Shown piece after piece: positions 1-64,000 of a stretch of DNA of 64,000 bases. Under the pieces are notes generated by a model, which saw nothing but the letters and a program-made list of their open reading frames with translations, searched no databases and had not been told where the DNA came from. Numbering within the stretch: position 1 is the first letter of the stretch; each line of letters begins with the position of its first letter. Position numbers and translations under genes: made by a program. Source of the stretch: an uncultured Spirochaetaceae bacterium (GTDB lineage Bacteria > Spirochaetota > Spirochaetia > DTKZ01); NCBI GenBank assembly GCA_964397655.1, contig CAYNKA010000014.1, positions 23,234-87,233 on the forward strand, written 5' to 3'.

Positions 1-419
1 CTCCTTGAGCATCGGGTAGGGGTCTTTGAGATTCAGACTCCTGATGGTCCAATCGAGGAGATACCCGATGAACCAGAAAGGCCCGGAACCGAATCGGTCG
101 ACCACCCGGTAGCTCGGGGGCTCTCCGACGCCGAAGGTGACGACGATGCCGGGCGAGAGATAGGGTTTGATTTCCTCCAGAACGGGGGACCCGGAGCTGA
201 GGGGAACGGTTCCCTTGTACAACGTGGAACTCGAGCTCCGCCATCCGTCGCCGGAAACCATGTCGAGGAAAAGAAGCGTCAGCCTGAGGTCGGCGAGCAT
301 CCGTATCCGCTCTACGTGCGCCATGTCGATCCTCATGATGCGAAAAACGCTGGATGCGGTGAAGACGGAAAGCCCCGCAACGAGGAGTACGACGACGAGA
401 GATAATTTCACTCGCAATG
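1..419 (-). CDS. partial CDS (3' end lies beyond the window start): exported or membrane-anchored hypothetical protein, possibly phosphoesterase-like
   Basis: The reverse strand has an open frame from the window edge up to a TTG/GTG start near 417-419. The N-terminus KLSLVVVLLVAGLSVFTASS looks like a signal peptide or TM helix. It is absent from the ORF track because it runs off the edge and has a non-ATG start. Confidence 0.3.
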
Positions 420-494
420 AAAGCCGCTTCTTCATTCTTGTTTACATAATACGAACTTTACCGCCTTTTCTTCAAATCCGTTCGAGGAGTCCCC

Positions 495-1766
495 TCAGGG
501 AGTCGTCCTCTTCCGGTCCCGCGGAAAGAGCGAGGCTTCCTTCACGTTCTGGAGGCCGAGGATCTTCTGCGTGAGGCGCTCCAGTCCGATGGCGAAGCCT
601 CCGTGGGGAGGGCAACCGTACTTGAAGATGTCGACGTAGGCCCCGAGCCCCTCGGGGGTGAGGCCGAACTTCGGCAAGGCGTCCAGCAGCATGCCGTACT
701 CGTTGATCCTCCGGCCTCCGGTGGTGATTTCGAGGCCGCGGAACAGGAGATCGAAGCTCATGGTCTTGAGACCGTCGGGAAAGGCGTAGAAGGGCCGCTT
801 CTTCCTGGGGAAGGCGTTCACGAAGACGGCGTCGACGCCGTGCTTCTCCTTCGCCCAGTCGCAGACGATGCGCTCGCCTTCGGGATTGATGTCGAAGACC
901 CGCTTCCCGCCGCGCTCGGAGATGATGTCCTTGGCTTCGTCGTAACCGATGCGGGGAATCCTGTCCACCTCCTCCGGCTCCGGGACCGTCGAGCCGAAGG
1001 CCTCGAGGTCCGCCGCGTTCTCCGCCTTCACGCATGCGAAAACGTGCTTCAGGATGCCGCATTCGAGATCCATGAGGTCGTGTTCGGTATCGATGAAGGC
1101 CATCTCCACGTCGAGTGAAACGTATTCATTGAGGTGGCGCGGCGTGTCGTGCTTCTCCGCCCGGTAAGCCGCCCCAATCTCGAAGACCCGTTCCATACCG
1201 GAGGACACCATGGCCTGCTTGTAAAACTGGGGCGACTGGGCGAGGAAGACCTTGGTGTCGAAATACTCGACGGTGAAAAGCCCGGTTCCGCCCTCGGTTC
1301 CCGAGCCGATGAGCTTGCTCGTCTTGATTTCGGTGAAGCCCTGGCCGCGGAGGTGTTCGGCGAAGGCCTTCACGATCGTGGACTGCACGTTGAACACGCT
1401 CCGGAGCTTCGGGATGCGGAGCGAGATCATCCTGTTGTCGAGGACCGCGTCCAGGGAGATCTTGTCCGGATCCTGGTTGATGGGAAGGGGGAGGTCGGGA
1501 TGCGCGGTGGCGAGAACTTCCACGTTCGCGGCCCGGACCTCGACGCCGCCGGGAGCCTTCTCGTTCTTCCGGACGGGCCCCTTAACGGACAGGACCGATT
1601 CGTGGGAAAAATTCACCTTGCCCTCGAACACGAGCTGGACCATGCCGGTCCGGTCTCTGAGGAGCACGAACGAGATGGCGCCGAGTTCCCTGATTCGGTG
1701 AACCCAGCCCTTGAGCAGGATTTCCTCGTCGATGTGTTTCGCGACGTCCTTAGCAAGTACCCGCAC
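495..1766 (-). CDS. aspS: aspartate--tRNA ligase, archaeal-type class IIb (likely non-discriminating AspRS)
   Basis: 423 aa. The C-terminus GGFAIGLERLTQKILGLQNVKEASLFPRDRKRTTP matches archaeal-type AspRS (FPRD..R.TP). Class II motifs are present (FRAE, GxGxGxER). It lies directly downstream of gatCAB, consistent with a transamidation route for Asn-tRNA. Confidence 0.8.
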   Translation of the reverse strand: MRVLAKDVAKHIDEEILLKGWVHRIRELGAISFVLLRDRTGMVQLVFEGKVNFSHESVLSVKGPVRKNEKAPGGVEVRAANVEVLATAHPDLPLPINQDPDKISLDAVLDNRMISLRIPKLRSVFNVQSTIVKAFAEHLRGQGFTEIKTSKLIGSGTEGGTGLFTVEYFDTKVFLAQSPQFYKQAMVSSGMERVFEIGAAYRAEKHDTPRHLNEYVSLDVEMAFIDTEHDLMDLECGILKHVFACVKAENAADLEAFGSTVPEPEEVDRIPRIGYDEAKDIISERGGKRVFDINPEGERIVCDWAKEKHGVDAVFVNAFPRKKRPFYAFPDGLKTMSFDLLFRGLEITTGGRRINEYGMLLDALPKFGLTPEGLGAYVDIFKYGCPPHGGFAIGLERLTQKILGLQNVKEASLFPRDRKRTTP

Positions 1767-4155
1767 TTGGAGCCTCCATGAGCTTTATCAATTCATCGTC
1801 GGTTTCCGCGGCGAGTTGAGCCGCGACGAGTTTCGTGAAGGTCGACTCCGTAGTCAGATCCCCCATGGGGATCGCTCCCCCCTTCCAGAGTTCGTGGGCC
1901 GTCACGTATTCGGAAAAATCGACGACCCCTTCCTGCTGGGAGGTGCAGAAGAAGGTCACGCCGTTCTCCCTCCCGTGATCGAAGGCCTTCTTGAGGGAAA
2001 AGGGGCTCTCCCTGAGGTTCGCGGTCCCGGTGTCGAAAAGTTCGAGGATGAAGTACCTCACCCCCGCCTTCATGATCGCGATGAGCGTGTCCCCCTGCAT
2101 GCCGGGATAGACCTTGGCGACGAAAACGTTCGCTATCGCCTTTTCGAGCCTTTCCTTGAGCGTCTTGTCCTGGAATGACGTCCGGTCCTCGGCAAAGCAC
2201 AGGCCGGCCGCCGCGGCCTCGGAGCGGTTCCAGTTCGCGAATTCCACGGGATTGACCCGCTGGAACTTCAGATTGAGCGCCGCGTACTCCTTGCCGCCGA
2301 AGACGACGACGACTCCCGGCTTTCCGGAGGAGGCGCGCACGACCGCGGCCTTCAGGTTCTCGCCGGCGTCGCTCACCTCCCCGGGCGGAAGCGCCGCGGC
2401 GGTGAAGACGATGGGGATCTTCGCGCCGGAGAAGAGCCAGTGCACGAGGGACGCGGTATAGGAGAGCGTGTCCGTTCCGTGGGCGATGACGATACCCGAG
2501 GCGTTGCCTTCCTTGAGCGTCCGGTCGACGGCGGAGAGAAGCACGGCCCAGTCCTCGGGCGTGATCTCCTCGCTCAGGAATTTCCCGAGCTCGAGTTCTT
2601 CGAAGCGGATCTTCGCGGGAAGGTCCTTGCCGCCCGCGAGGAGGACCTTGATCGCCTCTTCGCCGCCGGGATTCACCACGCCGCGGTCGTCGCGCACTCC
2701 GGAGATCGCTCCGCCGAAGGAGAAGACCTGCACGTAGCTCACGGCGAACCTCTCCTTGAGCAGGGACTGGAGAAGCTGCGGTTCGGTCCGGCCCGAGGTC
2801 TCCTTCATGATCTGACCCACGAGGAAGCCCAGGGGCTTCGTATCCCCCGCCCGGATCGCCTTGACGACGTGGCCGTGGGAAGCGAGCACGCGGTCGATCA
2901 CCTTCCCGATTTCGACGGGGTCGGTGAGCTGCTCCCAGCCTTTTTCCTTGATGATCGCGGCCGGGTCCTTGTCTTCCTCGAACACCGTCTCGAGCACCTG
3001 CTTCGCGATCTTGCCGTGAATGCGGCCGCTCGAAAGCAGGCCGAGGAGCTCGGCGAGCCTCTTCTCGGTGAGCGGACTCTTCGCGAGTTCGAGGTTGGTC
3101 CGTTTCAGGATTTTCTGCACGTCCATGGCGAGCCAGTCCGCCGCGGTCACGGGAGGGGCGCCGAGGGCGACGGCCTTCTCGAAGAAGTCGGCAACGGCCT
3201 TCTCGCCGATGAGGAACTCCGCGCTCCCCTCGGAGAGACCGTAGTCCTTCAGGAACCGTTCGCGGCGGGCGTCGGGAAGTTCGACCAGGGCGGCCTCCAC
3301 GGCCGAGAGAAAGGCCTCGTCTGGCCTGAAGGGCGGGAGGTCGGGTTCGGGGAAGAAGCGGTAGTCGTGCGCGCTCTCCTTGGTCCGCATCGGCTCGGTT
3401 ACGTCGCGGTTCTCGTTCCAGAGACGGGTCTCTTGAACGACGGTGCCGCCGCGGGTGAGGATCTCCTCCTGGCGGCCGATCTCGTAGTTGAGCGCGAGCT
3501 TCACGAAGCGCGAGGAGTTGAGGTTCTTGATCTCGACCTTGCGGCCGAGACCCTGTCCCCGGAGGTTGATCGAGACGTTTGCGTCGCAGCGCATGGAGCC
3601 TTCCTCCATGTTGCCGTCGCAGACGCCGAGGTAGCGGATCATGCGCCGGAAGTTCTGGAGCAGGACCTCCGCCTCCTCGCCGATCTCGAGGTCCGGTTCG
3701 GTGACGCACTCGAGGAGGCTGGTGCCCGCTCGGTTGTAGTCGAGGAGGGACATGTCGCCGGCGTGGATCATCTTGCCGGCGTCCTCCTCGAGGTGGATCT
3801 CGTGGAAACGGATGCGCTTCTTCTTTTTCCGGAACTCGATGTCGATCCAGCCGTTCCTCCCGACGGGCTGGGCGTACTGCGAGATCTGGTAGTTCTTCGG
3901 CATGTCCGGGTAGAAGTAGTTCTTCCGCTCGAAGACGGCGGCGGGATTCAGCGTGCAGTTGAGGGCCCGGGCCACGACGTAGGCCATGCGGATCGCCTCG
4001 GAGTTGAGGGAGGGAAGCACGCCGGGATATCCCATGCACACGGGACAGACGTTCGTGTTCGGCTCGTCGCCGAAGTTCGCCTTGCAGCCGCAGAAGGCCT
4101 TCGTCTTCGTGAGGAGCTGGATATGAATTTCGAGACCGATGAATGACTGGTACAC
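1750..4155 (-). CDS. gatB: Asp/Glu-tRNA amidotransferase subunit B fused to a C-terminal asparaginase-like domain
   Basis: 801 aa continuous ORF. Residues 1 to about 480 are full-length GatB (MYQSFIGLEIHIQL..., the tail-domain GFLVGQIMKETSGRTEPQLLQSLLKERF). The C-terminal ~320 aa carry the asparaginase family motif IVIAHGTDTLSYTASL and the TPEDW segment typical of type I asparaginase/GatD. Confidence 0.8.
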   Translation of the reverse strand: MYQSFIGLEIHIQLLTKTKAFCGCKANFGDEPNTNVCPVCMGYPGVLPSLNSEAIRMAYVVARALNCTLNPAAVFERKNYFYPDMPKNYQISQYAQPVGRNGWIDIEFRKKKKRIRFHEIHLEEDAGKMIHAGDMSLLDYNRAGTSLLECVTEPDLEIGEEAEVLLQNFRRMIRYLGVCDGNMEEGSMRCDANVSINLRGQGLGRKVEIKNLNSSRFVKLALNYEIGRQEEILTRGGTVVQETRLWNENRDVTEPMRTKESAHDYRFFPEPDLPPFRPDEAFLSAVEAALVELPDARRERFLKDYGLSEGSAEFLIGEKAVADFFEKAVALGAPPVTAADWLAMDVQKILKRTNLELAKSPLTEKRLAELLGLLSSGRIHGKIAKQVLETVFEEDKDPAAIIKEKGWEQLTDPVEIGKVIDRVLASHGHVVKAIRAGDTKPLGFLVGQIMKETSGRTEPQLLQSLLKERFAVSYVQVFSFGGAISGVRDDRGVVNPGGEEAIKVLLAGGKDLPAKIRFEELELGKFLSEEITPEDWAVLLSAVDRTLKEGNASGIVIAHGTDTLSYTASLVHWLFSGAKIPIVFTAAALPPGEVSDAGENLKAAVVRASSGKPGVVVVFGGKEYAALNLKFQRVNPVEFANWNRSEAAAAGLCFAEDRTSFQDKTLKERLEKAIANVFVAKVYPGMQGDTLIAIMKAGVRYFILELFDTGTANLRESPFSLKKAFDHGRENGVTFFCTSQQEGVVDFSEYVTAHELWKGGAIPMGDLTTESTFTKLVAAQLAAETDDELIKLMEAPSAGTC

Positions 4156-4158
4156 TGC

Positions 4159-5553
4159 TCAACTCCATTCCGAGGAACTGCCCGGCGGGACGGGGCAGGG
4201 GAAGTCCGCCTCGTACAGCCTCGCAGCCTCGAAGAGCCTGGCCTCCTCGAAGGGCGGAGCCAGGAACTGCATTCCCACGGGAAGCCCGTCCTCGACCGCA
4301 ACGGGAAAGCTCAGGGCCGGAATGCCCGCCAGGTTCGCCGAGGTGGTGAAACGGTCCGCGAGCTTCTGCTGGAAGGCGTCGAGGCCCTCGGCGCCGCGTT
4401 TGAACGCCTGCGTCGGGAAGACCGGCATGAGGATGACGTCGACCGACTCGAAGGCCTTCGCGAAATCGTTCCTGATCGCGGTGCGGATCTTCTGCGCCCG
4501 CTGGTAGTACTGGTCCTGGAATCCCGACCTGAGCACGTAGGTGCCGAGGAGGACGCGGAGCTTCACCTCGTCGCCGAAGCCCTCGCTCCTCGCCTTGCGT
4601 ACGAGTTCCTCCGGATTCTCCGAGTACTCCGGCCTGAAGCCGTAGCGGATCCCCGTGAAGCGGGCGAGGTTGGCGCTCGCCTCGGCCGTCGCGATCGTAT
4701 AGTAGACCGGCACGTATTGCTCGGCCATGGAAAGCTCGATCTCGACGATCGAGAAGCCCTTCTTTCGGTAGGTCTCGACGGTCTTTCCGTAGGCCTTCTC
4801 CACCGCGGGATCGAGACCGAGATCCCCCTTGAGTACGCCGATCTTCCTGCCGAGCGGCCTGCCCGAGGGCGTGTGTTCCAGGGAGGATTGGTCCCGCTCG
4901 TCCTCGCCTCGGATGGCGTCGAAGACCTCCTCGGTCATCGCCACGGACCGAGCGCAGATCCCTACGACGTCCAGGGAGGACGCATAAGCCGTGAGCCCGT
5001 AGCGGGATACGACGCCGTAGGTCGGCTTCAGGCCGTAGACTCCGCAGAAGGCCGCGGGCTGCCGGACCGAGCCGCCCGTGTCGGAGCCGAGGGCGAAGGG
5101 AACCATGCCCGCCGCAACAGCCGCGGCGCTCCCGCCGGACGAGCCTCCGGCGACCCGGCTCGGATCCCAGGGGTTGTTGGTCTTCCCGAGCGCGGAATTG
5201 TCCGTGGACGAACCCATGCCGAACTCGTCCATGTTGGTCTTTCCCACCACGACGGCGCCCCGTTCGATGAGCTTCCCGACGGCCGTCGCGGTATAGGGCG
5301 CGACCAGGTTCTCGAGGATCTTCGAACCGCAGGTGAGCCGGAATCCCTTGACCGCGAGGATGTCCTTCACCGCGAAGGGAACGCCGGCGAGGTCGCCTTC
5401 GGGTCTGCCGAGCCGGAGACCCCGCTCGGGATCGAATTCGAGGAAGGCCCCGATCTTCTCATCCGCGGTACGGACGTATTCGCCGTATTTTTTTCGCCTT
5501 TCGGTGTCGGAAACCAAATTCCGCCACTTATCGAACGTTGAACTCATAGCCAC
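4159..5553 (-). CDS. gatA: Asp/Glu-tRNA amidotransferase subunit A (amidase family)
   Basis: 464 aa with the amidase signature GGSSGGSAAAVAAGM and a Ser-cisSer-Lys context. Located between gatC and gatB. Confidence 0.9.
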   Translation of the reverse strand: MAMSSTFDKWRNLVSDTERRKKYGEYVRTADEKIGAFLEFDPERGLRLGRPEGDLAGVPFAVKDILAVKGFRLTCGSKILENLVAPYTATAVGKLIERGAVVVGKTNMDEFGMGSSTDNSALGKTNNPWDPSRVAGGSSGGSAAAVAAGMVPFALGSDTGGSVRQPAAFCGVYGLKPTYGVVSRYGLTAYASSLDVVGICARSVAMTEEVFDAIRGEDERDQSSLEHTPSGRPLGRKIGVLKGDLGLDPAVEKAYGKTVETYRKKGFSIVEIELSMAEQYVPVYYTIATAEASANLARFTGIRYGFRPEYSENPEELVRKARSEGFGDEVKLRVLLGTYVLRSGFQDQYYQRAQKIRTAIRNDFAKAFESVDVILMPVFPTQAFKRGAEGLDAFQQKLADRFTTSANLAGIPALSFPVAVEDGLPVGMQFLAPPFEEARLFEAARLYEADFPCPVPPGSSSEWS

Positions 5554-5571
5554 CCTTGTAAAAGAGGATTC

Positions 5572-5868
5572 TTACAGAACGTTGGGAATGACGATCAAGC
5601 GGTCCTCGAGCTCGGGCGCATTCTCGAGAAGCGCGTCGATATCCGGCTCGGGAGCCTCCGCGTCCAAGCGGACACGGTTTTTTTTCAGGAGGGCGTGCGT
5701 AGTGGGAGGAAGGTTCGAGACGTCGACTTCCGACATTTTGGAAAAATAGCGGAGCATCTGCTCCACGGCCTTTCCGAGAGATTCGATTTCTTCTTCCCGC
5801 AGATCGAGATACGCAAGCCCCGCGGTCACGTGCAACTCGGACTTTTCCATGTTATGGTACTTTTGCAT
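5572..5868 (-). CDS. gatC: Asp/Glu-tRNA amidotransferase subunit C
   Basis: 98 aa with a GatC-like sequence. It is the first gene of the gatCAB operon on the minus strand. Confidence 0.75.
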   Translation of the reverse strand: MQKYHNMEKSELHVTAGLAYLDLREEEIESLGKAVEQMLRYFSKMSEVDVSNLPPTTHALLKKNRVRLDAEAPEPDIDALLENAPELEDRLIVIPNVL

Positions 5869-6292
5869 ACACTCCGAGGCTTGGTCAATAGAGCGGCGAA
5901 AGGCCGTTTTCGCCTCGAATAAGAGGACGCTTCAAAGCTCGCCGTCTCGGGAAAGGCGGCGGGGGAAGGGATGCCTTGTTTCACGGATTCGCGAAGATGA
6001 AGGACGGGCAGGGAAAGAAGGCATGGGTTCCGCAAAGGACATCGGTCGAAAAAAAATATCACGTATATTCATATTGGAGAAACAAATATCCATTTGACTT
6101 TCCTCCAAAATCAATGTATTGTTAAATTCGCCTATTTTCATAAGTAGCGACCGAACATCTACCTTTATGCAACACTTGAATCCGAGGATGCAATCAGGGT
6201 ATAGGTACTGTTTGCATAATGGGTAGTGTATACTTTATACAGAGAGTCAACGCTCCGTTCTCGATACGGAACAGTCGATTGAGGTGACCTAG

Positions 6293-7714
6293 GTGACGAA
6301 GAAAGATTTTCCTTCCATTCATTTTTACGATCAGGATTTCGTCGATATTTACGATCAGACATGGGCCTGGATCCAGGATTATTGGCAGAAAGGAACGACC
6401 GAGAACAAATTCCAGAAACTGTATTTCAACTATCCCCACAACAAGACGATCAACCAGTTCGAATCCATCATGTCGACCTTCTTCATCGTCTATTCGAACC
6501 GCAACTTCCCGGTGACCCCCCAGCTCGACAATTTCTACGAGCGGCAGGAATCGGACGGGGCGATCCGCGGCGACTATCTCGTGGAGAACGGGAAGCCTTT
6601 TCACGTCAAGGAGAATCCGACCGGCGTCAACCCTCCGCTCTTCGCTTGGGCCGAATACAACATGTATCACAAGATCGGCAACAAGAAGCGGATCAAGGAA
6701 GTCATGCCTGTCCTCGAAAATTATTTCACCTGGTTGGAGAACACCTTCAAGCGGGACAACGGACTCTACGAGGTCCCCGTCGCGGCGACGAAGATGGACA
6801 ACAGCCCGAGAAAGGGAACCTGCTACCCCATCGACTTCAACACCCAGCAGGCGATCAACGCGCTCTACATGTCCGAGCTCGGTGACATCCTGAACGACAA
6901 GGAAATCAGCTTCAAGTACAAGCGGCAGTACTTCTCCCTCAAGACGCGCATCAACAACCTGATGTGGAACGAGGAGGACGGCATCTACTACGATCTCGAC
7001 AAGAACGAAAACCAGGTCAGGTCGAAGACCGTCGCCTCGTTCTGGCCGCTGCTAGCGGAGCTTCCGAACGAGGCGAAAACCGAAAAGATAATCGCCCACC
7101 TCAAAAACCCGGACACGTTCGGGACGGAGCATCCGTTCCCCACGCTGTCGGCGGACGAACCCGCGTTCGAAAAGACCGGGATGGGATTCCGAGGTTCGGT
7201 CTATCCCCCCTTCACCTTCATGGTGATCAAGGGATTGGAAAAATACGGAGCCTTCGACCTCGCCAGGGAGAGCGCGATACGCCACCTCTACTACATGCTG
7301 GACACTCTCCATCCCGAAGGCAAGGAAAAAGGCAACGTGTGGGAGGCATACGCCCCGAGGAACGAAGGACCGTCGAAGTGGCCGGGTAAGGAAGGCTTCC
7401 CCAGGCCGCAGTTCCTCACGTACACCGCCCTTTCCACCATAGCGCTCATGATCGAGAACGTGGTCGGTCTCTACATCAGCCTTCCGAGAAAGACCGTCGA
7501 CTGGATCATTCCGACCCTGGAAATCATGGGAATCGAGAACCTCTCCCTCAAGAGGAACCTCATCACGATCCTGAGCAGCAAGAGCGGACGGGGATGGGAA
7601 ATACGCCTCGAATCGGAGAAGCTCTACTACTTCACCATCGACATACTCGGAAAGAAAAAGAAGACGCTCCCGATCCCCTCGGGCAAATGCTCCATGCTCA
7701 TAGACAAGCTGTGA
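6293..7714 (+). CDS. (alpha/alpha)6-barrel glycoside hydrolase, GH63/GH37-like (mannosylglycerate/glucosylglycerate hydrolase or trehalase-like)
   Basis: 473 aa with a GTG start behind a GAGG RBS. Its composition and motifs (DGIYYDLD, WEAYAP) resemble six-hairpin glycosidases. GC looks lower than in neighbouring genes. Confidence 0.4.
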   Translation: MTKKDFPSIHFYDQDFVDIYDQTWAWIQDYWQKGTTENKFQKLYFNYPHNKTINQFESIMSTFFIVYSNRNFPVTPQLDNFYERQESDGAIRGDYLVENGKPFHVKENPTGVNPPLFAWAEYNMYHKIGNKKRIKEVMPVLENYFTWLENTFKRDNGLYEVPVAATKMDNSPRKGTCYPIDFNTQQAINALYMSELGDILNDKEISFKYKRQYFSLKTRINNLMWNEEDGIYYDLDKNENQVRSKTVASFWPLLAELPNEAKTEKIIAHLKNPDTFGTEHPFPTLSADEPAFEKTGMGFRGSVYPPFTFMVIKGLEKYGAFDLARESAIRHLYYMLDTLHPEGKEKGNVWEAYAPRNEGPSKWPGKEGFPRPQFLTYTALSTIALMIENVVGLYISLPRKTVDWIIPTLEIMGIENLSLKRNLITILSSKSGRGWEIRLESEKLYYFTIDILGKKKKTLPIPSGKCSMLIDKL

Positions 7715-7721
7715 CGAGGAA

Positions 7722-8585
7722 GTGCGGCAGATGAAAGAACTCTTTCCCGGCGATTCCTACGCGACTCCCGAAGGGATGCGTTATTTTTCCGACAGGCTTC
7801 TGTTCTGGACCCGATGGAATCTCTATTTCAGGTTCTTCCGTATCGTCCTGAAATCGCGCTCGCTCGCGAAGAAGGGACTCTTCACCGACGAGGCTATGGC
7901 GAGCCTGAGCTTCGACATCATCCGCGACGTCGAGGGCTGCGGCGGCAGGATCACCATCAAGGGCCTGGACAACATCCGCAGGGTCGAAGGCCCCGTGGTT
8001 TTCGTCTGCAATCACATGAGCACGCTCGAGGCGGTGGTCCTGCCCGCCATCGTAACTTCAATCAAGCCGGTCGCCTTCGTCATAAAGGAACGCCTTAAAA
8101 AGGGGCCCTTCTTCGGTCCCATCATGGCGGCGCGCGACTTCATCACCGTGACGCGTAAGGATCCGCGCAAGGACCTCACCGACGTGCTCACCCAGGGTCT
8201 GGAGAAGCTGAAGGCGGGGCGGTCGATCTTCCTCTTCCCCCAGAGCACGGAACACGCGCGCTCCGTCGTCTTCGACCCCGCAAAATTCAACTCGCTCGGA
8301 ATCAAGCTCGCGTCCCGCGCCGGGGTTCCTGTCATTCCCGCTGCGGTGAAGACCGACTTCTGGGGCGACGGGAAATTCATCCGCGGCTTCGGCAGGGTCG
8401 AGCGGAACGAACCCATTCATTTCGAGTTCGGGGAACCCATAACGGTATCCGGGAGGGGAAAGCTAGAACACGAACGCGCGCTCGGCTTCATCCTCGGCCG
8501 ACTCGGGGAATGGAAGGTCCCCATCGCCGAACCCTCCGCCCTCGCCGGTCCGTCTAGCGTCCCGACTTCCCCCGAAGAACCATGA
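7722..8585 (+). CDS. lysophospholipid (1-acyl-sn-glycerol-3-phosphate) acyltransferase family protein
   Basis: 287 aa. CNHMSTLE resembles the HX4D/E acyltransferase motif and FLFPQSTEH a PlsC-type second motif. Confidence 0.5.
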   Translation: MRQMKELFPGDSYATPEGMRYFSDRLLFWTRWNLYFRFFRIVLKSRSLAKKGLFTDEAMASLSFDIIRDVEGCGGRITIKGLDNIRRVEGPVVFVCNHMSTLEAVVLPAIVTSIKPVAFVIKERLKKGPFFGPIMAARDFITVTRKDPRKDLTDVLTQGLEKLKAGRSIFLFPQSTEHARSVVFDPAKFNSLGIKLASRAGVPVIPAAVKTDFWGDGKFIRGFGRVERNEPIHFEFGEPITVSGRGKLEHERALGFILGRLGEWKVPIAEPSALAGPSSVPTSPEEP

Positions 8586-9207
8586 TGAGCCTGGCGGGGG
8601 CGACCCCGGTCGGGCAGACGACGGAGCAGAGCGTATGCCTCTCGCAGGCAGAGGCGCCGTCGGGTTTCCCCGTCCGTTGAAGAATTTCCCGCGACCGCTC
8701 AGGCCGTTTGGCGAGTTCCCTCGCCCAGGCAGCGAGCGCCGCGGGCCCCAGGAAGGGTTTCCGCACCGGGCAAGCCGAAAGACAGCTCCCGCATTCGATG
8801 CAATCTTCAAAACGAACCTTCGTCCCTTCCCCGCCCGTGCCGGTGCCGGTCGGCTCGAGGTACGAGGCGTCCTCGGGCAGTGACTCGAAGAGCCGATCCG
8901 GGAACACCGCGAGGTCCTTGAGCAACTTCGCGTTCCTGAGCGGTTCGATCGTCACGACCGGGGCGTCGAGCTCCGCGAGCCTCGTCGTGCAGGCGAGCTT
9001 CTCCACGCCGTTCACCCTGCAGGCGCAGGTCCCGCAGGAACCGTGGTGACAGGAATGCCGGTAGAGGAGGTCGGGAGCCTCCCGGGTCCGGATTTCCTCC
9101 AGGGCGTCGAGCAGGGTCGTCGTCTCCGAAACGTCCACCCGATAGTCCGTCCAGTCCGCCGTCCCGTCTCCGGTCCTCGGAATCCGCAGTTCGATCTCAC
9201 GCTTCAC
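8554..9207 (-). CDS. iron-sulfur subunit, SdhB/FrdB-like (2Fe-2S plus 4Fe-4S)
   Basis: This is the C-terminal 218 aa of the 542 aa track ORF. It has the plant-type ferredoxin cysteines CHHGSCGTCACRVNG and the motifs CIECGSCLSACP...CPTG. A GTG start at 9207 overlaps the TGA stop of the upstream gene (GTGA). The N-terminal part of the track ORF is an alternative-frame artefact. Confidence 0.6.
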   Translation of the reverse strand: MKREIELRIPRTGDGTADWTDYRVDVSETTTLLDALEEIRTREAPDLLYRHSCHHGSCGTCACRVNGVEKLACTTRLAELDAPVVTIEPLRNAKLLKDLAVFPDRLFESLPEDASYLEPTGTGTGGEGTKVRFEDCIECGSCLSACPVRKPFLGPAALAAWARELAKRPERSREILQRTGKPDGASACERHTLCSVVCPTGVAPARLIMVLRGKSGR

Positions 9208-10382
9208 CGAGTCCCCCCTCGATAATAGGCACGCCACGAAGGCAGGACGGCCTCGGCGGTCCTGCACGGCGCGTCTACGGAAAAATACCTGCACACCGCG
9301 TCCGCCGCCTTTTCGGCCATGGCCCGGAGCACCGTCGCCTTTCCGCCCAGGACGCTGAAGAATCCAGCGGCGCCTTCTCCGTCGTGATGAACGCAGGCGA
9401 AGTCCCGCGAAAGCTCTCTTCCGGACGCCGCGTCCGGCCGGCCGAAGAGAGGCCTGGGAGCGGCCCAAGCCGCGTGGAATTTCGCCGTTGAAAAGGCCGG
9501 GACGAGCTCGGCCGCCCTGCGGACGAGGAAGGAAAGATCCTCCTCCCGAAATCGGGAATCTTCGAGGTCCTCGGTCGTCCACTGGGTGGTGCCGATGATC
9601 GAAAGCCTCCTCTGGGGCACGAGGATGTCGCCGTCGCCGGGCGGCGCGAGTCGGCTCACGACGAGGTCGACGAGCCTTCCCTTGACCGCGAGAAGGGTAC
9701 CGGGGCTCGGCGTGACCGGGAGGTTCACTCCGGCGAGCGCGGCGATTCTCCCCGCCCATGCGCCGCCCGAGTTCACGACCGCGTCCGCCTTCTCGAACCG
9801 GTCCCGGCCGGTCACGAGGTCCCTTACCCGTACGCCTCGGACGCGGCCTTTTGTCACGTCGATGCCCGTTACGAGGTGATAGGGCCGAATGCCGGCGCCG
9901 AGGGACTTCGCCCCCGCGAAGAAGGAGAGGGCGAGCCTGAAGGCGTCGATCGAGCCGTCCGGTACCAGGACCGCCGCCCTGTGGTCGGGATTGACGCCCG
10001 GCTCTCTGCGCAGTGCTTCCGCCGGATCGAGTCGTTCCGCCGGAATGCCGGCCTCGGCGCAACCCTCGAGAAAAGGCCCGAGGTATTCGATCCCCTCGTC
10101 GTCCATCGCGAGGAAGAGGCCGCCGTTGAACTCGACGGCCTCGGGAGCGATGCGCCGGAGAATTTCCGATTCCTTCATGCACTCCCGGCCGATGTTCCGG
10201 TCCCGGACCGCGTAACGGGCGCCGCAGTGGAGCTGACCGTGATGCCTGCCCGTGGTGCCGGAGGTGAGTTCGCCCCGCTCGAAGAGCGCGACCTCGAAAC
10301 CCCGCCGGGCGAGATCGTAGGCCAGGGCCCCTCCGGTTCCGCCGCCTCCGATCACGACGACCTTGGCTTTTTCTTTCGGCAT
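9204..10382 (-). CDS. FAD-dependent oxidoreductase (anaerobic glycerol-3-phosphate dehydrogenase GlpA-like / DAO family)
   Basis: 392 aa. The N-terminal dinucleotide-binding fold is VVVIGGGGTGGALAYDLARRG. It overlaps the downstream Fe-S gene by GTGA, suggesting translational coupling. Confidence 0.6.
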   Translation of the reverse strand: MPKEKAKVVVIGGGGTGGALAYDLARRGFEVALFERGELTSGTTGRHHGQLHCGARYAVRDRNIGRECMKESEILRRIAPEAVEFNGGLFLAMDDEGIEYLGPFLEGCAEAGIPAERLDPAEALRREPGVNPDHRAAVLVPDGSIDAFRLALSFFAGAKSLGAGIRPYHLVTGIDVTKGRVRGVRVRDLVTGRDRFEKADAVVNSGGAWAGRIAALAGVNLPVTPSPGTLLAVKGRLVDLVVSRLAPPGDGDILVPQRRLSIIGTTQWTTEDLEDSRFREEDLSFLVRRAAELVPAFSTAKFHAAWAAPRPLFGRPDAASGRELSRDFACVHHDGEGAAGFFSVLGGKATVLRAMAEKAADAVCRYFSVDAPCRTAEAVLPSWRAYYRGGTR

Positions 10383-10385
10383 CGG

Positions 10386-11084
10386 CTACGCGAGCTCCAG
10401 GGCGAGCTTTACCATGTCGTCGAACGAGGACTGCCTGTCCTCCGCGGACAACGCGGTGCCGAGCGGGATGTTGTCGCTCACCGTGAGGATCGAAAGCGCC
10501 TTCACCTTGAACTTCGCGGCGAGCGTGTAGAGGATCGAGGTCTCCATCTCGATCGCGAGGACCCCGTATTCGGCCCAGAGCCTCCAGGCGTCCGGCTCGT
10601 CGTCGTAGAAGGTGTCGCTCGAGAGGATGTTCCCGGACCTGATCGGCAGCCCCATCCGCTCGGCCGCCTCGTGGGCCTTGAGGAGCAGCTCGAAATCCGC
10701 GGCCGGAGCGTAGTCCATGCCCTTGAACCTGAGCCTGTTCATGCTCGAATTGGTGGAGGCCGTCATCGCGAGGAGGACGTCGCGGAGATGGATCGTTTCC
10801 TGGACCGCTCCGCAGCTTCCGATCCGGACGAGACGGCCGGCTCCGTAGAAGTTGATGAGCTCGTGCACGTAGATTCCGTGGGAAGGCATCCCCATCCCGG
10901 TTCCCTGGACCGAAACACGCTTGCCTCGGTAGGTCCCCGTATATCCCAGCATGCCCCGCACCTGGTTGTAACAGAAGGGATTCTCGAGGAATTTTTCCGC
11001 CACGAATTTTGCCCGCAGAGGATCTCCCGGGAGAAGGACGATGTCGGCGATGTCGCCCTTTTTGGCTCCGATGTGGACGCTCAT
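10386..11084 (-). CDS. deoD: purine nucleoside phosphorylase, DeoD-type
   Basis: 232 aa with family-1 PNP features ([13 protein letters not shown]). Its stop overlaps the start of the upstream gene. Confidence 0.85.
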
Positions 11085-11340
11085 GCTCCGCTCCTTGTTT
11101 CGATTTCGCCTCTCAGTATAAGCCCGTCGGTCGGCTTATCTCAATGGCGAAAACGCGCCTTCGTCGCGGCCTGCCCTTGACTCGGCCTCGATTTCGGCGA
11201 TATAGAATTTCCGAATAAGGCGAAGATAAAAACACGATCCGGTCGGTAGTCCGGATGTACGGCGCCGCGATGCCGCACCAGTAACCTTCCCCCAAGGGAT
11301 GTCCGTTCTTCGCGTCGTGTCCGACAATCGGGGGATTCTC

Positions 11341-11754
11341 ATGAAAACAGTCTTTTCGATCTACTTCGAAGAGCCGTTCTGGGTAGGCGTGTTCGAGACA
11401 CGAGCCGACGGCGAACTGACGGTCGGACGGGTAGTCTTCGGGGGCGAGCCATCCGACGCGGAGGTCCGTGATCTCCTCCTCTACCGATATGCTACGATAC
11501 CGTTCAGCACGGTGAGCCTTCCGGAGGGCGAAACGCCGCATCCGGTCCACGTCAATCCGAAGAGGAGACAACGTCAGGCAGTCAAGGATCAGCGGTACGC
11601 CTCGTCGACGAAGGCTCAGGAGGCCCTGAAGGCTGCCTACGAGGCTTCGAAGGCCGACCGCCGGGACGAAGCGCGGCGCAGGACGGAGGATGACGAGTTG
11701 AGGAAATTCCTTCTCAGGCAGGAAAAGAAAAAAAGGAAAAGGCGTGGGCATTGA
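11341..11754 (+). CDS. DUF2992-like hypothetical protein with a basic C-terminal tail
   Basis: The N-terminus MKTVFSIYFEEPFWVGVFE and the Lys/Arg-rich tail recall the DUF2992 family. The start is taken at an internal ATG of the track ORF 11299-11754. Confidence 0.4.
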   Translation: MKTVFSIYFEEPFWVGVFETRADGELTVGRVVFGGEPSDAEVRDLLLYRYATIPFSTVSLPEGETPHPVHVNPKRRQRQAVKDQRYASSTKAQEALKAAYEASKADRRDEARRRTEDDELRKFLLRQEKKKRKRRGH

Positions 11755-11825
11755 ACCGGACCGATTGTCAAGGCTAGCACGCCGTTCTATCATTCCATGA
11801 TCGAACAAGGACAAGGAGAAATTCG

Positions 11826-12569
11826 ATGGAATTGAAAGACAAAGTCGCGCTCATAACCGGGGGAGGCACGGGCCTCGGACGGGCCGTCGCCCTGAAGCTC
11901 GCGAGGGAAGGGATGAACGTCGCGGTCAACTATTCCAAGTCGAAGGCCGAGGCCGATGAAACCGTCGAGGAGGCGAAAGCCCTCGGAGTGAAAGCCATGG
12001 CCTTCAAGGCGGACGTTTCCTCGACGCGGGAGGCGGAAGACCTGGTCGAGGAAACCGCGAAAGCCTTCGGAAGGCTCGACCTTCTCGTCAACAACGCGGG
12101 AACCACCAAATTCGTCCCCTTCAAGGACCTCGACGGCCTTTCCGAGGACGATTGGCTCCGGCTTTTCAGAATCAATACGATGCCCTCCTTTTTCACCACC
12201 CGGGCTGCGGCGAAGATCATGAGGAGGTTCGGGGGCGGCCACATCATCAACACCGTGTCCATCGCCGGGCTCAGGCCTTCGGGCAGCAGCATCGCCTACG
12301 CGGTTTCCAAGGCGGCGCTCATCCACGCGACGAAATGCCTGGCCGTAGCCCTGGCCCCGGACATCAAGGTGAACGGCGTGGCGCCCGGCGTACTGCTCAC
12401 CCGATGGGCCGACGGATTCTCCGGCGAGCAGATCGAAACCATGAAGAACAACGCCCTTCTCAAGAAGACCGTGGACGTGGAGGAGTGCGCCTCGATGTAC
12501 GTCGCCCTCGCGAAGAACGACAGCATGACCGGGCAGATCATCGTCGTGGACGCGGGCCAAGTCGTCTGA
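11826..12569 (+). CDS. SDR family oxidoreductase (FabG-like)
   Basis: 247 aa with TGGGTGLGRA, NNAG and the catalytic pair YxxxK (YAVSKAA). Confidence 0.85.
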   Translation: MELKDKVALITGGGTGLGRAVALKLAREGMNVAVNYSKSKAEADETVEEAKALGVKAMAFKADVSSTREAEDLVEETAKAFGRLDLLVNNAGTTKFVPFKDLDGLSEDDWLRLFRINTMPSFFTTRAAAKIMRRFGGGHIINTVSIAGLRPSGSSIAYAVSKAALIHATKCLAVALAPDIKVNGVAPGVLLTRWADGFSGEQIETMKNNALLKKTVDVEECASMYVALAKNDSMTGQIIVVDAGQVV

Positions 12570-12627
12570 TCCATCGAAAACGCAGGGATCCCCTTCTCGG
12601 CGCCTTTTCCGGAAAATCGAATCCGGC

Positions 12628-13263
12628 CTAGAACTTGAAATTCACGCCCACGCAGGCGGCCACGAGGTTGAAATCCTTCTCGTCGAAGGTCACGTCGCCG
12701 CCCCAGCCCCCGGAACGCGTTTTCCGGAAACCGTTGTACGGAATCGTATAGTCGAGTTCCATCTGGAGCGACAGCCTTTTCGAAAAGTACAGCTCGATGC
12801 CGCCGATGACGTCGCCCATCCGGAGCCCGGCGAGGAGGACATGGTGACGGTAGCCGGCGTACGGCTCCAGATGATTCCCGAACCGGTAACCGGCGATCAG
12901 CCCCGCATTGACGTCCAGAAAAGACCAGTAGTAAAAACCGACTCCGGTCACGAACGAAAGTTGAAAAGGATTCGAGGGACCGGTCAACCCGTATTTCAAG
13001 GCGGCATCCGCTCCGAGCATTCCCGCGTTGACGCCGACCTCGAAGCCGGACGGCAGCCCGAGACGGAACGTGCCGGTCACGACGCCGGGAGGATTCTCGA
13101 CGTCGGATTCCGTCCCGCCGGAGTTCGCGTAATAGAGTCCTCCTCCGTATATGCCGACGGACATCTTCCCCGGTTCGAGCGGCCTCGGGGAATGCAGGCT
13201 CATGGTGGCGCAGGAGAGAAAAAGGGGAAACACGGCGAGCGCGAGCACGACGATCTTCTTCAT
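12628..13263 (-). CDS. lipoprotein, small outer-membrane beta-barrel-like
   Basis: The signal peptide ends in a lipobox (LFLSC). The protein is rich in Gly/Tyr and ends in an aromatic residue (F). Confidence 0.45.
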   Translation of the reverse strand: MKKIVVLALAVFPLFLSCATMSLHSPRPLEPGKMSVGIYGGGLYYANSGGTESDVENPPGVVTGTFRLGLPSGFEVGVNAGMLGADAALKYGLTGPSNPFQLSFVTGVGFYYWSFLDVNAGLIAGYRFGNHLEPYAGYRHHVLLAGLRMGDVIGGIELYFSKRLSLQMELDYTIPYNGFRKTRSGGWGGDVTFDEKDFNLVAACVGVNFKF

Positions 13264-13374
13264 GGTCGACAGTCCGGGTCCATCATACCATGAAACACCG
13301 ATACAGGCTCGGACTTTCGAAAAAAAAACGCCCGGGAGCTTACCCCCGAGCGCCTTTCGTATCGTGGATCGCGT

Positions 13375-13806
13375 TCAACGAATCATCCTGCTGCTCACGA
13401 AGGTCGTGCCATCAATCTGGAGGCTCTGGATCATGTAGTCGCCGTCATCCTCGGCCATGGTGAAGACGACGTTGGCGCCGCTCGGGTAACTGATAGCGCT
13501 GGTCACCTTCGTCGTAGCCTGGTTCCCTACCACGGTCAGAGCCCCGAACGTATAGATCTCGCCCGCGGGAAACGCCCCGCCGGGAGCGCTCCAAAAGGTC
13601 GCAGGTTTTATGGAGTTGTACATGTTCGTCAGGCTCGGGTGGAAGTGCGTGTAGAGATTCGCGTAGTTACCCGCCTTCACGTCGGCGGTGAAGCCGTTGA
13701 CCTGGTCCTCGATGGACGTGCCCTGGTTCAGGTTACAGGTAAAGAAGGCCGAGGCGACGAGAGCCGCGGCAGCGGCGAAAACGATTATCTTCAGGATTCG
13801 TTTCAT
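13375..13806 (-). CDS. lipoprotein, hypothetical
   Basis: Internal start MKRILKIIVFAAAAALVASAFFTC with a lipobox, preceded by a GGAGGA RBS. Confidence 0.45.
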   Translation of the reverse strand: MKRILKIIVFAAAAALVASAFFTCNLNQGTSIEDQVNGFTADVKAGNYANLYTHFHPSLTNMYNSIKPATFWSAPGGAFPAGEIYTFGALTVVGNQATTKVTSAISYPSGANVVFTMAEDDGDYMIQSLQIDGTTFVSSRMIR

Positions 13807-13822
13807 GTTTTCCTCCGATGGT

Positions 13823-14842
13823 TCATATGTCCGCCTCCACGAGATGCGGAACGACGGCATCCTCGTAATTCTTCCTCACGGAATGGTAGAGGCTCATGAA
13901 CTCCCGATACTCGGGAGCGTCCTGCTTCAGAATATACCGGCTTTTCATCTGGACGTACATGCCGCCGAGCACGTACCTGCGCATGGAGAGATAGGAGAGC
14001 GCGTAGTGCCTCATGTTGAGGAAGAGCGTCCGCCGCTTCTCCCCGATTCCCGTGAGGAGCTCGGACCGGAGTCCGGCGGCCTTCGCGTCGTCCTTCGCCT
14101 CCACCGCCTTCTTGAGTTCCTCGTACACACGCGCACTCTCTTTGTCCGCCTCGGCGAGGGGCTTCAGTACGGCGCGGAGGTCTTCGCGGAAACGGGCGAG
14201 CTGCGTCTCGACGTCCTTCAGCCTCCCTACGGGATCGGCGAGGAAGGCTTCCTCCCTGCCCTTGTTCCAGGCGCTGAAATCCTGGTGCCTGCCGAGCCAG
14301 GTGAACTTCTCTCCGGGCGTCCGCCCCGGCTTCACCTCCACGGCCTCGTTCACGCCGAGTTCGACCGCCTTGCCTTGGGAGGAAACCTCGACAGCGCCCT
14401 TTTCCACCACGAGGAGGGCCGAGCCGTCCATGCCCGCGTACACGGTGAGCTCGGTCCCGCGCACGCCGGCCACGTAGCTGTTGGTCCTGATCGAAGGACC
14501 CCTGCCCGAGAACTTGTTGAGCCGGTAGGACACCGCCCCCACCGCGGTGGACAGCACGGTCTGCTTCTCGCCCTCGACCTCCACCTCGCCGATGGTGAAC
14601 ACCGTGTTCGGCTTCACCGAGATCGTACTCTTGTTCGAGAGCTCGAGGTCGGCCCTGCCGTCTTCCTTCGTGATGACCGACTCCCCGACCTTGAGGTCGG
14701 TGCCGATGTCGAGTTCGACGATGCCTCCCGAGAGTTTCCTCGTCGACGCGTCCCCTTCCACGTACACGGTCGTCGCGTTCTGTGCCGCGGCGGCCGCCGA
14801 GATCGCCGCCGCCGCGACGACGACGAAAAACGCCTTTTTCAT
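13823..14842 (-). CDS. secreted FecR-domain protein
   Basis: Signal peptide MKKAFFVVVAAAAISAAAAAQ, a FecR-like beta region and a coiled/helical C-terminus. Confidence 0.5.
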   Translation of the reverse strand: MKKAFFVVVAAAAISAAAAAQNATTVYVEGDASTRKLSGGIVELDIGTDLKVGESVITKEDGRADLELSNKSTISVKPNTVFTIGEVEVEGEKQTVLSTAVGAVSYRLNKFSGRGPSIRTNSYVAGVRGTELTVYAGMDGSALLVVEKGAVEVSSQGKAVELGVNEAVEVKPGRTPGEKFTWLGRHQDFSAWNKGREEAFLADPVGRLKDVETQLARFREDLRAVLKPLAEADKESARVYEELKKAVEAKDDAKAAGLRSELLTGIGEKRRTLFLNMRHYALSYLSMRRYVLGGMYVQMKSRYILKQDAPEYREFMSLYHSVRKNYEDAVVPHLVEADI

Positions 14843-15297
14843 TTCACCGGCCCCCTCAAGCCCCTGATTTTAGGATAGCCGCCGACCTCCTTGCCGAGCA
14901 GGAGGTAAAAGACTCCTCCGTCAGCGGCGAGCTTCACCATCGACGTGTCCCTGTCGAGGTATTTGGCGAAAAAGGTCTTGACGTCCATGGAATCATCGAA
15001 GATCTTGTACGAGTCCGCGGCGGGCCTGACGATCTCGAGGACCTTCGCATTCTTCATGACGAATCCGGCGGCCTTGAAGTTGTCCCAGAGCGAGTTCAGG
15101 TCTTTCTGCAACAGCACGATCTCGCCGTCGAACAGAAAGGGGGTCTCGGCGAGGCCCTTCACCTCGTTCACGCCGCCCTTGTTGATGAGATCCACGAGCC
15201 TCTGGATCCTGTCCTCCCGCTGAACGTAGGGCCCCGTGGCGCAGGACAGAACGAGCAGCACCAAAGCCGCGGCGGCTCCCGGTTTCATGATTTTCAA
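14839..15297 (-). CDS. lipoprotein, hypothetical
   Basis: Signal peptide with the lipobox LVLSCA. Confidence 0.45.
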   Translation of the reverse strand: MKIMKPGAAAALVLLVLSCATGPYVQREDRIQRLVDLINKGGVNEVKGLAETPFLFDGEIVLLQKDLNSLWDNFKAAGFVMKNAKVLEIVRPAADSYKIFDDSMDVKTFFAKYLDRDTSMVKLAADGGVFYLLLGKEVGGYPKIRGLRGPVK

Positions 15298-15311
15298 GGT
15301 TCTCTCCTTCG

Positions 15312-15827
15312 CTATTGTTCGACGATTCCCCGGATGATGTCGTCGATGTCGTCCTGTTCTATGTCGAATTTCCTCTCGTAAGCGAGTTCCTGATTCGCGG
15401 TCCTGAGCTTCTTGAGCAGGCTGTAGATCACGATCATGAGGAACTTGATGCCCGCGCTCGGATTCTTCTTGATGAAGCCGAGAAAGGTGTCCCGGTGCAC
15501 TTTCACGACCGACGTATTTTCGGCGGCTTCCACGTTCGCCGTCCGTTTCACCTTGGCGAATATACCCGCTTCGCCGAAGAATTCCCCCTCGCCGATCGTG
15601 CAGATGTAGACGTCCTTGTCTTCCTTGACCGACACGTTGACGCTTCCCGAAACGACGATGAAGAAATCCGGACTGTATTCCCCCTCCTGTATGACGGTCG
15701 TCGGAGCGGCGTAAACCTGGTACGAGCTTTCCTTGATCAGGCCGAGGAGGTCCGCCGGGAGAAAATATCGAAAAAGCGGCGTCGCGTGAAGCTTAGTATA
15801 GACTTCTTGTGCTTGTTCGTCTTTCAT
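15312..15827 (-). CDS. cyclic nucleotide-binding domain protein
   Basis: 171 aa with the cNMP-binding signature GEGEFFGEAGIF...RTANVEA. Confidence 0.7.
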   Translation of the reverse strand: MKDEQAQEVYTKLHATPLFRYFLPADLLGLIKESSYQVYAAPTTVIQEGEYSPDFFIVVSGSVNVSVKEDKDVYICTIGEGEFFGEAGIFAKVKRTANVEAAENTSVVKVHRDTFLGFIKKNPSAGIKFLMIVIYSLLKKLRTANQELAYERKFDIEQDDIDDIIRGIVEQ

Positions 15828-16038
15828 GTTCGCTCCTTCAACATAAGTTTAACTTCTTTTCGTGAGATTTCAAATGCCAGAGGGAATCTTTCCGCCTCTC
15901 TTTCCGGAAGAGATTCGCTTCCTTGAAAATCATCGTAAAAGTGATACACTTTTTACCAATAGTAATTTAAAAACGCCTATATCTTACATCGTGCTTCTAC
16001 ATCGCGGGCAAAAATTACCTCATAGGGAGGCAACGTCC

Positions 16039-17727
16039 GTGAAATCAATAAACGTCTTGAGCATACGGGCTTTTACCGTAGTGTGTGCCGCGGTTTTCGT
16101 TTCCTGCACAGGCCTGGGCTCGAACGGAAGCGATAAAGACCAACCCGACGATACATCGCAGGCAGCGACTTATTCCATAACCTATAACGGGAACGGGGCT
16201 ACGGCCGGAAGCGTACCTCAGGACTCCGTGGCTTACAAAGCCGGTCAGACCGTGACCGTATTCGCGAACATAGGGAACCTTGTAAAAACAGGAAGCACGT
16301 TCACGGGCTGGAACACGAAGGCCGACGCCTCGGGCACGACCTACGGACCCAACTCGACCTTCTCCATGCCGGAACGGAATATCACGCTCTACGCGCGCTG
16401 GACGACAAACCCGACCTATACCGTCACCTACAACGACAACGGCTCGACCTCCGGCAGCGTCCCTGTCGACACGACGGGCTACGAGGTCGGCCAGACCGTA
16501 ACCGTTTCCGGAAACACGGGCAACCTCGCGAAGACGGACTGTACGTTCGCCGGCTGGAACACCCAGGCGGGAGGCGACGGGACCGACTACGCTCCGGGAA
16601 AAACCTTCTCCATGGGAAGCTCGAACGTGACGCTCTACGCCAAATGGGGGACGCCGGGAGGCCTCGATTCCTTCTTCGATCCGGGAGAAGGAGCGAACGA
16701 CACCATCCGGTATCTTGCGATCCAGAGCGACGGTAAGATTCTCATCGGCGGTAATTTCACCGCCTACAACGGAACGGCCCGACACCGTCTTGCGCGACTC
16801 AACTCGGACGGGTCCCTCGACACGAGCTTCGACCCGGGCGCGGGAGCGGACAGTACGATCCAAACCTTGGCGATCCAAAGCGACGGCAAGATCGTGATCG
16901 GCGGAGATTTCACGACCTACAACGGAACAACGAGAAACCGCATCGCGCGCGTCAACGCGGACGGTTCCCTCGACACGAGCTTCGACCCGGGCACGGGAGC
17001 TGACAGTACGATCCAAACCTTGGCGATCCAAGGCGACGGGCAGATCATGATCGGCGGGGATTTCACGACCTACAACGGAACGACGAGGACCCGCATCGCA
17101 CGTATCGCGGCCGACGGGTCCCTCGGATCGGGATTCGATCCGGGTTCCGGTGCGGACGCCAAAATCTACACACTCTCACTTCAGAGCGACGGTGCGATTC
17201 TCATCAGCGGCAACTTTTACAATTACAACACGACCTCGAGAATGTATATAGCCCGCGTCGCAACCAACGGTGCTCTCGACACAACCTTCGATCCCGGCAC
17301 GGGAGCGAGTGGAACGGTCATGTTCCTGAAACAGATGAGCGGGGGAGAGGTCATGGCCGTAGGTGGCTTCACTAATTACAACGGAACGGCCCGCCGCTGC
17401 ATCGCACGCATCAATGCCGACGGCACCCTCGACACGACCTTTAATCCCGGTTCGGGAACGGACTCGATGATTAATACGCTCACCGTTCAAGCCGACGCAA
17501 AAATCTTGATCGGAGGGCAAAACACCACCTACAACGGAACCTCGAGATACCATATCGCCCGCGTAAACACGGACGGATCCCTCGATACGGGCTTCGATCC
17601 GGGGACGGGAACGGACTACGAAGTGAATGTCATAGCCCTGCAGAGCGATGGTAAAATCATCATAGGAGGGGTCTTCACGACGTACAACGGGACCTCGAGA
17701 AACCGCCTTGCGCGGATCTTCCCGTAA
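16039..17727 (+). CDS. surface lipoprotein with two Listeria-Bacteroides (Flg_new) repeats and seven tandem beta-propeller (delta-60-like) repeats
   Basis: GTG start at 16039 after an AGGGAGG RBS. The signal peptide ends FVSCTG. Two copies of TYxxNGxTxGSVPxD...TFxGWNT are followed by seven copies of roughly LDTSFDPGxGADxTIxxLAIQSDGKIxIGGxFTxYNGTxRxRIARxNADGS. Confidence 0.65.
   Translation: MKSINVLSIRAFTVVCAAVFVSCTGLGSNGSDKDQPDDTSQAATYSITYNGNGATAGSVPQDSVAYKAGQTVTVFANIGNLVKTGSTFTGWNTKADASGTTYGPNSTFSMPERNITLYARWTTNPTYTVTYNDNGSTSGSVPVDTTGYEVGQTVTVSGNTGNLAKTDCTFAGWNTQAGGDGTDYAPGKTFSMGSSNVTLYAKWGTPGGLDSFFDPGEGANDTIRYLAIQSDGKILIGGNFTAYNGTARHRLARLNSDGSLDTSFDPGAGADSTIQTLAIQSDGKIVIGGDFTTYNGTTRNRIARVNADGSLDTSFDPGTGADSTIQTLAIQGDGQIMIGGDFTTYNGTTRTRIARIAADGSLGSGFDPGSGADAKIYTLSLQSDGAILISGNFYNYNTTSRMYIARVATNGALDTTFDPGTGASGTVMFLKQMSGGEVMAVGGFTNYNGTARRCIARINADGTLDTTFNPGSGTDSMINTLTVQADAKILIGGQNTTYNGTSRYHIARVNTDGSLDTGFDPGTGTDYEVNVIALQSDGKIIIGGVFTTYNGTSRNRLARIFP
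16661..17727 (+). repeat. tandem coding repeats, about 7 x 153 bp
   Basis: Direct DNA repeats are visible (gacggttccctcgacacgagcttcgacccgggcacgggagctgacagtacgatccaaaccttggcgatccaa occurs twice, nearly identical). Confidence 0.7.
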
Positions 17728-17829
17728 AGGGTAAGGGGAATCTTCGCGCCGGGGCATTTCCTTCCCCTGCCTCGCTTCCCCAGGGCGTGGGGTTCGTGCT
17801 ATCCTCACGCTCACAACGCGAGGATAACA

Positions 17830-18729
17830 ATGTCGTCAACCCACATCGGAGAACTCGTCGCCCTGGCAACGGCCTTCTGCTGGACCGCGACGGCCTTCTT
17901 TTTCGAATACGGGGTCAAGCGGATCGGGACCCTTTCCCTCAACCTCATCAGGCTCTCCATGGCCTTCGTCTTTTTGTGCCTCTACTCCCTCGCCTTCAGG
18001 GGGATGCTTCTTCCCTTCGATGCGACTCCCGAGACCTGGTTCTGGCTGATCCTCTCGGGACTCGTCGGCTTCGTCTTGGGAGACATCTTCCTGTTCAGGT
18101 CCTACATCGACATCGGAGCGAGGATCGCGAACACGATCTACGCCTCCGTCCCTCCCATGACGGCCCTGGTCGGGTTTTTCCTCCTCGGCGAGACGCTGGG
18201 CGTTCAGGAAATGGCAGGCATGGCCATTACGCTCGGCGGCCTGGCCTTGGTGTTGACGAAGAAGGGCGAAAAATCCGGCACCCTGCAGTTCTCGCACCCG
18301 GTGAGGGGTGTCCTCTACGCCTTCCTCGGAGCGGTCGGGCAGGCCGGCGGCCTCGTCCTGAGCAAGTACGGGGCCCCGTCCTACAACGCCTTTTCCGCAA
18401 CGCAGATCCGCTGCATCGCAGGCCTCGTCGGATTCGCGGCGATCAACCTCGCCATGAGGAGGGCCGGCAAAGTCGCTTCGGCGTTCAGGGAACGCAAGGC
18501 GATCGGCATGATCTTCCTGGGAGCGTTCTTCGGCCCCTTTCTCGGCGTATCCTTCGGTCTCTACGCGATCCAGCACACGGCCACGGGCATAGCTTCGACC
18601 ATCATGGCCCTCGTGCCGGTGATCATCATCGCGCCCTCGTACTTCATCTTCCGGGAAAAGGTCACTCTGCGGGAAATCATCGGCGCCGTGGTCGCGGTCG
18701 CGGGTACCGTCGTGCTCTTCCTGCGGTAG
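17830..18729 (+). CDS. EamA/DMT family transporter
   Basis: 299 aa with ten predicted TM helices and a duplicated EamA architecture. Confidence 0.8.
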   Translation: MSSTHIGELVALATAFCWTATAFFFEYGVKRIGTLSLNLIRLSMAFVFLCLYSLAFRGMLLPFDATPETWFWLILSGLVGFVLGDIFLFRSYIDIGARIANTIYASVPPMTALVGFFLLGETLGVQEMAGMAITLGGLALVLTKKGEKSGTLQFSHPVRGVLYAFLGAVGQAGGLVLSKYGAPSYNAFSATQIRCIAGLVGFAAINLAMRRAGKVASAFRERKAIGMIFLGAFFGPFLGVSFGLYAIQHTATGIASTIMALVPVIIIAPSYFIFREKVTLREIIGAVVAVAGTVVLFLR

Positions 18730-18740
18730 GCTCCGGAGCC

Positions 18741-19895
18741 CTAGCTCATCGAGGCCGCGCCGAGCCATCGGTCGAAGGCCTCGGTCGCAACGACGCCGAG
18801 GGCCCGGTCCAGGGTGAGGACGATCTGGTTCCCGCCCGCGGCCGCGGCGAGCTCGGTGAACCTTTTCCGCTCGCGCTCGGCCTCCTTCGCCTGCTCGTCC
18901 TCCGGCAGGGGAGTGAAGGCCTCCTCTCCGTCGAGCCGATATCCGTCGAGTGTTTTCACGCCCTCCGCCGGAACGCCGAAGCCTTCCTCCGCGATCCTGA
19001 AAACGATCTGCGTGTAGTCGATCCCGAGCCTCGAAAACCTGGCGAGGGCTTCGGAAGCGCCTTCGTCGGTGGGGACTCCGTCGGTGAAGAGGAGGACCGT
19101 CGAAGGGACGTCTCTCGTCCGGTCATGGAGGACTTTCTTCACGAAGGTCTCGTAGCGCGTTTCCCGTCTTGCAATCATGCAATCCGAGTAGCGCGGCTCG
19201 ATCGGGACGCAGACGTCGGAAAAGGCGTACCAGAACGCCTCCGCGCGGGGGAACAGCTTCGAGAACCAGCCGTCGAAAAAGGCGAGCGTGTCCCGTACTA
19301 TGGAATCCCGGCCCGAGGCCTTCATGCTGTAGGAACAGTCCGCGACGACGTGGAGGCGGAAGGGACCTGTCTCGGGAAAGCGGAACTTCTTCGCTGCCTC
19401 TCCCGTGAGAACGTCGGTCACCGCGACCGCGGCAGCCAGGTCGCCCAGAAGGCTCGGCCTCTTTCCCGGGGAGTCGAAGACGCGGATCCCGCTCGCCCAG
19501 TGGTCGAGGATGAGACAGTCGCGGCGGACGAGATAGCTTTCGAGGGCCGATGAGGCGGCCGTATCCTTTCCGGTAAGCTCTTCCTTGCGCGACAGGAATT
19601 CCGAACGAAAGGCGTTCAACCTTCCGACGCGTCGCGAGAGATCAGCGAGGAAATCCGATATCTCCGCAGGCGAAAGGGCGTCGTCGGCCGGAGGGTACAC
19701 GTAGACGCTCCTGCCTTCGAGGAACCGGTAACGGTTCCTGATCTCGTCGAGGAGTCTGGGCGTCAGGACGGGAAATTCCCGAAGTTCCGGCGGCACCGAA
19801 CCGTCGATCGTCACGCCGCCCGCGTAGACCATTCCGGGATCGAGATTCCGCCAATAGACGGCCTTCAGTTTCGGGAGACCGGTCAGATCGAACAT
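18741..19895 (-). CDS. von Willebrand factor type A domain protein
   Basis: MIDAS-like DxSxS (ADCSYSM) and a downstream LLFTDGVPTD motif. Confidence 0.5.
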   Translation of the reverse strand: MFDLTGLPKLKAVYWRNLDPGMVYAGGVTIDGSVPPELREFPVLTPRLLDEIRNRYRFLEGRSVYVYPPADDALSPAEISDFLADLSRRVGRLNAFRSEFLSRKEELTGKDTAASSALESYLVRRDCLILDHWASGIRVFDSPGKRPSLLGDLAAAVAVTDVLTGEAAKKFRFPETGPFRLHVVADCSYSMKASGRDSIVRDTLAFFDGWFSKLFPRAEAFWYAFSDVCVPIEPRYSDCMIARRETRYETFVKKVLHDRTRDVPSTVLLFTDGVPTDEGASEALARFSRLGIDYTQIVFRIAEEGFGVPAEGVKTLDGYRLDGEEAFTPLPEDEQAKEAERERKRFTELAAAAGGNQIVLTLDRALGVVATEAFDRWLGAASMS

Positions 19896-19967
19896 CCGAA
19901 GGAAATTATAAGTCCCCGGCCTCGTACGGGCAAGGGCCCGAAACTCGGCCGTCGGACCGTCCTTCCC

Positions 19968-21554
19968 TCAGTAATCCGAGGTGAAAAAGTAGGTTACTCC
20001 CTTTTCCTCTTCCATGGTCCGGTCTATCATCCAACGGTTCCTCGCGAGGAATACGAGCCTTTCCTCGCGGTCGCGGCAGAGTTTCTGTCCGTGGCGTCGG
20101 ACGAAGTCGTCCTGAGTCTTCTTGTCGTCGAACTTGAGCCAGCAGGCGCAGGCGTAGTCCGAGAGGTCGAACCGGCAGAGGGCCTTGTACTCGTTCTCGA
20201 GCCTGAACTGGAGCACGTCGAACTGGAGGGCGCCGACCACGCCGACGAGCTTGTCCGGCGTGGTGAGCCGCGAAAAGAGCTGGATGACGCCTTCCTCCGC
20301 GAGCTGTTCGAGTCCCTTGTTGAGCTGCTTGGATTTCATGGGATCGAGGTTCACCACCGCCTTGAAGATCTGCGGAGCGAAGCTCGGGATGCCGATGAAT
20401 TTGATCTCCTCTCCCTCGGTCACGGAGTCCCCGATCTTGAAGGTTCCGGTGTCGTGGAGTCCGATGATGTCGCCGGGATAGGCCTCGTCGATCACGGTAC
20501 GGTCTTGGGCCATGAAGGCCGTGGGATTCGCGGTCTTGAAGGGCTTGCCGGACCTCACGTGCAGGTAGCTCTTGTTCCGTTCGAACACGCCCGAGCAGAC
20601 CCGCATGAAGGCGATCCTGTCCCGGTGCCGGGGGTCGAGGTTCGCGTGGATCTTGAACACGAGGCCGGAGAATTTCTCGGCGTAGGGCGAAATTTCGTTC
20701 CCGCCCTCGACCGGCCGAGGCCTCGGCGGCGGCGCGATGTCCACGAAGCAGTCGAGGAGTTCCCGTACGCCGAAGTTGTTGAGAGCGCTGCCGAAGAAGA
20801 CCGGAGTCTGATGGCCCTCGAGGTAGGCCTCCTTGTCGAAGGCGGGGTACACGCCCCGGATCATCTCGACCTCCTCGCGCAGCCTGGCGGCGAGGCTGCC
20901 CGCGACCTGGTCGAGCCTGGGGTCCGAGAGGTCTTCGATCTCGACGACGCCCGATCCCTCCTGCTTGCCGTGCGGATCGAAGAGGATGAGCCTCTTCTCG
21001 TAGATGCTGTAGACTCCCTTGAATTCCTTCCCGCGCCCGACGGGCCAGCTCATGGGACAGACGATGATGCCGAGCTCCTTCTCCACCTCGTCGAGGAGTT
21101 CGACCGGCTCCCGGCCCTCACGGTCCATCTTGTTCATGAAGGTGATGATCGGCGTCTTACGCATGGCGCAGATCTCACAGAGCTTTCGGGTCCGCTCCTC
21201 GACGCCCTTCACCGAGTCGATGACCATGAGGGCGCTGTCCACCGCGGTGAGCGTGCGGTAGGTGTCCTCGGAAAAGTCCGCATGGCCCGGCGTGTCGAGG
21301 AGGTTCACCTTGCGGCCTCGGTACTCGAAGCCCATGACCGAGGTCGATATGGATATGCCCCTTTCCTGTTCGAGCTCCATGAAGTCCGAAACCGTTTTCC
21401 GGGTATTCTTCTTCGATTTGACGGCGCCGGCCACGTGAATCGCGCCTCCGAAAAGGAGGAGCTTCTCCGTGATAGTGGTCTTGCCCGCGTCGGGATGGCT
21501 GATGATGGCGAAGGTCAGCCGCCTTTCGATTTCGATCTTTTGCTGATTTGTCAT
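19968..21554 (-). CDS. prfC: peptide chain release factor 3
   Basis: 528 aa. G-domain motifs AIISHPDAGKTT, DTPGH, NKMD and the RF3 C-terminal domains. Confidence 0.9.
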   Translation of the reverse strand: MTNQQKIEIERRLTFAIISHPDAGKTTITEKLLLFGGAIHVAGAVKSKKNTRKTVSDFMELEQERGISISTSVMGFEYRGRKVNLLDTPGHADFSEDTYRTLTAVDSALMVIDSVKGVEERTRKLCEICAMRKTPIITFMNKMDREGREPVELLDEVEKELGIIVCPMSWPVGRGKEFKGVYSIYEKRLILFDPHGKQEGSGVVEIEDLSDPRLDQVAGSLAARLREEVEMIRGVYPAFDKEAYLEGHQTPVFFGSALNNFGVRELLDCFVDIAPPPRPRPVEGGNEISPYAEKFSGLVFKIHANLDPRHRDRIAFMRVCSGVFERNKSYLHVRSGKPFKTANPTAFMAQDRTVIDEAYPGDIIGLHDTGTFKIGDSVTEGEEIKFIGIPSFAPQIFKAVVNLDPMKSKQLNKGLEQLAEEGVIQLFSRLTTPDKLVGVVGALQFDVLQFRLENEYKALCRFDLSDYACACWLKFDDKKTQDDFVRRHGQKLCRDREERLVFLARNRWMIDRTMEEEKGVTYFFTSDY

Positions 21555-21631
21555 GCAGGATGACAGAATACGGTTCAGGCGGCCTTCGTGTCAAGATTTC
21601 AGCCGATTCGATCTCTAAAAAGCCAAAAACC

Positions 21632-22822
21632 TCAACCCTTTCCGCACGAATAAACGATGTACTTTTCGCCGATTCGTTCATGGACCACCCGGGAAAAGAG
21701 GCTCCTGAGCACGCCGAGGTAGCCGAGGTGGGAGTTCGCAACGACGAGGAATTCGCCGCCCCGCGCGAGGACGCGAGCCGCGTCCCTGAACATTCCCAAG
21801 GCCGGAGATAGGGAGATTTCCCGTCTCGCGTGGAACGGGGGATTGCACAGAACGAGGTCGGCGGACAGGGGAGGGAAGGAGTCGAGCCGGTTCCCCCAGA
21901 CGAAGGTCCCCCGTTCCTCGATCCCGTTCAGCCGGAAGCCGAGCCTGGCCGACTCCACGGCGAGGAAGGACTCGTCCGCGAGGGAAACTTGGCACCGAGG
22001 CCAGCGCAGGGCCGCCGCGATACCGAGGACGCCCGCCCCGCACCCGAGGTCCACGACGCGGTCCGGACTTCCCCCGCCCAGGCGCGAAAGGAGGGCCCGG
22101 GTGCCCGCGTCTATGCCGCCCTGGGAAAACACCCCGGCGTGCTGCACGAACTTCAGTCCGGTTTCCCGGTCCTCGACGATTTTCGGATACTCCGGGGCCG
22201 AAACTGCTCGTTCGTCCCCCGGAGCGGTCCGATCCCGAAACCGGGAAAAGATCAGCCTCGCCTTCTTCGCCGCGAGCGACGTCCTGACGAGCCCGAACCG
22301 CTTTTCGAAAAGCTCCAGGGTCGAGCGGTGGATGTCCTTCGTCATTCCCGCGCCCAGGACGAACGCGCCCGGAGCGAGCAGCCCTTCCAGAAGCCCGAGC
22401 TCGTAATCCAGGAGAGAGAGCGTCTTGGGGACCTTGATCACGCAGAAGGTGAAGCCGGAACGGGAGGTTTCGCCGGGACAAAAAAGGTCGAGACGCTCGG
22501 GCCTGCATCCGTTCCGTTCTCGGTTGAGTCCGATGGCTCGGGCGCTCGTGAACGAATCGGTCATGGTCGCGGGGCCCAGGTCGGCGAGCCCGAGGGTGAG
22601 CGCGCCGAAGGAATCGTTCACGACGAGGACCTCGTCGAAGGACACCGGACCTTCCGGTTCCGCGGACCCTCCGGCGGCCCCTGAGCCGCCCCGCCGGAGT
22701 TCGGCGATCTTCCCGAGGGCCAACTCGTCTGCGGCGTCCCAGGCCTGGAGAGAAGGATGATCGTCTTCCTCGATCCTGCCCAGCGAAAGAGGTCCCGAAG
22801 GTGATTCAAAATTCTTGACCAT
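21632..22822 (-). CDS. rRNA (guanine-N2-)-methyltransferase, RlmG/RsmC-like
   Basis: N-terminal NDSFGAL motif, Rossmann VVDLGCGAGVLG and the catalytic NPPFH. The start is placed at the internal ATG (MVKNF). The N-terminal 120 aa of the track ORF would overlap pth. Confidence 0.6.
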   Translation of the reverse strand: MVKNFESPSGPLSLGRIEEDDHPSLQAWDAADELALGKIAELRRGGSGAAGGSAEPEGPVSFDEVLVVNDSFGALTLGLADLGPATMTDSFTSARAIGLNRERNGCRPERLDLFCPGETSRSGFTFCVIKVPKTLSLLDYELGLLEGLLAPGAFVLGAGMTKDIHRSTLELFEKRFGLVRTSLAAKKARLIFSRFRDRTAPGDERAVSAPEYPKIVEDRETGLKFVQHAGVFSQGGIDAGTRALLSRLGGGSPDRVVDLGCGAGVLGIAAALRWPRCQVSLADESFLAVESARLGFRLNGIEERGTFVWGNRLDSFPPLSADLVLCNPPFHARREISLSPALGMFRDAARVLARGGEFLVVANSHLGYLGVLRSLFSRVVHERIGEKYIVYSCGKG

Positions 22823-22841
22823 ACCGGTATAGTGGAGAAAC

Positions 22842-23420
22842 ATGATACGATTAATCGCCCTACTTGGAAACCCCGGCAGGGAATACGAGGCGACCCGCCA
22901 CAACGCCGCCTGGCTTCTCGCCGAACGCCTGAGTTTTTCCGGGAACCTCTCCTGGCAGGAGAAATTCAAGGGACGGTACGCCTCGTTTAGGGACGGGGAT
23001 AGGATCATCCACCTTCTCAAGCCGGAAACCTTCATGAATCTGAGCGGAGAGGCGGTGCAGAGATTTCTCGCGTTCTTCAAGATCGGGGCGGACGAACTCC
23101 TCGCGGTCCACGACGAGATCGAGCTGCCCTTCGGAACCGTCGGCATGCGGCTCGGCGGCGGCCTCGGCGGCCACAACGGCCTCAAATCCGTCGCTTCAGC
23201 CCTCGGGACCAGGGATTTCTACCGGTTCAGGATCGGCGTATCCAGGCCGAAACGCGGGGACGTCGCTTCCTACGTTCTTTCCAGGTTTTCCAAGGAGGAG
23301 GAACCCCTCCTGGACGACTATCTTCGCCGCGCCGCTTCCATCGTCGAGGACGCCGCGAGAAAGGACCCGGCGAAGGTCGCCGCCGCCTGCGCCAAGGTAG
23401 AGCTGATCCCTTTTTCCTGA
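22842..23420 (+). CDS. pth: peptidyl-tRNA hydrolase
   Basis: 192 aa with LIALLGNPG...HNG...HNGLKS. Confidence 0.9.
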   Translation: MIRLIALLGNPGREYEATRHNAAWLLAERLSFSGNLSWQEKFKGRYASFRDGDRIIHLLKPETFMNLSGEAVQRFLAFFKIGADELLAVHDEIELPFGTVGMRLGGGLGGHNGLKSVASALGTRDFYRFRIGVSRPKRGDVASYVLSRFSKEEEPLLDDYLRRAASIVEDAARKDPAKVAAACAKVELIPFS

Positions 23421-23538
23421 CACAGCCTCAACCACCCGCGGTCGATGCGCCGATCCGGGCAGCCTGGGCCGGGCCCTCCGAACCGCACGTCGCGGACCGC
23501 GCCCTAAGACGCGCGAAGCCCGGAGGCGACGAACGGTC

Positions 23539-24132
23539 TCAGCTCGACAGCCTGGTTCTTCCTCGGAGGGATCGTGCGAGGGTGAGGCGGTCGGCGTATT
23601 CGAGGTCGCCTCCCACGGGCAGGCCCAGGGCGAGGCGCGAAACCCTCACGCCGAGCGGTTCGAGAAGCTTCACGATGTAAAGCGCGGTGGTGTCGCCTTC
23701 CACGGTGGGATTGGTCGCGAGAATGACTTCGTTCACGGAATGCCGCCTGATGCGTTCGACGAGCTTGCCGATCGTGAGGTCTTCCGGACCAACTCCGTCC
23801 AGCGGGGAGATCACGCCCTTGAGCACGTGATAGAGTCCTCGGTATTCCTTCGTCGCCTCGAGAACCGTGACGTCCTGGGGCTGCTCGACGACGCAGACCA
23901 CCCCGCGGTCACGACCGGGATCGGAGCAGACCGGGCAGGGATCGTCTTCTGTGTAGGTGCCGCACTCGGAGCAGGCCTTCACCCGGTCGCGCGCCTGGAG
24001 GATGGAGGAGGCCAGGTCCGATACGAAGGCGGGATCCGCCCGAAGGAGGTAATAGGCGATCCGGGCGGCGCTCTTCTTTCCGATGCCGGGAAGCCTGGAA
24101 AGCGAATTGACGAGCCCTTCGAGCGCCTTCAC
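23539..24132 (-). CDS. recR: recombination protein RecR
   Basis: 197 aa with the C4 zinc finger CSECGTY...CPVC and a Toprim domain. Confidence 0.9.
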   Translation of the reverse strand: MKALEGLVNSLSRLPGIGKKSAARIAYYLLRADPAFVSDLASSILQARDRVKACSECGTYTEDDPCPVCSDPGRDRGVVCVVEQPQDVTVLEATKEYRGLYHVLKGVISPLDGVGPEDLTIGKLVERIRRHSVNEVILATNPTVEGDTTALYIVKLLEPLGVRVSRLALGLPVGGDLEYADRLTLARSLRGRTRLSS

Positions 24133-24134
24133 GA

Positions 24135-24458
24135 TCAGAATCCCATGAATCCGGGGGGAAGACCCATTCCGCCGGTGATGCTCGTCATCTGCTCGCGGAT
24201 CGCCTCCTTGATCTTGGTGAGGGCGTCCTGCATGGCCGCTCGGACCAGGACCTGAAGCATATCCGCGTCACGGGGATCCACGGCCTCGGCGCCTATCTTC
24301 ACGTTCAGGACTTCGAGCTGGCCGTTCATCTCCACGCTTACCATGTCGCCGCCGGCCGAACCGGTGACCTTGAGTTCCTTGAGCTTCTCCTGGGCCTCGG
24401 CCAGCTTGGCCTGGATGTTCTGGAAATTTTTCATGAGTTCGAAAGGATTGATGTTCAC
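24135..24458 (-). CDS. ybaB: nucleoid-associated protein YbaB/EbfC
   Basis: 107 aa. Typical YbaB sequence in the conserved dnaX-ybaB-recR arrangement. Confidence 0.85.
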   Translation of the reverse strand: MNINPFELMKNFQNIQAKLAEAQEKLKELKVTGSAGGDMVSVEMNGQLEVLNVKIGAEAVDPRDADMLQVLVRAAMQDALTKIKEAIREQMTSITGGMGLPPGFMGF

Positions 24459-24469
24459 GCGATCCTCTT

Positions 24470-26092
24470 TTACTTGACGACTTCGCCGCGAAAGACCTTC
24501 TTGATCATCTCCACCCGTTCGTCGTCTTCCTGCGTCCGCGGAGGCTCCTCGGACGCCTCCCTCGGCCCGCCGACCTTAACGGAGAGCCTGAATTCCCTTC
24601 CGAGCGTTTCCTTGATCTGCAGGGCGATGAAATGAAGGTCTTGGTTCACGAAATCGGCGGAGAATTTGTTGTCGAACTCCAGGACGAGCTCGTCGCCCGC
24701 CGCCTTCCAATCCATCGCCTTTTCCAGGGCGGAACTCAACGCGAGCTTCTTCTTTCTCACCGCCTGGATGATCGCGGCCCTCCGTTCGGGGGAAATCCCG
24801 CCTTCCGCGGACGCCGACGCCGGATCCGCGGGACTGCCGGACCCTTCCAGCTCCGGATTCCCGTCCTCGCCGCCTTCGGCCGAGGCGGTCTCCGCGGCCT
24901 GCGGGTCCCCGGCCGCCGGCTCGCTCCCAACCGAGGCGACCGCGAAGCCGGTCCTGAGCTCCTTCCGGAGCGTCTGGATCTTCTCGAGGAGAAGTTCCCT
25001 GCTCAGGTAATTCCTGAGCTCGGCGAGCCTGCTCACCGCGAGCTCGATTTCGAACCGGGGATTGAGAGAGTAGCGCAGGTTCCGGTAGAGATCGAGGAGA
25101 AGCGAGAGAGCGCGTTCGAGCTGTCTCGGTTGGAACGAGTCGAGGACCTTCCGGGAAAATCGTTCCGGACTGTACCCGAGGAGCGATTCTTTCCTGATTC
25201 CCTGCTTGAGGAAGAGGATGTTCCGGAAATATTCGGAAAGGTCGATGGCGAGCTGTTCGATGGAAACCCCGGAGGAGAAGACCTCGTCGAGGATCTCCAT
25301 CGCTTCCCGGTGTTTTCCCTCCGCGAGGAGTTCGCCGATCTCGTTCATCCTGTCGAGCCCGAGGATCCCGAGCTTCTCCCTGATCTTCTTCGCCGTGATC
25401 TCGCCCTCGGAAAAGGACACCACCTGGTCGAAGAGCGTATAGGCGTCGCGGAGGGAGCCGGTTGATTCCTTCGCGATCCAGAGCAAGGCGTCGTCCTCCG
25501 CCGCCAGCTTCATTTCGTCGCAGAGTCCCCGAAGGAGTCCCTTGATCGTATCGATGGGGATGAGCCTGAAGTTGAACTGCTGGCAGCGGGAACGGATGGT
25601 GGCCGGCACCTTGTGGATTTCCGTAGTCGCGAAGACGAAGACGATGTAGGGAGGAGGCTCCTCGATGGTCTTGAGCAGTGCGTTGAACGCGCTGTTCGAG
25701 AGCATGTGGACTTCGTCGATGATGTAGATCTTGTAACGGCTCGAATTCGGGGCGAAGAGGACCTCGTCCTTGATCTCACGTACGTCGTTCACCGAGGTAT
25801 TGGAGGCACCGTCGATCTCGATCACGTCGAGCGAGTTCCCCTTGGCGATCTCGAGGCAGTTCGGGCAGACTCCGCAGGGCTCGTCCGTCGGGCCCTTGAC
25901 GCAGTTGAGCGCCTTCGCGAGGATCCTCGCGGCCGAGGTCTTTCCGACGCCGCGGGGACCGGAAAACAGGTAGGCATGGGCTATCCTGCCGGTTTTAATG
26001 GAGTTCTTCAGGGTCGCTACGACGAATTCCTGGCCGGCCAATGAATCGAAGGAGGCGGGTCGTTTTCTCGTCGCGGTCACTTCATACGACAT
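24470..26092 (-). CDS. dnaX: DNA polymerase III subunits gamma/tau
   Basis: 540 aa. AAA+ domain (GPRGVGKTS, DEVHML) and the zinc module CGVCPNC. Confidence 0.9.
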   Translation of the reverse strand: MSYEVTATRKRPASFDSLAGQEFVVATLKNSIKTGRIAHAYLFSGPRGVGKTSAARILAKALNCVKGPTDEPCGVCPNCLEIAKGNSLDVIEIDGASNTSVNDVREIKDEVLFAPNSSRYKIYIIDEVHMLSNSAFNALLKTIEEPPPYIVFVFATTEIHKVPATIRSRCQQFNFRLIPIDTIKGLLRGLCDEMKLAAEDDALLWIAKESTGSLRDAYTLFDQVVSFSEGEITAKKIREKLGILGLDRMNEIGELLAEGKHREAMEILDEVFSSGVSIEQLAIDLSEYFRNILFLKQGIRKESLLGYSPERFSRKVLDSFQPRQLERALSLLLDLYRNLRYSLNPRFEIELAVSRLAELRNYLSRELLLEKIQTLRKELRTGFAVASVGSEPAAGDPQAAETASAEGGEDGNPELEGSGSPADPASASAEGGISPERRAAIIQAVRKKKLALSSALEKAMDWKAAGDELVLEFDNKFSADFVNQDLHFIALQIKETLGREFRLSVKVGGPREASEEPPRTQEDDERVEMIKKVFRGEVVK

Positions 26093-26169
26093 AGGCCATC
26101 CACACCAACAAATATAGTACTCTGTTACCCGGATCGTGACAAACGGTTATTCCGCAGCAGAAAAAAAAT

Positions 26170-26294
26170 CCCCTTTAGCTCCGGCCAAGCCGGCCATGTC
26201 ACATCGGCCAATCACTTACCGCTGCTCCCTTCCGGGCCTGACGGGGTTGGGTGCTGGCTGATTGCACGGAGCCTGACCATCAACGCTAAAGGGG
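26170..26294 (-). ncRNA. ffs: signal recognition particle RNA (small bacterial 4.5S type)
   Basis: The reverse complement contains the domain IV consensus GUCAGGCCCGGAAGGGAGCAGC. It is closed by the terminal helix CCCCUUUAGC/GCUAAAGGGG. It sits immediately upstream of dnaX on the same strand, a common ffs position. Confidence 0.7.
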
Positions 26295-26299
26295 AAATA

Positions 26300-26386
26300 C
26301 GGAGAGAGAGGGATTCGAACCCTCGGTACCCTCACGGATACACACACTTTCCAAGCGTGCTCCTTCGGCCACTCGGACATCTCTCC
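26300..26386 (-). tRNA. tRNA-Ser (anticodon GGA)
   Basis: Reverse complement GGAGAGAUGUCCGAGUGG...CUUGGAAAG...GGUUCGAAUCCC, with a long variable arm. No encoded CCA. Confidence 0.8.
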
Positions 26387-26436
26387 GGGACGAAAACCAG
26401 CGAGCTCACGCTCGCATACTGCACAAAAACCGGATA

Positions 26437-26525
26437 CGGAGAGAGAGGGATTCGAACCCTCGGTACCGCTTACGCGGCACAACGGATTTCGAGTCCGCCC
26501 GATTCGACCGCTCTCGCATCTCTCC
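26437..26525 (-). tRNA. tRNA-Ser (anticodon CGA)
   Basis: Reverse complement GGAGAGAUGCGAGAGCGG...ACUCGAAAU...GGUUCGAAUCCC, with a long variable arm. Confidence 0.8.
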
Positions 26526-26539
26526 ATAAAAAACAAAGC

Positions 26540-26613
26540 CGTGCCCAAGAGGATTCGAACCTCCGACCACCAGATCCGCAATCTGGGACTCTATCCAGCT
26601 GAGCTATGGGCAC
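26540..26613 (-). tRNA. tRNA-Arg (anticodon reads GCG)
   Basis: Reverse complement GUGCCCAUAGCUCAGCUGGAUAGAGU CCAGA UUGCGGA UCUGG ...GGUCGGAGGUUCGAAUCCUC. The body is very similar to E. coli tRNA-Arg(ACG). Confidence 0.7.
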
Positions 26614-26616
26614 ACA

Positions 26617-26704
26617 CGGAGAGGGGGGGATTCGAACCCCCGGTATCCTTTTGGGATACAACTCCTTAGCAGGGAGCCCGATTCGGCCACTCTCGCACCT
26701 CTCC
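26617..26704 (-). tRNA. tRNA-Ser (anticodon GCU)
   Basis: Reverse complement GGAGAGGUGCGAGAGUGGCCGAAUCGGGCUCCCUGCUAAGGAG...GGUUCGAAUCCCCC, with a long variable arm. Confidence 0.8.
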
Positions 26705-26719
26705 ACGCCTTACACTTGC

Positions 26720-26804
26720 CGGAGAAGGTGGGATTCGAACCCACGGAACCTCGCGGTTCAACGGTTTTCAAGACCGCCTCCTTCAACCACTCGGACACCT
26801 CTCC
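26720..26804 (-). tRNA. tRNA-Ser (anticodon UGA)
   Basis: Reverse complement GGAGAGGUGUCCGAGUGGUUGAAGGAGGCGGUCUUGAAAACCG...GGUUCGAAUCCCAC. Confidence 0.8.
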
Positions 26805-26879
26805 ATCTTCGTGCAATACGGGGAGAAACTATAACGGAAGGGGTATCCTTTGTCAATCGCATGGCGCCGATCATGAGCG

Positions 26880-27311
26880 TCATTGTCGGATGTGTTCGGC
26901 GGCGTTTTCCGACATCCGTCTGACGAGCTCGTCGACCCGGGCGTTTTCCTCCGCCGAGAAGCCCCTCCCCAGGATTTCCCGCCATTCGTCGATGACGCCG
27001 GCCACCACGTCGCGCATCTCCTCGCCTCTTCGAGTGGCGTAGAGCCTGTGCACCCGTTTGTCCGCCTCGTCCGCCTCGACCCTGATGTACCCGCGGGCGG
27101 CCAGGGACTTGACCGCCTTGGCCGTCGTTCCCTTGTCGATGACGAGCTCCTCCGAAAGCTCGTCCTGGCTGATTCCGGGCCTCCTCGCAACGCGCATGAT
27201 GAACGGATACTGCCCCGAGCAGAAATCGAAGGATCTCAGTCTCCTCGTGATGAAAATCTGACTGTAACGGTACAAGACGGACACGTACCTGAGAATGCTG
27301 GGTTCACGCAT
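26880..27311 (-). CDS. MarR family transcriptional regulator
   Basis: 143 aa with a winged-HTH. Overlaps the upstream MATE gene. Confidence 0.8.
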   Translation of the reverse strand: MREPSILRYVSVLYRYSQIFITRRLRSFDFCSGQYPFIMRVARRPGISQDELSEELVIDKGTTAKAVKSLAARGYIRVEADEADKRVHRLYATRRGEEMRDVVAGVIDEWREILGRGFSAEENARVDELVRRMSENAAEHIRQ

Positions 27312-28731
27312 TCGGAGCCTCCGTGAAGGCGTCGTCTCCCGACTTGAAGGCTTTGAGCGTGTCGGCAGTGAGCAGAACGGAGAGTATGAAGGTGAGCCCG
27401 TCGGCTGCCGCCTGACTCACCTGGATCCCCGTCAGGCCGAGAGTCCGCGAAAGGATCGTGATGATCGGTACGAAGAGCAGCCCCTGCCGGGAGAGGGCGA
27501 GAATCGAGGCCCTCGCGGGCTTGCCAATGTACTGAAACATCATGTTCGAAATGACGATGAAGACCGTGAACGGAAGCGTGATGCATTGCATCCTCAGGGC
27601 GAAGGCGCCGACCCTGACGACTTCGGGATCGTTCCGGAAGGCTTGGATGACGAAGGGAGCGAAGACGCCCGAGGCCAGGGAAAATACGACGAAGACTCCC
27701 GTGCCGACCTTCACCGTGAACCAGAAGGCGTCGTATACCCTTCGCCTGAGCCCGGCTCCGTAATTGAAAGCGGCAACGGGTTGGAATCCTTGGCCGAAGC
27801 CGATCATGAACGAAGCCATGAACATCATGAGCCTCGTCACGACCGACATGCCTGCGATCGCGGCATCGCCGTACGAAGAAGCGGCGTTGTTCAGGACTAT
27901 GGCGGAAAAACTCACGAGAAACTGCCGGAGGAAGGTCGGAGTCCCCGAGCGGAGGATCTCGAGATAGAGGCCGCCCTCCAAGGAAACCTGTCCGGGCGAG
28001 ATGCGCAGGGCGCTTCTCCGGTTCACGTAATGGGAAAGCAGAATGAGGAAGCCGATGAGCTGACTCAGGACGGTTGCGATCGCCGCCCCCTTGATGCCGA
28101 GGCCGAAGGTGAATATGAAGAGCGGATCGAGGGCGATGTTGATGACCGCGCCGCTGCCGATGCCCATGAGGGCGAGAACCGCGCTTCCTTCGGAACGCAG
28201 GTTGACGTTCATGACGAAGGAGGCCGCCATGATGGGCGCCCCGAGAAGAATCCATCCGGCGTAATCCCTCGCGAAGGGCAGGATGGTGTCGGTGGATCCG
28301 AGGAGCCGGAGGAGCGGGTCCAGGAAGATCTCGCCGGCCGCCGTGATCGCCGAACCGCAGAGTATCGCCAGGAAGAAGGCGGAGGATACGACCCGGGCCG
28401 CGAGCTCCGGTTTCCTCTGCCCGAGGAGTCTCGCGACATAGCTCCCCGAGCCGACCCCGAAGGTCATGCCGATGACCTGGATGATCGCCATGATCGAAAA
28501 GACGATTCCGACGGCTCCGGTCGCGCTGGTCCCTATCTTGCCGACGAAGTAGGTGTCCGCCATGTTGTAGAGGGCGGTCACCACCATGCTGATGATGGTG
28601 GGAACCGCGAGGCTCATGATGAGCCGCGAGACGGGTTCGGTCGTCATGCGTTCGTAACGGGCGTTGGGTTCATTACCGATTTTCAAGATTCGTGTTCCTT
28701 TTACAAGCATAATAGTTGCAAATGCAACCAT
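27304..28731 (-). CDS. MATE family efflux transporter
   Basis: 475 aa with twelve TM helices and a MATE-like duplicated architecture. Confidence 0.85.
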   Translation of the reverse strand: MVAFATIMLVKGTRILKIGNEPNARYERMTTEPVSRLIMSLAVPTIISMVVTALYNMADTYFVGKIGTSATGAVGIVFSIMAIIQVIGMTFGVGSGSYVARLLGQRKPELAARVVSSAFFLAILCGSAITAAGEIFLDPLLRLLGSTDTILPFARDYAGWILLGAPIMAASFVMNVNLRSEGSAVLALMGIGSGAVINIALDPLFIFTFGLGIKGAAIATVLSQLIGFLILLSHYVNRRSALRISPGQVSLEGGLYLEILRSGTPTFLRQFLVSFSAIVLNNAASSYGDAAIAGMSVVTRLMMFMASFMIGFGQGFQPVAAFNYGAGLRRRVYDAFWFTVKVGTGVFVVFSLASGVFAPFVIQAFRNDPEVVRVGAFALRMQCITLPFTVFIVISNMMFQYIGKPARASILALSRQGLLFVPIITILSRTLGLTGIQVSQAAADGLTFILSVLLTADTLKAFKSGDDAFTEAPNA

Positions 28732-28779
28732 TATGCAAGAGAGGGACCCCTCGAAAGCAAGGCTTCGTTTGCCGCCCGC

Positions 28780-29652
28780 TCATTTTCCGTCGACGAGGAG
28801 AGAGTACAGGCGTTCGAGGTCATCCATGGAAAAATAGGATATCTCGACGCTTCCCTTCTTTCCGGTCCCTTTTATGCGGACCTTCGTGCCGAGCACGTCG
28901 AGGAGCTTCTGCTCCATCTCCCTGAGTTCCGGTATTTTCTGCTTCGGTATCTTTTCCCGCTTTTCCCCCGAGGCCCTTATCCCCTTGTTGAGATCGGCGG
29001 AGAGGTTTTCCGCTTCGCGTACCGAAAGCCCTCCCGCCACGATCCTATTGAACAGGATCCTCTGGTCCGCGGGATTGATCACGGCGAGGATCGCGCGGGC
29101 ATGACCCGGCGAGATTTCCCGCTTGTTCAGGGCCTGCTGCATGTCATCCGGGAGCTTGAGGAGTCTGAGGGAGTTGGCGACCGTGGACCGGTTCTTGCCC
29201 AGTCGCGCGGAAAGATCCTCCTGGCTCAGGGCGGAAGCCTCCATCAGTCTTTTAAAGGCCTGAGCCTCTTCGATGGGAGTCAGGTCCTCCCGCTGAATGT
29301 TCTCGATGAGGGCTATTTCGAGTTTTTCCTGCTCCGAAAAACCGCGAACGATGACGGGGATCTCCTGAAGTCCCGCGAGCTTCGCCGCCCTCCACCGGCG
29401 CTCTCCCGCCAGGATGAGGAAGGATCCGTCGTCGCGGTTCTCCACCAGGATCGGCTGCAGGACCCCCTTCTCCCTGACGGAGTCGGCGAGTTCGCGGAGC
29501 GAATCCTCGGAGAACTCCTTCCGAGGCTGATCGGGATTCGGGGATATTCTGGAAATCGGCACGGTCTTGATGCCCGCGGCTCCGTCTTCGGCTCCTTCCG
29601 CCTGGGTCTGAAAAAGCGCGTCGATCCCCTTGCCCAAAGCCCGCTTAGACAC
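28780..29652 (-). CDS. parB: chromosome partitioning protein ParB/Spo0J
   Basis: 290 aa with the ParB box GERRWRAA and an HTH. Confidence 0.9.
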   Translation of the reverse strand: MSKRALGKGIDALFQTQAEGAEDGAAGIKTVPISRISPNPDQPRKEFSEDSLRELADSVREKGVLQPILVENRDDGSFLILAGERRWRAAKLAGLQEIPVIVRGFSEQEKLEIALIENIQREDLTPIEEAQAFKRLMEASALSQEDLSARLGKNRSTVANSLRLLKLPDDMQQALNKREISPGHARAILAVINPADQRILFNRIVAGGLSVREAENLSADLNKGIRASGEKREKIPKQKIPELREMEQKLLDVLGTKVRIKGTGKKGSVEISYFSMDDLERLYSLLVDGK

Positions 29653-30400
29653 GTTCGAGCACCTCTTCCGCGAGTTTCTTGTAGCTCTTCGCCCCGACGC
29701 AGGCCGGATCGTAGAGATTGATGGGCACCGAATGAGAGGGAGCCTCGGACAGGCGTACGTTGCGCGGAATGATGGTCTTGAATACTTTCTTCCCGAAATA
29801 TCCGCAGACTTCCTGTACGACGTCGTTCGCGAGCCTGGTCCGCGAATCGTACATGGTGAAGAGGATTCCCCCCACCTCGAGCCTGCGGTTGATGCCTTCC
29901 TGGATGCGCTTCACCGTCTCAAGCAGGAGGCTCAAGCCCTCGAGCGCGAAATACTCGCATTGAAGAGGAATGATCACCGCGTCGGCGGCGGCGAGCCCGT
30001 TGAGCGTCAGGATACCGAGGGAAGGAGGACAATCGATGAAGATGAAGTCGAAGTCGTTCTTCACTGGCGAAAGCACGTTCCGAAGGTAATAAGCCCGGTC
30101 GTCCTTGTCAACGAGCTCAACGTTCGCTCCGGTGAGGTTGATGCTCGAGGCCGCGATGAAGAGGTTCGTCACCGGAGTTTTCTGGATGACGTCCTTCACC
30201 TGGACCTTCCCGTTGATGGCTTCGTAGATGCCCGCCTGGGATGATTTGGCCCCGACACTGCTCGAAAGGTTCCCCTGCGGATCGAAATCGATGAGCAATA
30301 CTTTTTTCCCCGCCTCGGCGATGTACGCTCCCAAGTTGGAGGCGGTGGTGGTCTTCCCCACACCGCCCTTCTGGTTGGCGAATACTACTGTTTTTCCCAT
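29645..30400 (-). CDS. parA: chromosome partitioning ATPase ParA/Soj
   Basis: Start at internal MGKTVVFANQKGGVGKTTT (deviant Walker A). The 51 aa N-terminal extension in the track ORF is rejected. Confidence 0.9.
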   Translation of the reverse strand: MGKTVVFANQKGGVGKTTTASNLGAYIAEAGKKVLLIDFDPQGNLSSSVGAKSSQAGIYEAINGKVQVKDVIQKTPVTNLFIAASSINLTGANVELVDKDDRAYYLRNVLSPVKNDFDFIFIDCPPSLGILTLNGLAAADAVIIPLQCEYFALEGLSLLLETVKRIQEGINRRLEVGGILFTMYDSRTRLANDVVQEVCGYFGKKVFKTIIPRNVRLSEAPSHSVPINLYDPACVGAKSYKKLAEEVLERV

Positions 30401-30512
30401 CCGCGACAGTATACAAAAAGCTCGAAAAAAAAGCCACCGTAAAATATCCCAGTTGAAAAACGCTCCGCCCGGTTTTCCGAGAATGCGTTCATCCGGACGG
30501 GGTCTTCCCCAT

Positions 30513-31802
30513 TCACGCGAGAACACGCCTTCTTTCGTAGATCTCGAGAACATCGGGAAAAGGTTTCAGGACCCTGGGAAACACACCCTGGGCCCATCCC
30601 AGGAAGAGTCCGTAGTTCGTCACGGGAATCCCGGCCTGCCGGAAGCTTTCCAGCCTCGCCAGAACCGCCCTCCGTTTCAACATGCAGCTCCCGCAATGAA
30701 TGACGCCGTGGATTTTCCCGAGCTCCTCGCCTTTCGGAACGTCGCGGGAATAGACGAACTCCGCCCTCGGCCGCATGAGCTGGCGGAACAGCCGCGGGAT
30801 CTTCACGGTCCCGATGTCGTCGGCCTTCTGATGATGGGAACACCCTTCGAGCACGAGGATCCTCGGCTCCTCCTGCAGCGACTCGAACCTGGAAAGCCCG
30901 TCGACGTAAAAAGCGAGATCCCCCTTCTTCCGAGCGAACAGGATGGAAAACGAGGTGAGGAGCTGGTCTTCCGGAAGTTCGGCCGCCACCTTGTGGAAGG
31001 CCTGGCTGTCGGTGATGACGATAGCCGGCCTCTCCTTCAACTTCGCGAAGAACGATCCGAGTTCGCGCTCCTTCACGACCATGCAGCCGCAGTCCCGGTC
31101 CAGGAGATCCCGGATCGTCTCGACCTGCGGAAGGATGAGTCTTCCCGCGGGAGCCCCGAGGTCCACGGGCGTCACGAGGACGGCGAGATCCCCTTCCCGC
31201 ACGAGACCCTCGACCGGCGTGGGCTCCGGGTCGACGAGGTCCCCGAACTGAGCGAGGCGCTTCCTGAACTCCTCGATCCCCTTGCCCGAGACGTTGTCGA
31301 CTTCCACCGCCGCGAACTCGCTCCCGGAGACCGAGACAAGGCCGGGAGCCGCGGCCGAAAGCGGCTTTCCCGCGGCGGCCCTTTTCACAAGGTCGGCCTT
31401 CGAGGGGTCCTTCACCCGGTCGGAAAAGCTCAGCACGATCAGGACGGGTTTTCCCGTCCAACGGTCGAGAAGGGCTTTTTCCCTCGCGTCCCAGGGCCTG
31501 TCCGAGGCCGTCACGAGGACCAGGATGTCCGCTCCGGCCAGGGCCGCCGTGCTTTTCCCGACGCGGCTCGCACCGAGCCCTTCCTCGTAGTCGTCGAGGC
31601 CGGCGGTGTCGGTCACGGCGGCGGGACCGAGCGCGTCCAGTTCGATCCGGCGCGTCACCGGATCGGTCGTGGTACCCGGCTTGGCGGAAACGATCGAAGC
31701 GTCCTGCCTGAGCAGGTTGTTCATGAGGGAGCTTTTTCCGGCGTTCCTGAGTCCCGCTAAAACAATGCGTATGGATTCCGCGAGGGGCGTGGTCGTGTTC
31801 AT
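30513..31802 (-). CDS. hydF: [FeFe]-hydrogenase H-cluster maturation GTPase HydF
   Basis: N-terminal GTPase (GLRNAGKSSLMN, DTAG) and the C-terminal CxH...HCxxC motif (GCSHH...HCGSCM) typical of HydF. Confidence 0.75.
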   Translation of the reverse strand: MNTTTPLAESIRIVLAGLRNAGKSSLMNNLLRQDASIVSAKPGTTTDPVTRRIELDALGPAAVTDTAGLDDYEEGLGASRVGKSTAALAGADILVLVTASDRPWDAREKALLDRWTGKPVLIVLSFSDRVKDPSKADLVKRAAAGKPLSAAAPGLVSVSGSEFAAVEVDNVSGKGIEEFRKRLAQFGDLVDPEPTPVEGLVREGDLAVLVTPVDLGAPAGRLILPQVETIRDLLDRDCGCMVVKERELGSFFAKLKERPAIVITDSQAFHKVAAELPEDQLLTSFSILFARKKGDLAFYVDGLSRFESLQEEPRILVLEGCSHHQKADDIGTVKIPRLFRQLMRPRAEFVYSRDVPKGEELGKIHGVIHCGSCMLKRRAVLARLESFRQAGIPVTNYGLFLGWAQGVFPRVLKPFPDVLEIYERRRVLA

Positions 31803-31811
31803 TTCCTCTCC

Positions 31812-33152
31812 TTACAAGGTTCTCGGATCGATGCGCTTCATGAGTTCCTCCCGGTCCAGTCCCGTGAGTTCCGCGACGCGGGCAACCACGGCCTTAAGCC
31901 CGACGGGACGTTCCTTCTCCAGGATTTCGGCGACCCTCTTCAGGTCGCGGTACCCCACGACCCCGAGGAGCGTGTTGAGCAGGGCCGGTGACGAGGACAG
32001 GTTCGATTCTATGCGCTCCTCGTCGGGCAAAAGGAGCGGCAGTACCTTGATCGCCGCGTCGAGAGCTCGGCACAGGGTATCGGCGCACCTGATGAAAGCG
32101 TCCGCGAGAAAGGGAAGATAGGCGTTGAGCTGGAACTGCCCCTCGTCCGCGAAGTCCATGACCAAGGCGGCCTCCCTGGTTGCGACGAAGGCCGTGCCGC
32201 GAAGGTATTCCAGCAACACCGGGTTCGTCTTCATCGGCATGATCGTCGATCCGTATTGGAGCTTCGGGTGGCGAAGCTCGCCGACCGCCGAGGAGGAATA
32301 GAGAAGGAGGTCCGCCGCTATGCGGGAGAGGTTCCCGGCACACAACCTCAGGCCGGACGCGGCCTCTCCGATCGCGTCCTGGTGAGCGACCTCGTCCGGC
32401 AGGTTATGGCTCCTGCAGAGCGGAAGTCCGGTGATCGCCCGGAGGTGTTTCTCCGCGAGGAATACGTAGTCGCGGGGCGCGGAAAAGCAGTTCCCCACGG
32501 CAGTTCCGCCCAAGGCTATCAGCCTGATCCGCTCGAGAAGCTTGCGAAACCTCCACCGGTCCCGCTCCATCATTCCGGCCCAGGAGCCGAAGACCTGTCC
32601 CAGGGTCATGGGCAGCGCGTCCTGCAGTTCGGTTCGCCCCAGGATCACGATTCCCGCATAAGACCTTTCGCGTTCCACGAGAAGCTCCTGCAGGGACTCG
32701 ACCAGTTTCTCGATCTGCGAAAGCCTGCGGAAAACGACGATCTTCACCGCCGTCGGGAAGGTGTCGTTCGTCGACTGAAAACGGTTGATGTCGCCGAGCG
32801 GATCCGCCTTCCAGGCAGACGCTGTCTCTCCGCTTTCCCCGAAGAGACGGTTCGACCGGGCGGCGACGACCTCGTTCAGGTTCATGTGGAGACTCGTCCC
32901 TGCCCCGCCCTGCCCGAGCGGTAGGGGGAAATGCCCGTCCAGGTCGCCGCCTATCACCTCGTCGACCGCCTCGAGTACGAAGGGAAAAACGGTTTCCGGA
33001 TAGAGTTTTGCCGTTTCCTGTTGAGCGAGGAGAGCGGCCTTCTTCACCTCGCCGTAGGCCCGGATGAGCTCCCGGGGAGTTTTTCCGCGGCCGAAGGAGG
33101 ACAGCGCCGCTTCGGTCTGGTCGCCCCAGTACGATTCGCAGGCTCTTTTCAT
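31812..33152 (-). CDS. aspartate ammonia-lyase / class II fumarase family protein
   Basis: 446 aa with the fumarate-lyase signature GSTIMPMKTNP and the N-terminus ESYWGDQTEAAL. Aspartase-family genes are, as far as I recall, recurrently linked with hydEFG. Confidence 0.7.
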   Translation of the reverse strand: MKRACESYWGDQTEAALSSFGRGKTPRELIRAYGEVKKAALLAQQETAKLYPETVFPFVLEAVDEVIGGDLDGHFPLPLGQGGAGTSLHMNLNEVVAARSNRLFGESGETASAWKADPLGDINRFQSTNDTFPTAVKIVVFRRLSQIEKLVESLQELLVERERSYAGIVILGRTELQDALPMTLGQVFGSWAGMMERDRWRFRKLLERIRLIALGGTAVGNCFSAPRDYVFLAEKHLRAITGLPLCRSHNLPDEVAHQDAIGEAASGLRLCAGNLSRIAADLLLYSSSAVGELRHPKLQYGSTIMPMKTNPVLLEYLRGTAFVATREAALVMDFADEGQFQLNAYLPFLADAFIRCADTLCRALDAAIKVLPLLLPDEERIESNLSSSPALLNTLLGVVGYRDLKRVAEILEKERPVGLKAVVARVAELTGLDREELMKRIDPRTL

Positions 33153-33227
33153 TCCGTTCCTTCTCCATGTCCGGCGGATCGTATTCTCGGGAATTTTTCA
33201 GCAGATGCCGCAGGCAGCGGAAAGAGG

Positions 33228-33506
33228 CTAATGGAGACCTTCGGTCGCATTGTTCGGCTCCTTGTATCGGGTAAGGAGGGATTTGACCTGTATTCCAGGG
33301 AGCCTTCCAATTTTACCCGTCAAGGCGCCTATCTCGTCGGTAGTTCCTTCGACGATCAATGAAATGACATGGACGCCCTTGTCGCGGATGGGAAGTCCCT
33401 GTCGTCCATAGATCAAATCTCCGAAGTCGGAAAGGATCGTGTTCAGAGAATTGACGCTCGTTTTTTCTTCGATGAGGATCGCAACGACTCCGAGTCTCTT
33501 CTCCAT
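33228..33506 (-). CDS. small ACT-like protein, TM1266-type putative iron-only hydrogenase system regulator
   Basis: 92 aa. MEKRLGVVAILIEEK...VNSLNTILSDFGDLIYGRQGLP fits the TM1266 family, which usually accompanies hydE/F/G. Confidence 0.45.
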   Translation of the reverse strand: MEKRLGVVAILIEEKTSVNSLNTILSDFGDLIYGRQGLPIRDKGVHVISLIVEGTTDEIGALTGKIGRLPGIQVKSLLTRYKEPNNATEGLH

Positions 33507-33681
33507 CGGACCGCCTCTGGATCGGATAGAATTTCGGCTCCTCGAAACAAGAAATCCCGTTTCTCAGACACGTCAAGGATAGATAATTTTTTCTTGAATT
33601 GCAAGAGGCTTCGATTGACGAAATTATACTAAAAAAGTATTATTTTTGTATGCATGATCCCGGACGGGAGAAGGAGTATAT

Positions 33682-33906
33682 ATGCTGAAAGAAAAGGTAT
33701 TGGCCGCCATTCAGGACGTCCGGCCATCGTTGCAGGCGGACGGAGGAGATATAGAGCTCGTTGACGTCGACGAAGCGGGTAAGGTGAAAGTCCGCCTCAA
33801 AGGAGCCTGCCACGGTTGTCCCATGGCTCAGATGACTTTGAAGCAGGGAGTGGAAAAATATCTCAAAAAGACGGTGCCGGAAGTCAAAACGGTCGAATCC
33901 GTGTAA
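33682..33906 (+). CDS. NifU-like (Nfu-type) Fe-S cluster assembly domain protein
   Basis: 74 aa with DGGDIELV...[18 protein letters not shown]. Confidence 0.75.
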
Positions 33907-34107
33907 CGCGTCACCTTCGAGGCGCTTTGCTCGAGGCGATTTCAAAAACCTCAGAAAAAATCGGTTCGAGAAGAAAGATTCACGAGTTCAAAAAGAACGT
34001 TATTCTTTCCCTGCCGGCGAATGTCGAGGAATTCCTTATGGGGTTGAAAATTCTTTGAAATCTATTAGATTTAATGATACGATAAAGTCGGAAATCAAAG
34101 GATTGAT

Positions 34108-35148
34108 ATGATGCATGACTCGATATCGAAAAATCGATGGAAGCTTTTTCCGAAGATAGAACTTCACCGGCATCTAGAAGGTACCTTTGAACTTAAAACC
34201 CTTTTTCAAATAGCGAAAAATAACAAGCTCGATGTCCCAGGAGACCTCGAAACCTTCAAAAGTTTCTTTCAATTTCCCAAGGATTCCAAACCCGATTTCC
34301 AGCTTTTCCTTTCGAAGTTCAAGAACGACTGGTATCGAAGCCATGAAGACGTCTTCAACATCACTTACGAATCGGTAAAGACTTTCGCCGACGACGGAAT
34401 TTTCTATATCGAGCTTCGCTTCAATCCCGAGCATTTCGCGGCATTCAATAATTTTGATCGCATGGACGTGATCAACATCGTCTGCGAGGCGGGAAACAAG
34501 GCGGCCGGAGAAACGGGAATCAGGCTGAAATATCTCATCACCTTCAACCGGGGGAAGCACGAGTTGAAGGATATGATCAAACTCTACCAGAAGATAGCCG
34601 CGCACGACCTTCCGGACATCGTCGGCATCGACCTCGCAGGCGACGAAGAGCATTTCCGTGTCGACCTGTTCGCCAAGTTGTTTCAGATTATAAAGGATGA
34701 CAAGAAATATCGGAGCACGATTCATGCCGGCGAAGTCACGCCGTCTTCGGAAATCTGGTCGGCGATCAAGCTGAACGCGGCTCGGATCGGGCACGGCACC
34801 GCCACCATCCATGACGCGAAGCTGCAGGACTACCTGAAGGAGCACAGGATCGCGCTCGAACAGTGCATTACGTCGAATTATCAGACCGGATCCTGGCCCG
34901 ATGAAAAAAACCATCCCATCGGCAGGCTGTTCCGTTCCGGCGTGCCAGTCACCATCAACTCGGACGATCCGACGATACAGGATACCGATCTTTCCGACGA
35001 TTACCATAAAGCGGCGGATTATTTCGCATTCACTCCCGCGGACTTCACGAAGCTCAACCTGACCGCGATCGAAACCTGCTTTTTGCCGGACAAGGAAAAG
35101 GAAAGCCTCAGAGCCGACTACCTCGACGCGGTAAAGAAATTTACCTGA
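34108..35148 (+). CDS. add: adenosine/adenine deaminase family protein
   Basis: The N-terminus has the metal-binding motif ELHRHLEG; HAGE and TINSDDPT follow further in. GC is markedly lower than in the surrounding genes. Confidence 0.75.
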   Translation: MMHDSISKNRWKLFPKIELHRHLEGTFELKTLFQIAKNNKLDVPGDLETFKSFFQFPKDSKPDFQLFLSKFKNDWYRSHEDVFNITYESVKTFADDGIFYIELRFNPEHFAAFNNFDRMDVINIVCEAGNKAAGETGIRLKYLITFNRGKHELKDMIKLYQKIAAHDLPDIVGIDLAGDEEHFRVDLFAKLFQIIKDDKKYRSTIHAGEVTPSSEIWSAIKLNAARIGHGTATIHDAKLQDYLKEHRIALEQCITSNYQTGSWPDEKNHPIGRLFRSGVPVTINSDDPTIQDTDLSDDYHKAADYFAFTPADFTKLNLTAIETCFLPDKEKESLRADYLDAVKKFT

Positions 35149-35187
35149 AGCAGTCCATCATCCGATTCGTATTCCCTCTCCGTTGCG

Positions 35188-35220
35188 AAAAAAAGCCCCG
35201 TGAAACCGGGGCTTTTTTCA
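35188..35220. terminator. bidirectional rho-independent terminator between add and gyrA
   Basis: aaaaaaaGCCCCGtgaaacCGGGGCttttttt has A/T tracts on both sides. Confidence 0.6.
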
Positions 35221-35276
35221 AGGAGATTGTTTCACGTGAAACAATGCGTCGCGGATGACGCTGTTGACGAATCGCC

Positions 35277-37751
35277 TTATTCGCCGGTTTCTTCTTCTTC
35301 GACTCCCTTTTCGGCCTTGTCCACGCCGACGACGAAATCGGGTTGGTCGATATTGACGATCCTCACGCCCTGGGCAGTTTTCCCCTGCGTGGTGATGTCG
35401 GAGACCCGGACCTTGATCGCGGTCCCCTGTGAGGTGATGGCGACGATTTCCGCCTCCTCGGTCACCGAAAGCACCCCGGCGATTTCGCCCGTCTTCGGAT
35501 TCGTTTTATAGGCTATCTGTCCGCCGGTTCCGCGGCCGTGGGGCTGGAAATTTTCGTACTCCACACGCTTCCCGTAACCGTATTCGGTGACGATGAACAT
35601 CCTTTCATTCTCGCTGATGACTACGGCTCCGGCGAGCTCGTCTCCCGAGGCCAGTTTAATGCCTTGGACGCCGTGGGAGGCTCTTCCCATTGCACGGACG
35701 TTTTCTTCGTGGAAGCGAAGACCTCTTCCTTTTCGGGTAAGCAGGAGCAGTTCGTTCTGTCCCGTCGTCAGGAGCGCGCTGACAACCTTGTCGCCGCTGT
35801 CGAGCTTGATCGCCGCGATTCCCCGGGTCTTCGCGTTCTGGAAATCCGAGGTGGTGACCTTCTTGACGACTCCCTTACTGGTGGCGAAGAAAATATGGGT
35901 TTCGTCCGAGAATTCCTTCAAGGAAACAACAGCCGCTATCTCTTCGTTCGCGGTTATGGACAGAAGGGCCTTCATGTGTTGACCCCGATTCGTCTTGGAT
36001 CCTTCGGGAATTTCATGCACCTTCAGGTAGAAGGCCCGCCCTTCGCTGGTCACGAAGAAAATGTATTCATGCGTCGAAGCGATGAAGATCTTGTTGATGA
36101 AGTCTTCTTCCTTCAGAACCGTTGAGGAGGAGCCCTTTCCGCCCCGCCCCTGGGTTCGGTACGCGCTTACGGGAATTCTCTTGATGAATCCTCGTGACGA
36201 GATGAGGACTACCATGTCCTCCTTTTGGATGAGGTCTTCGATGTTGAACGATTCGATCTCTTCCGCGAGGATCTCGGTCCTTCTTTCGTCGCCGAACTGC
36301 GAGGCGAGCTCCATAGTCTCGGTCTTCACGACGCCGAGGATCTTTTCCTCGCTCGCGAGGAGGGCTTTCAGTTCGGCGATGAGCGCGAGCGTGGCCTTGA
36401 GTTCGTCCATGATCTTCTGCGTTTCAAGGCTCGTGAGCCGTTGGAGACGCAGGTCGAGAATCGCCTGAGCCTGGATCTCGCTGAGACCGAAACGCTCGAT
36501 CAGGCGCGTCCTCGCGATGTCTACGGTTCCGGACTGCTTGATGATCGCGATCACTTCGTCGATATTGTCCAAGGCGATCTTGAGGCCTTCCAGGATATGG
36601 GCCCGTTCCTCCGCCTTCCGCAGCTCGTACTTGCTCCGCCTGATCACGACTTCCCGTCGGTGGGCGATGAAATGCGAAACGATTTCCTTGAGCGAGAGCG
36701 TCTTCGGTCTTCCTCCCACGAGTGCGAGGTTGTTGACGCTGAAATTCACCTGGAGCTGGGTGTGGGTGAAAAGATAATTCAGGATGATCTTCGGACTCAC
36801 GCCCTTTTTCAATTCTATGACGATCCGCATGCCGTTGCGGTCCGACTCGTCGCGAAGATCGGAAATGCCTTCGAGATGCCTTTCCCGAACCAGGTCGGCT
36901 ATCCTCACGATGAGTGCGGCCTTGTTCACCATGTACGGAATCTCGGTGACGATGATGACGTCTTTTCCGCTTTTGGACGTTTCGATGTTGAATTTGGCGC
37001 GGACAACGATCTTTCCTCTTCCGGTCTCATAGGCGTCGAAGATTCCCTTTTTCCCGAAGATGATGCCCCCGGTCGGAAAATCGGGTCCCTTCAGGTGCTT
37101 CATGAGCCCCCGGTTGTCGATCGAAGGATCGTCGATGCAGGCCGCTATGGCGTGGCAGACCTCGGTGAGGTTGTGAGGCGGCATGTTGGTAGCCATGCCT
37201 ACGGCGATGCCGCTGGTTCCGTTGACGAGAAGGAAAGGCAGGGCGGCCGGAAGAACGAGAGGCTCCGTGAGAGAATCGTCGTAGTTCGGCCCGAAGTCCA
37301 CGGTCTCCTTGCCGATATCCTTGAGCATCTCCTCGGCGAGCTTGGTCATCCTCGCTTCGGTGTACCGCATGGCCGCGGGCGGATCGCCGTCGATGGAACC
37401 GAAGTTGCCCTGACCCTGGACCATCATGTAGCGCATCGAAAAATCCTGGGCGAGTCTCACGAGGGCGTCGTAGATGCTCGCGTCCCCGTGCGGATGATAC
37501 TTTCCGAGAACGTCCCCGACGATCCTGGCGGTTTTCTTGTACGGCTGGTTCGGATGAAGCCCCATCTCGTTCATGCCGTAGAGGATTCTCCGGTGTACGG
37601 GCTTCAATCCGTCTCGTACGTCGGGAAGCGCCCGGGACACGATGACGGACATCGCATAGTTGAGATAGGAACCTTTTATTTCATCTTCCATCGATACCGG
37701 AATGAGTTTTCCCTGTCCCTCAGCCACAGCGGACTCCTTGCTATTCTCCAT
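35277..37751 (-). CDS. gyrA: DNA gyrase subunit A
   Basis: 824 aa with the catalytic Tyr context AMRYTE and GyrA-box beta-pinwheel repeats. Confidence 0.95.
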
Positions 37752-37795
37752 AGCCGATCGTATGTTCGATTATATAAATTTTTTGATAAGGTATA

Positions 37796-39724
<1,929 letters not shown>

Positions 39725-39859
39725 TTATATAAATTGGAAGAAAAAAAGTAAAGTCTCCCGGGAGTTCCCTCACAAGGAGTTTCAATTTACTTGCGCGGAG
39801 AAGAGGAATGGACTACAATCTGTATTTCTGGCAGGTGCTATTGACCTGATTTTCGCATA

Positions 39860-40073
39860 TGTGTATAACCTGTGGATATTTTTTGAGTCACCCTAAGGAG
39901 TGAATATTACCGATCGAATAATATAGCAGATTTTTAGATAAAACCAAGTGATTTTAAGACTTTGGAGATTTTTTGGTTTTATTTTACCATTCTTTTCGGC
40001 ATAAAAATGGAGGAAGCGGGTTCCTGGAAATCGGGTTCTCATCCGCGTATTCTGTGTATAACTTGTTGATAAT
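39860..40073. promoter_or_regulatory. dnaA upstream region with DnaA-box-like 9-mers and an AT-rich stretch
   Basis: TGTGTATAA at 39860-39868 and again at 40053-40061, TGTGGATAT at 39871-39879, TTGTTGATAA at 40064-40073. An AT-rich run lies around 39950-40010. Confidence 0.5.
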
Positions 40074-40085
40074 CTGAGGAAATAC

Positions 40086-41465
40086 ATGAGCGAAGGAAAC
40101 TGGGACTACAGCGTATTCTGGAAGGAAGCGATCAAACAGCTCCGTGAAGAAATCAGCGACCAGGAATACCTGATGTGGTTCAACAATATCTCATACGACA
40201 GTTCGCGGGAGAACGAGATCATCATTTCGGTTCCTTCCTCATTCTACCGCGATCAAGTGAAACAACGATACCTCGCGCTCATCGAGGGAAAGCTCCATGA
40301 GCTTTCCGGCAATAAAATTACGTTGGACTTCAACATCAAAAAAGCCGCGCATCAGGAAGCGGCCGTCGATAAAAAAAAGCCGGCCGACCCCGTCAGAACC
40401 GATGCCGTCAAAAAGGTCCGCCCTGTCCATTCCCAGTTGAAAAAAGAATATAATTTCGACAACTTCGTAATCGGGGTGAACAACTCGTTCGCCGCCAATG
40501 CGGCCTACGCGATCGCGAAAAATCCCGGAACCGGCTACAACCCCTGCCTCATCTACGGAGGAGTGGGGTTGGGCAAGACGCATCTCATCCAATCCATAGG
40601 GAACTCCGTCTATCAGGAATTCGAGAATTTCAAGGTCGTCTACGTTACCGCCGAGAGCTTCACGAACGAGTTCATCCAGGCGATCCGCGACAAGACGACC
40701 CAGAAATTCAAGAACAAGTACAGGAACGCCGACGTCCTCCTGATCGACGACATTCACTTCCTCCAGAACAAGGTCGAAACCCAGGAGGAACTTTTCCATA
40801 CGTTCAACGCCCTCTATGAAACGAACAAGCAGATGGTCTTCACCTGCGACCGACCGGTGTCCGAACTGAAGACGCTGTCCGACAGACTGCGCAGCCGGTT
40901 CGAACGCGGATTGAACGTGGACCTCCAGCCTCCTTCCTACGAAACCCGTTTCGCCATTCTCAAGAAAAAAATAGAGAACGGACGCATCCCCATACCCGAG
41001 GATGTCATCAATCTCATATGCAGCAACGTCACGACGAACGTCCGTGATCTCGAGGCAGCCCTGACGAAACTCGTCGCATACGCGGAGCTGGTGAGCAAGA
41101 ACATTACTTTGGATATCGCCAAGGCGCAGCTCAAGGACCTTTTCTCCACCTCGAGACAGAGCAATGTCACCATCGACATCATCAAGCGGGACGTGGCGGA
41201 TTACTTCGGTCTTTCTCACGCGGATCTCAGCGGCAAGAAAAGAACGAAGGTCATCGCCTTTCCCCGTCAGATCGCCATGTTCCTCGCCCGCGAAATAACC
41301 GAATATTCCACCACGGAAGTCGGCCTGGAATTCGGCGGCAGGGATCACACGACGGTCATGCATGCGTGCCAGAGGATCGAAAACAAGATGAAAATGGATC
41401 CCACCTTGGAACCCATTCTTCAACATCTCAAGAGGACCATAAAGGAGCACAGCACGAAATCATAA
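40086..41465 (+). CDS. dnaA: chromosomal replication initiator DnaA
   Basis: 459 aa. AAA+ GGVGLGKTHL, LLIDDIHF and the C-terminal DNA-binding domain. Confidence 0.95.
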   Translation: MSEGNWDYSVFWKEAIKQLREEISDQEYLMWFNNISYDSSRENEIIISVPSSFYRDQVKQRYLALIEGKLHELSGNKITLDFNIKKAAHQEAAVDKKKPADPVRTDAVKKVRPVHSQLKKEYNFDNFVIGVNNSFAANAAYAIAKNPGTGYNPCLIYGGVGLGKTHLIQSIGNSVYQEFENFKVVYVTAESFTNEFIQAIRDKTTQKFKNKYRNADVLLIDDIHFLQNKVETQEELFHTFNALYETNKQMVFTCDRPVSELKTLSDRLRSRFERGLNVDLQPPSYETRFAILKKKIENGRIPIPEDVINLICSNVTTNVRDLEAALTKLVAYAELVSKNITLDIAKAQLKDLFSTSRQSNVTIDIIKRDVADYFGLSHADLSGKKRTKVIAFPRQIAMFLAREITEYSTTEVGLEFGGRDHTTVMHACQRIENKMKMDPTLEPILQHLKRTIKEHSTKS

Positions 41466-41500
41466 TAAAAGAAAAAGCTGTTAATAAATTCCGTTTTTAC

Positions 41501-41566
41501 GTGTATAATACAAGCCGTAGAAACATATGTGAGTGAATTGTGGACAACGGGCCCGATTTATCCACC
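41501..41566. promoter_or_regulatory. dnaA-dnaN intergenic DnaA boxes (candidate oriC segment)
   Basis: TTGTGGACAA at 41538-41547, TTATCCACC at 41558-41566 and GTGTATAAT at 41501-41509 in AT-rich DNA. Confidence 0.5.
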
Positions 41567-41669
41567 GATGTAATTTTATTCGGTAGTTATAGATAAGCTG
41601 GTTACTCACATAATATCTGCGCCTACTTCTATTACGACTATTCTTAATATTATGCAAGGAGCGGTCGAG

Positions 41670-42776
41670 ATGAAATTTACGTGTGAAAAAGACGTCCTCT
41701 TGAAGGAAATCTCCATTGCCCAGGAAATCATTTCTTCCAAAAACGCCCTTTCCATTCTCTCCAACGTCCTTCTCGAAGCCAGCAACAACACGTTGATCAT
41801 CAAGGCGACGGATCTGAAGGTGAGTTTCGAAACCAGGATCCCGGTCGAGGTGGCGGCTCCCGGCAGCACGACCATTTTCTGCGATAAATTCCTCGGAATC
41901 CTCCGGACCCTTCCTTCAGGAGAAGTCGAATACGAATCGCAGGAAAACGATGTGATGATCATCAAACCGCTCTTCAAGAAGATCGACTTCAGACTGAAGA
42001 CTATTTCCTCCGACAAATTCCCGGAAATCCAGACCGCTGCTCAGGAGCAGTTTTTCGATTTTTCCCAGAAAGACATCATGGAGATGATTTCTCAGACCAT
42101 ATTCGCGGTTTCCGACGACGAGACTCGCTACTACATGAACGGCGTGTTCCTCGAGAAGAACGAGGACAAGATCGTCATGGTCGCGACCGACGGACGCCGC
42201 CTATCCTTCATTTCCAAGAAACCGGAAAACAACGTTCCGGAATTCAAGGGAATCATCGTGCCTCCGAAGGCTCTCAATCTCGTGAGGAAGCTCGCATCGG
42301 GCGAAGGCAACATCTCCATCGCGGTGACGGACAAGAACGCCTTCATCCAATTCGACAATCAGAAGATTTCCACCGCCCTCATCGAAGGACAGTTCCCTAA
42401 CTATCAACGGGTCATCCCCTCTGAGCAGCAGTATCAGATTCAGCTGAAGAAGGAAGAACTCGTCGAGGCCCTGAAACGCGTATCCCTCCTCGTTGAGCAG
42501 AAATCCAAGAGAATCTACATGAATCTCAAGGACAGGACCATGATCCTGAGTTCCGAGGAAAGCGAAATCGGCGTGGCGAAGGAAGAGATTCCGTGCGATT
42601 ACACGGGTCCTGAAACCATAATGGCCTTGAATTATCTCTACCTCATGGAACCGCTCAGGGTCATGACGGACGAAGACATCATCATCCAGTTCACCGAACC
42701 GAGCAAAGCTCTCACTCTCAAGGCGACGTCGGAGAAGGACTATTTCCACATCATCATGCCCATGCAGCTCGAGTAG
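41670..42776 (+). CDS. dnaN: DNA polymerase III beta sliding clamp
   Basis: Start at internal ATG (MKFTCEKDVL) after an AGGAG RBS. Three-domain clamp. Confidence 0.9.
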   Translation: MKFTCEKDVLLKEISIAQEIISSKNALSILSNVLLEASNNTLIIKATDLKVSFETRIPVEVAAPGSTTIFCDKFLGILRTLPSGEVEYESQENDVMIIKPLFKKIDFRLKTISSDKFPEIQTAAQEQFFDFSQKDIMEMISQTIFAVSDDETRYYMNGVFLEKNEDKIVMVATDGRRLSFISKKPENNVPEFKGIIVPPKALNLVRKLASGEGNISIAVTDKNAFIQFDNQKISTALIEGQFPNYQRVIPSEQQYQIQLKKEELVEALKRVSLLVEQKSKRIYMNLKDRTMILSSEESEIGVAKEEIPCDYTGPETIMALNYLYLMEPLRVMTDEDIIIQFTEPSKALTLKATSEKDYFHIIMPMQLE

Positions 42777-42781
42777 AGGGC

Positions 42782-43852
42782 ATGGGATTTTCCTCGATCA
42801 GGCTCTATAATTTCCGTAACCTTGAAGACCGCGTGCTTCCCGTTTCGGCGCCCGAGGTCTTTCTCGTCGGTGAGAACGGCCAGGGAAAGACGAACCTGCT
42901 CGAGGCCGTTTATTGTCTGAGCTTCGGGTCTTCCTTTCGTACGAAAAAGGACGAAAGCCTCATCCGGCACGACGGGGAGGAAACGGCGGTCGAAGGTTTC
43001 TCCGATTCCTCGTCCTCGGTGACGGTGAGGATCTCCAAGGGACAGAAAGAACTCAAACTCGATGGGAAGACCGTGCGCGACCGCGCGGAGATGGTCGGCA
43101 GGTACCCATGCATCGTGTTCTCTCACGAAGACATCGGCTACATAACCGGCAATCCCGAGCGGCAGAGGACCTTCTTCAACCAAACCATCGTGCTTCAGGA
43201 TCCTCTCTTCCTCGATACGATCAGGAGGTATTCGAAGGTCCTCAAGCAGCGCAACGCCGCGGTCAAAGCCCGCTCGTCGGAGTTGATCGAAATCTACGAC
43301 GAAGAATTGGCAGCTTCGGGTCTCGTCTTCACCGAGCGCAGGCGCCGGCTCGTAGCCGATTTCAACGAAGATTTCGGCCGGCTTTTTCGGGAAATATCCG
43401 GCCTGGATGTTCCGATTTCGATTCGGTACGTTCCATCATGGAAGGCCGACTGCCAGGAAAAGGCGCTCGAGGAGCTTCGTGCGCAGAAAGACCGGGATTT
43501 TTTCTTTTCGACGACGACCTCCGGTCCTCATCGCGACAGGTTCCGGTTCATGTTCGGGACGAAGGATTTCGCCCACTCCGCATCCACAGGACAGATCCGT
43601 CTCGCGTCGCTCATCCTGAAGACCGCCCAAGCCGTCGGATTCTCCGCATTCTCGGGAAGACTCCCCATCCTCCTTCTGGACGACGTACTTCTGGAAATGG
43701 ACCCGGAAAGGAGAAGGAGATTCATCGAACATCTTCCCGAATACGATCAGACCTATTTCACCTTTCTCCCGGATGAGCCGTTTTCCTCGTATCGTAAACG
43801 TGATACGCTCGTATACAAGGTGAAGGAAGGACGTTTCTTCGAACATGGATAA
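42782..43852 (+). CDS. recF: DNA replication and repair protein RecF
   Basis: Walker A GENGQGKTNLLEA and the SMC-like signature. Confidence 0.9.
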   Translation: MGFSSIRLYNFRNLEDRVLPVSAPEVFLVGENGQGKTNLLEAVYCLSFGSSFRTKKDESLIRHDGEETAVEGFSDSSSSVTVRISKGQKELKLDGKTVRDRAEMVGRYPCIVFSHEDIGYITGNPERQRTFFNQTIVLQDPLFLDTIRRYSKVLKQRNAAVKARSSELIEIYDEELAASGLVFTERRRRLVADFNEDFGRLFREISGLDVPISIRYVPSWKADCQEKALEELRAQKDRDFFFSTTTSGPHRDRFRFMFGTKDFAHSASTGQIRLASLILKTAQAVGFSAFSGRLPILLLDDVLLEMDPERRRRFIEHLPEYDQTYFTFLPDEPFSSYRKRDTLVYKVKEGRFFEHG

Positions 43853-44330
43853 AGCAGGAGACATCCTCAAATCGTTTTTCTCGTTCTATCATCTCGACAG
43901 GGGAGAAGCCTACGTTTCGTTCTTTTCGCGCTGGAGGGAACTCGTCGGTGACGATATCGCTTCTCACGCTAGAACCGTGGACATAAAAAAGGGGGCTCTC
44001 GTCGTAGAGGTGGATCATCCCGGCTGGATGCAGCTTCTCCAGATCAGGCAGGCGGAGATTCTCAGAACGATAGAAAGGCGATTTCCCGAACTGAATATCC
44101 GCTGCATCCACATGCGTCTGGTCAAGGACGTCCCAAAGGTCTATTCAGACCCTCCGGTCGAGGAGGCTATCGATTCCGAAGTCTCCCTATCCGCTCCGGA
44201 GACTACGGCTCCCGTTACGCGGACCGAGGATATTGCAAACATCCGGGACGAGGATTTGAGGAAAATTCTCTTGAAGCTCGGCAGGAGCATAGAGGAAAAG
44301 AACCGAAAACGCCGGAAATCCGCGCATTGA
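43845..44330 (+). CDS. DUF721 (DciA-like) protein
   Basis: 161 aa, overlapping recF by 8 nt. DUF721 proteins typically sit in the dnaA-dnaN-recF neighbourhood. Confidence 0.5.
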   Translation: MDKAGDILKSFFSFYHLDRGEAYVSFFSRWRELVGDDIASHARTVDIKKGALVVEVDHPGWMQLLQIRQAEILRTIERRFPELNIRCIHMRLVKDVPKVYSDPPVEEAIDSEVSLSAPETTAPVTRTEDIANIRDEDLRKILLKLGRSIEEKNRKRRKSAH

Positions 44331-44394
44331 CACGACGTGAGCTTCAAAGTATACTACGTCCTCCCGGTATTCTTGTGCAATCAGGAGAATCGTA

Positions 44395-44550
44395 ATGAAA
44401 CGGACATATCAGCCGAGCAAGCGGAAAAGAATCAGGAAATTCGGTTTCCGGGCTCGCATGGCCACGAAAAGCGGAAGACTTGTGCTCATGAGAAGAAGAA
44501 GGAAGGGAAGAAGCAAACTGACCGCTTCCGATGAACAGAAGGCTTTTTAA
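44395..44550 (+). CDS. rpmH: 50S ribosomal protein L34
   Basis: [42 protein letters not shown]. Read manually. It is absent from the ORF track, being under 60 aa, and the track ORF 44337-44534 is in a different, rejected frame. Confidence 0.85.
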
Positions 44551-44902
44551 GGAAGAACGACTCTCGTCGCATTCCGCCCTCGGGAGAGTTTTTTCCTCTC
44601 CCAACAGGGTGGGTGGCAAAGGAATGAAGCTTCTTTTCATTTCGAACGGGTTGGATTACAATCGAATCGTCGTTTCTCCCGTGAGAAAATTCGGAAACGC
44701 CGTACGGAGGAACCGAGCCAGAAGGGTCGGAAAAGAAGTATACAGACAGCTCAAGTATTTGATAAAGCCTGGATTTGACCTGGCTTTCATTCTTTTTCCA
44801 GGAGATTATTCATATGGAGAGAGAATCTCGCAGTTCTCCTCTCTCCTCGGAAAGGCTGGAATTCTTCGCGAGGACCAGGGGTTTTCTTCAGCGTATCATT
44901 GA
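44531..44902 (+). CDS. rnpA: ribonuclease P protein component
   Basis: 123 aa. RLFKEERL... aligns with the RnpA N-terminus, and the basic RNR-motif region RRNRARR is present. Overlaps the 3' end of rpmH. Confidence 0.7.
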
Positions 44903-45095
44903 ATTGGCTATCGTCGGATACCGGAAATTCCTTTCACCTTTTCTTCCCCCTTCCTGCAGGTTCTACCCTACGTGTTCTGAATATGCTTTAGAAGCAGTGA
45001 AAAAATTCGGTCCGTGCAAGGGATCGTGGCTTGGTTTGAAGCGCATACTCCGGTGTCATCCCTGGAACCCCGGCGGATACGATCCGGTTCCGTAA
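44814..45095 (+). CDS. yidD: membrane protein insertion efficiency factor YidD
   Basis: [14 protein letters not shown]...[14 protein letters not shown]. The start position is uncertain; an internal ATG was chosen. Confidence 0.65.
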
Positions 45096-45115
45096 AAAAA
45101 AATTTAGGAGTTCGA

Positions 45116-46876
45116 ATGGACAAAAACACCTTGTTGGCCGTAGTTCTGTCCGTCGTCATTATTACGATTGGCTTTATGGTGCAGAACGTTTTTTTCCCTC
45201 CCGTAACCGCAAAACAGTCCGCGGAAACCGTGAAGGAGACGGTTAAGCAGCCTGAAACGACGGCTGCTCTTCCCGCTCCTTCTTCGCCAGCAGGCCCCGG
45301 CCCGGTGCAGCCGCAGGCTCAGACCGTCCCGAGCGGAGCGGTGGTGCCCGTGCCGGACGATACCGTCCAGATCCAGAATATCGCGTTCGAAACCGATGTT
45401 TTCAAGGCGGTCTTTTCCACGAAGGGCGGGGAACTCGTTTCCCTCCAGCTGAAAGATCACAAGGACAAGGAATCGTTCGTCGACATGGTCAAACGAGGCG
45501 ATCCTTCCAAGGCGGGTGCTTTCGCTCTCGCTTTCGGCGGTCCCGACGCCAAGACCGTGGACGCGGTTTTTCACGCCAGAAAACGCGATTCGAATTCGAT
45601 CGAATTTTTCCGCGATTTCCAAATAGCCGGATACGAGAATTCGACGTTTCGCCTGACGAAGGCTTTCATCTTGAAACCCGGCGAATACCTCATGCAGGTC
45701 GATATCTCCCTGGAGAATTCCCAGAATCAATACCTGCCGCTCAATTTCAACAACGTCGCCTATACTCTGTCGTACGGTCCCCAGATCGGCCCGGAATACG
45801 CAAAACTCGACGGTCAATACGATTATCGAAAGTTCTTCGCCTATATCGACGGAAAACGAAAGGATCTGGAAGTCTCGGACGGAAAAGAGAAGAAACTCGA
45901 AAGCAAGGCGGGCTGGTTCGGGATCGTCGGAAAGTACTTCGAAGTTCTCGCCGCACCGGTCTATTCGGATTATCAGGTCGTCCTCTCCGCGAAACCGGAG
46001 GAAGGGCTTTCTCATTCCGCGAAAATCCTGATTTCGAAACCGGTGTTCAAAAGCGCCAAGAACCTCGATTCCTACAGGTTCTATGCGGGCCCCCGCGTCG
46101 CGAAGTATCTCGAACGGTACAACAATAAACAGGACAATGCCTTCGGAATCCAGGACATGAGACTCGAGGAATCCGTAGATTCCAGTTTCTTTCTCGGATG
46201 GCTCGAAACCATCCTCAAATTTCTCCTCCGGGTATTTTATGCTATAATACCCAATTGGGGAGTCTCCATCATCCTCGTCACCATCGTGGTGAAGGTGCTC
46301 ATGTTCCCTCTTACTCACAAGAGCTTTCAGTCGACGAGCAGGATGCAGGGAATGGCTCCCAAAATGGAGGAGCTGAAGAAAAAATACAAGGACAATCCCG
46401 CGAAATTGAATCAGGAGATGGCTGCCTTGTACAAAAAAGAAGGAATCAATCCCATGAGCGGATGCCTTCCTCTTTTGCTTCAGATCCCGATCTTTTTCGC
46501 CATGTACGGGCTCTTCAGCAACCATTTCGATCTTCGTGGTGCGGCCTTTCTGCCGCCGTGGATCACCGATCTTTCGGCACCCGAGTCGATCTGGAACTTT
46601 GCGCCCGTCAAGATCCCGATACTCGGTTGGAGCGATATCCGGTTGCTGCCGATATTGTTCGTGGCGACCCAGCTCGTCAGCGGCAAGTTCACCCAGACTC
46701 CCGGTGCCGTCTCCAACGCCCAGATGAAGATGATGACCTATGGCATTCCGATCGTATTTTTCTTCATCCTGTACGACGTTCCTTCGGGGCTGTTGGTCTA
46801 CTGGATCGTGATGAACATTCTCACGATCGTCCAGCAGATGTACATCACCCGAAAGATGAGGGCGAAACGGGACTAG
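45116..46876 (+). CDS. yidC: membrane protein insertase YidC
   Basis: Start at MDKNTLLAVVLSVVIITIGF after a GGAG RBS. Large periplasmic domain, and the conserved YidC core LLPLLLQIPIFFAMY. Confidence 0.9.
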   Translation: MDKNTLLAVVLSVVIITIGFMVQNVFFPPVTAKQSAETVKETVKQPETTAALPAPSSPAGPGPVQPQAQTVPSGAVVPVPDDTVQIQNIAFETDVFKAVFSTKGGELVSLQLKDHKDKESFVDMVKRGDPSKAGAFALAFGGPDAKTVDAVFHARKRDSNSIEFFRDFQIAGYENSTFRLTKAFILKPGEYLMQVDISLENSQNQYLPLNFNNVAYTLSYGPQIGPEYAKLDGQYDYRKFFAYIDGKRKDLEVSDGKEKKLESKAGWFGIVGKYFEVLAAPVYSDYQVVLSAKPEEGLSHSAKILISKPVFKSAKNLDSYRFYAGPRVAKYLERYNNKQDNAFGIQDMRLEESVDSSFFLGWLETILKFLLRVFYAIIPNWGVSIILVTIVVKVLMFPLTHKSFQSTSRMQGMAPKMEELKKKYKDNPAKLNQEMAALYKKEGINPMSGCLPLLLQIPIFFAMYGLFSNHFDLRGAAFLPPWITDLSAPESIWNFAPVKIPILGWSDIRLLPILFVATQLVSGKFTQTPGAVSNAQMKMMTYGIPIVFFFILYDVPSGLLVYWIVMNILTIVQQMYITRKMRAKRD

Positions 46877-46915
46877 GGATCTCCAGAGGAGCAATCCATC
46901 TCCAGGAGAAAATAT

Positions 46916-47581
46916 ATGATTAAAGAATTCGAAGGAAAATCGGAAAAGGAGGCGATCGACAAGGCGATCGAGTCCCTCGGCTTGGAACGGGACGAATTCG
47001 ACGTCGAGATCGTCGAGACGCAAAAATCCGGGTTTCTATTCAAGAAGGGAAAGGTCATCATCCGTGTTCACGTCGGTGATGAGACGGCCGTCGGAAACGA
47101 CCTCTCCCCGGAAAACGATTTTGAACACGGTATCGTGGATTTTGTGGAAAACGTCATCGTGAAAATGGGCTTCCCCGGAAAGGTGAGCATTTCCTTTCGC
47201 GAGGACAAAAAAATCGGACTCAGGATCGAGTCCGACAATTCCGGAATCCTCATCGGCCGGAAGGGAAAGAATCTCGACGCCATTCAGCTGCTCGCAAACG
47301 TCGTGGCCGGTAAGCTCGGCAACGACGACGTACGGGTCATTTTGGACGCGGAAAACTATCGTACCCGACGCGAGGAAAATCTGATCCGCCTCGCCCGCAA
47401 GGTGGGGGAACAGGTGAAGAAAACCAAGGGGTCCAAGCTGCTCGAACCCATGAATCCTTTCGAACGGCGCCTGATCCACACGGCGCTCAACGATCTCGAA
47501 GACGTGGATACCAAAAGCGAGGGCGAGGGGCTGTACAAGCAGGTCCGCGTCTACTACCGCGGTGTCGACCGAGGCACCTGA
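46916..47581 (+). CDS. khpB: Jag/KhpB RNA-binding protein (Jag_N plus KH plus R3H)
   Basis: 221 aa. R3H motif RRLIHTAL and a KH GxxG (IGRKGKNL). Confidence 0.85.
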   Translation: MIKEFEGKSEKEAIDKAIESLGLERDEFDVEIVETQKSGFLFKKGKVIIRVHVGDETAVGNDLSPENDFEHGIVDFVENVIVKMGFPGKVSISFREDKKIGLRIESDNSGILIGRKGKNLDAIQLLANVVAGKLGNDDVRVILDAENYRTRREENLIRLARKVGEQVKKTKGSKLLEPMNPFERRLIHTALNDLEDVDTKSEGEGLYKQVRVYYRGVDRGT

Positions 47582-47673
47582 TTCGCGTCCTCCGCTCGTT
47601 AGAAACGGCGACCGCCCGGTATCGTTTTTCGGTATCGGGCGGTTTGCAATTAATGTGCCATCGAACCGATCCT

Positions 47674-47896
47674 GTGGATAACCTGTGAGAAACTCTTTCC
47701 CATTTCTCTCCGACAAAGGCGTTCAATTCCGTGTAGTAGAGAATTTCTCGCGAATCGACAAAAACTTGAGCGTTTCGATGTAAAATAACCTCAGATATTG
47801 CCGGAAAATAGGGAATTTTCGGTTCGGTTTATCCGAAAGGGTCTTCAGCCGCGAAACGACGGTGCGACCCTTCGGACGACATATATTGTGGATAAG
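47674..47896. promoter_or_regulatory. intergenic region downstream of jag with two perfect DnaA boxes
   Basis: TGTGGATAA at 47674-47682 and at 47888-47896, plus TTTATCCGA at 47828. Confidence 0.5.
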
Positions 47897-47918
47897 TTGT
47901 GAATATGCTGAGGAGATT

Positions 47919-48806
47919 CTACCTGGAATTCCATCGGTCGACTTCTATTTTGATTTTTCGGATGAATTCGGGGCTTGTTCCACAGCAGCCTCCGAGGACG
48001 TTAACGCCCGCTTCGAGCAGGCGCGGGATGTAGGACGCATAGGTGTCGGGGGTCATTCGATACACGGTCTTTCCGTCCACGAGCTCGGGAAGGCCGGCGT
48101 TCCCCTTGATCCATACCGGGACTTCCGTGATCCTTCGGAGTTCGGAGGCTAGTTCTACATAGGTGTCGACGCCGGAGCCGCAGTTCGCGCCTATGACCGA
48201 GGCCCCTGCCGCGATCGCAGAGGCTACGCAGTCCTCCGGCGAGTGTCCCATGATCGTTCGGTATCCTGCCTGGCCCTTCTCGTAGGTCATCGAGGCTACC
48301 ACGGGCAGACCTGTCTTCGCCGCGGCACGCACCGCGACCTCCATCTCTCCCATGTCTATCATGGTTTCGATCACGATCCATTCGGCGCCGCCTTCCTTGA
48401 GCGCCGCAGCCTGTTCCTCGAAGGCCGAGAATAGGTCGTCCTCGGATACCTCGCCCATGATGAAGAGCTTTCCCGATGGACCGATGTCCCCCGCCGTTAT
48501 CGCCTTTCCGCCGCAGGCTTCGCGGGTGAGACTAGCGGCGATCCTGTTGATCTCACGAGTCTTGCCGTTCACGCCGTGGCGTTCGAGCTGGAATCGGTTC
48601 CCGCCGAAGCTGTTGGTGAGGATGATGAGGCTGCCCGCGTCTCGATAGGATTCCGCGACTGCCTTCACCGCGTCCGGCTTCGTGAGGTTCCACTCTTCGG
48701 GCGGGTCGCCCTGCTTGAGGCCGCGCTTCAGGAATTCCGTGCCCCAGGCGCCGTCCGCGAGGAGAACCTGCTTCTTCGGGTCCCAGTCTTTTCCGAGGAT
48801 TTTCAT
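47919..48806 (-). CDS. homocysteine S-methyltransferase domain protein (standalone Hcy-binding pterin-like barrel)
   Basis: 295 aa. MetH N-terminal / MmuM-like features (LLADGAWGTE, GANCG, GGCCGT). Confidence 0.7.
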   Translation of the reverse strand: MKILGKDWDPKKQVLLADGAWGTEFLKRGLKQGDPPEEWNLTKPDAVKAVAESYRDAGSLIILTNSFGGNRFQLERHGVNGKTREINRIAASLTREACGGKAITAGDIGPSGKLFIMGEVSEDDLFSAFEEQAAALKEGGAEWIVIETMIDMGEMEVAVRAAAKTGLPVVASMTYEKGQAGYRTIMGHSPEDCVASAIAAGASVIGANCGSGVDTYVELASELRRITEVPVWIKGNAGLPELVDGKTVYRMTPDTYASYIPRLLEAGVNVLGGCCGTSPEFIRKIKIEVDRWNSR

Positions 48807-48838
48807 AGTCTCTAGTCTACCCTACATAGGGAAGGCGC

Positions 48839-50044
48839 TCAAGGGCTTTTTCGGGAAATAACGCCGAGTTCCCTTCCGATTTTTTCGAAGGCGCTCAACG
48901 CGCGGTCCAGGTCTCCCCTCGTGTGCGCGGCGGAAAGCTGCGTGCGAATTCTCGCCTTGCCCTTCGGTACCACGGGGAACGAAAATCCAATGACGTAGAT
49001 ACCTTCCTCCAGAAGGCGGTCCGCCATCGCGGTCGCGAGCTTTTCGTCGTAGAGCATGACGGGGACGATGGCGGTGTCCGTCGGGGGGATGTCGAAACCG
49101 AGCGACTTCATTCCACGTTTGAAATAGGCGGCGTTTTGGGCGACTTTTTTCGGAAGCTCGGGGGAGGACTCGAGGAGTCTGAAGGCTTCCATTACCGCAC
49201 CCGCGATGCCCGGAGCCAGGGTGTTGGAAAAAAGGTAGGGCCTGGATCTCTGCCTGAGGAGGTCGACGATCTCCTTCCTCCCCGAGGTGCAGCCCCCCGA
49301 GGCACCTCCGAGGGCCTTGCCGAAGGTCGTCGTGACGACGTCCACGCGCCCCGCGACGCCGCGGTATTCCATGGTCCCCCTGCCGGTTTCGCCGATGTAG
49401 CCCGTGGCGTGCGAGTCGTCCACCATGACGATGGCGTCGTATTTCTCCGCGAGGGCGCAGATGCCGGCGAGATCCGCGACGTCGCCGTCCATGGAGAAGA
49501 CTCCGTCCGTCGCGACGAGCCGGATGCGCGCGCCCGCCGCCTCCCGGAAACGTTCCTCGAGGTCGGCCATGTCAGCGTGCCGGAAACGGTACTTCCGGGC
49601 CTTGCACAGTCTGATGCCGTCGATGATGGACGCGTGGTTGAGCTCGTCGGAGATCACCGCGTCCTCGGGGCCGAGGAGGGTTTCGAAGAGACCACCGTTC
49701 GCGTCGAAGCAGGATGAATAAAGGATGGTATCTTCGGTGCCGAGGAAGCGGCTCACCGTCCGTTCGAGCTCCTTGTGGATTTCCTGGGTTCCGCAGATGA
49801 ACCGTACCGACGAGAGCCCGAAACCCCAGGCCTTCACCGCCTCGACGGACGCCTCGACCACCTGCGGATGGTTCGCGAGACCGAGATAGTTGTTCGAGCA
49901 GAGGTTGACGACTTCCTTTCCGTCGGCCGTCCGTATGACGCTTCCCTGCGGACTCGAGAGGATCCGCTCCTTCTTCAGGAGCCCGGTCGATGCGATTTCC
50001 GCGACCGTGTCCGCGAAAATTTTTTTCGTCTTCCCGCTCGTCAT
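48839..50044 (-). CDS. kbl: 2-amino-3-ketobutyrate CoA ligase (glycine C-acetyltransferase)
   Basis: Start at internal [11 protein letters not shown]-lysine context [12 protein letters not shown], as in Kbl. Confidence 0.8.
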
Positions 50045-51006
50045 GGTAGCCTTCCCTCCCTTTTTCGCTTTTCCAGGGTTTCCAGCATGTCCTTGGTCAT
50101 GGAATCGAGGTCGTAGGTCGGTTTCCAGTCCCATTCCACGCGCGCGGCGTAATCTTCCAGGCTCTTGGGCCAGGAGTTCGCGATGGCCTGCCGCACGGGA
50201 TCAACCGCGTACGAGATTTCGAACTCGGGCAGGTACTTGCGGATGTAGGCCGCCTGGTCTTCCGGGCAGAAGCTCATGGCGGTAACGTTGAAGGCGTTCC
50301 GGTGGCGGAGCCGGGAAGGGTCGGCCTCCATGATCGTGATCGCGGCCCTGATGGCGTCGGGCATGTACATCATATCGAGATAGGTGTCTCCCTTCAGGAA
50401 GCAGGAGTAGTGCTTCGTCTTGACCGCCTCGTAGTAGATCTCCACCGCGTAGTCGGTCGTTCCTCCTCCGGGAAGGGTCACGTTGGAGACGAGTCCGGGG
50501 TAGCGGACTCCGCGCGTGTCGACGCCGTATTTGTGATGATAGTAATCGCAGAGGAGCTCGCCGGTCACCTTGGTGACGCCGTACATGGTCGTCGGTCGCT
50601 GGATCGTGTCCTGGGGCGTGTAGTCCTTGATGGTCGAGGGCCCGAAGGACCCGATGGAGCTGGGGGTGAAGACCGCGCAGCCGTTCTCGCGGGCGACCTC
50701 CAGCACGGTGACGAGTCCGCCGATGTTGATGTCCCAGGCGAGCGGCGGATTCTTCTCCGCGGTCGCGGAGAGCAGGGCCGCGAGGTGGTAGACGGTGTCT
50801 ATCCTGTAGGCCTTCACGACGCGGTCCAGGGCCTTCCCGTCCCGGCATTCGAGGAGTTCGAAGGGACCGCTTTCGAGAAGCTCGGAATTCCCCTGTTTCC
50901 TTATGTCGGAAACGACCACGTTGTCCGCGCCGTATCGCTTTCTGAGCGCCGGGGCGAGCTCCGATCCAAGCTGTCCGAGAGAACCGGTTATGAGGATTCG
51001 TTTCAT
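50041..51006 (-). CDS. tdh: L-threonine 3-dehydrogenase, SDR/epimerase type
   Basis: 321 aa with [11 protein letters not shown] and YGVTK. Adjacent to kbl, forming the classic tdh-kbl pair. Confidence 0.8.
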
Positions 51007-51065
51007 GAAAATCCCCTTTTCATTTTATCCGGTTGGTACTAAGCTTGGAAGTGGCCGAAATCGAC

Positions 51066-51094
51066 ATTGACAACCGGAGGGTAAGAGAATATAA
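51066..51094 (+). promoter_or_regulatory. consensus sigma70-type promoter TTGACA-N17-TATAAT reading toward the XRE/cupin regulator
   Basis: Read directly: ttgaca accggagggtaagagaa tataat. Confidence 0.5.
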
Positions 51095-51112
51095 TATATC
51101 GAACCTTTGTTT

Positions 51113-51141
51113 ATTATATTTAACACGGTTTGATTTGTCAA
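51113..51141 (-). promoter_or_regulatory. consensus sigma70-type promoter TTGACA-N17-TATAAT on the minus strand reading toward tdh-kbl
   Basis: The reverse complement of 51113-51141 reads ttgaca aatcaaaccgtgttaaa tataat. Confidence 0.5.
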
Positions 51142-51169
51142 CCTCCGCATCCGCAGAAGGAGTCATGAC

Positions 51170-51748
51170 ATGGAAGCGTCGAAACCCCCGGTAATCGGAA
51201 AAAATATGCAGTATCTCAGAAAGCAGCAGAGTCTCACCTTGGACGTGCTCGCCGAAAAAAGCGGTGTTTCGAAGGCGATGTTGTCGCAGATCGAGTCCGA
51301 GAAGGTGAATCCCACGGTCGCCACCGTGTGGAAGATCGCCCAGGGCCTCGGCGTCGAGATCAACGAGCTGCTCAAGGGCGAGACTGTCTCTCCGCGCCGG
51401 TTCAAGGTCACGCCGAAGGACCGGATCACCCAGCTCGACACCGACGAGCCGGGCGTACACATCAAGGTTCTCTCCCCCATCTCCATGGCCGAAGATCTCG
51501 AGATGTACTACGTCACCTTCCAGCCGAGGGGAGTGCTCCGGTCCGAGCCGCACTTCCCGAACACCGAGGAATTCCTCACCATCATCAAAGGTTCCGTCCG
51601 GGTGGCTGCCGGAGACAATACTTCGGATTTGCAAGCGGGGGATTTCATCACCTACCATTGCGACGTGGCCCATTCTATCGAAAACCTTACCGACGGACCC
51701 GCCGAGGTCCACATGGTGGTGAGATTCAACCGACGCAACTGGAATTGA
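51170..51748 (+). CDS. XRE-family HTH transcriptional regulator with a C-terminal cupin domain
   Basis: 192 aa. HTH_3 (LTLDVLAEKSGVSKAMLSQIE) and a cupin beta-barrel. Confidence 0.8.
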   Translation: MEASKPPVIGKNMQYLRKQQSLTLDVLAEKSGVSKAMLSQIESEKVNPTVATVWKIAQGLGVEINELLKGETVSPRRFKVTPKDRITQLDTDEPGVHIKVLSPISMAEDLEMYYVTFQPRGVLRSEPHFPNTEEFLTIIKGSVRVAAGDNTSDLQAGDFITYHCDVAHSIENLTDGPAEVHMVVRFNRRNWN

Positions 51749-51789
51749 ACGCATCGACGGCCGCACGCAAAGGCCGGCAAGGAGGAATC

Positions 51790-52902
51790 GTGGCCGAGGT
51801 TCTCAACACGACGGTTTTGAACGGCTGGCACAAGCGGAAAGGCGCCAAGATGGTGCCGTTCGCGGGCTGGGAAATGCCGCTTCAGTACGACAAGGGACCC
51901 ATCGAAGAACACCACCTCGTCAGGAGGTCCGCGGGCCTTTTCGACATCAGCCATATGGGCAGGTTCGAGGTGACGGGACCAGGAGCCCTCCCCTTCTTGG
52001 AGGGCCTGGTGTCCAGCAGGATGGGCGATCTCGCGACGAACCAGTCCCGATACGGGCTCCTCCTCCGGGAGGACGGCGGAATCCTGGACGACCTCTTCGT
52101 GTACCGCCTGCCGGAGAAATGGCTCGTCGTGGTGAACGCCTCGAACCGGGAGAAGGATTTCGCCTGGATGGCCTCGCGCGCCGGAAAGGATGCGCGAATA
52201 GTCGACGTGTCCCGCGAGGTCGCCATGATCGCGCTTCAGGGCCCGCGAGCCCTCGACGTTTTCTCCGCGGCTACGGGAACGGAGGCCGGCGGCTTACCCG
52301 AACGATTCTCCTCAGTCCGCGCGCGGGCCGCGGGTTCCGAATTCCTCGCGGGACGGACCGGCTACACCGGCGAAGACGGCTTCGAACTCTTTCCGCCGGC
52401 CGACCGCGCGGAGCGGCTCTGGGAGGAACTCCTCAAGGCGGGCACGAGCGCCGGCATCGAGATCGCCCCGATCGGGCTCGCGGCCCGGGACTCCCTCAGG
52501 TTCGAGCCCGGCTTTTCCCTGTACGGGCACGAATTGAACGAATCGATCACCCCGGTCGAAGCCGCCCTGCTCTGGGCCTGCGACCTGTCCAAGGAGTTCA
52601 CGGGTGCCCGGGCCGTGCGTGAGCGCAAGGCTTCGGGACCGCGGGAAAGGCTCGCTACCTTCGAAATGGTGGAACGGGGCGTGGCACGCGAGGGCTATCC
52701 GGTCGTGGACGAGGCGGGCGCCGAGGTCGGAAGGGTCGCGAGCGGCATGTTCGCTCCCACGGTGAACAAGTTCGCCGGCAACGCTTTTTTGAGAACCGAC
52801 CTTGCGGTACCCGGAAAAATTATCTACATTCGAATCCGGGAAACGAACAAGCGGGCCGTCGTCGTGAAGCGCCCGCTCTACGTGCCTGCATACCGAAAAT
52901 AA
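51790..52902 (+). CDS. gcvT: glycine cleavage system aminomethyltransferase T
   Basis: GTG start after an AAGGAGGA RBS. 370 aa of GcvT-like sequence. The upstream part of the track ORF overlaps the regulator and is rejected. Confidence 0.9.
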   Translation: MAEVLNTTVLNGWHKRKGAKMVPFAGWEMPLQYDKGPIEEHHLVRRSAGLFDISHMGRFEVTGPGALPFLEGLVSSRMGDLATNQSRYGLLLREDGGILDDLFVYRLPEKWLVVVNASNREKDFAWMASRAGKDARIVDVSREVAMIALQGPRALDVFSAATGTEAGGLPERFSSVRARAAGSEFLAGRTGYTGEDGFELFPPADRAERLWEELLKAGTSAGIEIAPIGLAARDSLRFEPGFSLYGHELNESITPVEAALLWACDLSKEFTGARAVRERKASGPRERLATFEMVERGVAREGYPVVDEAGAEVGRVASGMFAPTVNKFAGNAFLRTDLAVPGKIIYIRIRETNKRAVVVKRPLYVPAYRK

Positions 52903-52917
52903 ACGAAGGAGGACTCG

Positions 52918-53307
52918 ATGAAATTCGATCCGGGAGTCAGATATCTCAAGTCGCACGAATGGGCCCGCAAGGAGGGCGATCTCGTCGTCGTCGGCATCTC
53001 CGATTACGCCCAGGACAGCCTGGGAGACGTCGTGTTCGTCGAGCTTCCCGCGGTCGGGAAGGTCTTGAAGAAGGAAGAGACCTTCGGCGTGGTGGAGTCG
53101 GTAAAGGCCGCGAGCGACGTCTACAGCCCCGTTTCGGGGACCGTCGAGACGGTGAACGAAGCTCTCAAGGACGAGCCCGCACTCATCAATTCCGATCCGT
53201 TCGGCGCCGGCTGGTTCGTCAAGATCAGGCCGGCGAACGCGAAGGAACTCGACGGTCTCCTTTCGGCCGAGGATTACGAGGTCCACGTGAAAGGCATCCA
53301 AAAGTGA
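52918..53307 (+). CDS. gcvH: glycine cleavage system H protein
   Basis: 129 aa with the lipoyl-lysine motif ESVKAASD. Confidence 0.9.
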   Translation: MKFDPGVRYLKSHEWARKEGDLVVVGISDYAQDSLGDVVFVELPAVGKVLKKEETFGVVESVKAASDVYSPVSGTVETVNEALKDEPALINSDPFGAGWFVKIRPANAKELDGLLSAEDYEVHVKGIQK

Positions 53308-54650
53308 GCGTTCCCTTCGTTTCCAACACCTGCGAAGACGAGAAGAAGATGCTCGCGGCCCTCGGCCTTTCTTCCGCATCGGAGCTTTTCGAGGCGATCC
53401 CGGAGAAGCATCGCTATCCGGGGCTCAGGCTTCCGCCGCCGCTTTCCGAGCCCGAAATCCTGGAGGAACTCGGCCGCATTTCAGGCAAGAACGCGGCCGC
53501 TTCCCCGTCGCTTTTCGCCGGCGGCGGAGCTTACCATCATTTCGTCCCCTCGGTCGTCGACGCGCTCTCCTCACGGGGCGAGTTCCTCACCTCCTACACG
53601 CCCTACCAGCCCGAGGCAAGTCAGGGCACGCTCCAGGCCCTCTTCGAATACCAGACCATGGTGGCCGATCTCTTCGGCATGGACGTGGTGAACGCCTCGC
53701 ACTACGACGGAGCGACATCTCTGGCCGAGGCCGTGCTCATGGCCTGCCGCGCCGGAAGCGGAGAAAGGAAGAAGGTCCTGCTCTCTCCCGGGATCCATCC
53801 GGAATACCGGGACGTCATCGGCACGTACACCGGCGTCCTCGACGTTTCCGTGGAGGTATGGGACGAGTCTCTCGCGCCCGAGGCCGTCGCGGCGAGGATC
53901 GACGCGGGCACGGCCTGCGTCGCTGTCGCCTTTCCTTCGTTCTTCGGCGACCTCGTCGACTACCGCGGCCTCGCGAAGGCCGCCCGCGACAAGGGCGCCC
54001 TTTTCGTCGTCTCCGCCGACCCGATCGCCCTCGGCCTCTTCGATCCGCCCGGAACCTGGGGCGCCGACGTCGTTACCGGAGAGGGGCAGTGCCTCGGGAA
54101 CCATCTTTCCTTCGGCGGACCCTATCTGGGGCTCTTCGCCGCAACGAAGGAGCTGGTCCGGAAGATGCCGGGAAGGCTCACGGGCATGACTCGGGATGCG
54201 GACGGGAAGTGCGGTTTCGTGCTCACCCTCAGCACCCGTGAACAGCACATAAGGCGCGAGCGCGCCACGAGCAACATCTGCTCGAATCAGGGACTCGCAG
54301 CCCTCCGAGCCGCGATCTATCTTTCCGTCATGGGCAAGAACGGCCTCCGCACGGTGGCGGAGCTCTGCTACCGGCGTTCCCATTACGCGGCTGAGCGACT
54401 CGGAAGCCTTCGCGGTTTCTCCGTCCTGAACCGGAGTCCGTTCTTCAAGGAATTCGTCCTGCGCTGCCCGAGAAACGCCGCAGACCTGGGGAGGGCCCTC
54501 GCTCCCAGAGGAATCGTGCCCGGCGTCCCTCTTTCACGGTATTACCCCGAAAGGAAGAACGATCTTCTCGTGTGCGTGACCGAGATGAACGACCGCAAAC
54601 GCATCGACGCCCTGGCCGAGGCCCTGGAAAAGGAAACGATTCATGGATAA
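53304..54650 (+). CDS. gcvPA: glycine dehydrogenase (decarboxylating) subunit 1
   Basis: GTG start overlapping the gcvH stop (GTGA). 448 aa. Confidence 0.85.
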   Translation: MSVPFVSNTCEDEKKMLAALGLSSASELFEAIPEKHRYPGLRLPPPLSEPEILEELGRISGKNAAASPSLFAGGGAYHHFVPSVVDALSSRGEFLTSYTPYQPEASQGTLQALFEYQTMVADLFGMDVVNASHYDGATSLAEAVLMACRAGSGERKKVLLSPGIHPEYRDVIGTYTGVLDVSVEVWDESLAPEAVAARIDAGTACVAVAFPSFFGDLVDYRGLAKAARDKGALFVVSADPIALGLFDPPGTWGADVVTGEGQCLGNHLSFGGPYLGLFAATKELVRKMPGRLTGMTRDADGKCGFVLTLSTREQHIRRERATSNICSNQGLAALRAAIYLSVMGKNGLRTVAELCYRRSHYAAERLGSLRGFSVLNRSPFFKEFVLRCPRNAADLGRALAPRGIVPGVPLSRYYPERKNDLLVCVTEMNDRKRIDALAEALEKETIHG

Positions 54651-56088
54651 GAGTCTCGAACCATTGATCTGGGACGCGGGTTCGCCCGGCAGGACCGGCG
54701 TCGCGCTTCCCGCTTTCGACGTTCCCGAATACGGGCTTCCGGCGGGGATTCCGCTCAGGAAGGACCTTCCTCTCCCCGAGGTTTCGGAGCTCGACGCGGT
54801 GAGGCATTTCACCCGGCTGTCGCGGCTCAATTTCAGCATCGACGCCAATTTCTATCCGCTCGGCTCCTGCACCATGAAGTACAATCCGAAGGTGAACGAG
54901 AAGGCCCAGAGTCTCGACGGCTTCGCTTCCTGCCATCCCCTCCTCGACGAGGCCCTGTGTCAGGGCTCCCTCGAGCTCATGGAGAAGCTCCAGGGCTTTC
55001 TCGCGGAGATCGCGGGCTTCGAGAAGGTGAGCCTCCAGCCCGCGGCGGGGGCCCACGGCGAGCTGGCCGGCGTCCTCATGATCCGGGCCTATCATCGGAA
55101 ACGGGGCGACTTCGGAAGGACGAAGATGCTCATCCCGGACAGCGCCCACGGCACGAACCCGGCCTCGGTCGCCATGGCGGGCTTCCAGGCCGTGCAGATA
55201 CCTTCCGACGCGCGCGGCAACATAGACCTCGCGGCGCTCGAAGCGGCCTGCGACGGGACGACGGCGGGCCTCATGATCACGAACCCGAACACGCTCGGCC
55301 TCTTCGAGGAGCGGCTCGAGGAGGTGATCGGCATCGTGCACGGCGCCGGCGGCCTCGTCTACGGCGACGGCGCTAACCTGAACGCCCTTCTCGGCGTGTT
55401 CAAGCCGGGCAGGGCCGGCGTCGACGTGATGCACTTCAACCTGCACAAGACCTTTTCGACGCCCCACGGCGGAGGTGGTCCCGGCGCCGGACCGGTCGGT
55501 GCGGGATTCCTTCTCGACGAATTCCTTCCCGGTCCCATCGTCGAAAAAAGCGAGGGCTCCTACCGGCTCGTCATGCCGCCCTCGTCCATCGGCAGGCTCA
55601 AGGCCTTCTACGGCAATTTCGGCGTGCTCGTGCGGGCCTTCTCCTACATTTCCATGCTCGGAGCCGAGGGTCTCGAGGCCGCTTCCCGCTGGGCCGTGCT
55701 CAACGCCAACTACGTGAAGAGCCTCGTCGGATCGCGGTATCGCGTGCCCTACGACAGGACCTGCATGCACGAGTTCGTGGCGGTGGGACAGCCGACCGAG
55801 GACGTCCACACGATGGACGTAGCGAAGAGACTCATCGACTACGGATTTCACCCGCCGACGGTGTATTTCCCGCTGATCGTGAAGGAAGCGCTCATGATCG
55901 AACCGACGGAAACCGAGTCGCGGGAGACCCTGGAGGCCTTCGCTTCCGCGCTGCTCGCCATCGCGAAAGAGGCGGAGGAGAGTCCCGAGCTCGTGAAGGG
56001 GGCGCCTCATTCCACGCCGGTGCGCAGGCTCGACGAAGTGAAGGCAGCGAGGGATCCCGTCCTGAAACGCGAGACCGGGCGGGCTTAG
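54643..56088 (+). CDS. gcvPB: glycine dehydrogenase (decarboxylating) subunit 2
   Basis: 481 aa with the PLP lysine context NLHKTFSTPHGGGGPG. Confidence 0.9.
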   Translation: MDKSLEPLIWDAGSPGRTGVALPAFDVPEYGLPAGIPLRKDLPLPEVSELDAVRHFTRLSRLNFSIDANFYPLGSCTMKYNPKVNEKAQSLDGFASCHPLLDEALCQGSLELMEKLQGFLAEIAGFEKVSLQPAAGAHGELAGVLMIRAYHRKRGDFGRTKMLIPDSAHGTNPASVAMAGFQAVQIPSDARGNIDLAALEAACDGTTAGLMITNPNTLGLFEERLEEVIGIVHGAGGLVYGDGANLNALLGVFKPGRAGVDVMHFNLHKTFSTPHGGGGPGAGPVGAGFLLDEFLPGPIVEKSEGSYRLVMPPSSIGRLKAFYGNFGVLVRAFSYISMLGAEGLEAASRWAVLNANYVKSLVGSRYRVPYDRTCMHEFVAVGQPTEDVHTMDVAKRLIDYGFHPPTVYFPLIVKEALMIEPTETESRETLEAFASALLAIAKEAEESPELVKGAPHSTPVRRLDEVKAARDPVLKRETGRA

Positions 56089-56328
56089 CTGCACCTGCGG
56101 CTGCCGCCTTGTTTTTTTGTCCCGGTGTGGTATATTGTTCGATGTCTGAACAATAGAGATAATATAAAGTCTGCGACACCCAGTGCTTTTCATAGCCTCC
56201 CGGAGGATCGTACAGCATGTTTCGGCTGCGTTTCGATCGCCGGTTGGCAGTTTTCCCGCCTCTTTCAATCGGCCGGCAGCCGAAGGAAGAGGTCTATCCG
56301 CTATCGAGAGACCGAATCGAAACCGCCA

Positions 56329-56850
56329 ATGAACGAATCACTTTCCATTCATCAACACGACAAGGAACTTGAAATCCTCCGGAACATCTATCGCAACGAG
56401 GAAATCCATCAGCGAGACATCGCCGAAATCGTCGGCCTTTCCCTGGGCATGACGAACGCGATCATGAAGCGTCTCGCGGTGAAGGGCTTTCTCACGGTGC
56501 GCAAGGTGAACAACAGGAACATCATGTACGCGGTGTCCCCGTCAGGGGTGGAAGAGATCGCGAAAAGAAGCTATAAATACTTCAAACGGACGATCAAAAA
56601 TATCGTATTTTATAAAGACAGCATCGAAATCCTCGTCAAGGACGTCAAAAGAGAGGGGTACCGAAAAGTCGTCCTGATCGGGGAAAGCGACGTCGATTTC
56701 ATCGTCGAACACCTGTGCCACAAGTACGGCCTGTCGTACGCTCACGCAAGGAAGGCGCAGTCCGACGAGACGGATGCGTTCGTTCTTTTTTCGGAAAACA
56801 TGACCGAACGGGGGTCCCGGAATCTTCGGGACATACTCTTCCCCGTATGA
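56329..56850 (+). CDS. winged-helix transcriptional regulator (MarR/PadR-like), hypothetical
   Basis: Start at internal [36 protein letters not shown]. Confidence 0.4.
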
Positions 56851-56869
56851 CATTCGTAGGGAGAAAAGC

Positions 56870-58300
<1,431 letters not shown>

Positions 58301-58397
58301 ACAAGGAATCTGGAAGGCGACCCAAGCCTCAGACACACCCGAAAAATCCTGCGTATGCTGCGATCCGGGTGGTACAACCATGAGGAGAAAAACCCCA

Positions 58398-59570
58398 ATG
58401 GAAAAGAAAAGACGTTATCTGTTCACCTCCGAATCAGTTTCGGAAGGGCATCCCGACAAGCTCGCCGACCAAGTGAGCGACGCGGTGCTCGACGCATGCT
58501 TCAAGGAGGATCCGAATTCCCGGGTCGCCTGCGAAACATTCACCACGACGGGGATGGTCCTCGTCGGCGGCGAGATCACCACGAAGACCTACGTCGACGT
58601 GCAGGAAATCGCCCGCGGCGTCGCAAAGCGCATCGGATACACCAAGCCCGAGTACGGCCTGGACTACGAGAGCATGGCGGTCATCAACGTTATCCACGCC
58701 CAGAGCCCGGACATCAGCCAGGGCGTGAGCGGCCACGGACTCAAGGAGTTCGAGGGCCAGCAGGGCGCCGGAGACCAGGGCATGATGTTCGGCTTCGCCT
58801 GCAACGAAACCCCGGAGCTCATGCCCGCTCCCATCATGTACGCCCACAGGCTTCTCGAGTACGCCGCCGAAATCCGGAAGAACGGCACCGTGACCTGGCT
58901 CAGGCCCGACTCCAAGAGCCAGGTGACCATCGAGTACGAAGGCCACACCCCCAAGCGGATAGACACCGTGGTCGTGAGCCATCAGCACGACGACACGATC
59001 GGCTACGACGACCTCAAGCAGGAGATCATCGACAGGATCATAAAAGTCGTCCTCGATCCCACCGGGCTTCTCGACAAGAACACGAAGTATTTCGTGAACC
59101 CGACCGGCCGCTTCGTCATCGGCGGACCCCACGGGGACACGGGGCTCACCGGCCGCAAGATCATCGTCGACACCTACGGCGGCATGGGCCGGCACGGCGG
59201 CGGCGCGTTCAGCGGAAAGGACCCGTCCAAGGTGGACCGTTCCGCCGCGTACATGGCCCGCTACGTGGCCAAGAACGTCGTGGCCGCCGGCCTCGCCGAG
59301 CGATGCGAAGTCCAGGTGGCTTACGCCATCGGCGTCCCCTTCCCCGTATCGGTCATGGTGGACACCTTCGGCACCGGCACCGTTCCCGAGGACAGGATCT
59401 CCAAGGCCATAACGAAGGTCTTCGACCTTTCCCCCTCCGGGATCATCAAGACGCTCGACCTCCGCAAGCCCGTGTACCAGAAGACGGCCGCTTACGGCCA
59501 CTTCGGTCGAGACTCCTTCACCTGGGAGAGGACCGACAAGGCCGCCGCCCTCAAGAAGGAAGTGGGCTGA
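58398..59570 (+). CDS. metK: S-adenosylmethionine synthetase
   Basis: Start at [21 protein letters not shown]. MetK signatures GGGAFSGKD and hexapeptide GAGDQG. Confidence 0.9.
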
Positions 59571-59699
59571 TCCCGATTCCGAGACGCGCCGGACGGCCGT
59601 CCGGTCTCGGAAAAACGGCAGCAAGAAAGCGAAGCCGGGCGCGAGTCCGGCTTCTCCTTTTTATAAGGGTCGGGATGGCATGAAGGGACCGATGGGATT

Positions 59700-60005
59700 A
59701 TGAGGTTGACGGAATACGAGGTTGCGGCGATAAAGAAGGTCGTTCGGGCTCATTTCGGGCCTGACGCCAAAATCTTTCTCTTCGGTTCCCGAGTCGACGA
59801 CGCTAAGAAAGGCGGGGATATCGATTTGCTTGTGGAGTATTCTTCACAGGGAAGTGACGTCGTCAAAAGAAAACTCCAGACGATCGCTGAACTTCAGCTC
59901 GCGCTCGGGGATCAGAAAATCGATATTGTCACAACGTACCGCGATTTTCGTCCCGACGACAGGCTTATCGTAAAAAAGGCCAGGGAAACCGGGGTAAGGC
60001 TATGA
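59700..60005 (+). CDS. minimal nucleotidyltransferase (MNT) domain protein, antitoxin-type (MntA/HI0073-like)
   Basis: 101 aa with GS-x10-DIDLLV, the polymerase-beta-type NTase motif. Confidence 0.65.
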   Translation: MRLTEYEVAAIKKVVRAHFGPDAKIFLFGSRVDDAKKGGDIDLLVEYSSQGSDVVKRKLQTIAELQLALGDQKIDIVTTYRDFRPDDRLIVKKARETGVRL

Positions 60006-60481
60006 AGGAAGAAACCGTCGCAACGATCGAATCTTCAGTAAAGGAATGTGAGACTCATATTCTGCGCCTGCGACGAGGCGAGCGTCTTTTGGCCGGTTTT
60101 TTCCCACTGACCATGGAAAGTTACTCCGATCTTGACGACGAAAAAATCGAGCATATCGATCAATTTTTGTATCGATTTTCCAAACTGCAGGATTCCATGG
60201 GTACGAGACTTCTTCCTTCCGTTTTTGCGTATTTGGAAGGAGATGATTCTCCCAGGCCTTTTCTCGATGTGTTGAACCGGCTGGAGAAGTTGGGGATCTT
60301 ATCCGACGTGAAAGACTGGCAATTCTTTCGTTCACTTCTGAACAACCTCGCCCATGATTATCCCGGAAGTTCCGCTCAAACCGTCGAGACGCTTAATCTG
60401 CTTTTTAGTGAATGGCGGCGTTTGGCTGATACCTTCGCTCGCGTGCGTGATCGTTATATGCAAAATGTCAAACGAAGCTGA
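60002..60481 (+). CDS. HEPN-fold partner protein (HepT/HI0074-like), putative toxin
   Basis: 159 aa, overlapping the MNT gene by ATGA. The C-terminal R-x7-AHDY resembles the HEPN Rx4-6H motif, though it is not a perfect match. Confidence 0.45.
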   Translation: MKEETVATIESSVKECETHILRLRRGERLLAGFFPLTMESYSDLDDEKIEHIDQFLYRFSKLQDSMGTRLLPSVFAYLEGDDSPRPFLDVLNRLEKLGILSDVKDWQFFRSLLNNLAHDYPGSSAQTVETLNLLFSEWRRLADTFARVRDRYMQNVKRS

Positions 60482-60696
60482 TTAATCGGGAAGAGATCAC
60501 GAAGGCACGAAGAGGAAATTTACATGAGGACGCATGAAACATTCCTTACCCTCATTGATGGACCCGAAGGAGATTTCCTCGAAAACGTGAAGGCGATCGC
60601 CCAGACGGTGTGGTGAGTTTCGACCCGAAATCCTACACCGAACGTATGAGGAGTGAACGTGGAATCATCTACCGAGTGTGTTTTAAAAGGTGAAGA

Positions 60697-62132
<1,436 letters not shown>

Positions 62133-62163
62133 CGGAACCGGAACGGAATCTACGGATGATCTT

Positions 62164-63294
62164 GTGAACGTGGACGGCAGACATTACAGGACGATCTGGA
62201 TCGATCCGGACGACCGAAGCGTCGTCAGGGTCATAGACCAGCGCAGGCTTCCGCACGAGTTCGTCGTCGCGGATCTCCGCACGGTGGAGGATTTCAGGCG
62301 CGCGATCAAGGACATGCAGGTCAGGGGAGCCGGCCTCATCGGCTCGGCCGCTGGCTACGGCATGTACGTCGCGGCGCTGACGGCGCCTCGAACAGGGTTC
62401 GACGACTTCATGAGGACCGCGGCAGAAACGCTCCTCGCGACGCGGCCGACCGCCGCGAATCTCGGCTGGGCGGTGAGGCGCCAGCTTGCGGCGATGGCGG
62501 CTTGCGAAACCGTCGAGGCCAAGATCGAAGCGGCCTTCGGGACCGCCGAGGCGATAGCGGACGAGGACGCCGAGGCCTGCCGTCGCATCGGAGGATACGG
62601 CCTCGGGATCATCCGGGAAATCTCCGCCCGCAAGGGCGGCGGGCCCGTCGAGATCCTCACGCACTGCAACGCGGGCTGGCTCGCCTTCACGGACTACGGC
62701 ACCGCGACTTCCCCGGTCTACGCGGCCCACGACGCGGGCATCCCGGTCCACGTCTGGGTGGACGAGACCCGGCCGCGCAACCAGGGAGCAGGCCTCACCG
62801 CATGGGAACTCGGCAAACACGGCGTGCCGCACCACCTCGTCGCGGACAACGCGGGCGGGCACCTCATGCAGCACGGAATGGTGGACATGGTCATCGTCGG
62901 GAGCGACCGGACGACGAGACGGGGGGACGTCGCGAACAAGATCGGCACCTACCTCAAGGCCCTCGCCGCGAGGGACAACGGAGTGCCCTTCTACGTGGCG
63001 CTCCCGTCCTCGACCTTCGATTTCGCGATGCTCGACGGGCTCGCGGAGATCCCCATCGAGGAGCGCGACGGCGACGAGGTACGGCGCATCGCGGGCAGAA
63101 CGGCCGACGGCGGACTCGCCGAGGTCCTCCTCTGCCCGGAAGGCACCGAGGCCAGGAACTACGGCTTCGACGTCACACCCGCTCGCCTCGTGACGAAGCT
63201 CATCTGCGAGCGCGGCGTCTGCGACGCCTCCGAGGAAGGCATTCTTTCGCTTTTTCCCGAAGCCGGGCGCGTGGCATGCGGGGAAGCGAAATGA
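62164..63294 (+). CDS. mtnA: S-methyl-5-thioribose-1-phosphate isomerase (eIF-2B alpha/beta/delta family)
   Basis: GTG start. 376 aa with family motifs (GAGLIGSAA, HCNAG, VGSDR). Confidence 0.8.
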   Translation: MNVDGRHYRTIWIDPDDRSVVRVIDQRRLPHEFVVADLRTVEDFRRAIKDMQVRGAGLIGSAAGYGMYVAALTAPRTGFDDFMRTAAETLLATRPTAANLGWAVRRQLAAMAACETVEAKIEAAFGTAEAIADEDAEACRRIGGYGLGIIREISARKGGGPVEILTHCNAGWLAFTDYGTATSPVYAAHDAGIPVHVWVDETRPRNQGAGLTAWELGKHGVPHHLVADNAGGHLMQHGMVDMVIVGSDRTTRRGDVANKIGTYLKALAARDNGVPFYVALPSSTFDFAMLDGLAEIPIEERDGDEVRRIAGRTADGGLAEVLLCPEGTEARNYGFDVTPARLVTKLICERGVCDASEEGILSLFPEAGRVACGEAK

Positions 63295-63920
63295 GTTCGG
63301 TCGGGCCGGGCGAAGGCTACGTCAAATTCGCCGTCGTGCTGGAGCCGGGCGATCTGCCCGGGGACGCCGGAGTCGGCCGGCTGAACGAGATCAGGACCGA
63401 GCTCTTCGATCTGGGCCTCGTCGGGGTCCTTCCCGACGGGATCGGCTTCGGCAACGTGAGCGCCCGGTACGATGACCGCGGCAGGTTCGTCGTGAGCGGG
63501 ACGAGGACCGGAGGCAAGCGCGTGCTCGACAGGACGGATTACTGCCTCGTCGAATCGTTCGATCCTGAGCGGAACGAGGTGCGCTGCACCGGGCGGGTCC
63601 CGGCATCTTCCGAGGCGATGAGCCACGGATCGGTGTACCGGGCGAGCCCCGAAGCCGGCTGCGTCGTCCACGTGCACAGCCGCGTCTTGTTCGATTTCCT
63701 GCTGGAAGCGGGATACCCGAGAACGCCGAAGGAGGCCGCCTTCGGTACCCCGGGGCTCGCCCGGGCGATCGAGGCCCTCGTCGCGTCCTCGGCTTACCCG
63801 GAAGGCGTCTTCGCGATCGAAGGCCACGAGGAAGGCGTCTTCGCGTTCGGAAGGGACTGCGACGCGGCGCTCGGACTCGTGCGTGAGACTCTCGGCAAGT
63901 TGAAAGGAGCGCAGGCGTGA
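63291..63920 (+). CDS. mtnB: class II aldolase/adducin family protein, likely methylthioribulose-1-phosphate dehydratase
   Basis: ATG overlaps the mtnA stop (AATGA). 209 aa with AGCVVHVHS, a metal-binding His cluster. The longer track ORF 62502-63920 is rejected. Confidence 0.6.
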   Translation: MSSVGPGEGYVKFAVVLEPGDLPGDAGVGRLNEIRTELFDLGLVGVLPDGIGFGNVSARYDDRGRFVVSGTRTGGKRVLDRTDYCLVESFDPERNEVRCTGRVPASSEAMSHGSVYRASPEAGCVVHVHSRVLFDFLLEAGYPRTPKEAAFGTPGLARAIEALVASSAYPEGVFAIEGHEEGVFAFGRDCDAALGLVRETLGKLKGAQA

Positions 63921-64000
63921 AAAAGATCGGCATCATCGGCGGAAGCGGGCTCGACGACCCGAACATATTCGAGGACCCGCGGGACCTGGTGGCTGCGACG
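63917..64000 (+). CDS. mtnP: partial CDS (5' end only): 5'-methylthioadenosine / purine nucleoside phosphorylase
   Basis: GTG overlapping the mtnB stop (GTGA). VKKIGIIGGSGLDDPNIFEDP matches the MTAP N-terminus. Confidence 0.55.
   Translation, partial: MKKIGIIGGSGLDDPNIFEDPRDLVAAT

Follow-up and report, generated by a model that had tools for sequence, protein, structure and literature searches.

The locus described here lies in a 64,000-nucleotide stretch of DNA from an uncultured Spirochaetaceae bacterium, referred to below as the window, and is an operon read from the reverse strand. Its first gene is gatC (5572..5868, reverse strand; Pfam GatC, 3.8e-15), followed by gatA, which encodes the amidase-type glutaminase subunit (4159..5553, reverse strand; Pfam Amidase, 5e-133). 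Both stand directly upstream of a gatB gene fused to an asparaginase-like domain (1750..4155, reverse strand), and the preliminary description was right that GatA and GatC are still encoded. The GatA triad Lys63/Ser138/Ser162 is intact when its motifs are aligned to the best PDB match, Aquifex GatA 3h0l_A (6e-121), and because GatA keeps this Lys-Ser-Ser triad the ammonia supply is already covered. Directly downstream of the fusion gene lies aspS (495..1766, reverse strand; 423 aa), encoding an archaeal-type non-discriminating AspRS that scores 515.9 bits against the NCBIfam aspartate--tRNA(Asn) ligase model (cut-off 353); it starts with GTG, overlaps the end of the fusion gene by 17 nt, and has GGAGG 7 nt upstream. 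Divergent from gatC is a gene for an MGH1-like glycoside hydrolase (6293..7714, forward strand; Pfam MGH1-like_GH, 1.7e-33).

The fusion gene is an open reading frame of 801 aa without internal stop, and protein P0078 of the public sequence collection is identical to its product. The reading frame and the Pfam matches agree with the original reading of a complete GatB with its YqeY tail, continued without a stop into an asparaginase-like region. The catalytic cradle (aa 5–282; 3310..4143, reverse strand) matches Pfam GatB_N at 7e-111 and Aquifex GatB 3h0l_B at 1e-146, and the alignment to Aquifex GatB runs to residue 473 of 478. In this alignment His11 (GLEIH), Glu123 (HLEED), and Glu149 (LLECV) are all present; we take them to be Mg ligands corresponding to His12/Glu124/Glu150 of S. 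aureus GatB. The equivalent ligands in GatE are His15/Glu157/Glu184 (PMC2330236). The YqeY-type tail, the tRNA D-loop-binding domain (aa 323–469; 2749..3189, reverse strand), covers the full Pfam GatB_Yqey profile (3.4e-41). All three NCBIfam GatB equivalog models pass their cut-offs over aa 2–470 (NF004012, 604.9 bits, cut-off 338; NF004014, 582.8 bits, cut-off 414; TIGR00133, 533.5 bits, cut-off 314.8), and the GatE models fall well short of theirs, with 151 bits (cut-off 456) and 115 bits (cut-off 320). The window gene is predicted to encode a functional GatB, which serves GatCAB as its kinase/transamidase subunit. Relative to the bacterial GatB structures of Aquifex aeolicus (3H0L) and S. 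aureus (2F2A/3IP4), aa 1–470 make up a full-length GatB, comprising the cradle, the helical domain, and the YqeY tail, and the gene shares a transcript with gatC and gatA, as for bacterial GatB. Bacterial GatB, however, does not have the 331-residue C-terminal asparaginase fold of the window protein, and no solved GatB, nor any published one found, carries such a fold.

The two parts meet at a junction of ∼3 residues, A-V-S (aa 471–473; 2737..2745, reverse strand), which leads from the last YqeY helix to the first strand of the asparaginase fold. An AF2 model has a helix at 459–470 and a strand at 474–479 with pLDDT of about 80 at the junction; since the full-length pTM is only 0.58, the mutual placement of the domains is not fixed by the model. 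The residues C-terminal to GatB form a two-subdomain asparaginase fold, with an N-subdomain (aa 474–660; 2176..2736, reverse strand) in which Pfam Asparaginase matches aa 475–629 (1.4e-28), and a C-subdomain (aa 676–789; 1789..2130, reverse strand) matching Pfam Asparaginase_C (1e-10), which bears out the asparaginase-like assignment made at first. The N-terminal subdomain had been thought to be shortened and was found not to be. Codon bias is even across the junction, GC3 being 0.90 for GatB and 0.85 for the asparaginase-like portion.

Alignments by phmmer to 4q0m, 1wls, and 5ot0, together with family alignments, place the counterpart of the TGGTIA nucleophile motif at FSFGGAISG (aa 478–486; 2698..2724, reverse strand), where the position of the Thr nucleophile is occupied by Ala483 (codon 2707..2709, reverse strand). 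The Thr is therefore absent, as first proposed, but the motif had been misplaced: LLAGGKDLP (aa 505–513), initially read as the nucleophile segment, belongs to a variable loop/helix. The position of the catalytic loop Tyr (Tyr21 in P. furiosus, Tyr25 in E. coli AnsB) aligns with Val493 (2677..2679, reverse strand), and is hydrophobic throughout the family alignment. In E. coli asparaginase the acylating triad is Thr12-Tyr25-Glu283 (PMC8948990). The second catalytic triad is retained, with Thr561 and Asp562 in HGTDT (aa 559–563; 2467..2481, reverse strand), both residues being invariant in the two fusion classes described below, and with its Lys kept in the alignments as Lys630 in LNLKF (2266..2268, reverse strand). 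The substrate-binding Ser is also kept, as Ser528, and all four residues show little or no variation across both classes. The asparaginase fold is complete; we propose that its capacity for amide hydrolysis has been lost and that GatA remains the source of ammonia.

In fold the domain most resembles active archaeal-type asparaginases, with identity of only ∼27% to the type I L-asparaginases of P. furiosus (4Q0M), P. horikoshii (1WLS), and T. kodakarensis (5OT0), and with a score of 110 bits against the NCBIfam type I asparaginase model TIGR00519, below the cut-off of 260.5. Those enzymes are free-standing and have both Thr and Tyr, whereas the window domain is fused and has Ala and Val. Among the top structural matches are the engineered mutants T13A of B. 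licheniformis (7C8Q/7C8X) and T19A of guinea pig (5DNC), asparagine-bound crystals according to their PDB entry titles, which carry Thr-to-Ala at the same position as in the window. These nucleophile mutants are inactive; they are laboratory point mutants of active enzymes, whereas the change in the window is natural, lineage-fixed, and accompanied by loss of the Tyr. For human T19A asparaginase, loss of cytotoxic activity has been reported (PMC8948990).

GatD of archaeal GatDE (1ZQ1, 2D6F) is a separate polypeptide that bears a dedicated N-terminal domain (PF18195), depends on a Thr nucleophile, and docks on the GatE cradle; its catalytic residues are the Thr nucleophile plus a Thr-Lys-Asp triad (PMC2330236). 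The window domain has the triad, with Ala483 in place of the nucleophile, but unlike GatD is fused behind the tail, coexists with GatA, has a bacterial GatB as partner, and occurs in Spirochaetota hosts. PF18195 has no Pfam match in the window fusion, where the fold begins 3 residues past the YqeY tail, and the scores against GatD equivalogs are about a third of the cut-offs (NF003217, 109.3 bits against 310; TIGR02153, 107.6 bits against 324). The missing PF18195, the Ala483, the sub-cut-off scores, and a partner other than GatE led to rejection of a GatD identity. The analogy to GatD holds for the fold and possibly for the architecture, and fails for ammonia supply and family membership. A different comparison is offered by Deinococcus GlnRS-YqeY, in which the GatB-type tail is likewise a portable module fused within tRNA-aminoacylation pathways (NCBIfam NF011291 match; PMC2330236); there YqeY is joined to a synthetase, whereas in the window a foreign fold is joined to YqeY.

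A survey of related genomes, as had been suggested, reveals that many spirochaetes carry the fusion, which is represented by at least 120 full-length protein clusters drawn from NCBI, JGI, ENA, and Logan and by about 70 species genomes, nearly all Spirochaetota. All fused asparaginase-like domains are monophyletic, and the fusion arose once. The literature searched contains no publication describing a GatB-asparaginase fusion, so that the arrangement is undescribed in print as the preliminary description supposed, although it is common in sequence databases under the simple name GatB. In class I, which includes the window, the operon is kept and GatB is canonical, and aspS follows the fusion in all loci with downstream sequence, as it does in Wallbacteria-type loci. 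Ala at the nucleophile position and absence of the loop Tyr are common to the window and 25/25 class I genome loci; one class I-like fragment, P0012, has GGT at the nucleophile motif. Class II (Treponema, Gracilinema) has the same locus with no gatC, gatA, or aspS within 8 kb, the two classes being tied together by the MGH1-like gene, a synteny marker that adjoins the operon or the fusion gene in 66 loci. In the class II cradle His11, His121, and Glu149 are all replaced by Arg, and to judge from these residues the GatB active site is dead. In class II, a minority of the proteins carry Thr or Ser where the nucleophile would be, and those with Thr likewise lack the loop Tyr (L050 sequence). In the more distant fusions of group III, in which neither Thr is present, the second Thr and the Lys have also been lost, with the domain and adjoining aspS kept. 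Among ∼95 aligned standalone relatives in which the motif region is present, the motif reads TGGT in all but two, one having Ala and the other Pro.

Purifying selection on the asparaginase-like domain is strong, and it is so even in proteins whose GatB part is dead. Values of dN/dS are 0.06–0.13 for class I pairs and 0.02–0.06 for class II, apart from a saturated class I pair, the window and locus L001, whose value of 0.21 lies outside the 0.02–0.13 range. In class II, 93% of the class I conserved positions of the N-subdomain are retained, and conservation across classes I and II reaches 90% or more at 59 positions. More than 70 species carry the domain without truncation. No other part of the class II proteins is as well conserved, the tightest constraint in them falling on the tail and the asparaginase-like domain. 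The low dN/dS and the retained conserved positions indicate that the domain is functional, without decay, though almost certainly not as an asparaginase. Both activities appear to have been lost from the Treponema-type proteins, which nevertheless persist and offer a natural system for studying how an essential translation enzyme becomes a pseudoenzyme. GatCAB and GatDE are the textbook independent couplings of an ammonia-releasing enzyme to a tRNA-dependent kinase, by way of a bacterial amidase and an archaeal asparaginase, respectively. Here a bacterial GatB has gained the archaeal-type partner fold while keeping its bacterial partner, and the gained fold is nucleophile-less yet strongly conserved.

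Of the options raised at the outset for the domain, namely altered catalysis, a structural or docking role, or a different mode of ammonia release, the structural or docking module fits best, and ammonia release is disfavored with both acylation residues, Thr and Tyr, gone. We would tentatively assign it the role of a GatD-like module for dimerisation or assembly, one that may have a ligand as well. In its specific form, a non-enzymatic self-pairing module that ties GatCAB trimers together and stabilises the Asn transamidosome, this reading is put forward tentatively, at slightly less than even confidence. The domain would pair with a second copy, like other members of the fold and like the GatD homodimer core of GatDE, linking two GatCAB trimers into a dimer. 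This dimer would probably stabilise an Asn transamidosome with the dimeric AspRS encoded by the overlapping next gene, and the retained half-pocket of Ser528, Thr561, Asp562, and Lys630 may still bind an amino-acid ligand. The GatD homodimer holds two GatE subunits, its asparaginase fold being extended at the N terminus by an appendage (PMC2330236), and the Asn-transamidosome of T. thermophilus, which has the same archaeal-type AspRS, needs an extra scaffold tRNA for cohesion (PMC3367201). This reading also draws support from aspS, which follows the fusion in class I loci with downstream sequence and in Wallbacteria-type ones. The fusion is a natural system for asking how transamidosomes hold together. 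Given that only about 400–410 GatB residues are ordered in GatCAB crystals, the YqeY tail is mobile and a tail-to-tail dimer would be loose. Moreover, the domain is most tightly constrained in class II, with a dead cradle and no nearby gatC, gatA, or aspS, so its conserved role cannot be transamidosome assembly alone.

Alternatively or additionally, the domain may be an amino-acid sensor, in which the nucleophile-less pocket captures free Asn (or Asp, Gln, or Glu), leaves it unhydrolysed, and exerts allosteric control over GatB or the tail, so that tRNA-dependent Asn synthesis would respond to amino-acid status. Such a role is compatible with dimerisation, and we consider it possible, at roughly one chance in four. 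The invariance of the Ser/Thr-Asp/Lys pocket residues in classes I and II, where the losses are confined to the acylating Thr and Tyr, points to ligand binding over plain scaffolding, and the engineered Thr-to-Ala mutants are the very forms found with Asn bound in the PDB. The short junction also sets the active-site hairpin beside the YqeY tail, and for GatD it has been suggested that tRNA binding moves the equivalent hairpin (PMC2330236). However, in class II the sensor would serve an enzyme that is dead, and group III keeps the domain without Thr561 and Lys630, so that a role common to all fusions cannot need the pocket. A bolder combination, held to be about as probable as the sensor, is a natural substrate-trap module that both binds an amide or acidic amino acid and dimerises, giving a GatDE-like two-fold GatCAB with built-in regulation; the module would be the functional core of the fusion, and the Treponema-type proteins would be a fused pseudoenzyme pair with a new, possibly tRNA-linked function. 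Whichever applies, the domain is a natural system for asking what an asparaginase fold does besides hydrolysis.

Less probable than either the assembly module or the sensor is an active second ammonia donor, still able to hydrolyse Asn or Gln through a changed mechanism (Thr561 might serve as nucleophile, for instance) and feeding GatB as GatD feeds GatE, beside or in place of GatA. The retained Thr-Asp-Lys triad and substrate-binding Ser, the Thr or Ser of the class II minority, and the proximity of the fold to active archaeal-type asparaginases speak for this donor, which we nonetheless regard as improbable: Ala and the missing loop Tyr recur in every class I genome locus (the GGT of P0012 being in a fragment), the Thr-bearing class II proteins have no Tyr either, group III has neither Thr, the operon encodes an intact GatA, and the domain sits on a mobile tail, well away from the docking site of GatA and GatD on the cradle. 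The stepwise loss of catalytic residues across the groups might instead suggest a relic, decaying baggage from an ancestral active GatB-asparaginase superseded by GatA, but the selection analysis, with its low dN/dS outside one saturated pair, its positions conserved in both classes, and the absence of truncation, makes this very unlikely. An assembly or sequencing artefact masking a stop or frameshift between two genes is next to impossible, no support for it having been found, with the reading frame uninterrupted in all those clusters and species genomes, including the complete chromosomes CP070696 and OZ271836, and codon bias uniform over the junction; the MAG loci L062 and L077, where frameshifts break the fusion, show how such errors look. 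The fusions also matter for annotation, as hundreds of these proteins are labelled in databases by one half only, either as plain GatB or as 'asparaginase domain-containing protein', with the other half unmentioned.

The ORF at 1750..4155 (-) encodes a protein of 801 aa, here called GatB', with zero internal stops. Pfam assigns to it the domains GatB_N (aa 5–282), GatB_Yqey (aa 323–469), Asparaginase (aa 475–629, 1.4e-28) and Asparaginase_C (aa 676–789, 9.6e-11), confirming the fusion without a stop of GatB to an asparaginase-like domain that had been proposed in a preliminary description from the sequence alone. Residues 2–470 pass three NCBIfam GatB equivalog cut-offs (e.g., 604.9 bits vs 338) and can be aligned over their full length with GatB of Aquifex aeolicus (3h0l_B, 1e-146), up to its residue 473/478. 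The core retains His11, Glu123, and Glu149, which we take to be Mg ligands. By profile and alignment, residues 1–470 belong to the bacterial GatB family.

The gene is the third in a tightly packed operon, gatC-gatA-gatB'-aspS. As had been described, gatC (5572..5868 (-), the first gene) and gatA (4159..5553 (-)) are still encoded; the product of the latter is similar to GatA of Aquifex (6e-121), with the Lys63/Ser138/Ser162 triad intact. The aspS gene (495..1766 (-)) encodes an archaeal-type protein of 423 aa that matches the NCBIfam equivalog 'aspartate--tRNA(Asn) ligase' with 515.9 bits vs 353, and its GTG start, preceded by GGAGG, lies within the last part of gatB', giving a 17-nt overlap. 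No second gatB, aspS or asnS-like gene is found elsewhere in the 64-kb window. As judged from sequence, the window encodes a bona fide GatCAB amidotransferase together with a non-discriminating AspRS (ND-AspRS).

In phmmer alignments with the asparaginases of P. furiosus (4q0m), P. horikoshii (1wls), and T. kodakarensis (5ot0), the counterpart of the TGGTIA motif is FSFGGAISG (aa 478–486), in which the nucleophilic Thr position is occupied by Ala483, and the hairpin Tyr (P. furiosus Tyr21) is replaced by Val493. The absence of the canonical Thr is thus borne out, whereas the segment previously named as the nucleophile motif, LLAGGKDLP (505–513), falls in a variable loop/helix. A substitute nucleophile inside the motif was considered and rejected, as the Ser/Thr residues beside Ala483 vary across the class I fusions defined below. 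Engineered Thr-to-Ala mutants at the nucleophile position, which we take to be inactive, are the forms that have been crystallised with asparagine bound. Substrate residue Ser528 (LSEEITPEDW), Thr561-Asp562 (HGTDT), and Lys630 (LNLKF) are kept. Scored over the catalytic residues Thr-Tyr-Thr-Asp-Lys, the domain therefore retains the last three and lacks the first two; in E. coli asparaginase numbering, it has lost the acylating Thr12-Tyr25 pair but still has the Thr89-Asp90-Lys162 triad (for the catalytic roles, see PMC8948990).

The domain is not shortened, contrary to what had been supposed for its N-terminal subdomain: it comprises 331 aa vs 326–328 aa in archaeal-type asparaginases, and its AF2 model, predicted for the domain alone, has a pLDDT of 90.2 and a pTM of 0.92. 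In a model of the whole protein, the final YqeY helix extends to residue 470 and the first strand of the asparaginase fold begins at 474, leaving an essentially linker-free junction of 3 residues. No phmmer alignment of the C-subdomain to type II enzymes was obtained, and the equivalent of E. coli Glu283 is hence not assigned. The domain has its fold in common with both type I asparaginases and the archaeal GatD subunit, but misses the defining catalytic features and score cut-offs of either.

The fusion is neither an artefact nor unique. A full-protein search recovered one identical sequence (P0078) and otherwise, among the 120 matches listed, more than 110 clusters of 790–840 aa with 61–67% identity, each with GatB_N, GatB_Yqey, and Asparaginase; Asparaginase_C is missing from just two. 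Scanning a single genome for each species yielded 80 loci, almost all from Spirochaetota; Treponema primitia, Gracilinema caldarium, and Alkalispirochaeta are among the hosts, and two complete chromosomes are represented. Of the 80 loci, ∼72 carry the full-length fusion. With the domain alone as query, an exhaustive HMMER search gave 35 representatives with E <= 1e-30, nearly all being ∼800-aa fusions or their fragments, after which scores fall to ∼115 bits for free-standing asparaginases of 320–390 aa. In the ∼95 aligned standalone relatives that cover the motif region, the Thr of TGGT is conserved except in two, which have Ala and Pro, respectively. In a neighbour-joining tree (no bootstrap), all fused domains form a single clade separate from the standalone enzymes and GatD. 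Recent foreign insertion was rejected, since the GC and GC3 of the domain resemble those of the rest of the operon (GC3 0.90 for the GatB portion and 0.85 for the asparaginase portion). The fusion is therefore widespread in one phylum and visible in databases, yet silently annotated: NCBI and JGI label the fusion clusters 'GatB' only, and full-text literature searches found no description of a GatB-asparaginase fusion.

Two archaeal proteins, P0060 and P0063 (the latter named Candidatus Diapherotrites by NCBI), are free-standing asparaginase homologues of ∼340 aa whose GGAIS motif likewise places Ala in the nucleophile position; in the tree they lie with the standalone enzymes and GatD, apart from the fusions. 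Nucleophile-less members of the fold therefore exist outside GatB fusions too.

The fusions are of three kinds. In class I, represented by 25 genomes and the window, the fusion lies in a gatC-gatA-gatB'-aspS operon and has a GLEIHxQL motif and a GatB core 59–75% identical to that of the window; Ala occupies the nucleophile position in the window and in 25/25 class I genome loci, while P0012, a class I-like protein fragment, has GGT. Class II comprises 46 genomes of Treponema, T. primitia, and Gracilinema (loci L011, L021–L022, L024, L026–L033, L035–L036, L039–L076, and L078; for example, T. primitia L078, 6414–9038, and Gracilinema caldarium L030, 6519–9014). In these loci, of ∼17 kb each, gatA, gatC, and aspS are all absent within 8 kb of the fusion gene. 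The class II GatB core is only 30–44% identical to that of the window, and it retains 44 of the 120 positions that are conserved among class I, Aquifex, and Thermotoga, with 76 changed. His11, His121, and Glu149 are replaced by Arg in 46/46 class II proteins, and Asp191 by Asn, Asn193 by Tyr, Glu208 by Lys, and Lys210 by Arg in most or all of these proteins; a class II representative falls under every NCBIfam GatB cut-off (309.5 bits vs 338), and no database names were obtained for class II proteins.

Class II and class I nevertheless share the same locus. An MGH1-like glycoside hydrolase gene (6293..7714 (+) in the window) is divergent and upstream of gatC in class I, and lies directly upstream of the fusion gene in class II; this linkage extends over 66 spirochaete loci, in which the MGH1-like/GH63-like gene is 57–83% identical and always divergent from gatC or the fusion gene. 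In the window, the 424-bp spacer between them (5869..6292) has a GC content of ∼0.42–0.47, far below its surroundings. The simplest reading is that class II derived from a class I-type operon after loss (or relocation) of gatC, gatA, and aspS.

The domain is under selection. Retention, taken as the share of positions with a conservation of 90% or more in class I that class II keeps, is 28% for the GatB cradle, 56% for the helical domain, 53% for the YqeY tail, 93% for the asparaginase-like N-subdomain, and 62% for the C-subdomain. The 59 positions common to both classes include GG, SEE, P..DW, HGTDTL.YTA, NL.F, F..WN, PG, LEL, GT, CTSQQ, Y, and W. Pairwise dN/dS of the domain is 0.06–0.13 in class I (0.21 for the saturated window–L001 pair) and 0.02–0.06 in class II, where in most pairs it is the lowest among the three regions; dS is saturated in several pairs, and pairs with dS below 1 agree. 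The asparaginase-like domain is thus the most constrained part of class II proteins. In GatB', the asparaginase fold is complete and maintained by selection but lacks the acylating Thr and Tyr. Class II proteins look like orphan double pseudoenzymes, yet are strongly conserved; they form an evolutionary offshoot meriting its own study.

Group III fusions, from Candidatus Wallbacteria and metagenomic relatives, have a canonical GatB with aspS downstream, and their domain has also lost the second Thr (HGLDT) and usually the Lys. Directly before gatC-gatA-gatB'-aspS in one group III operon lies an asparaginase-family gene (L083:2276-4243, identical in L084) encoding a 655-aa protein with the Thr nucleophile and a permuted motif order, HGTDT (∼aa 177–281) preceding ATGGTIDS...DSSNM (∼aa 300–360). 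This protein could be an active partner of the degenerate fused domain; neither the window nor the spirochaete loci contain a homologue.

From these comparisons we infer a role for the domain other than ammonia supply. Since group III no longer has the pocket and class II no longer has GatB catalysis, a role common to the three groups can depend on neither. To our knowledge, an intimate homodimer is a universal property of the asparaginase fold. In GatDE, the archaeal counterpart of GatCAB, the GatD dimer arranges two kinase subunits as an alpha2-beta2 complex, and GatD accommodates an appendage at its N-terminus (PMC2330236). For these reasons a dimerising or assembly module is favoured: paired domains would bring about a dimer of GatCAB trimers, which might plausibly stabilise a transamidosome containing the ND-AspRS, a dimeric enzyme of archaeal type that is co-translated with GatB'. 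In T. thermophilus, the particle formed with the same AspRS type is stable, yet depends on extra scaffold tRNAs (PMC3367201). The near-invariance of Ser528, Thr561, Asp562, and Lys630 in the spirochaete classes, together with the 3-residue junction, leaves room for a regulatory ligand-binding function, which would be compatible with such a scaffold. Despite the shared fold, a GatD-like ammonia donor is unlikely, because the acylating Thr and Tyr are missing, GatA is intact, and the fold sits behind the mobile tail, not at the cradle. An RNA-binding extension of the tail is unlikely because the domain is acidic in both classes (pI ∼5, net charge ∼-11).

Elsewhere in the window (35277..43852), gyrA and gyrB (-) face dnaA (40086..41465), dnaN, and recF (+). 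Because this is presumably the arrangement of spirochaete replication origins, oriC probably lies in the 382-bp gap 39704..40085, and the gatCAB'-aspS operon is ∼35 kb from this putative origin. In 8554..19553 and other stretches the longest ORFs have low GC3 (0.52–0.69 vs 0.8–0.9 in confirmed genes); many of these probably represent wrong-frame shadows, which are typical of genomes with 62% GC. At 11216..11322 (+) lies a riboswitch aptamer of the azaaromatic (yjdF) type (Rfam RF01764, 82.7 bits vs a gathering score of 45). At 26180..26805 (-), a small SRP RNA (26180..26278) is followed by a tight five-tRNA cluster (Ser-GGA, Ser-CGA, Arg-GCG, Ser-GCT, and Ser-TGA), with four serine anticodons in one array.
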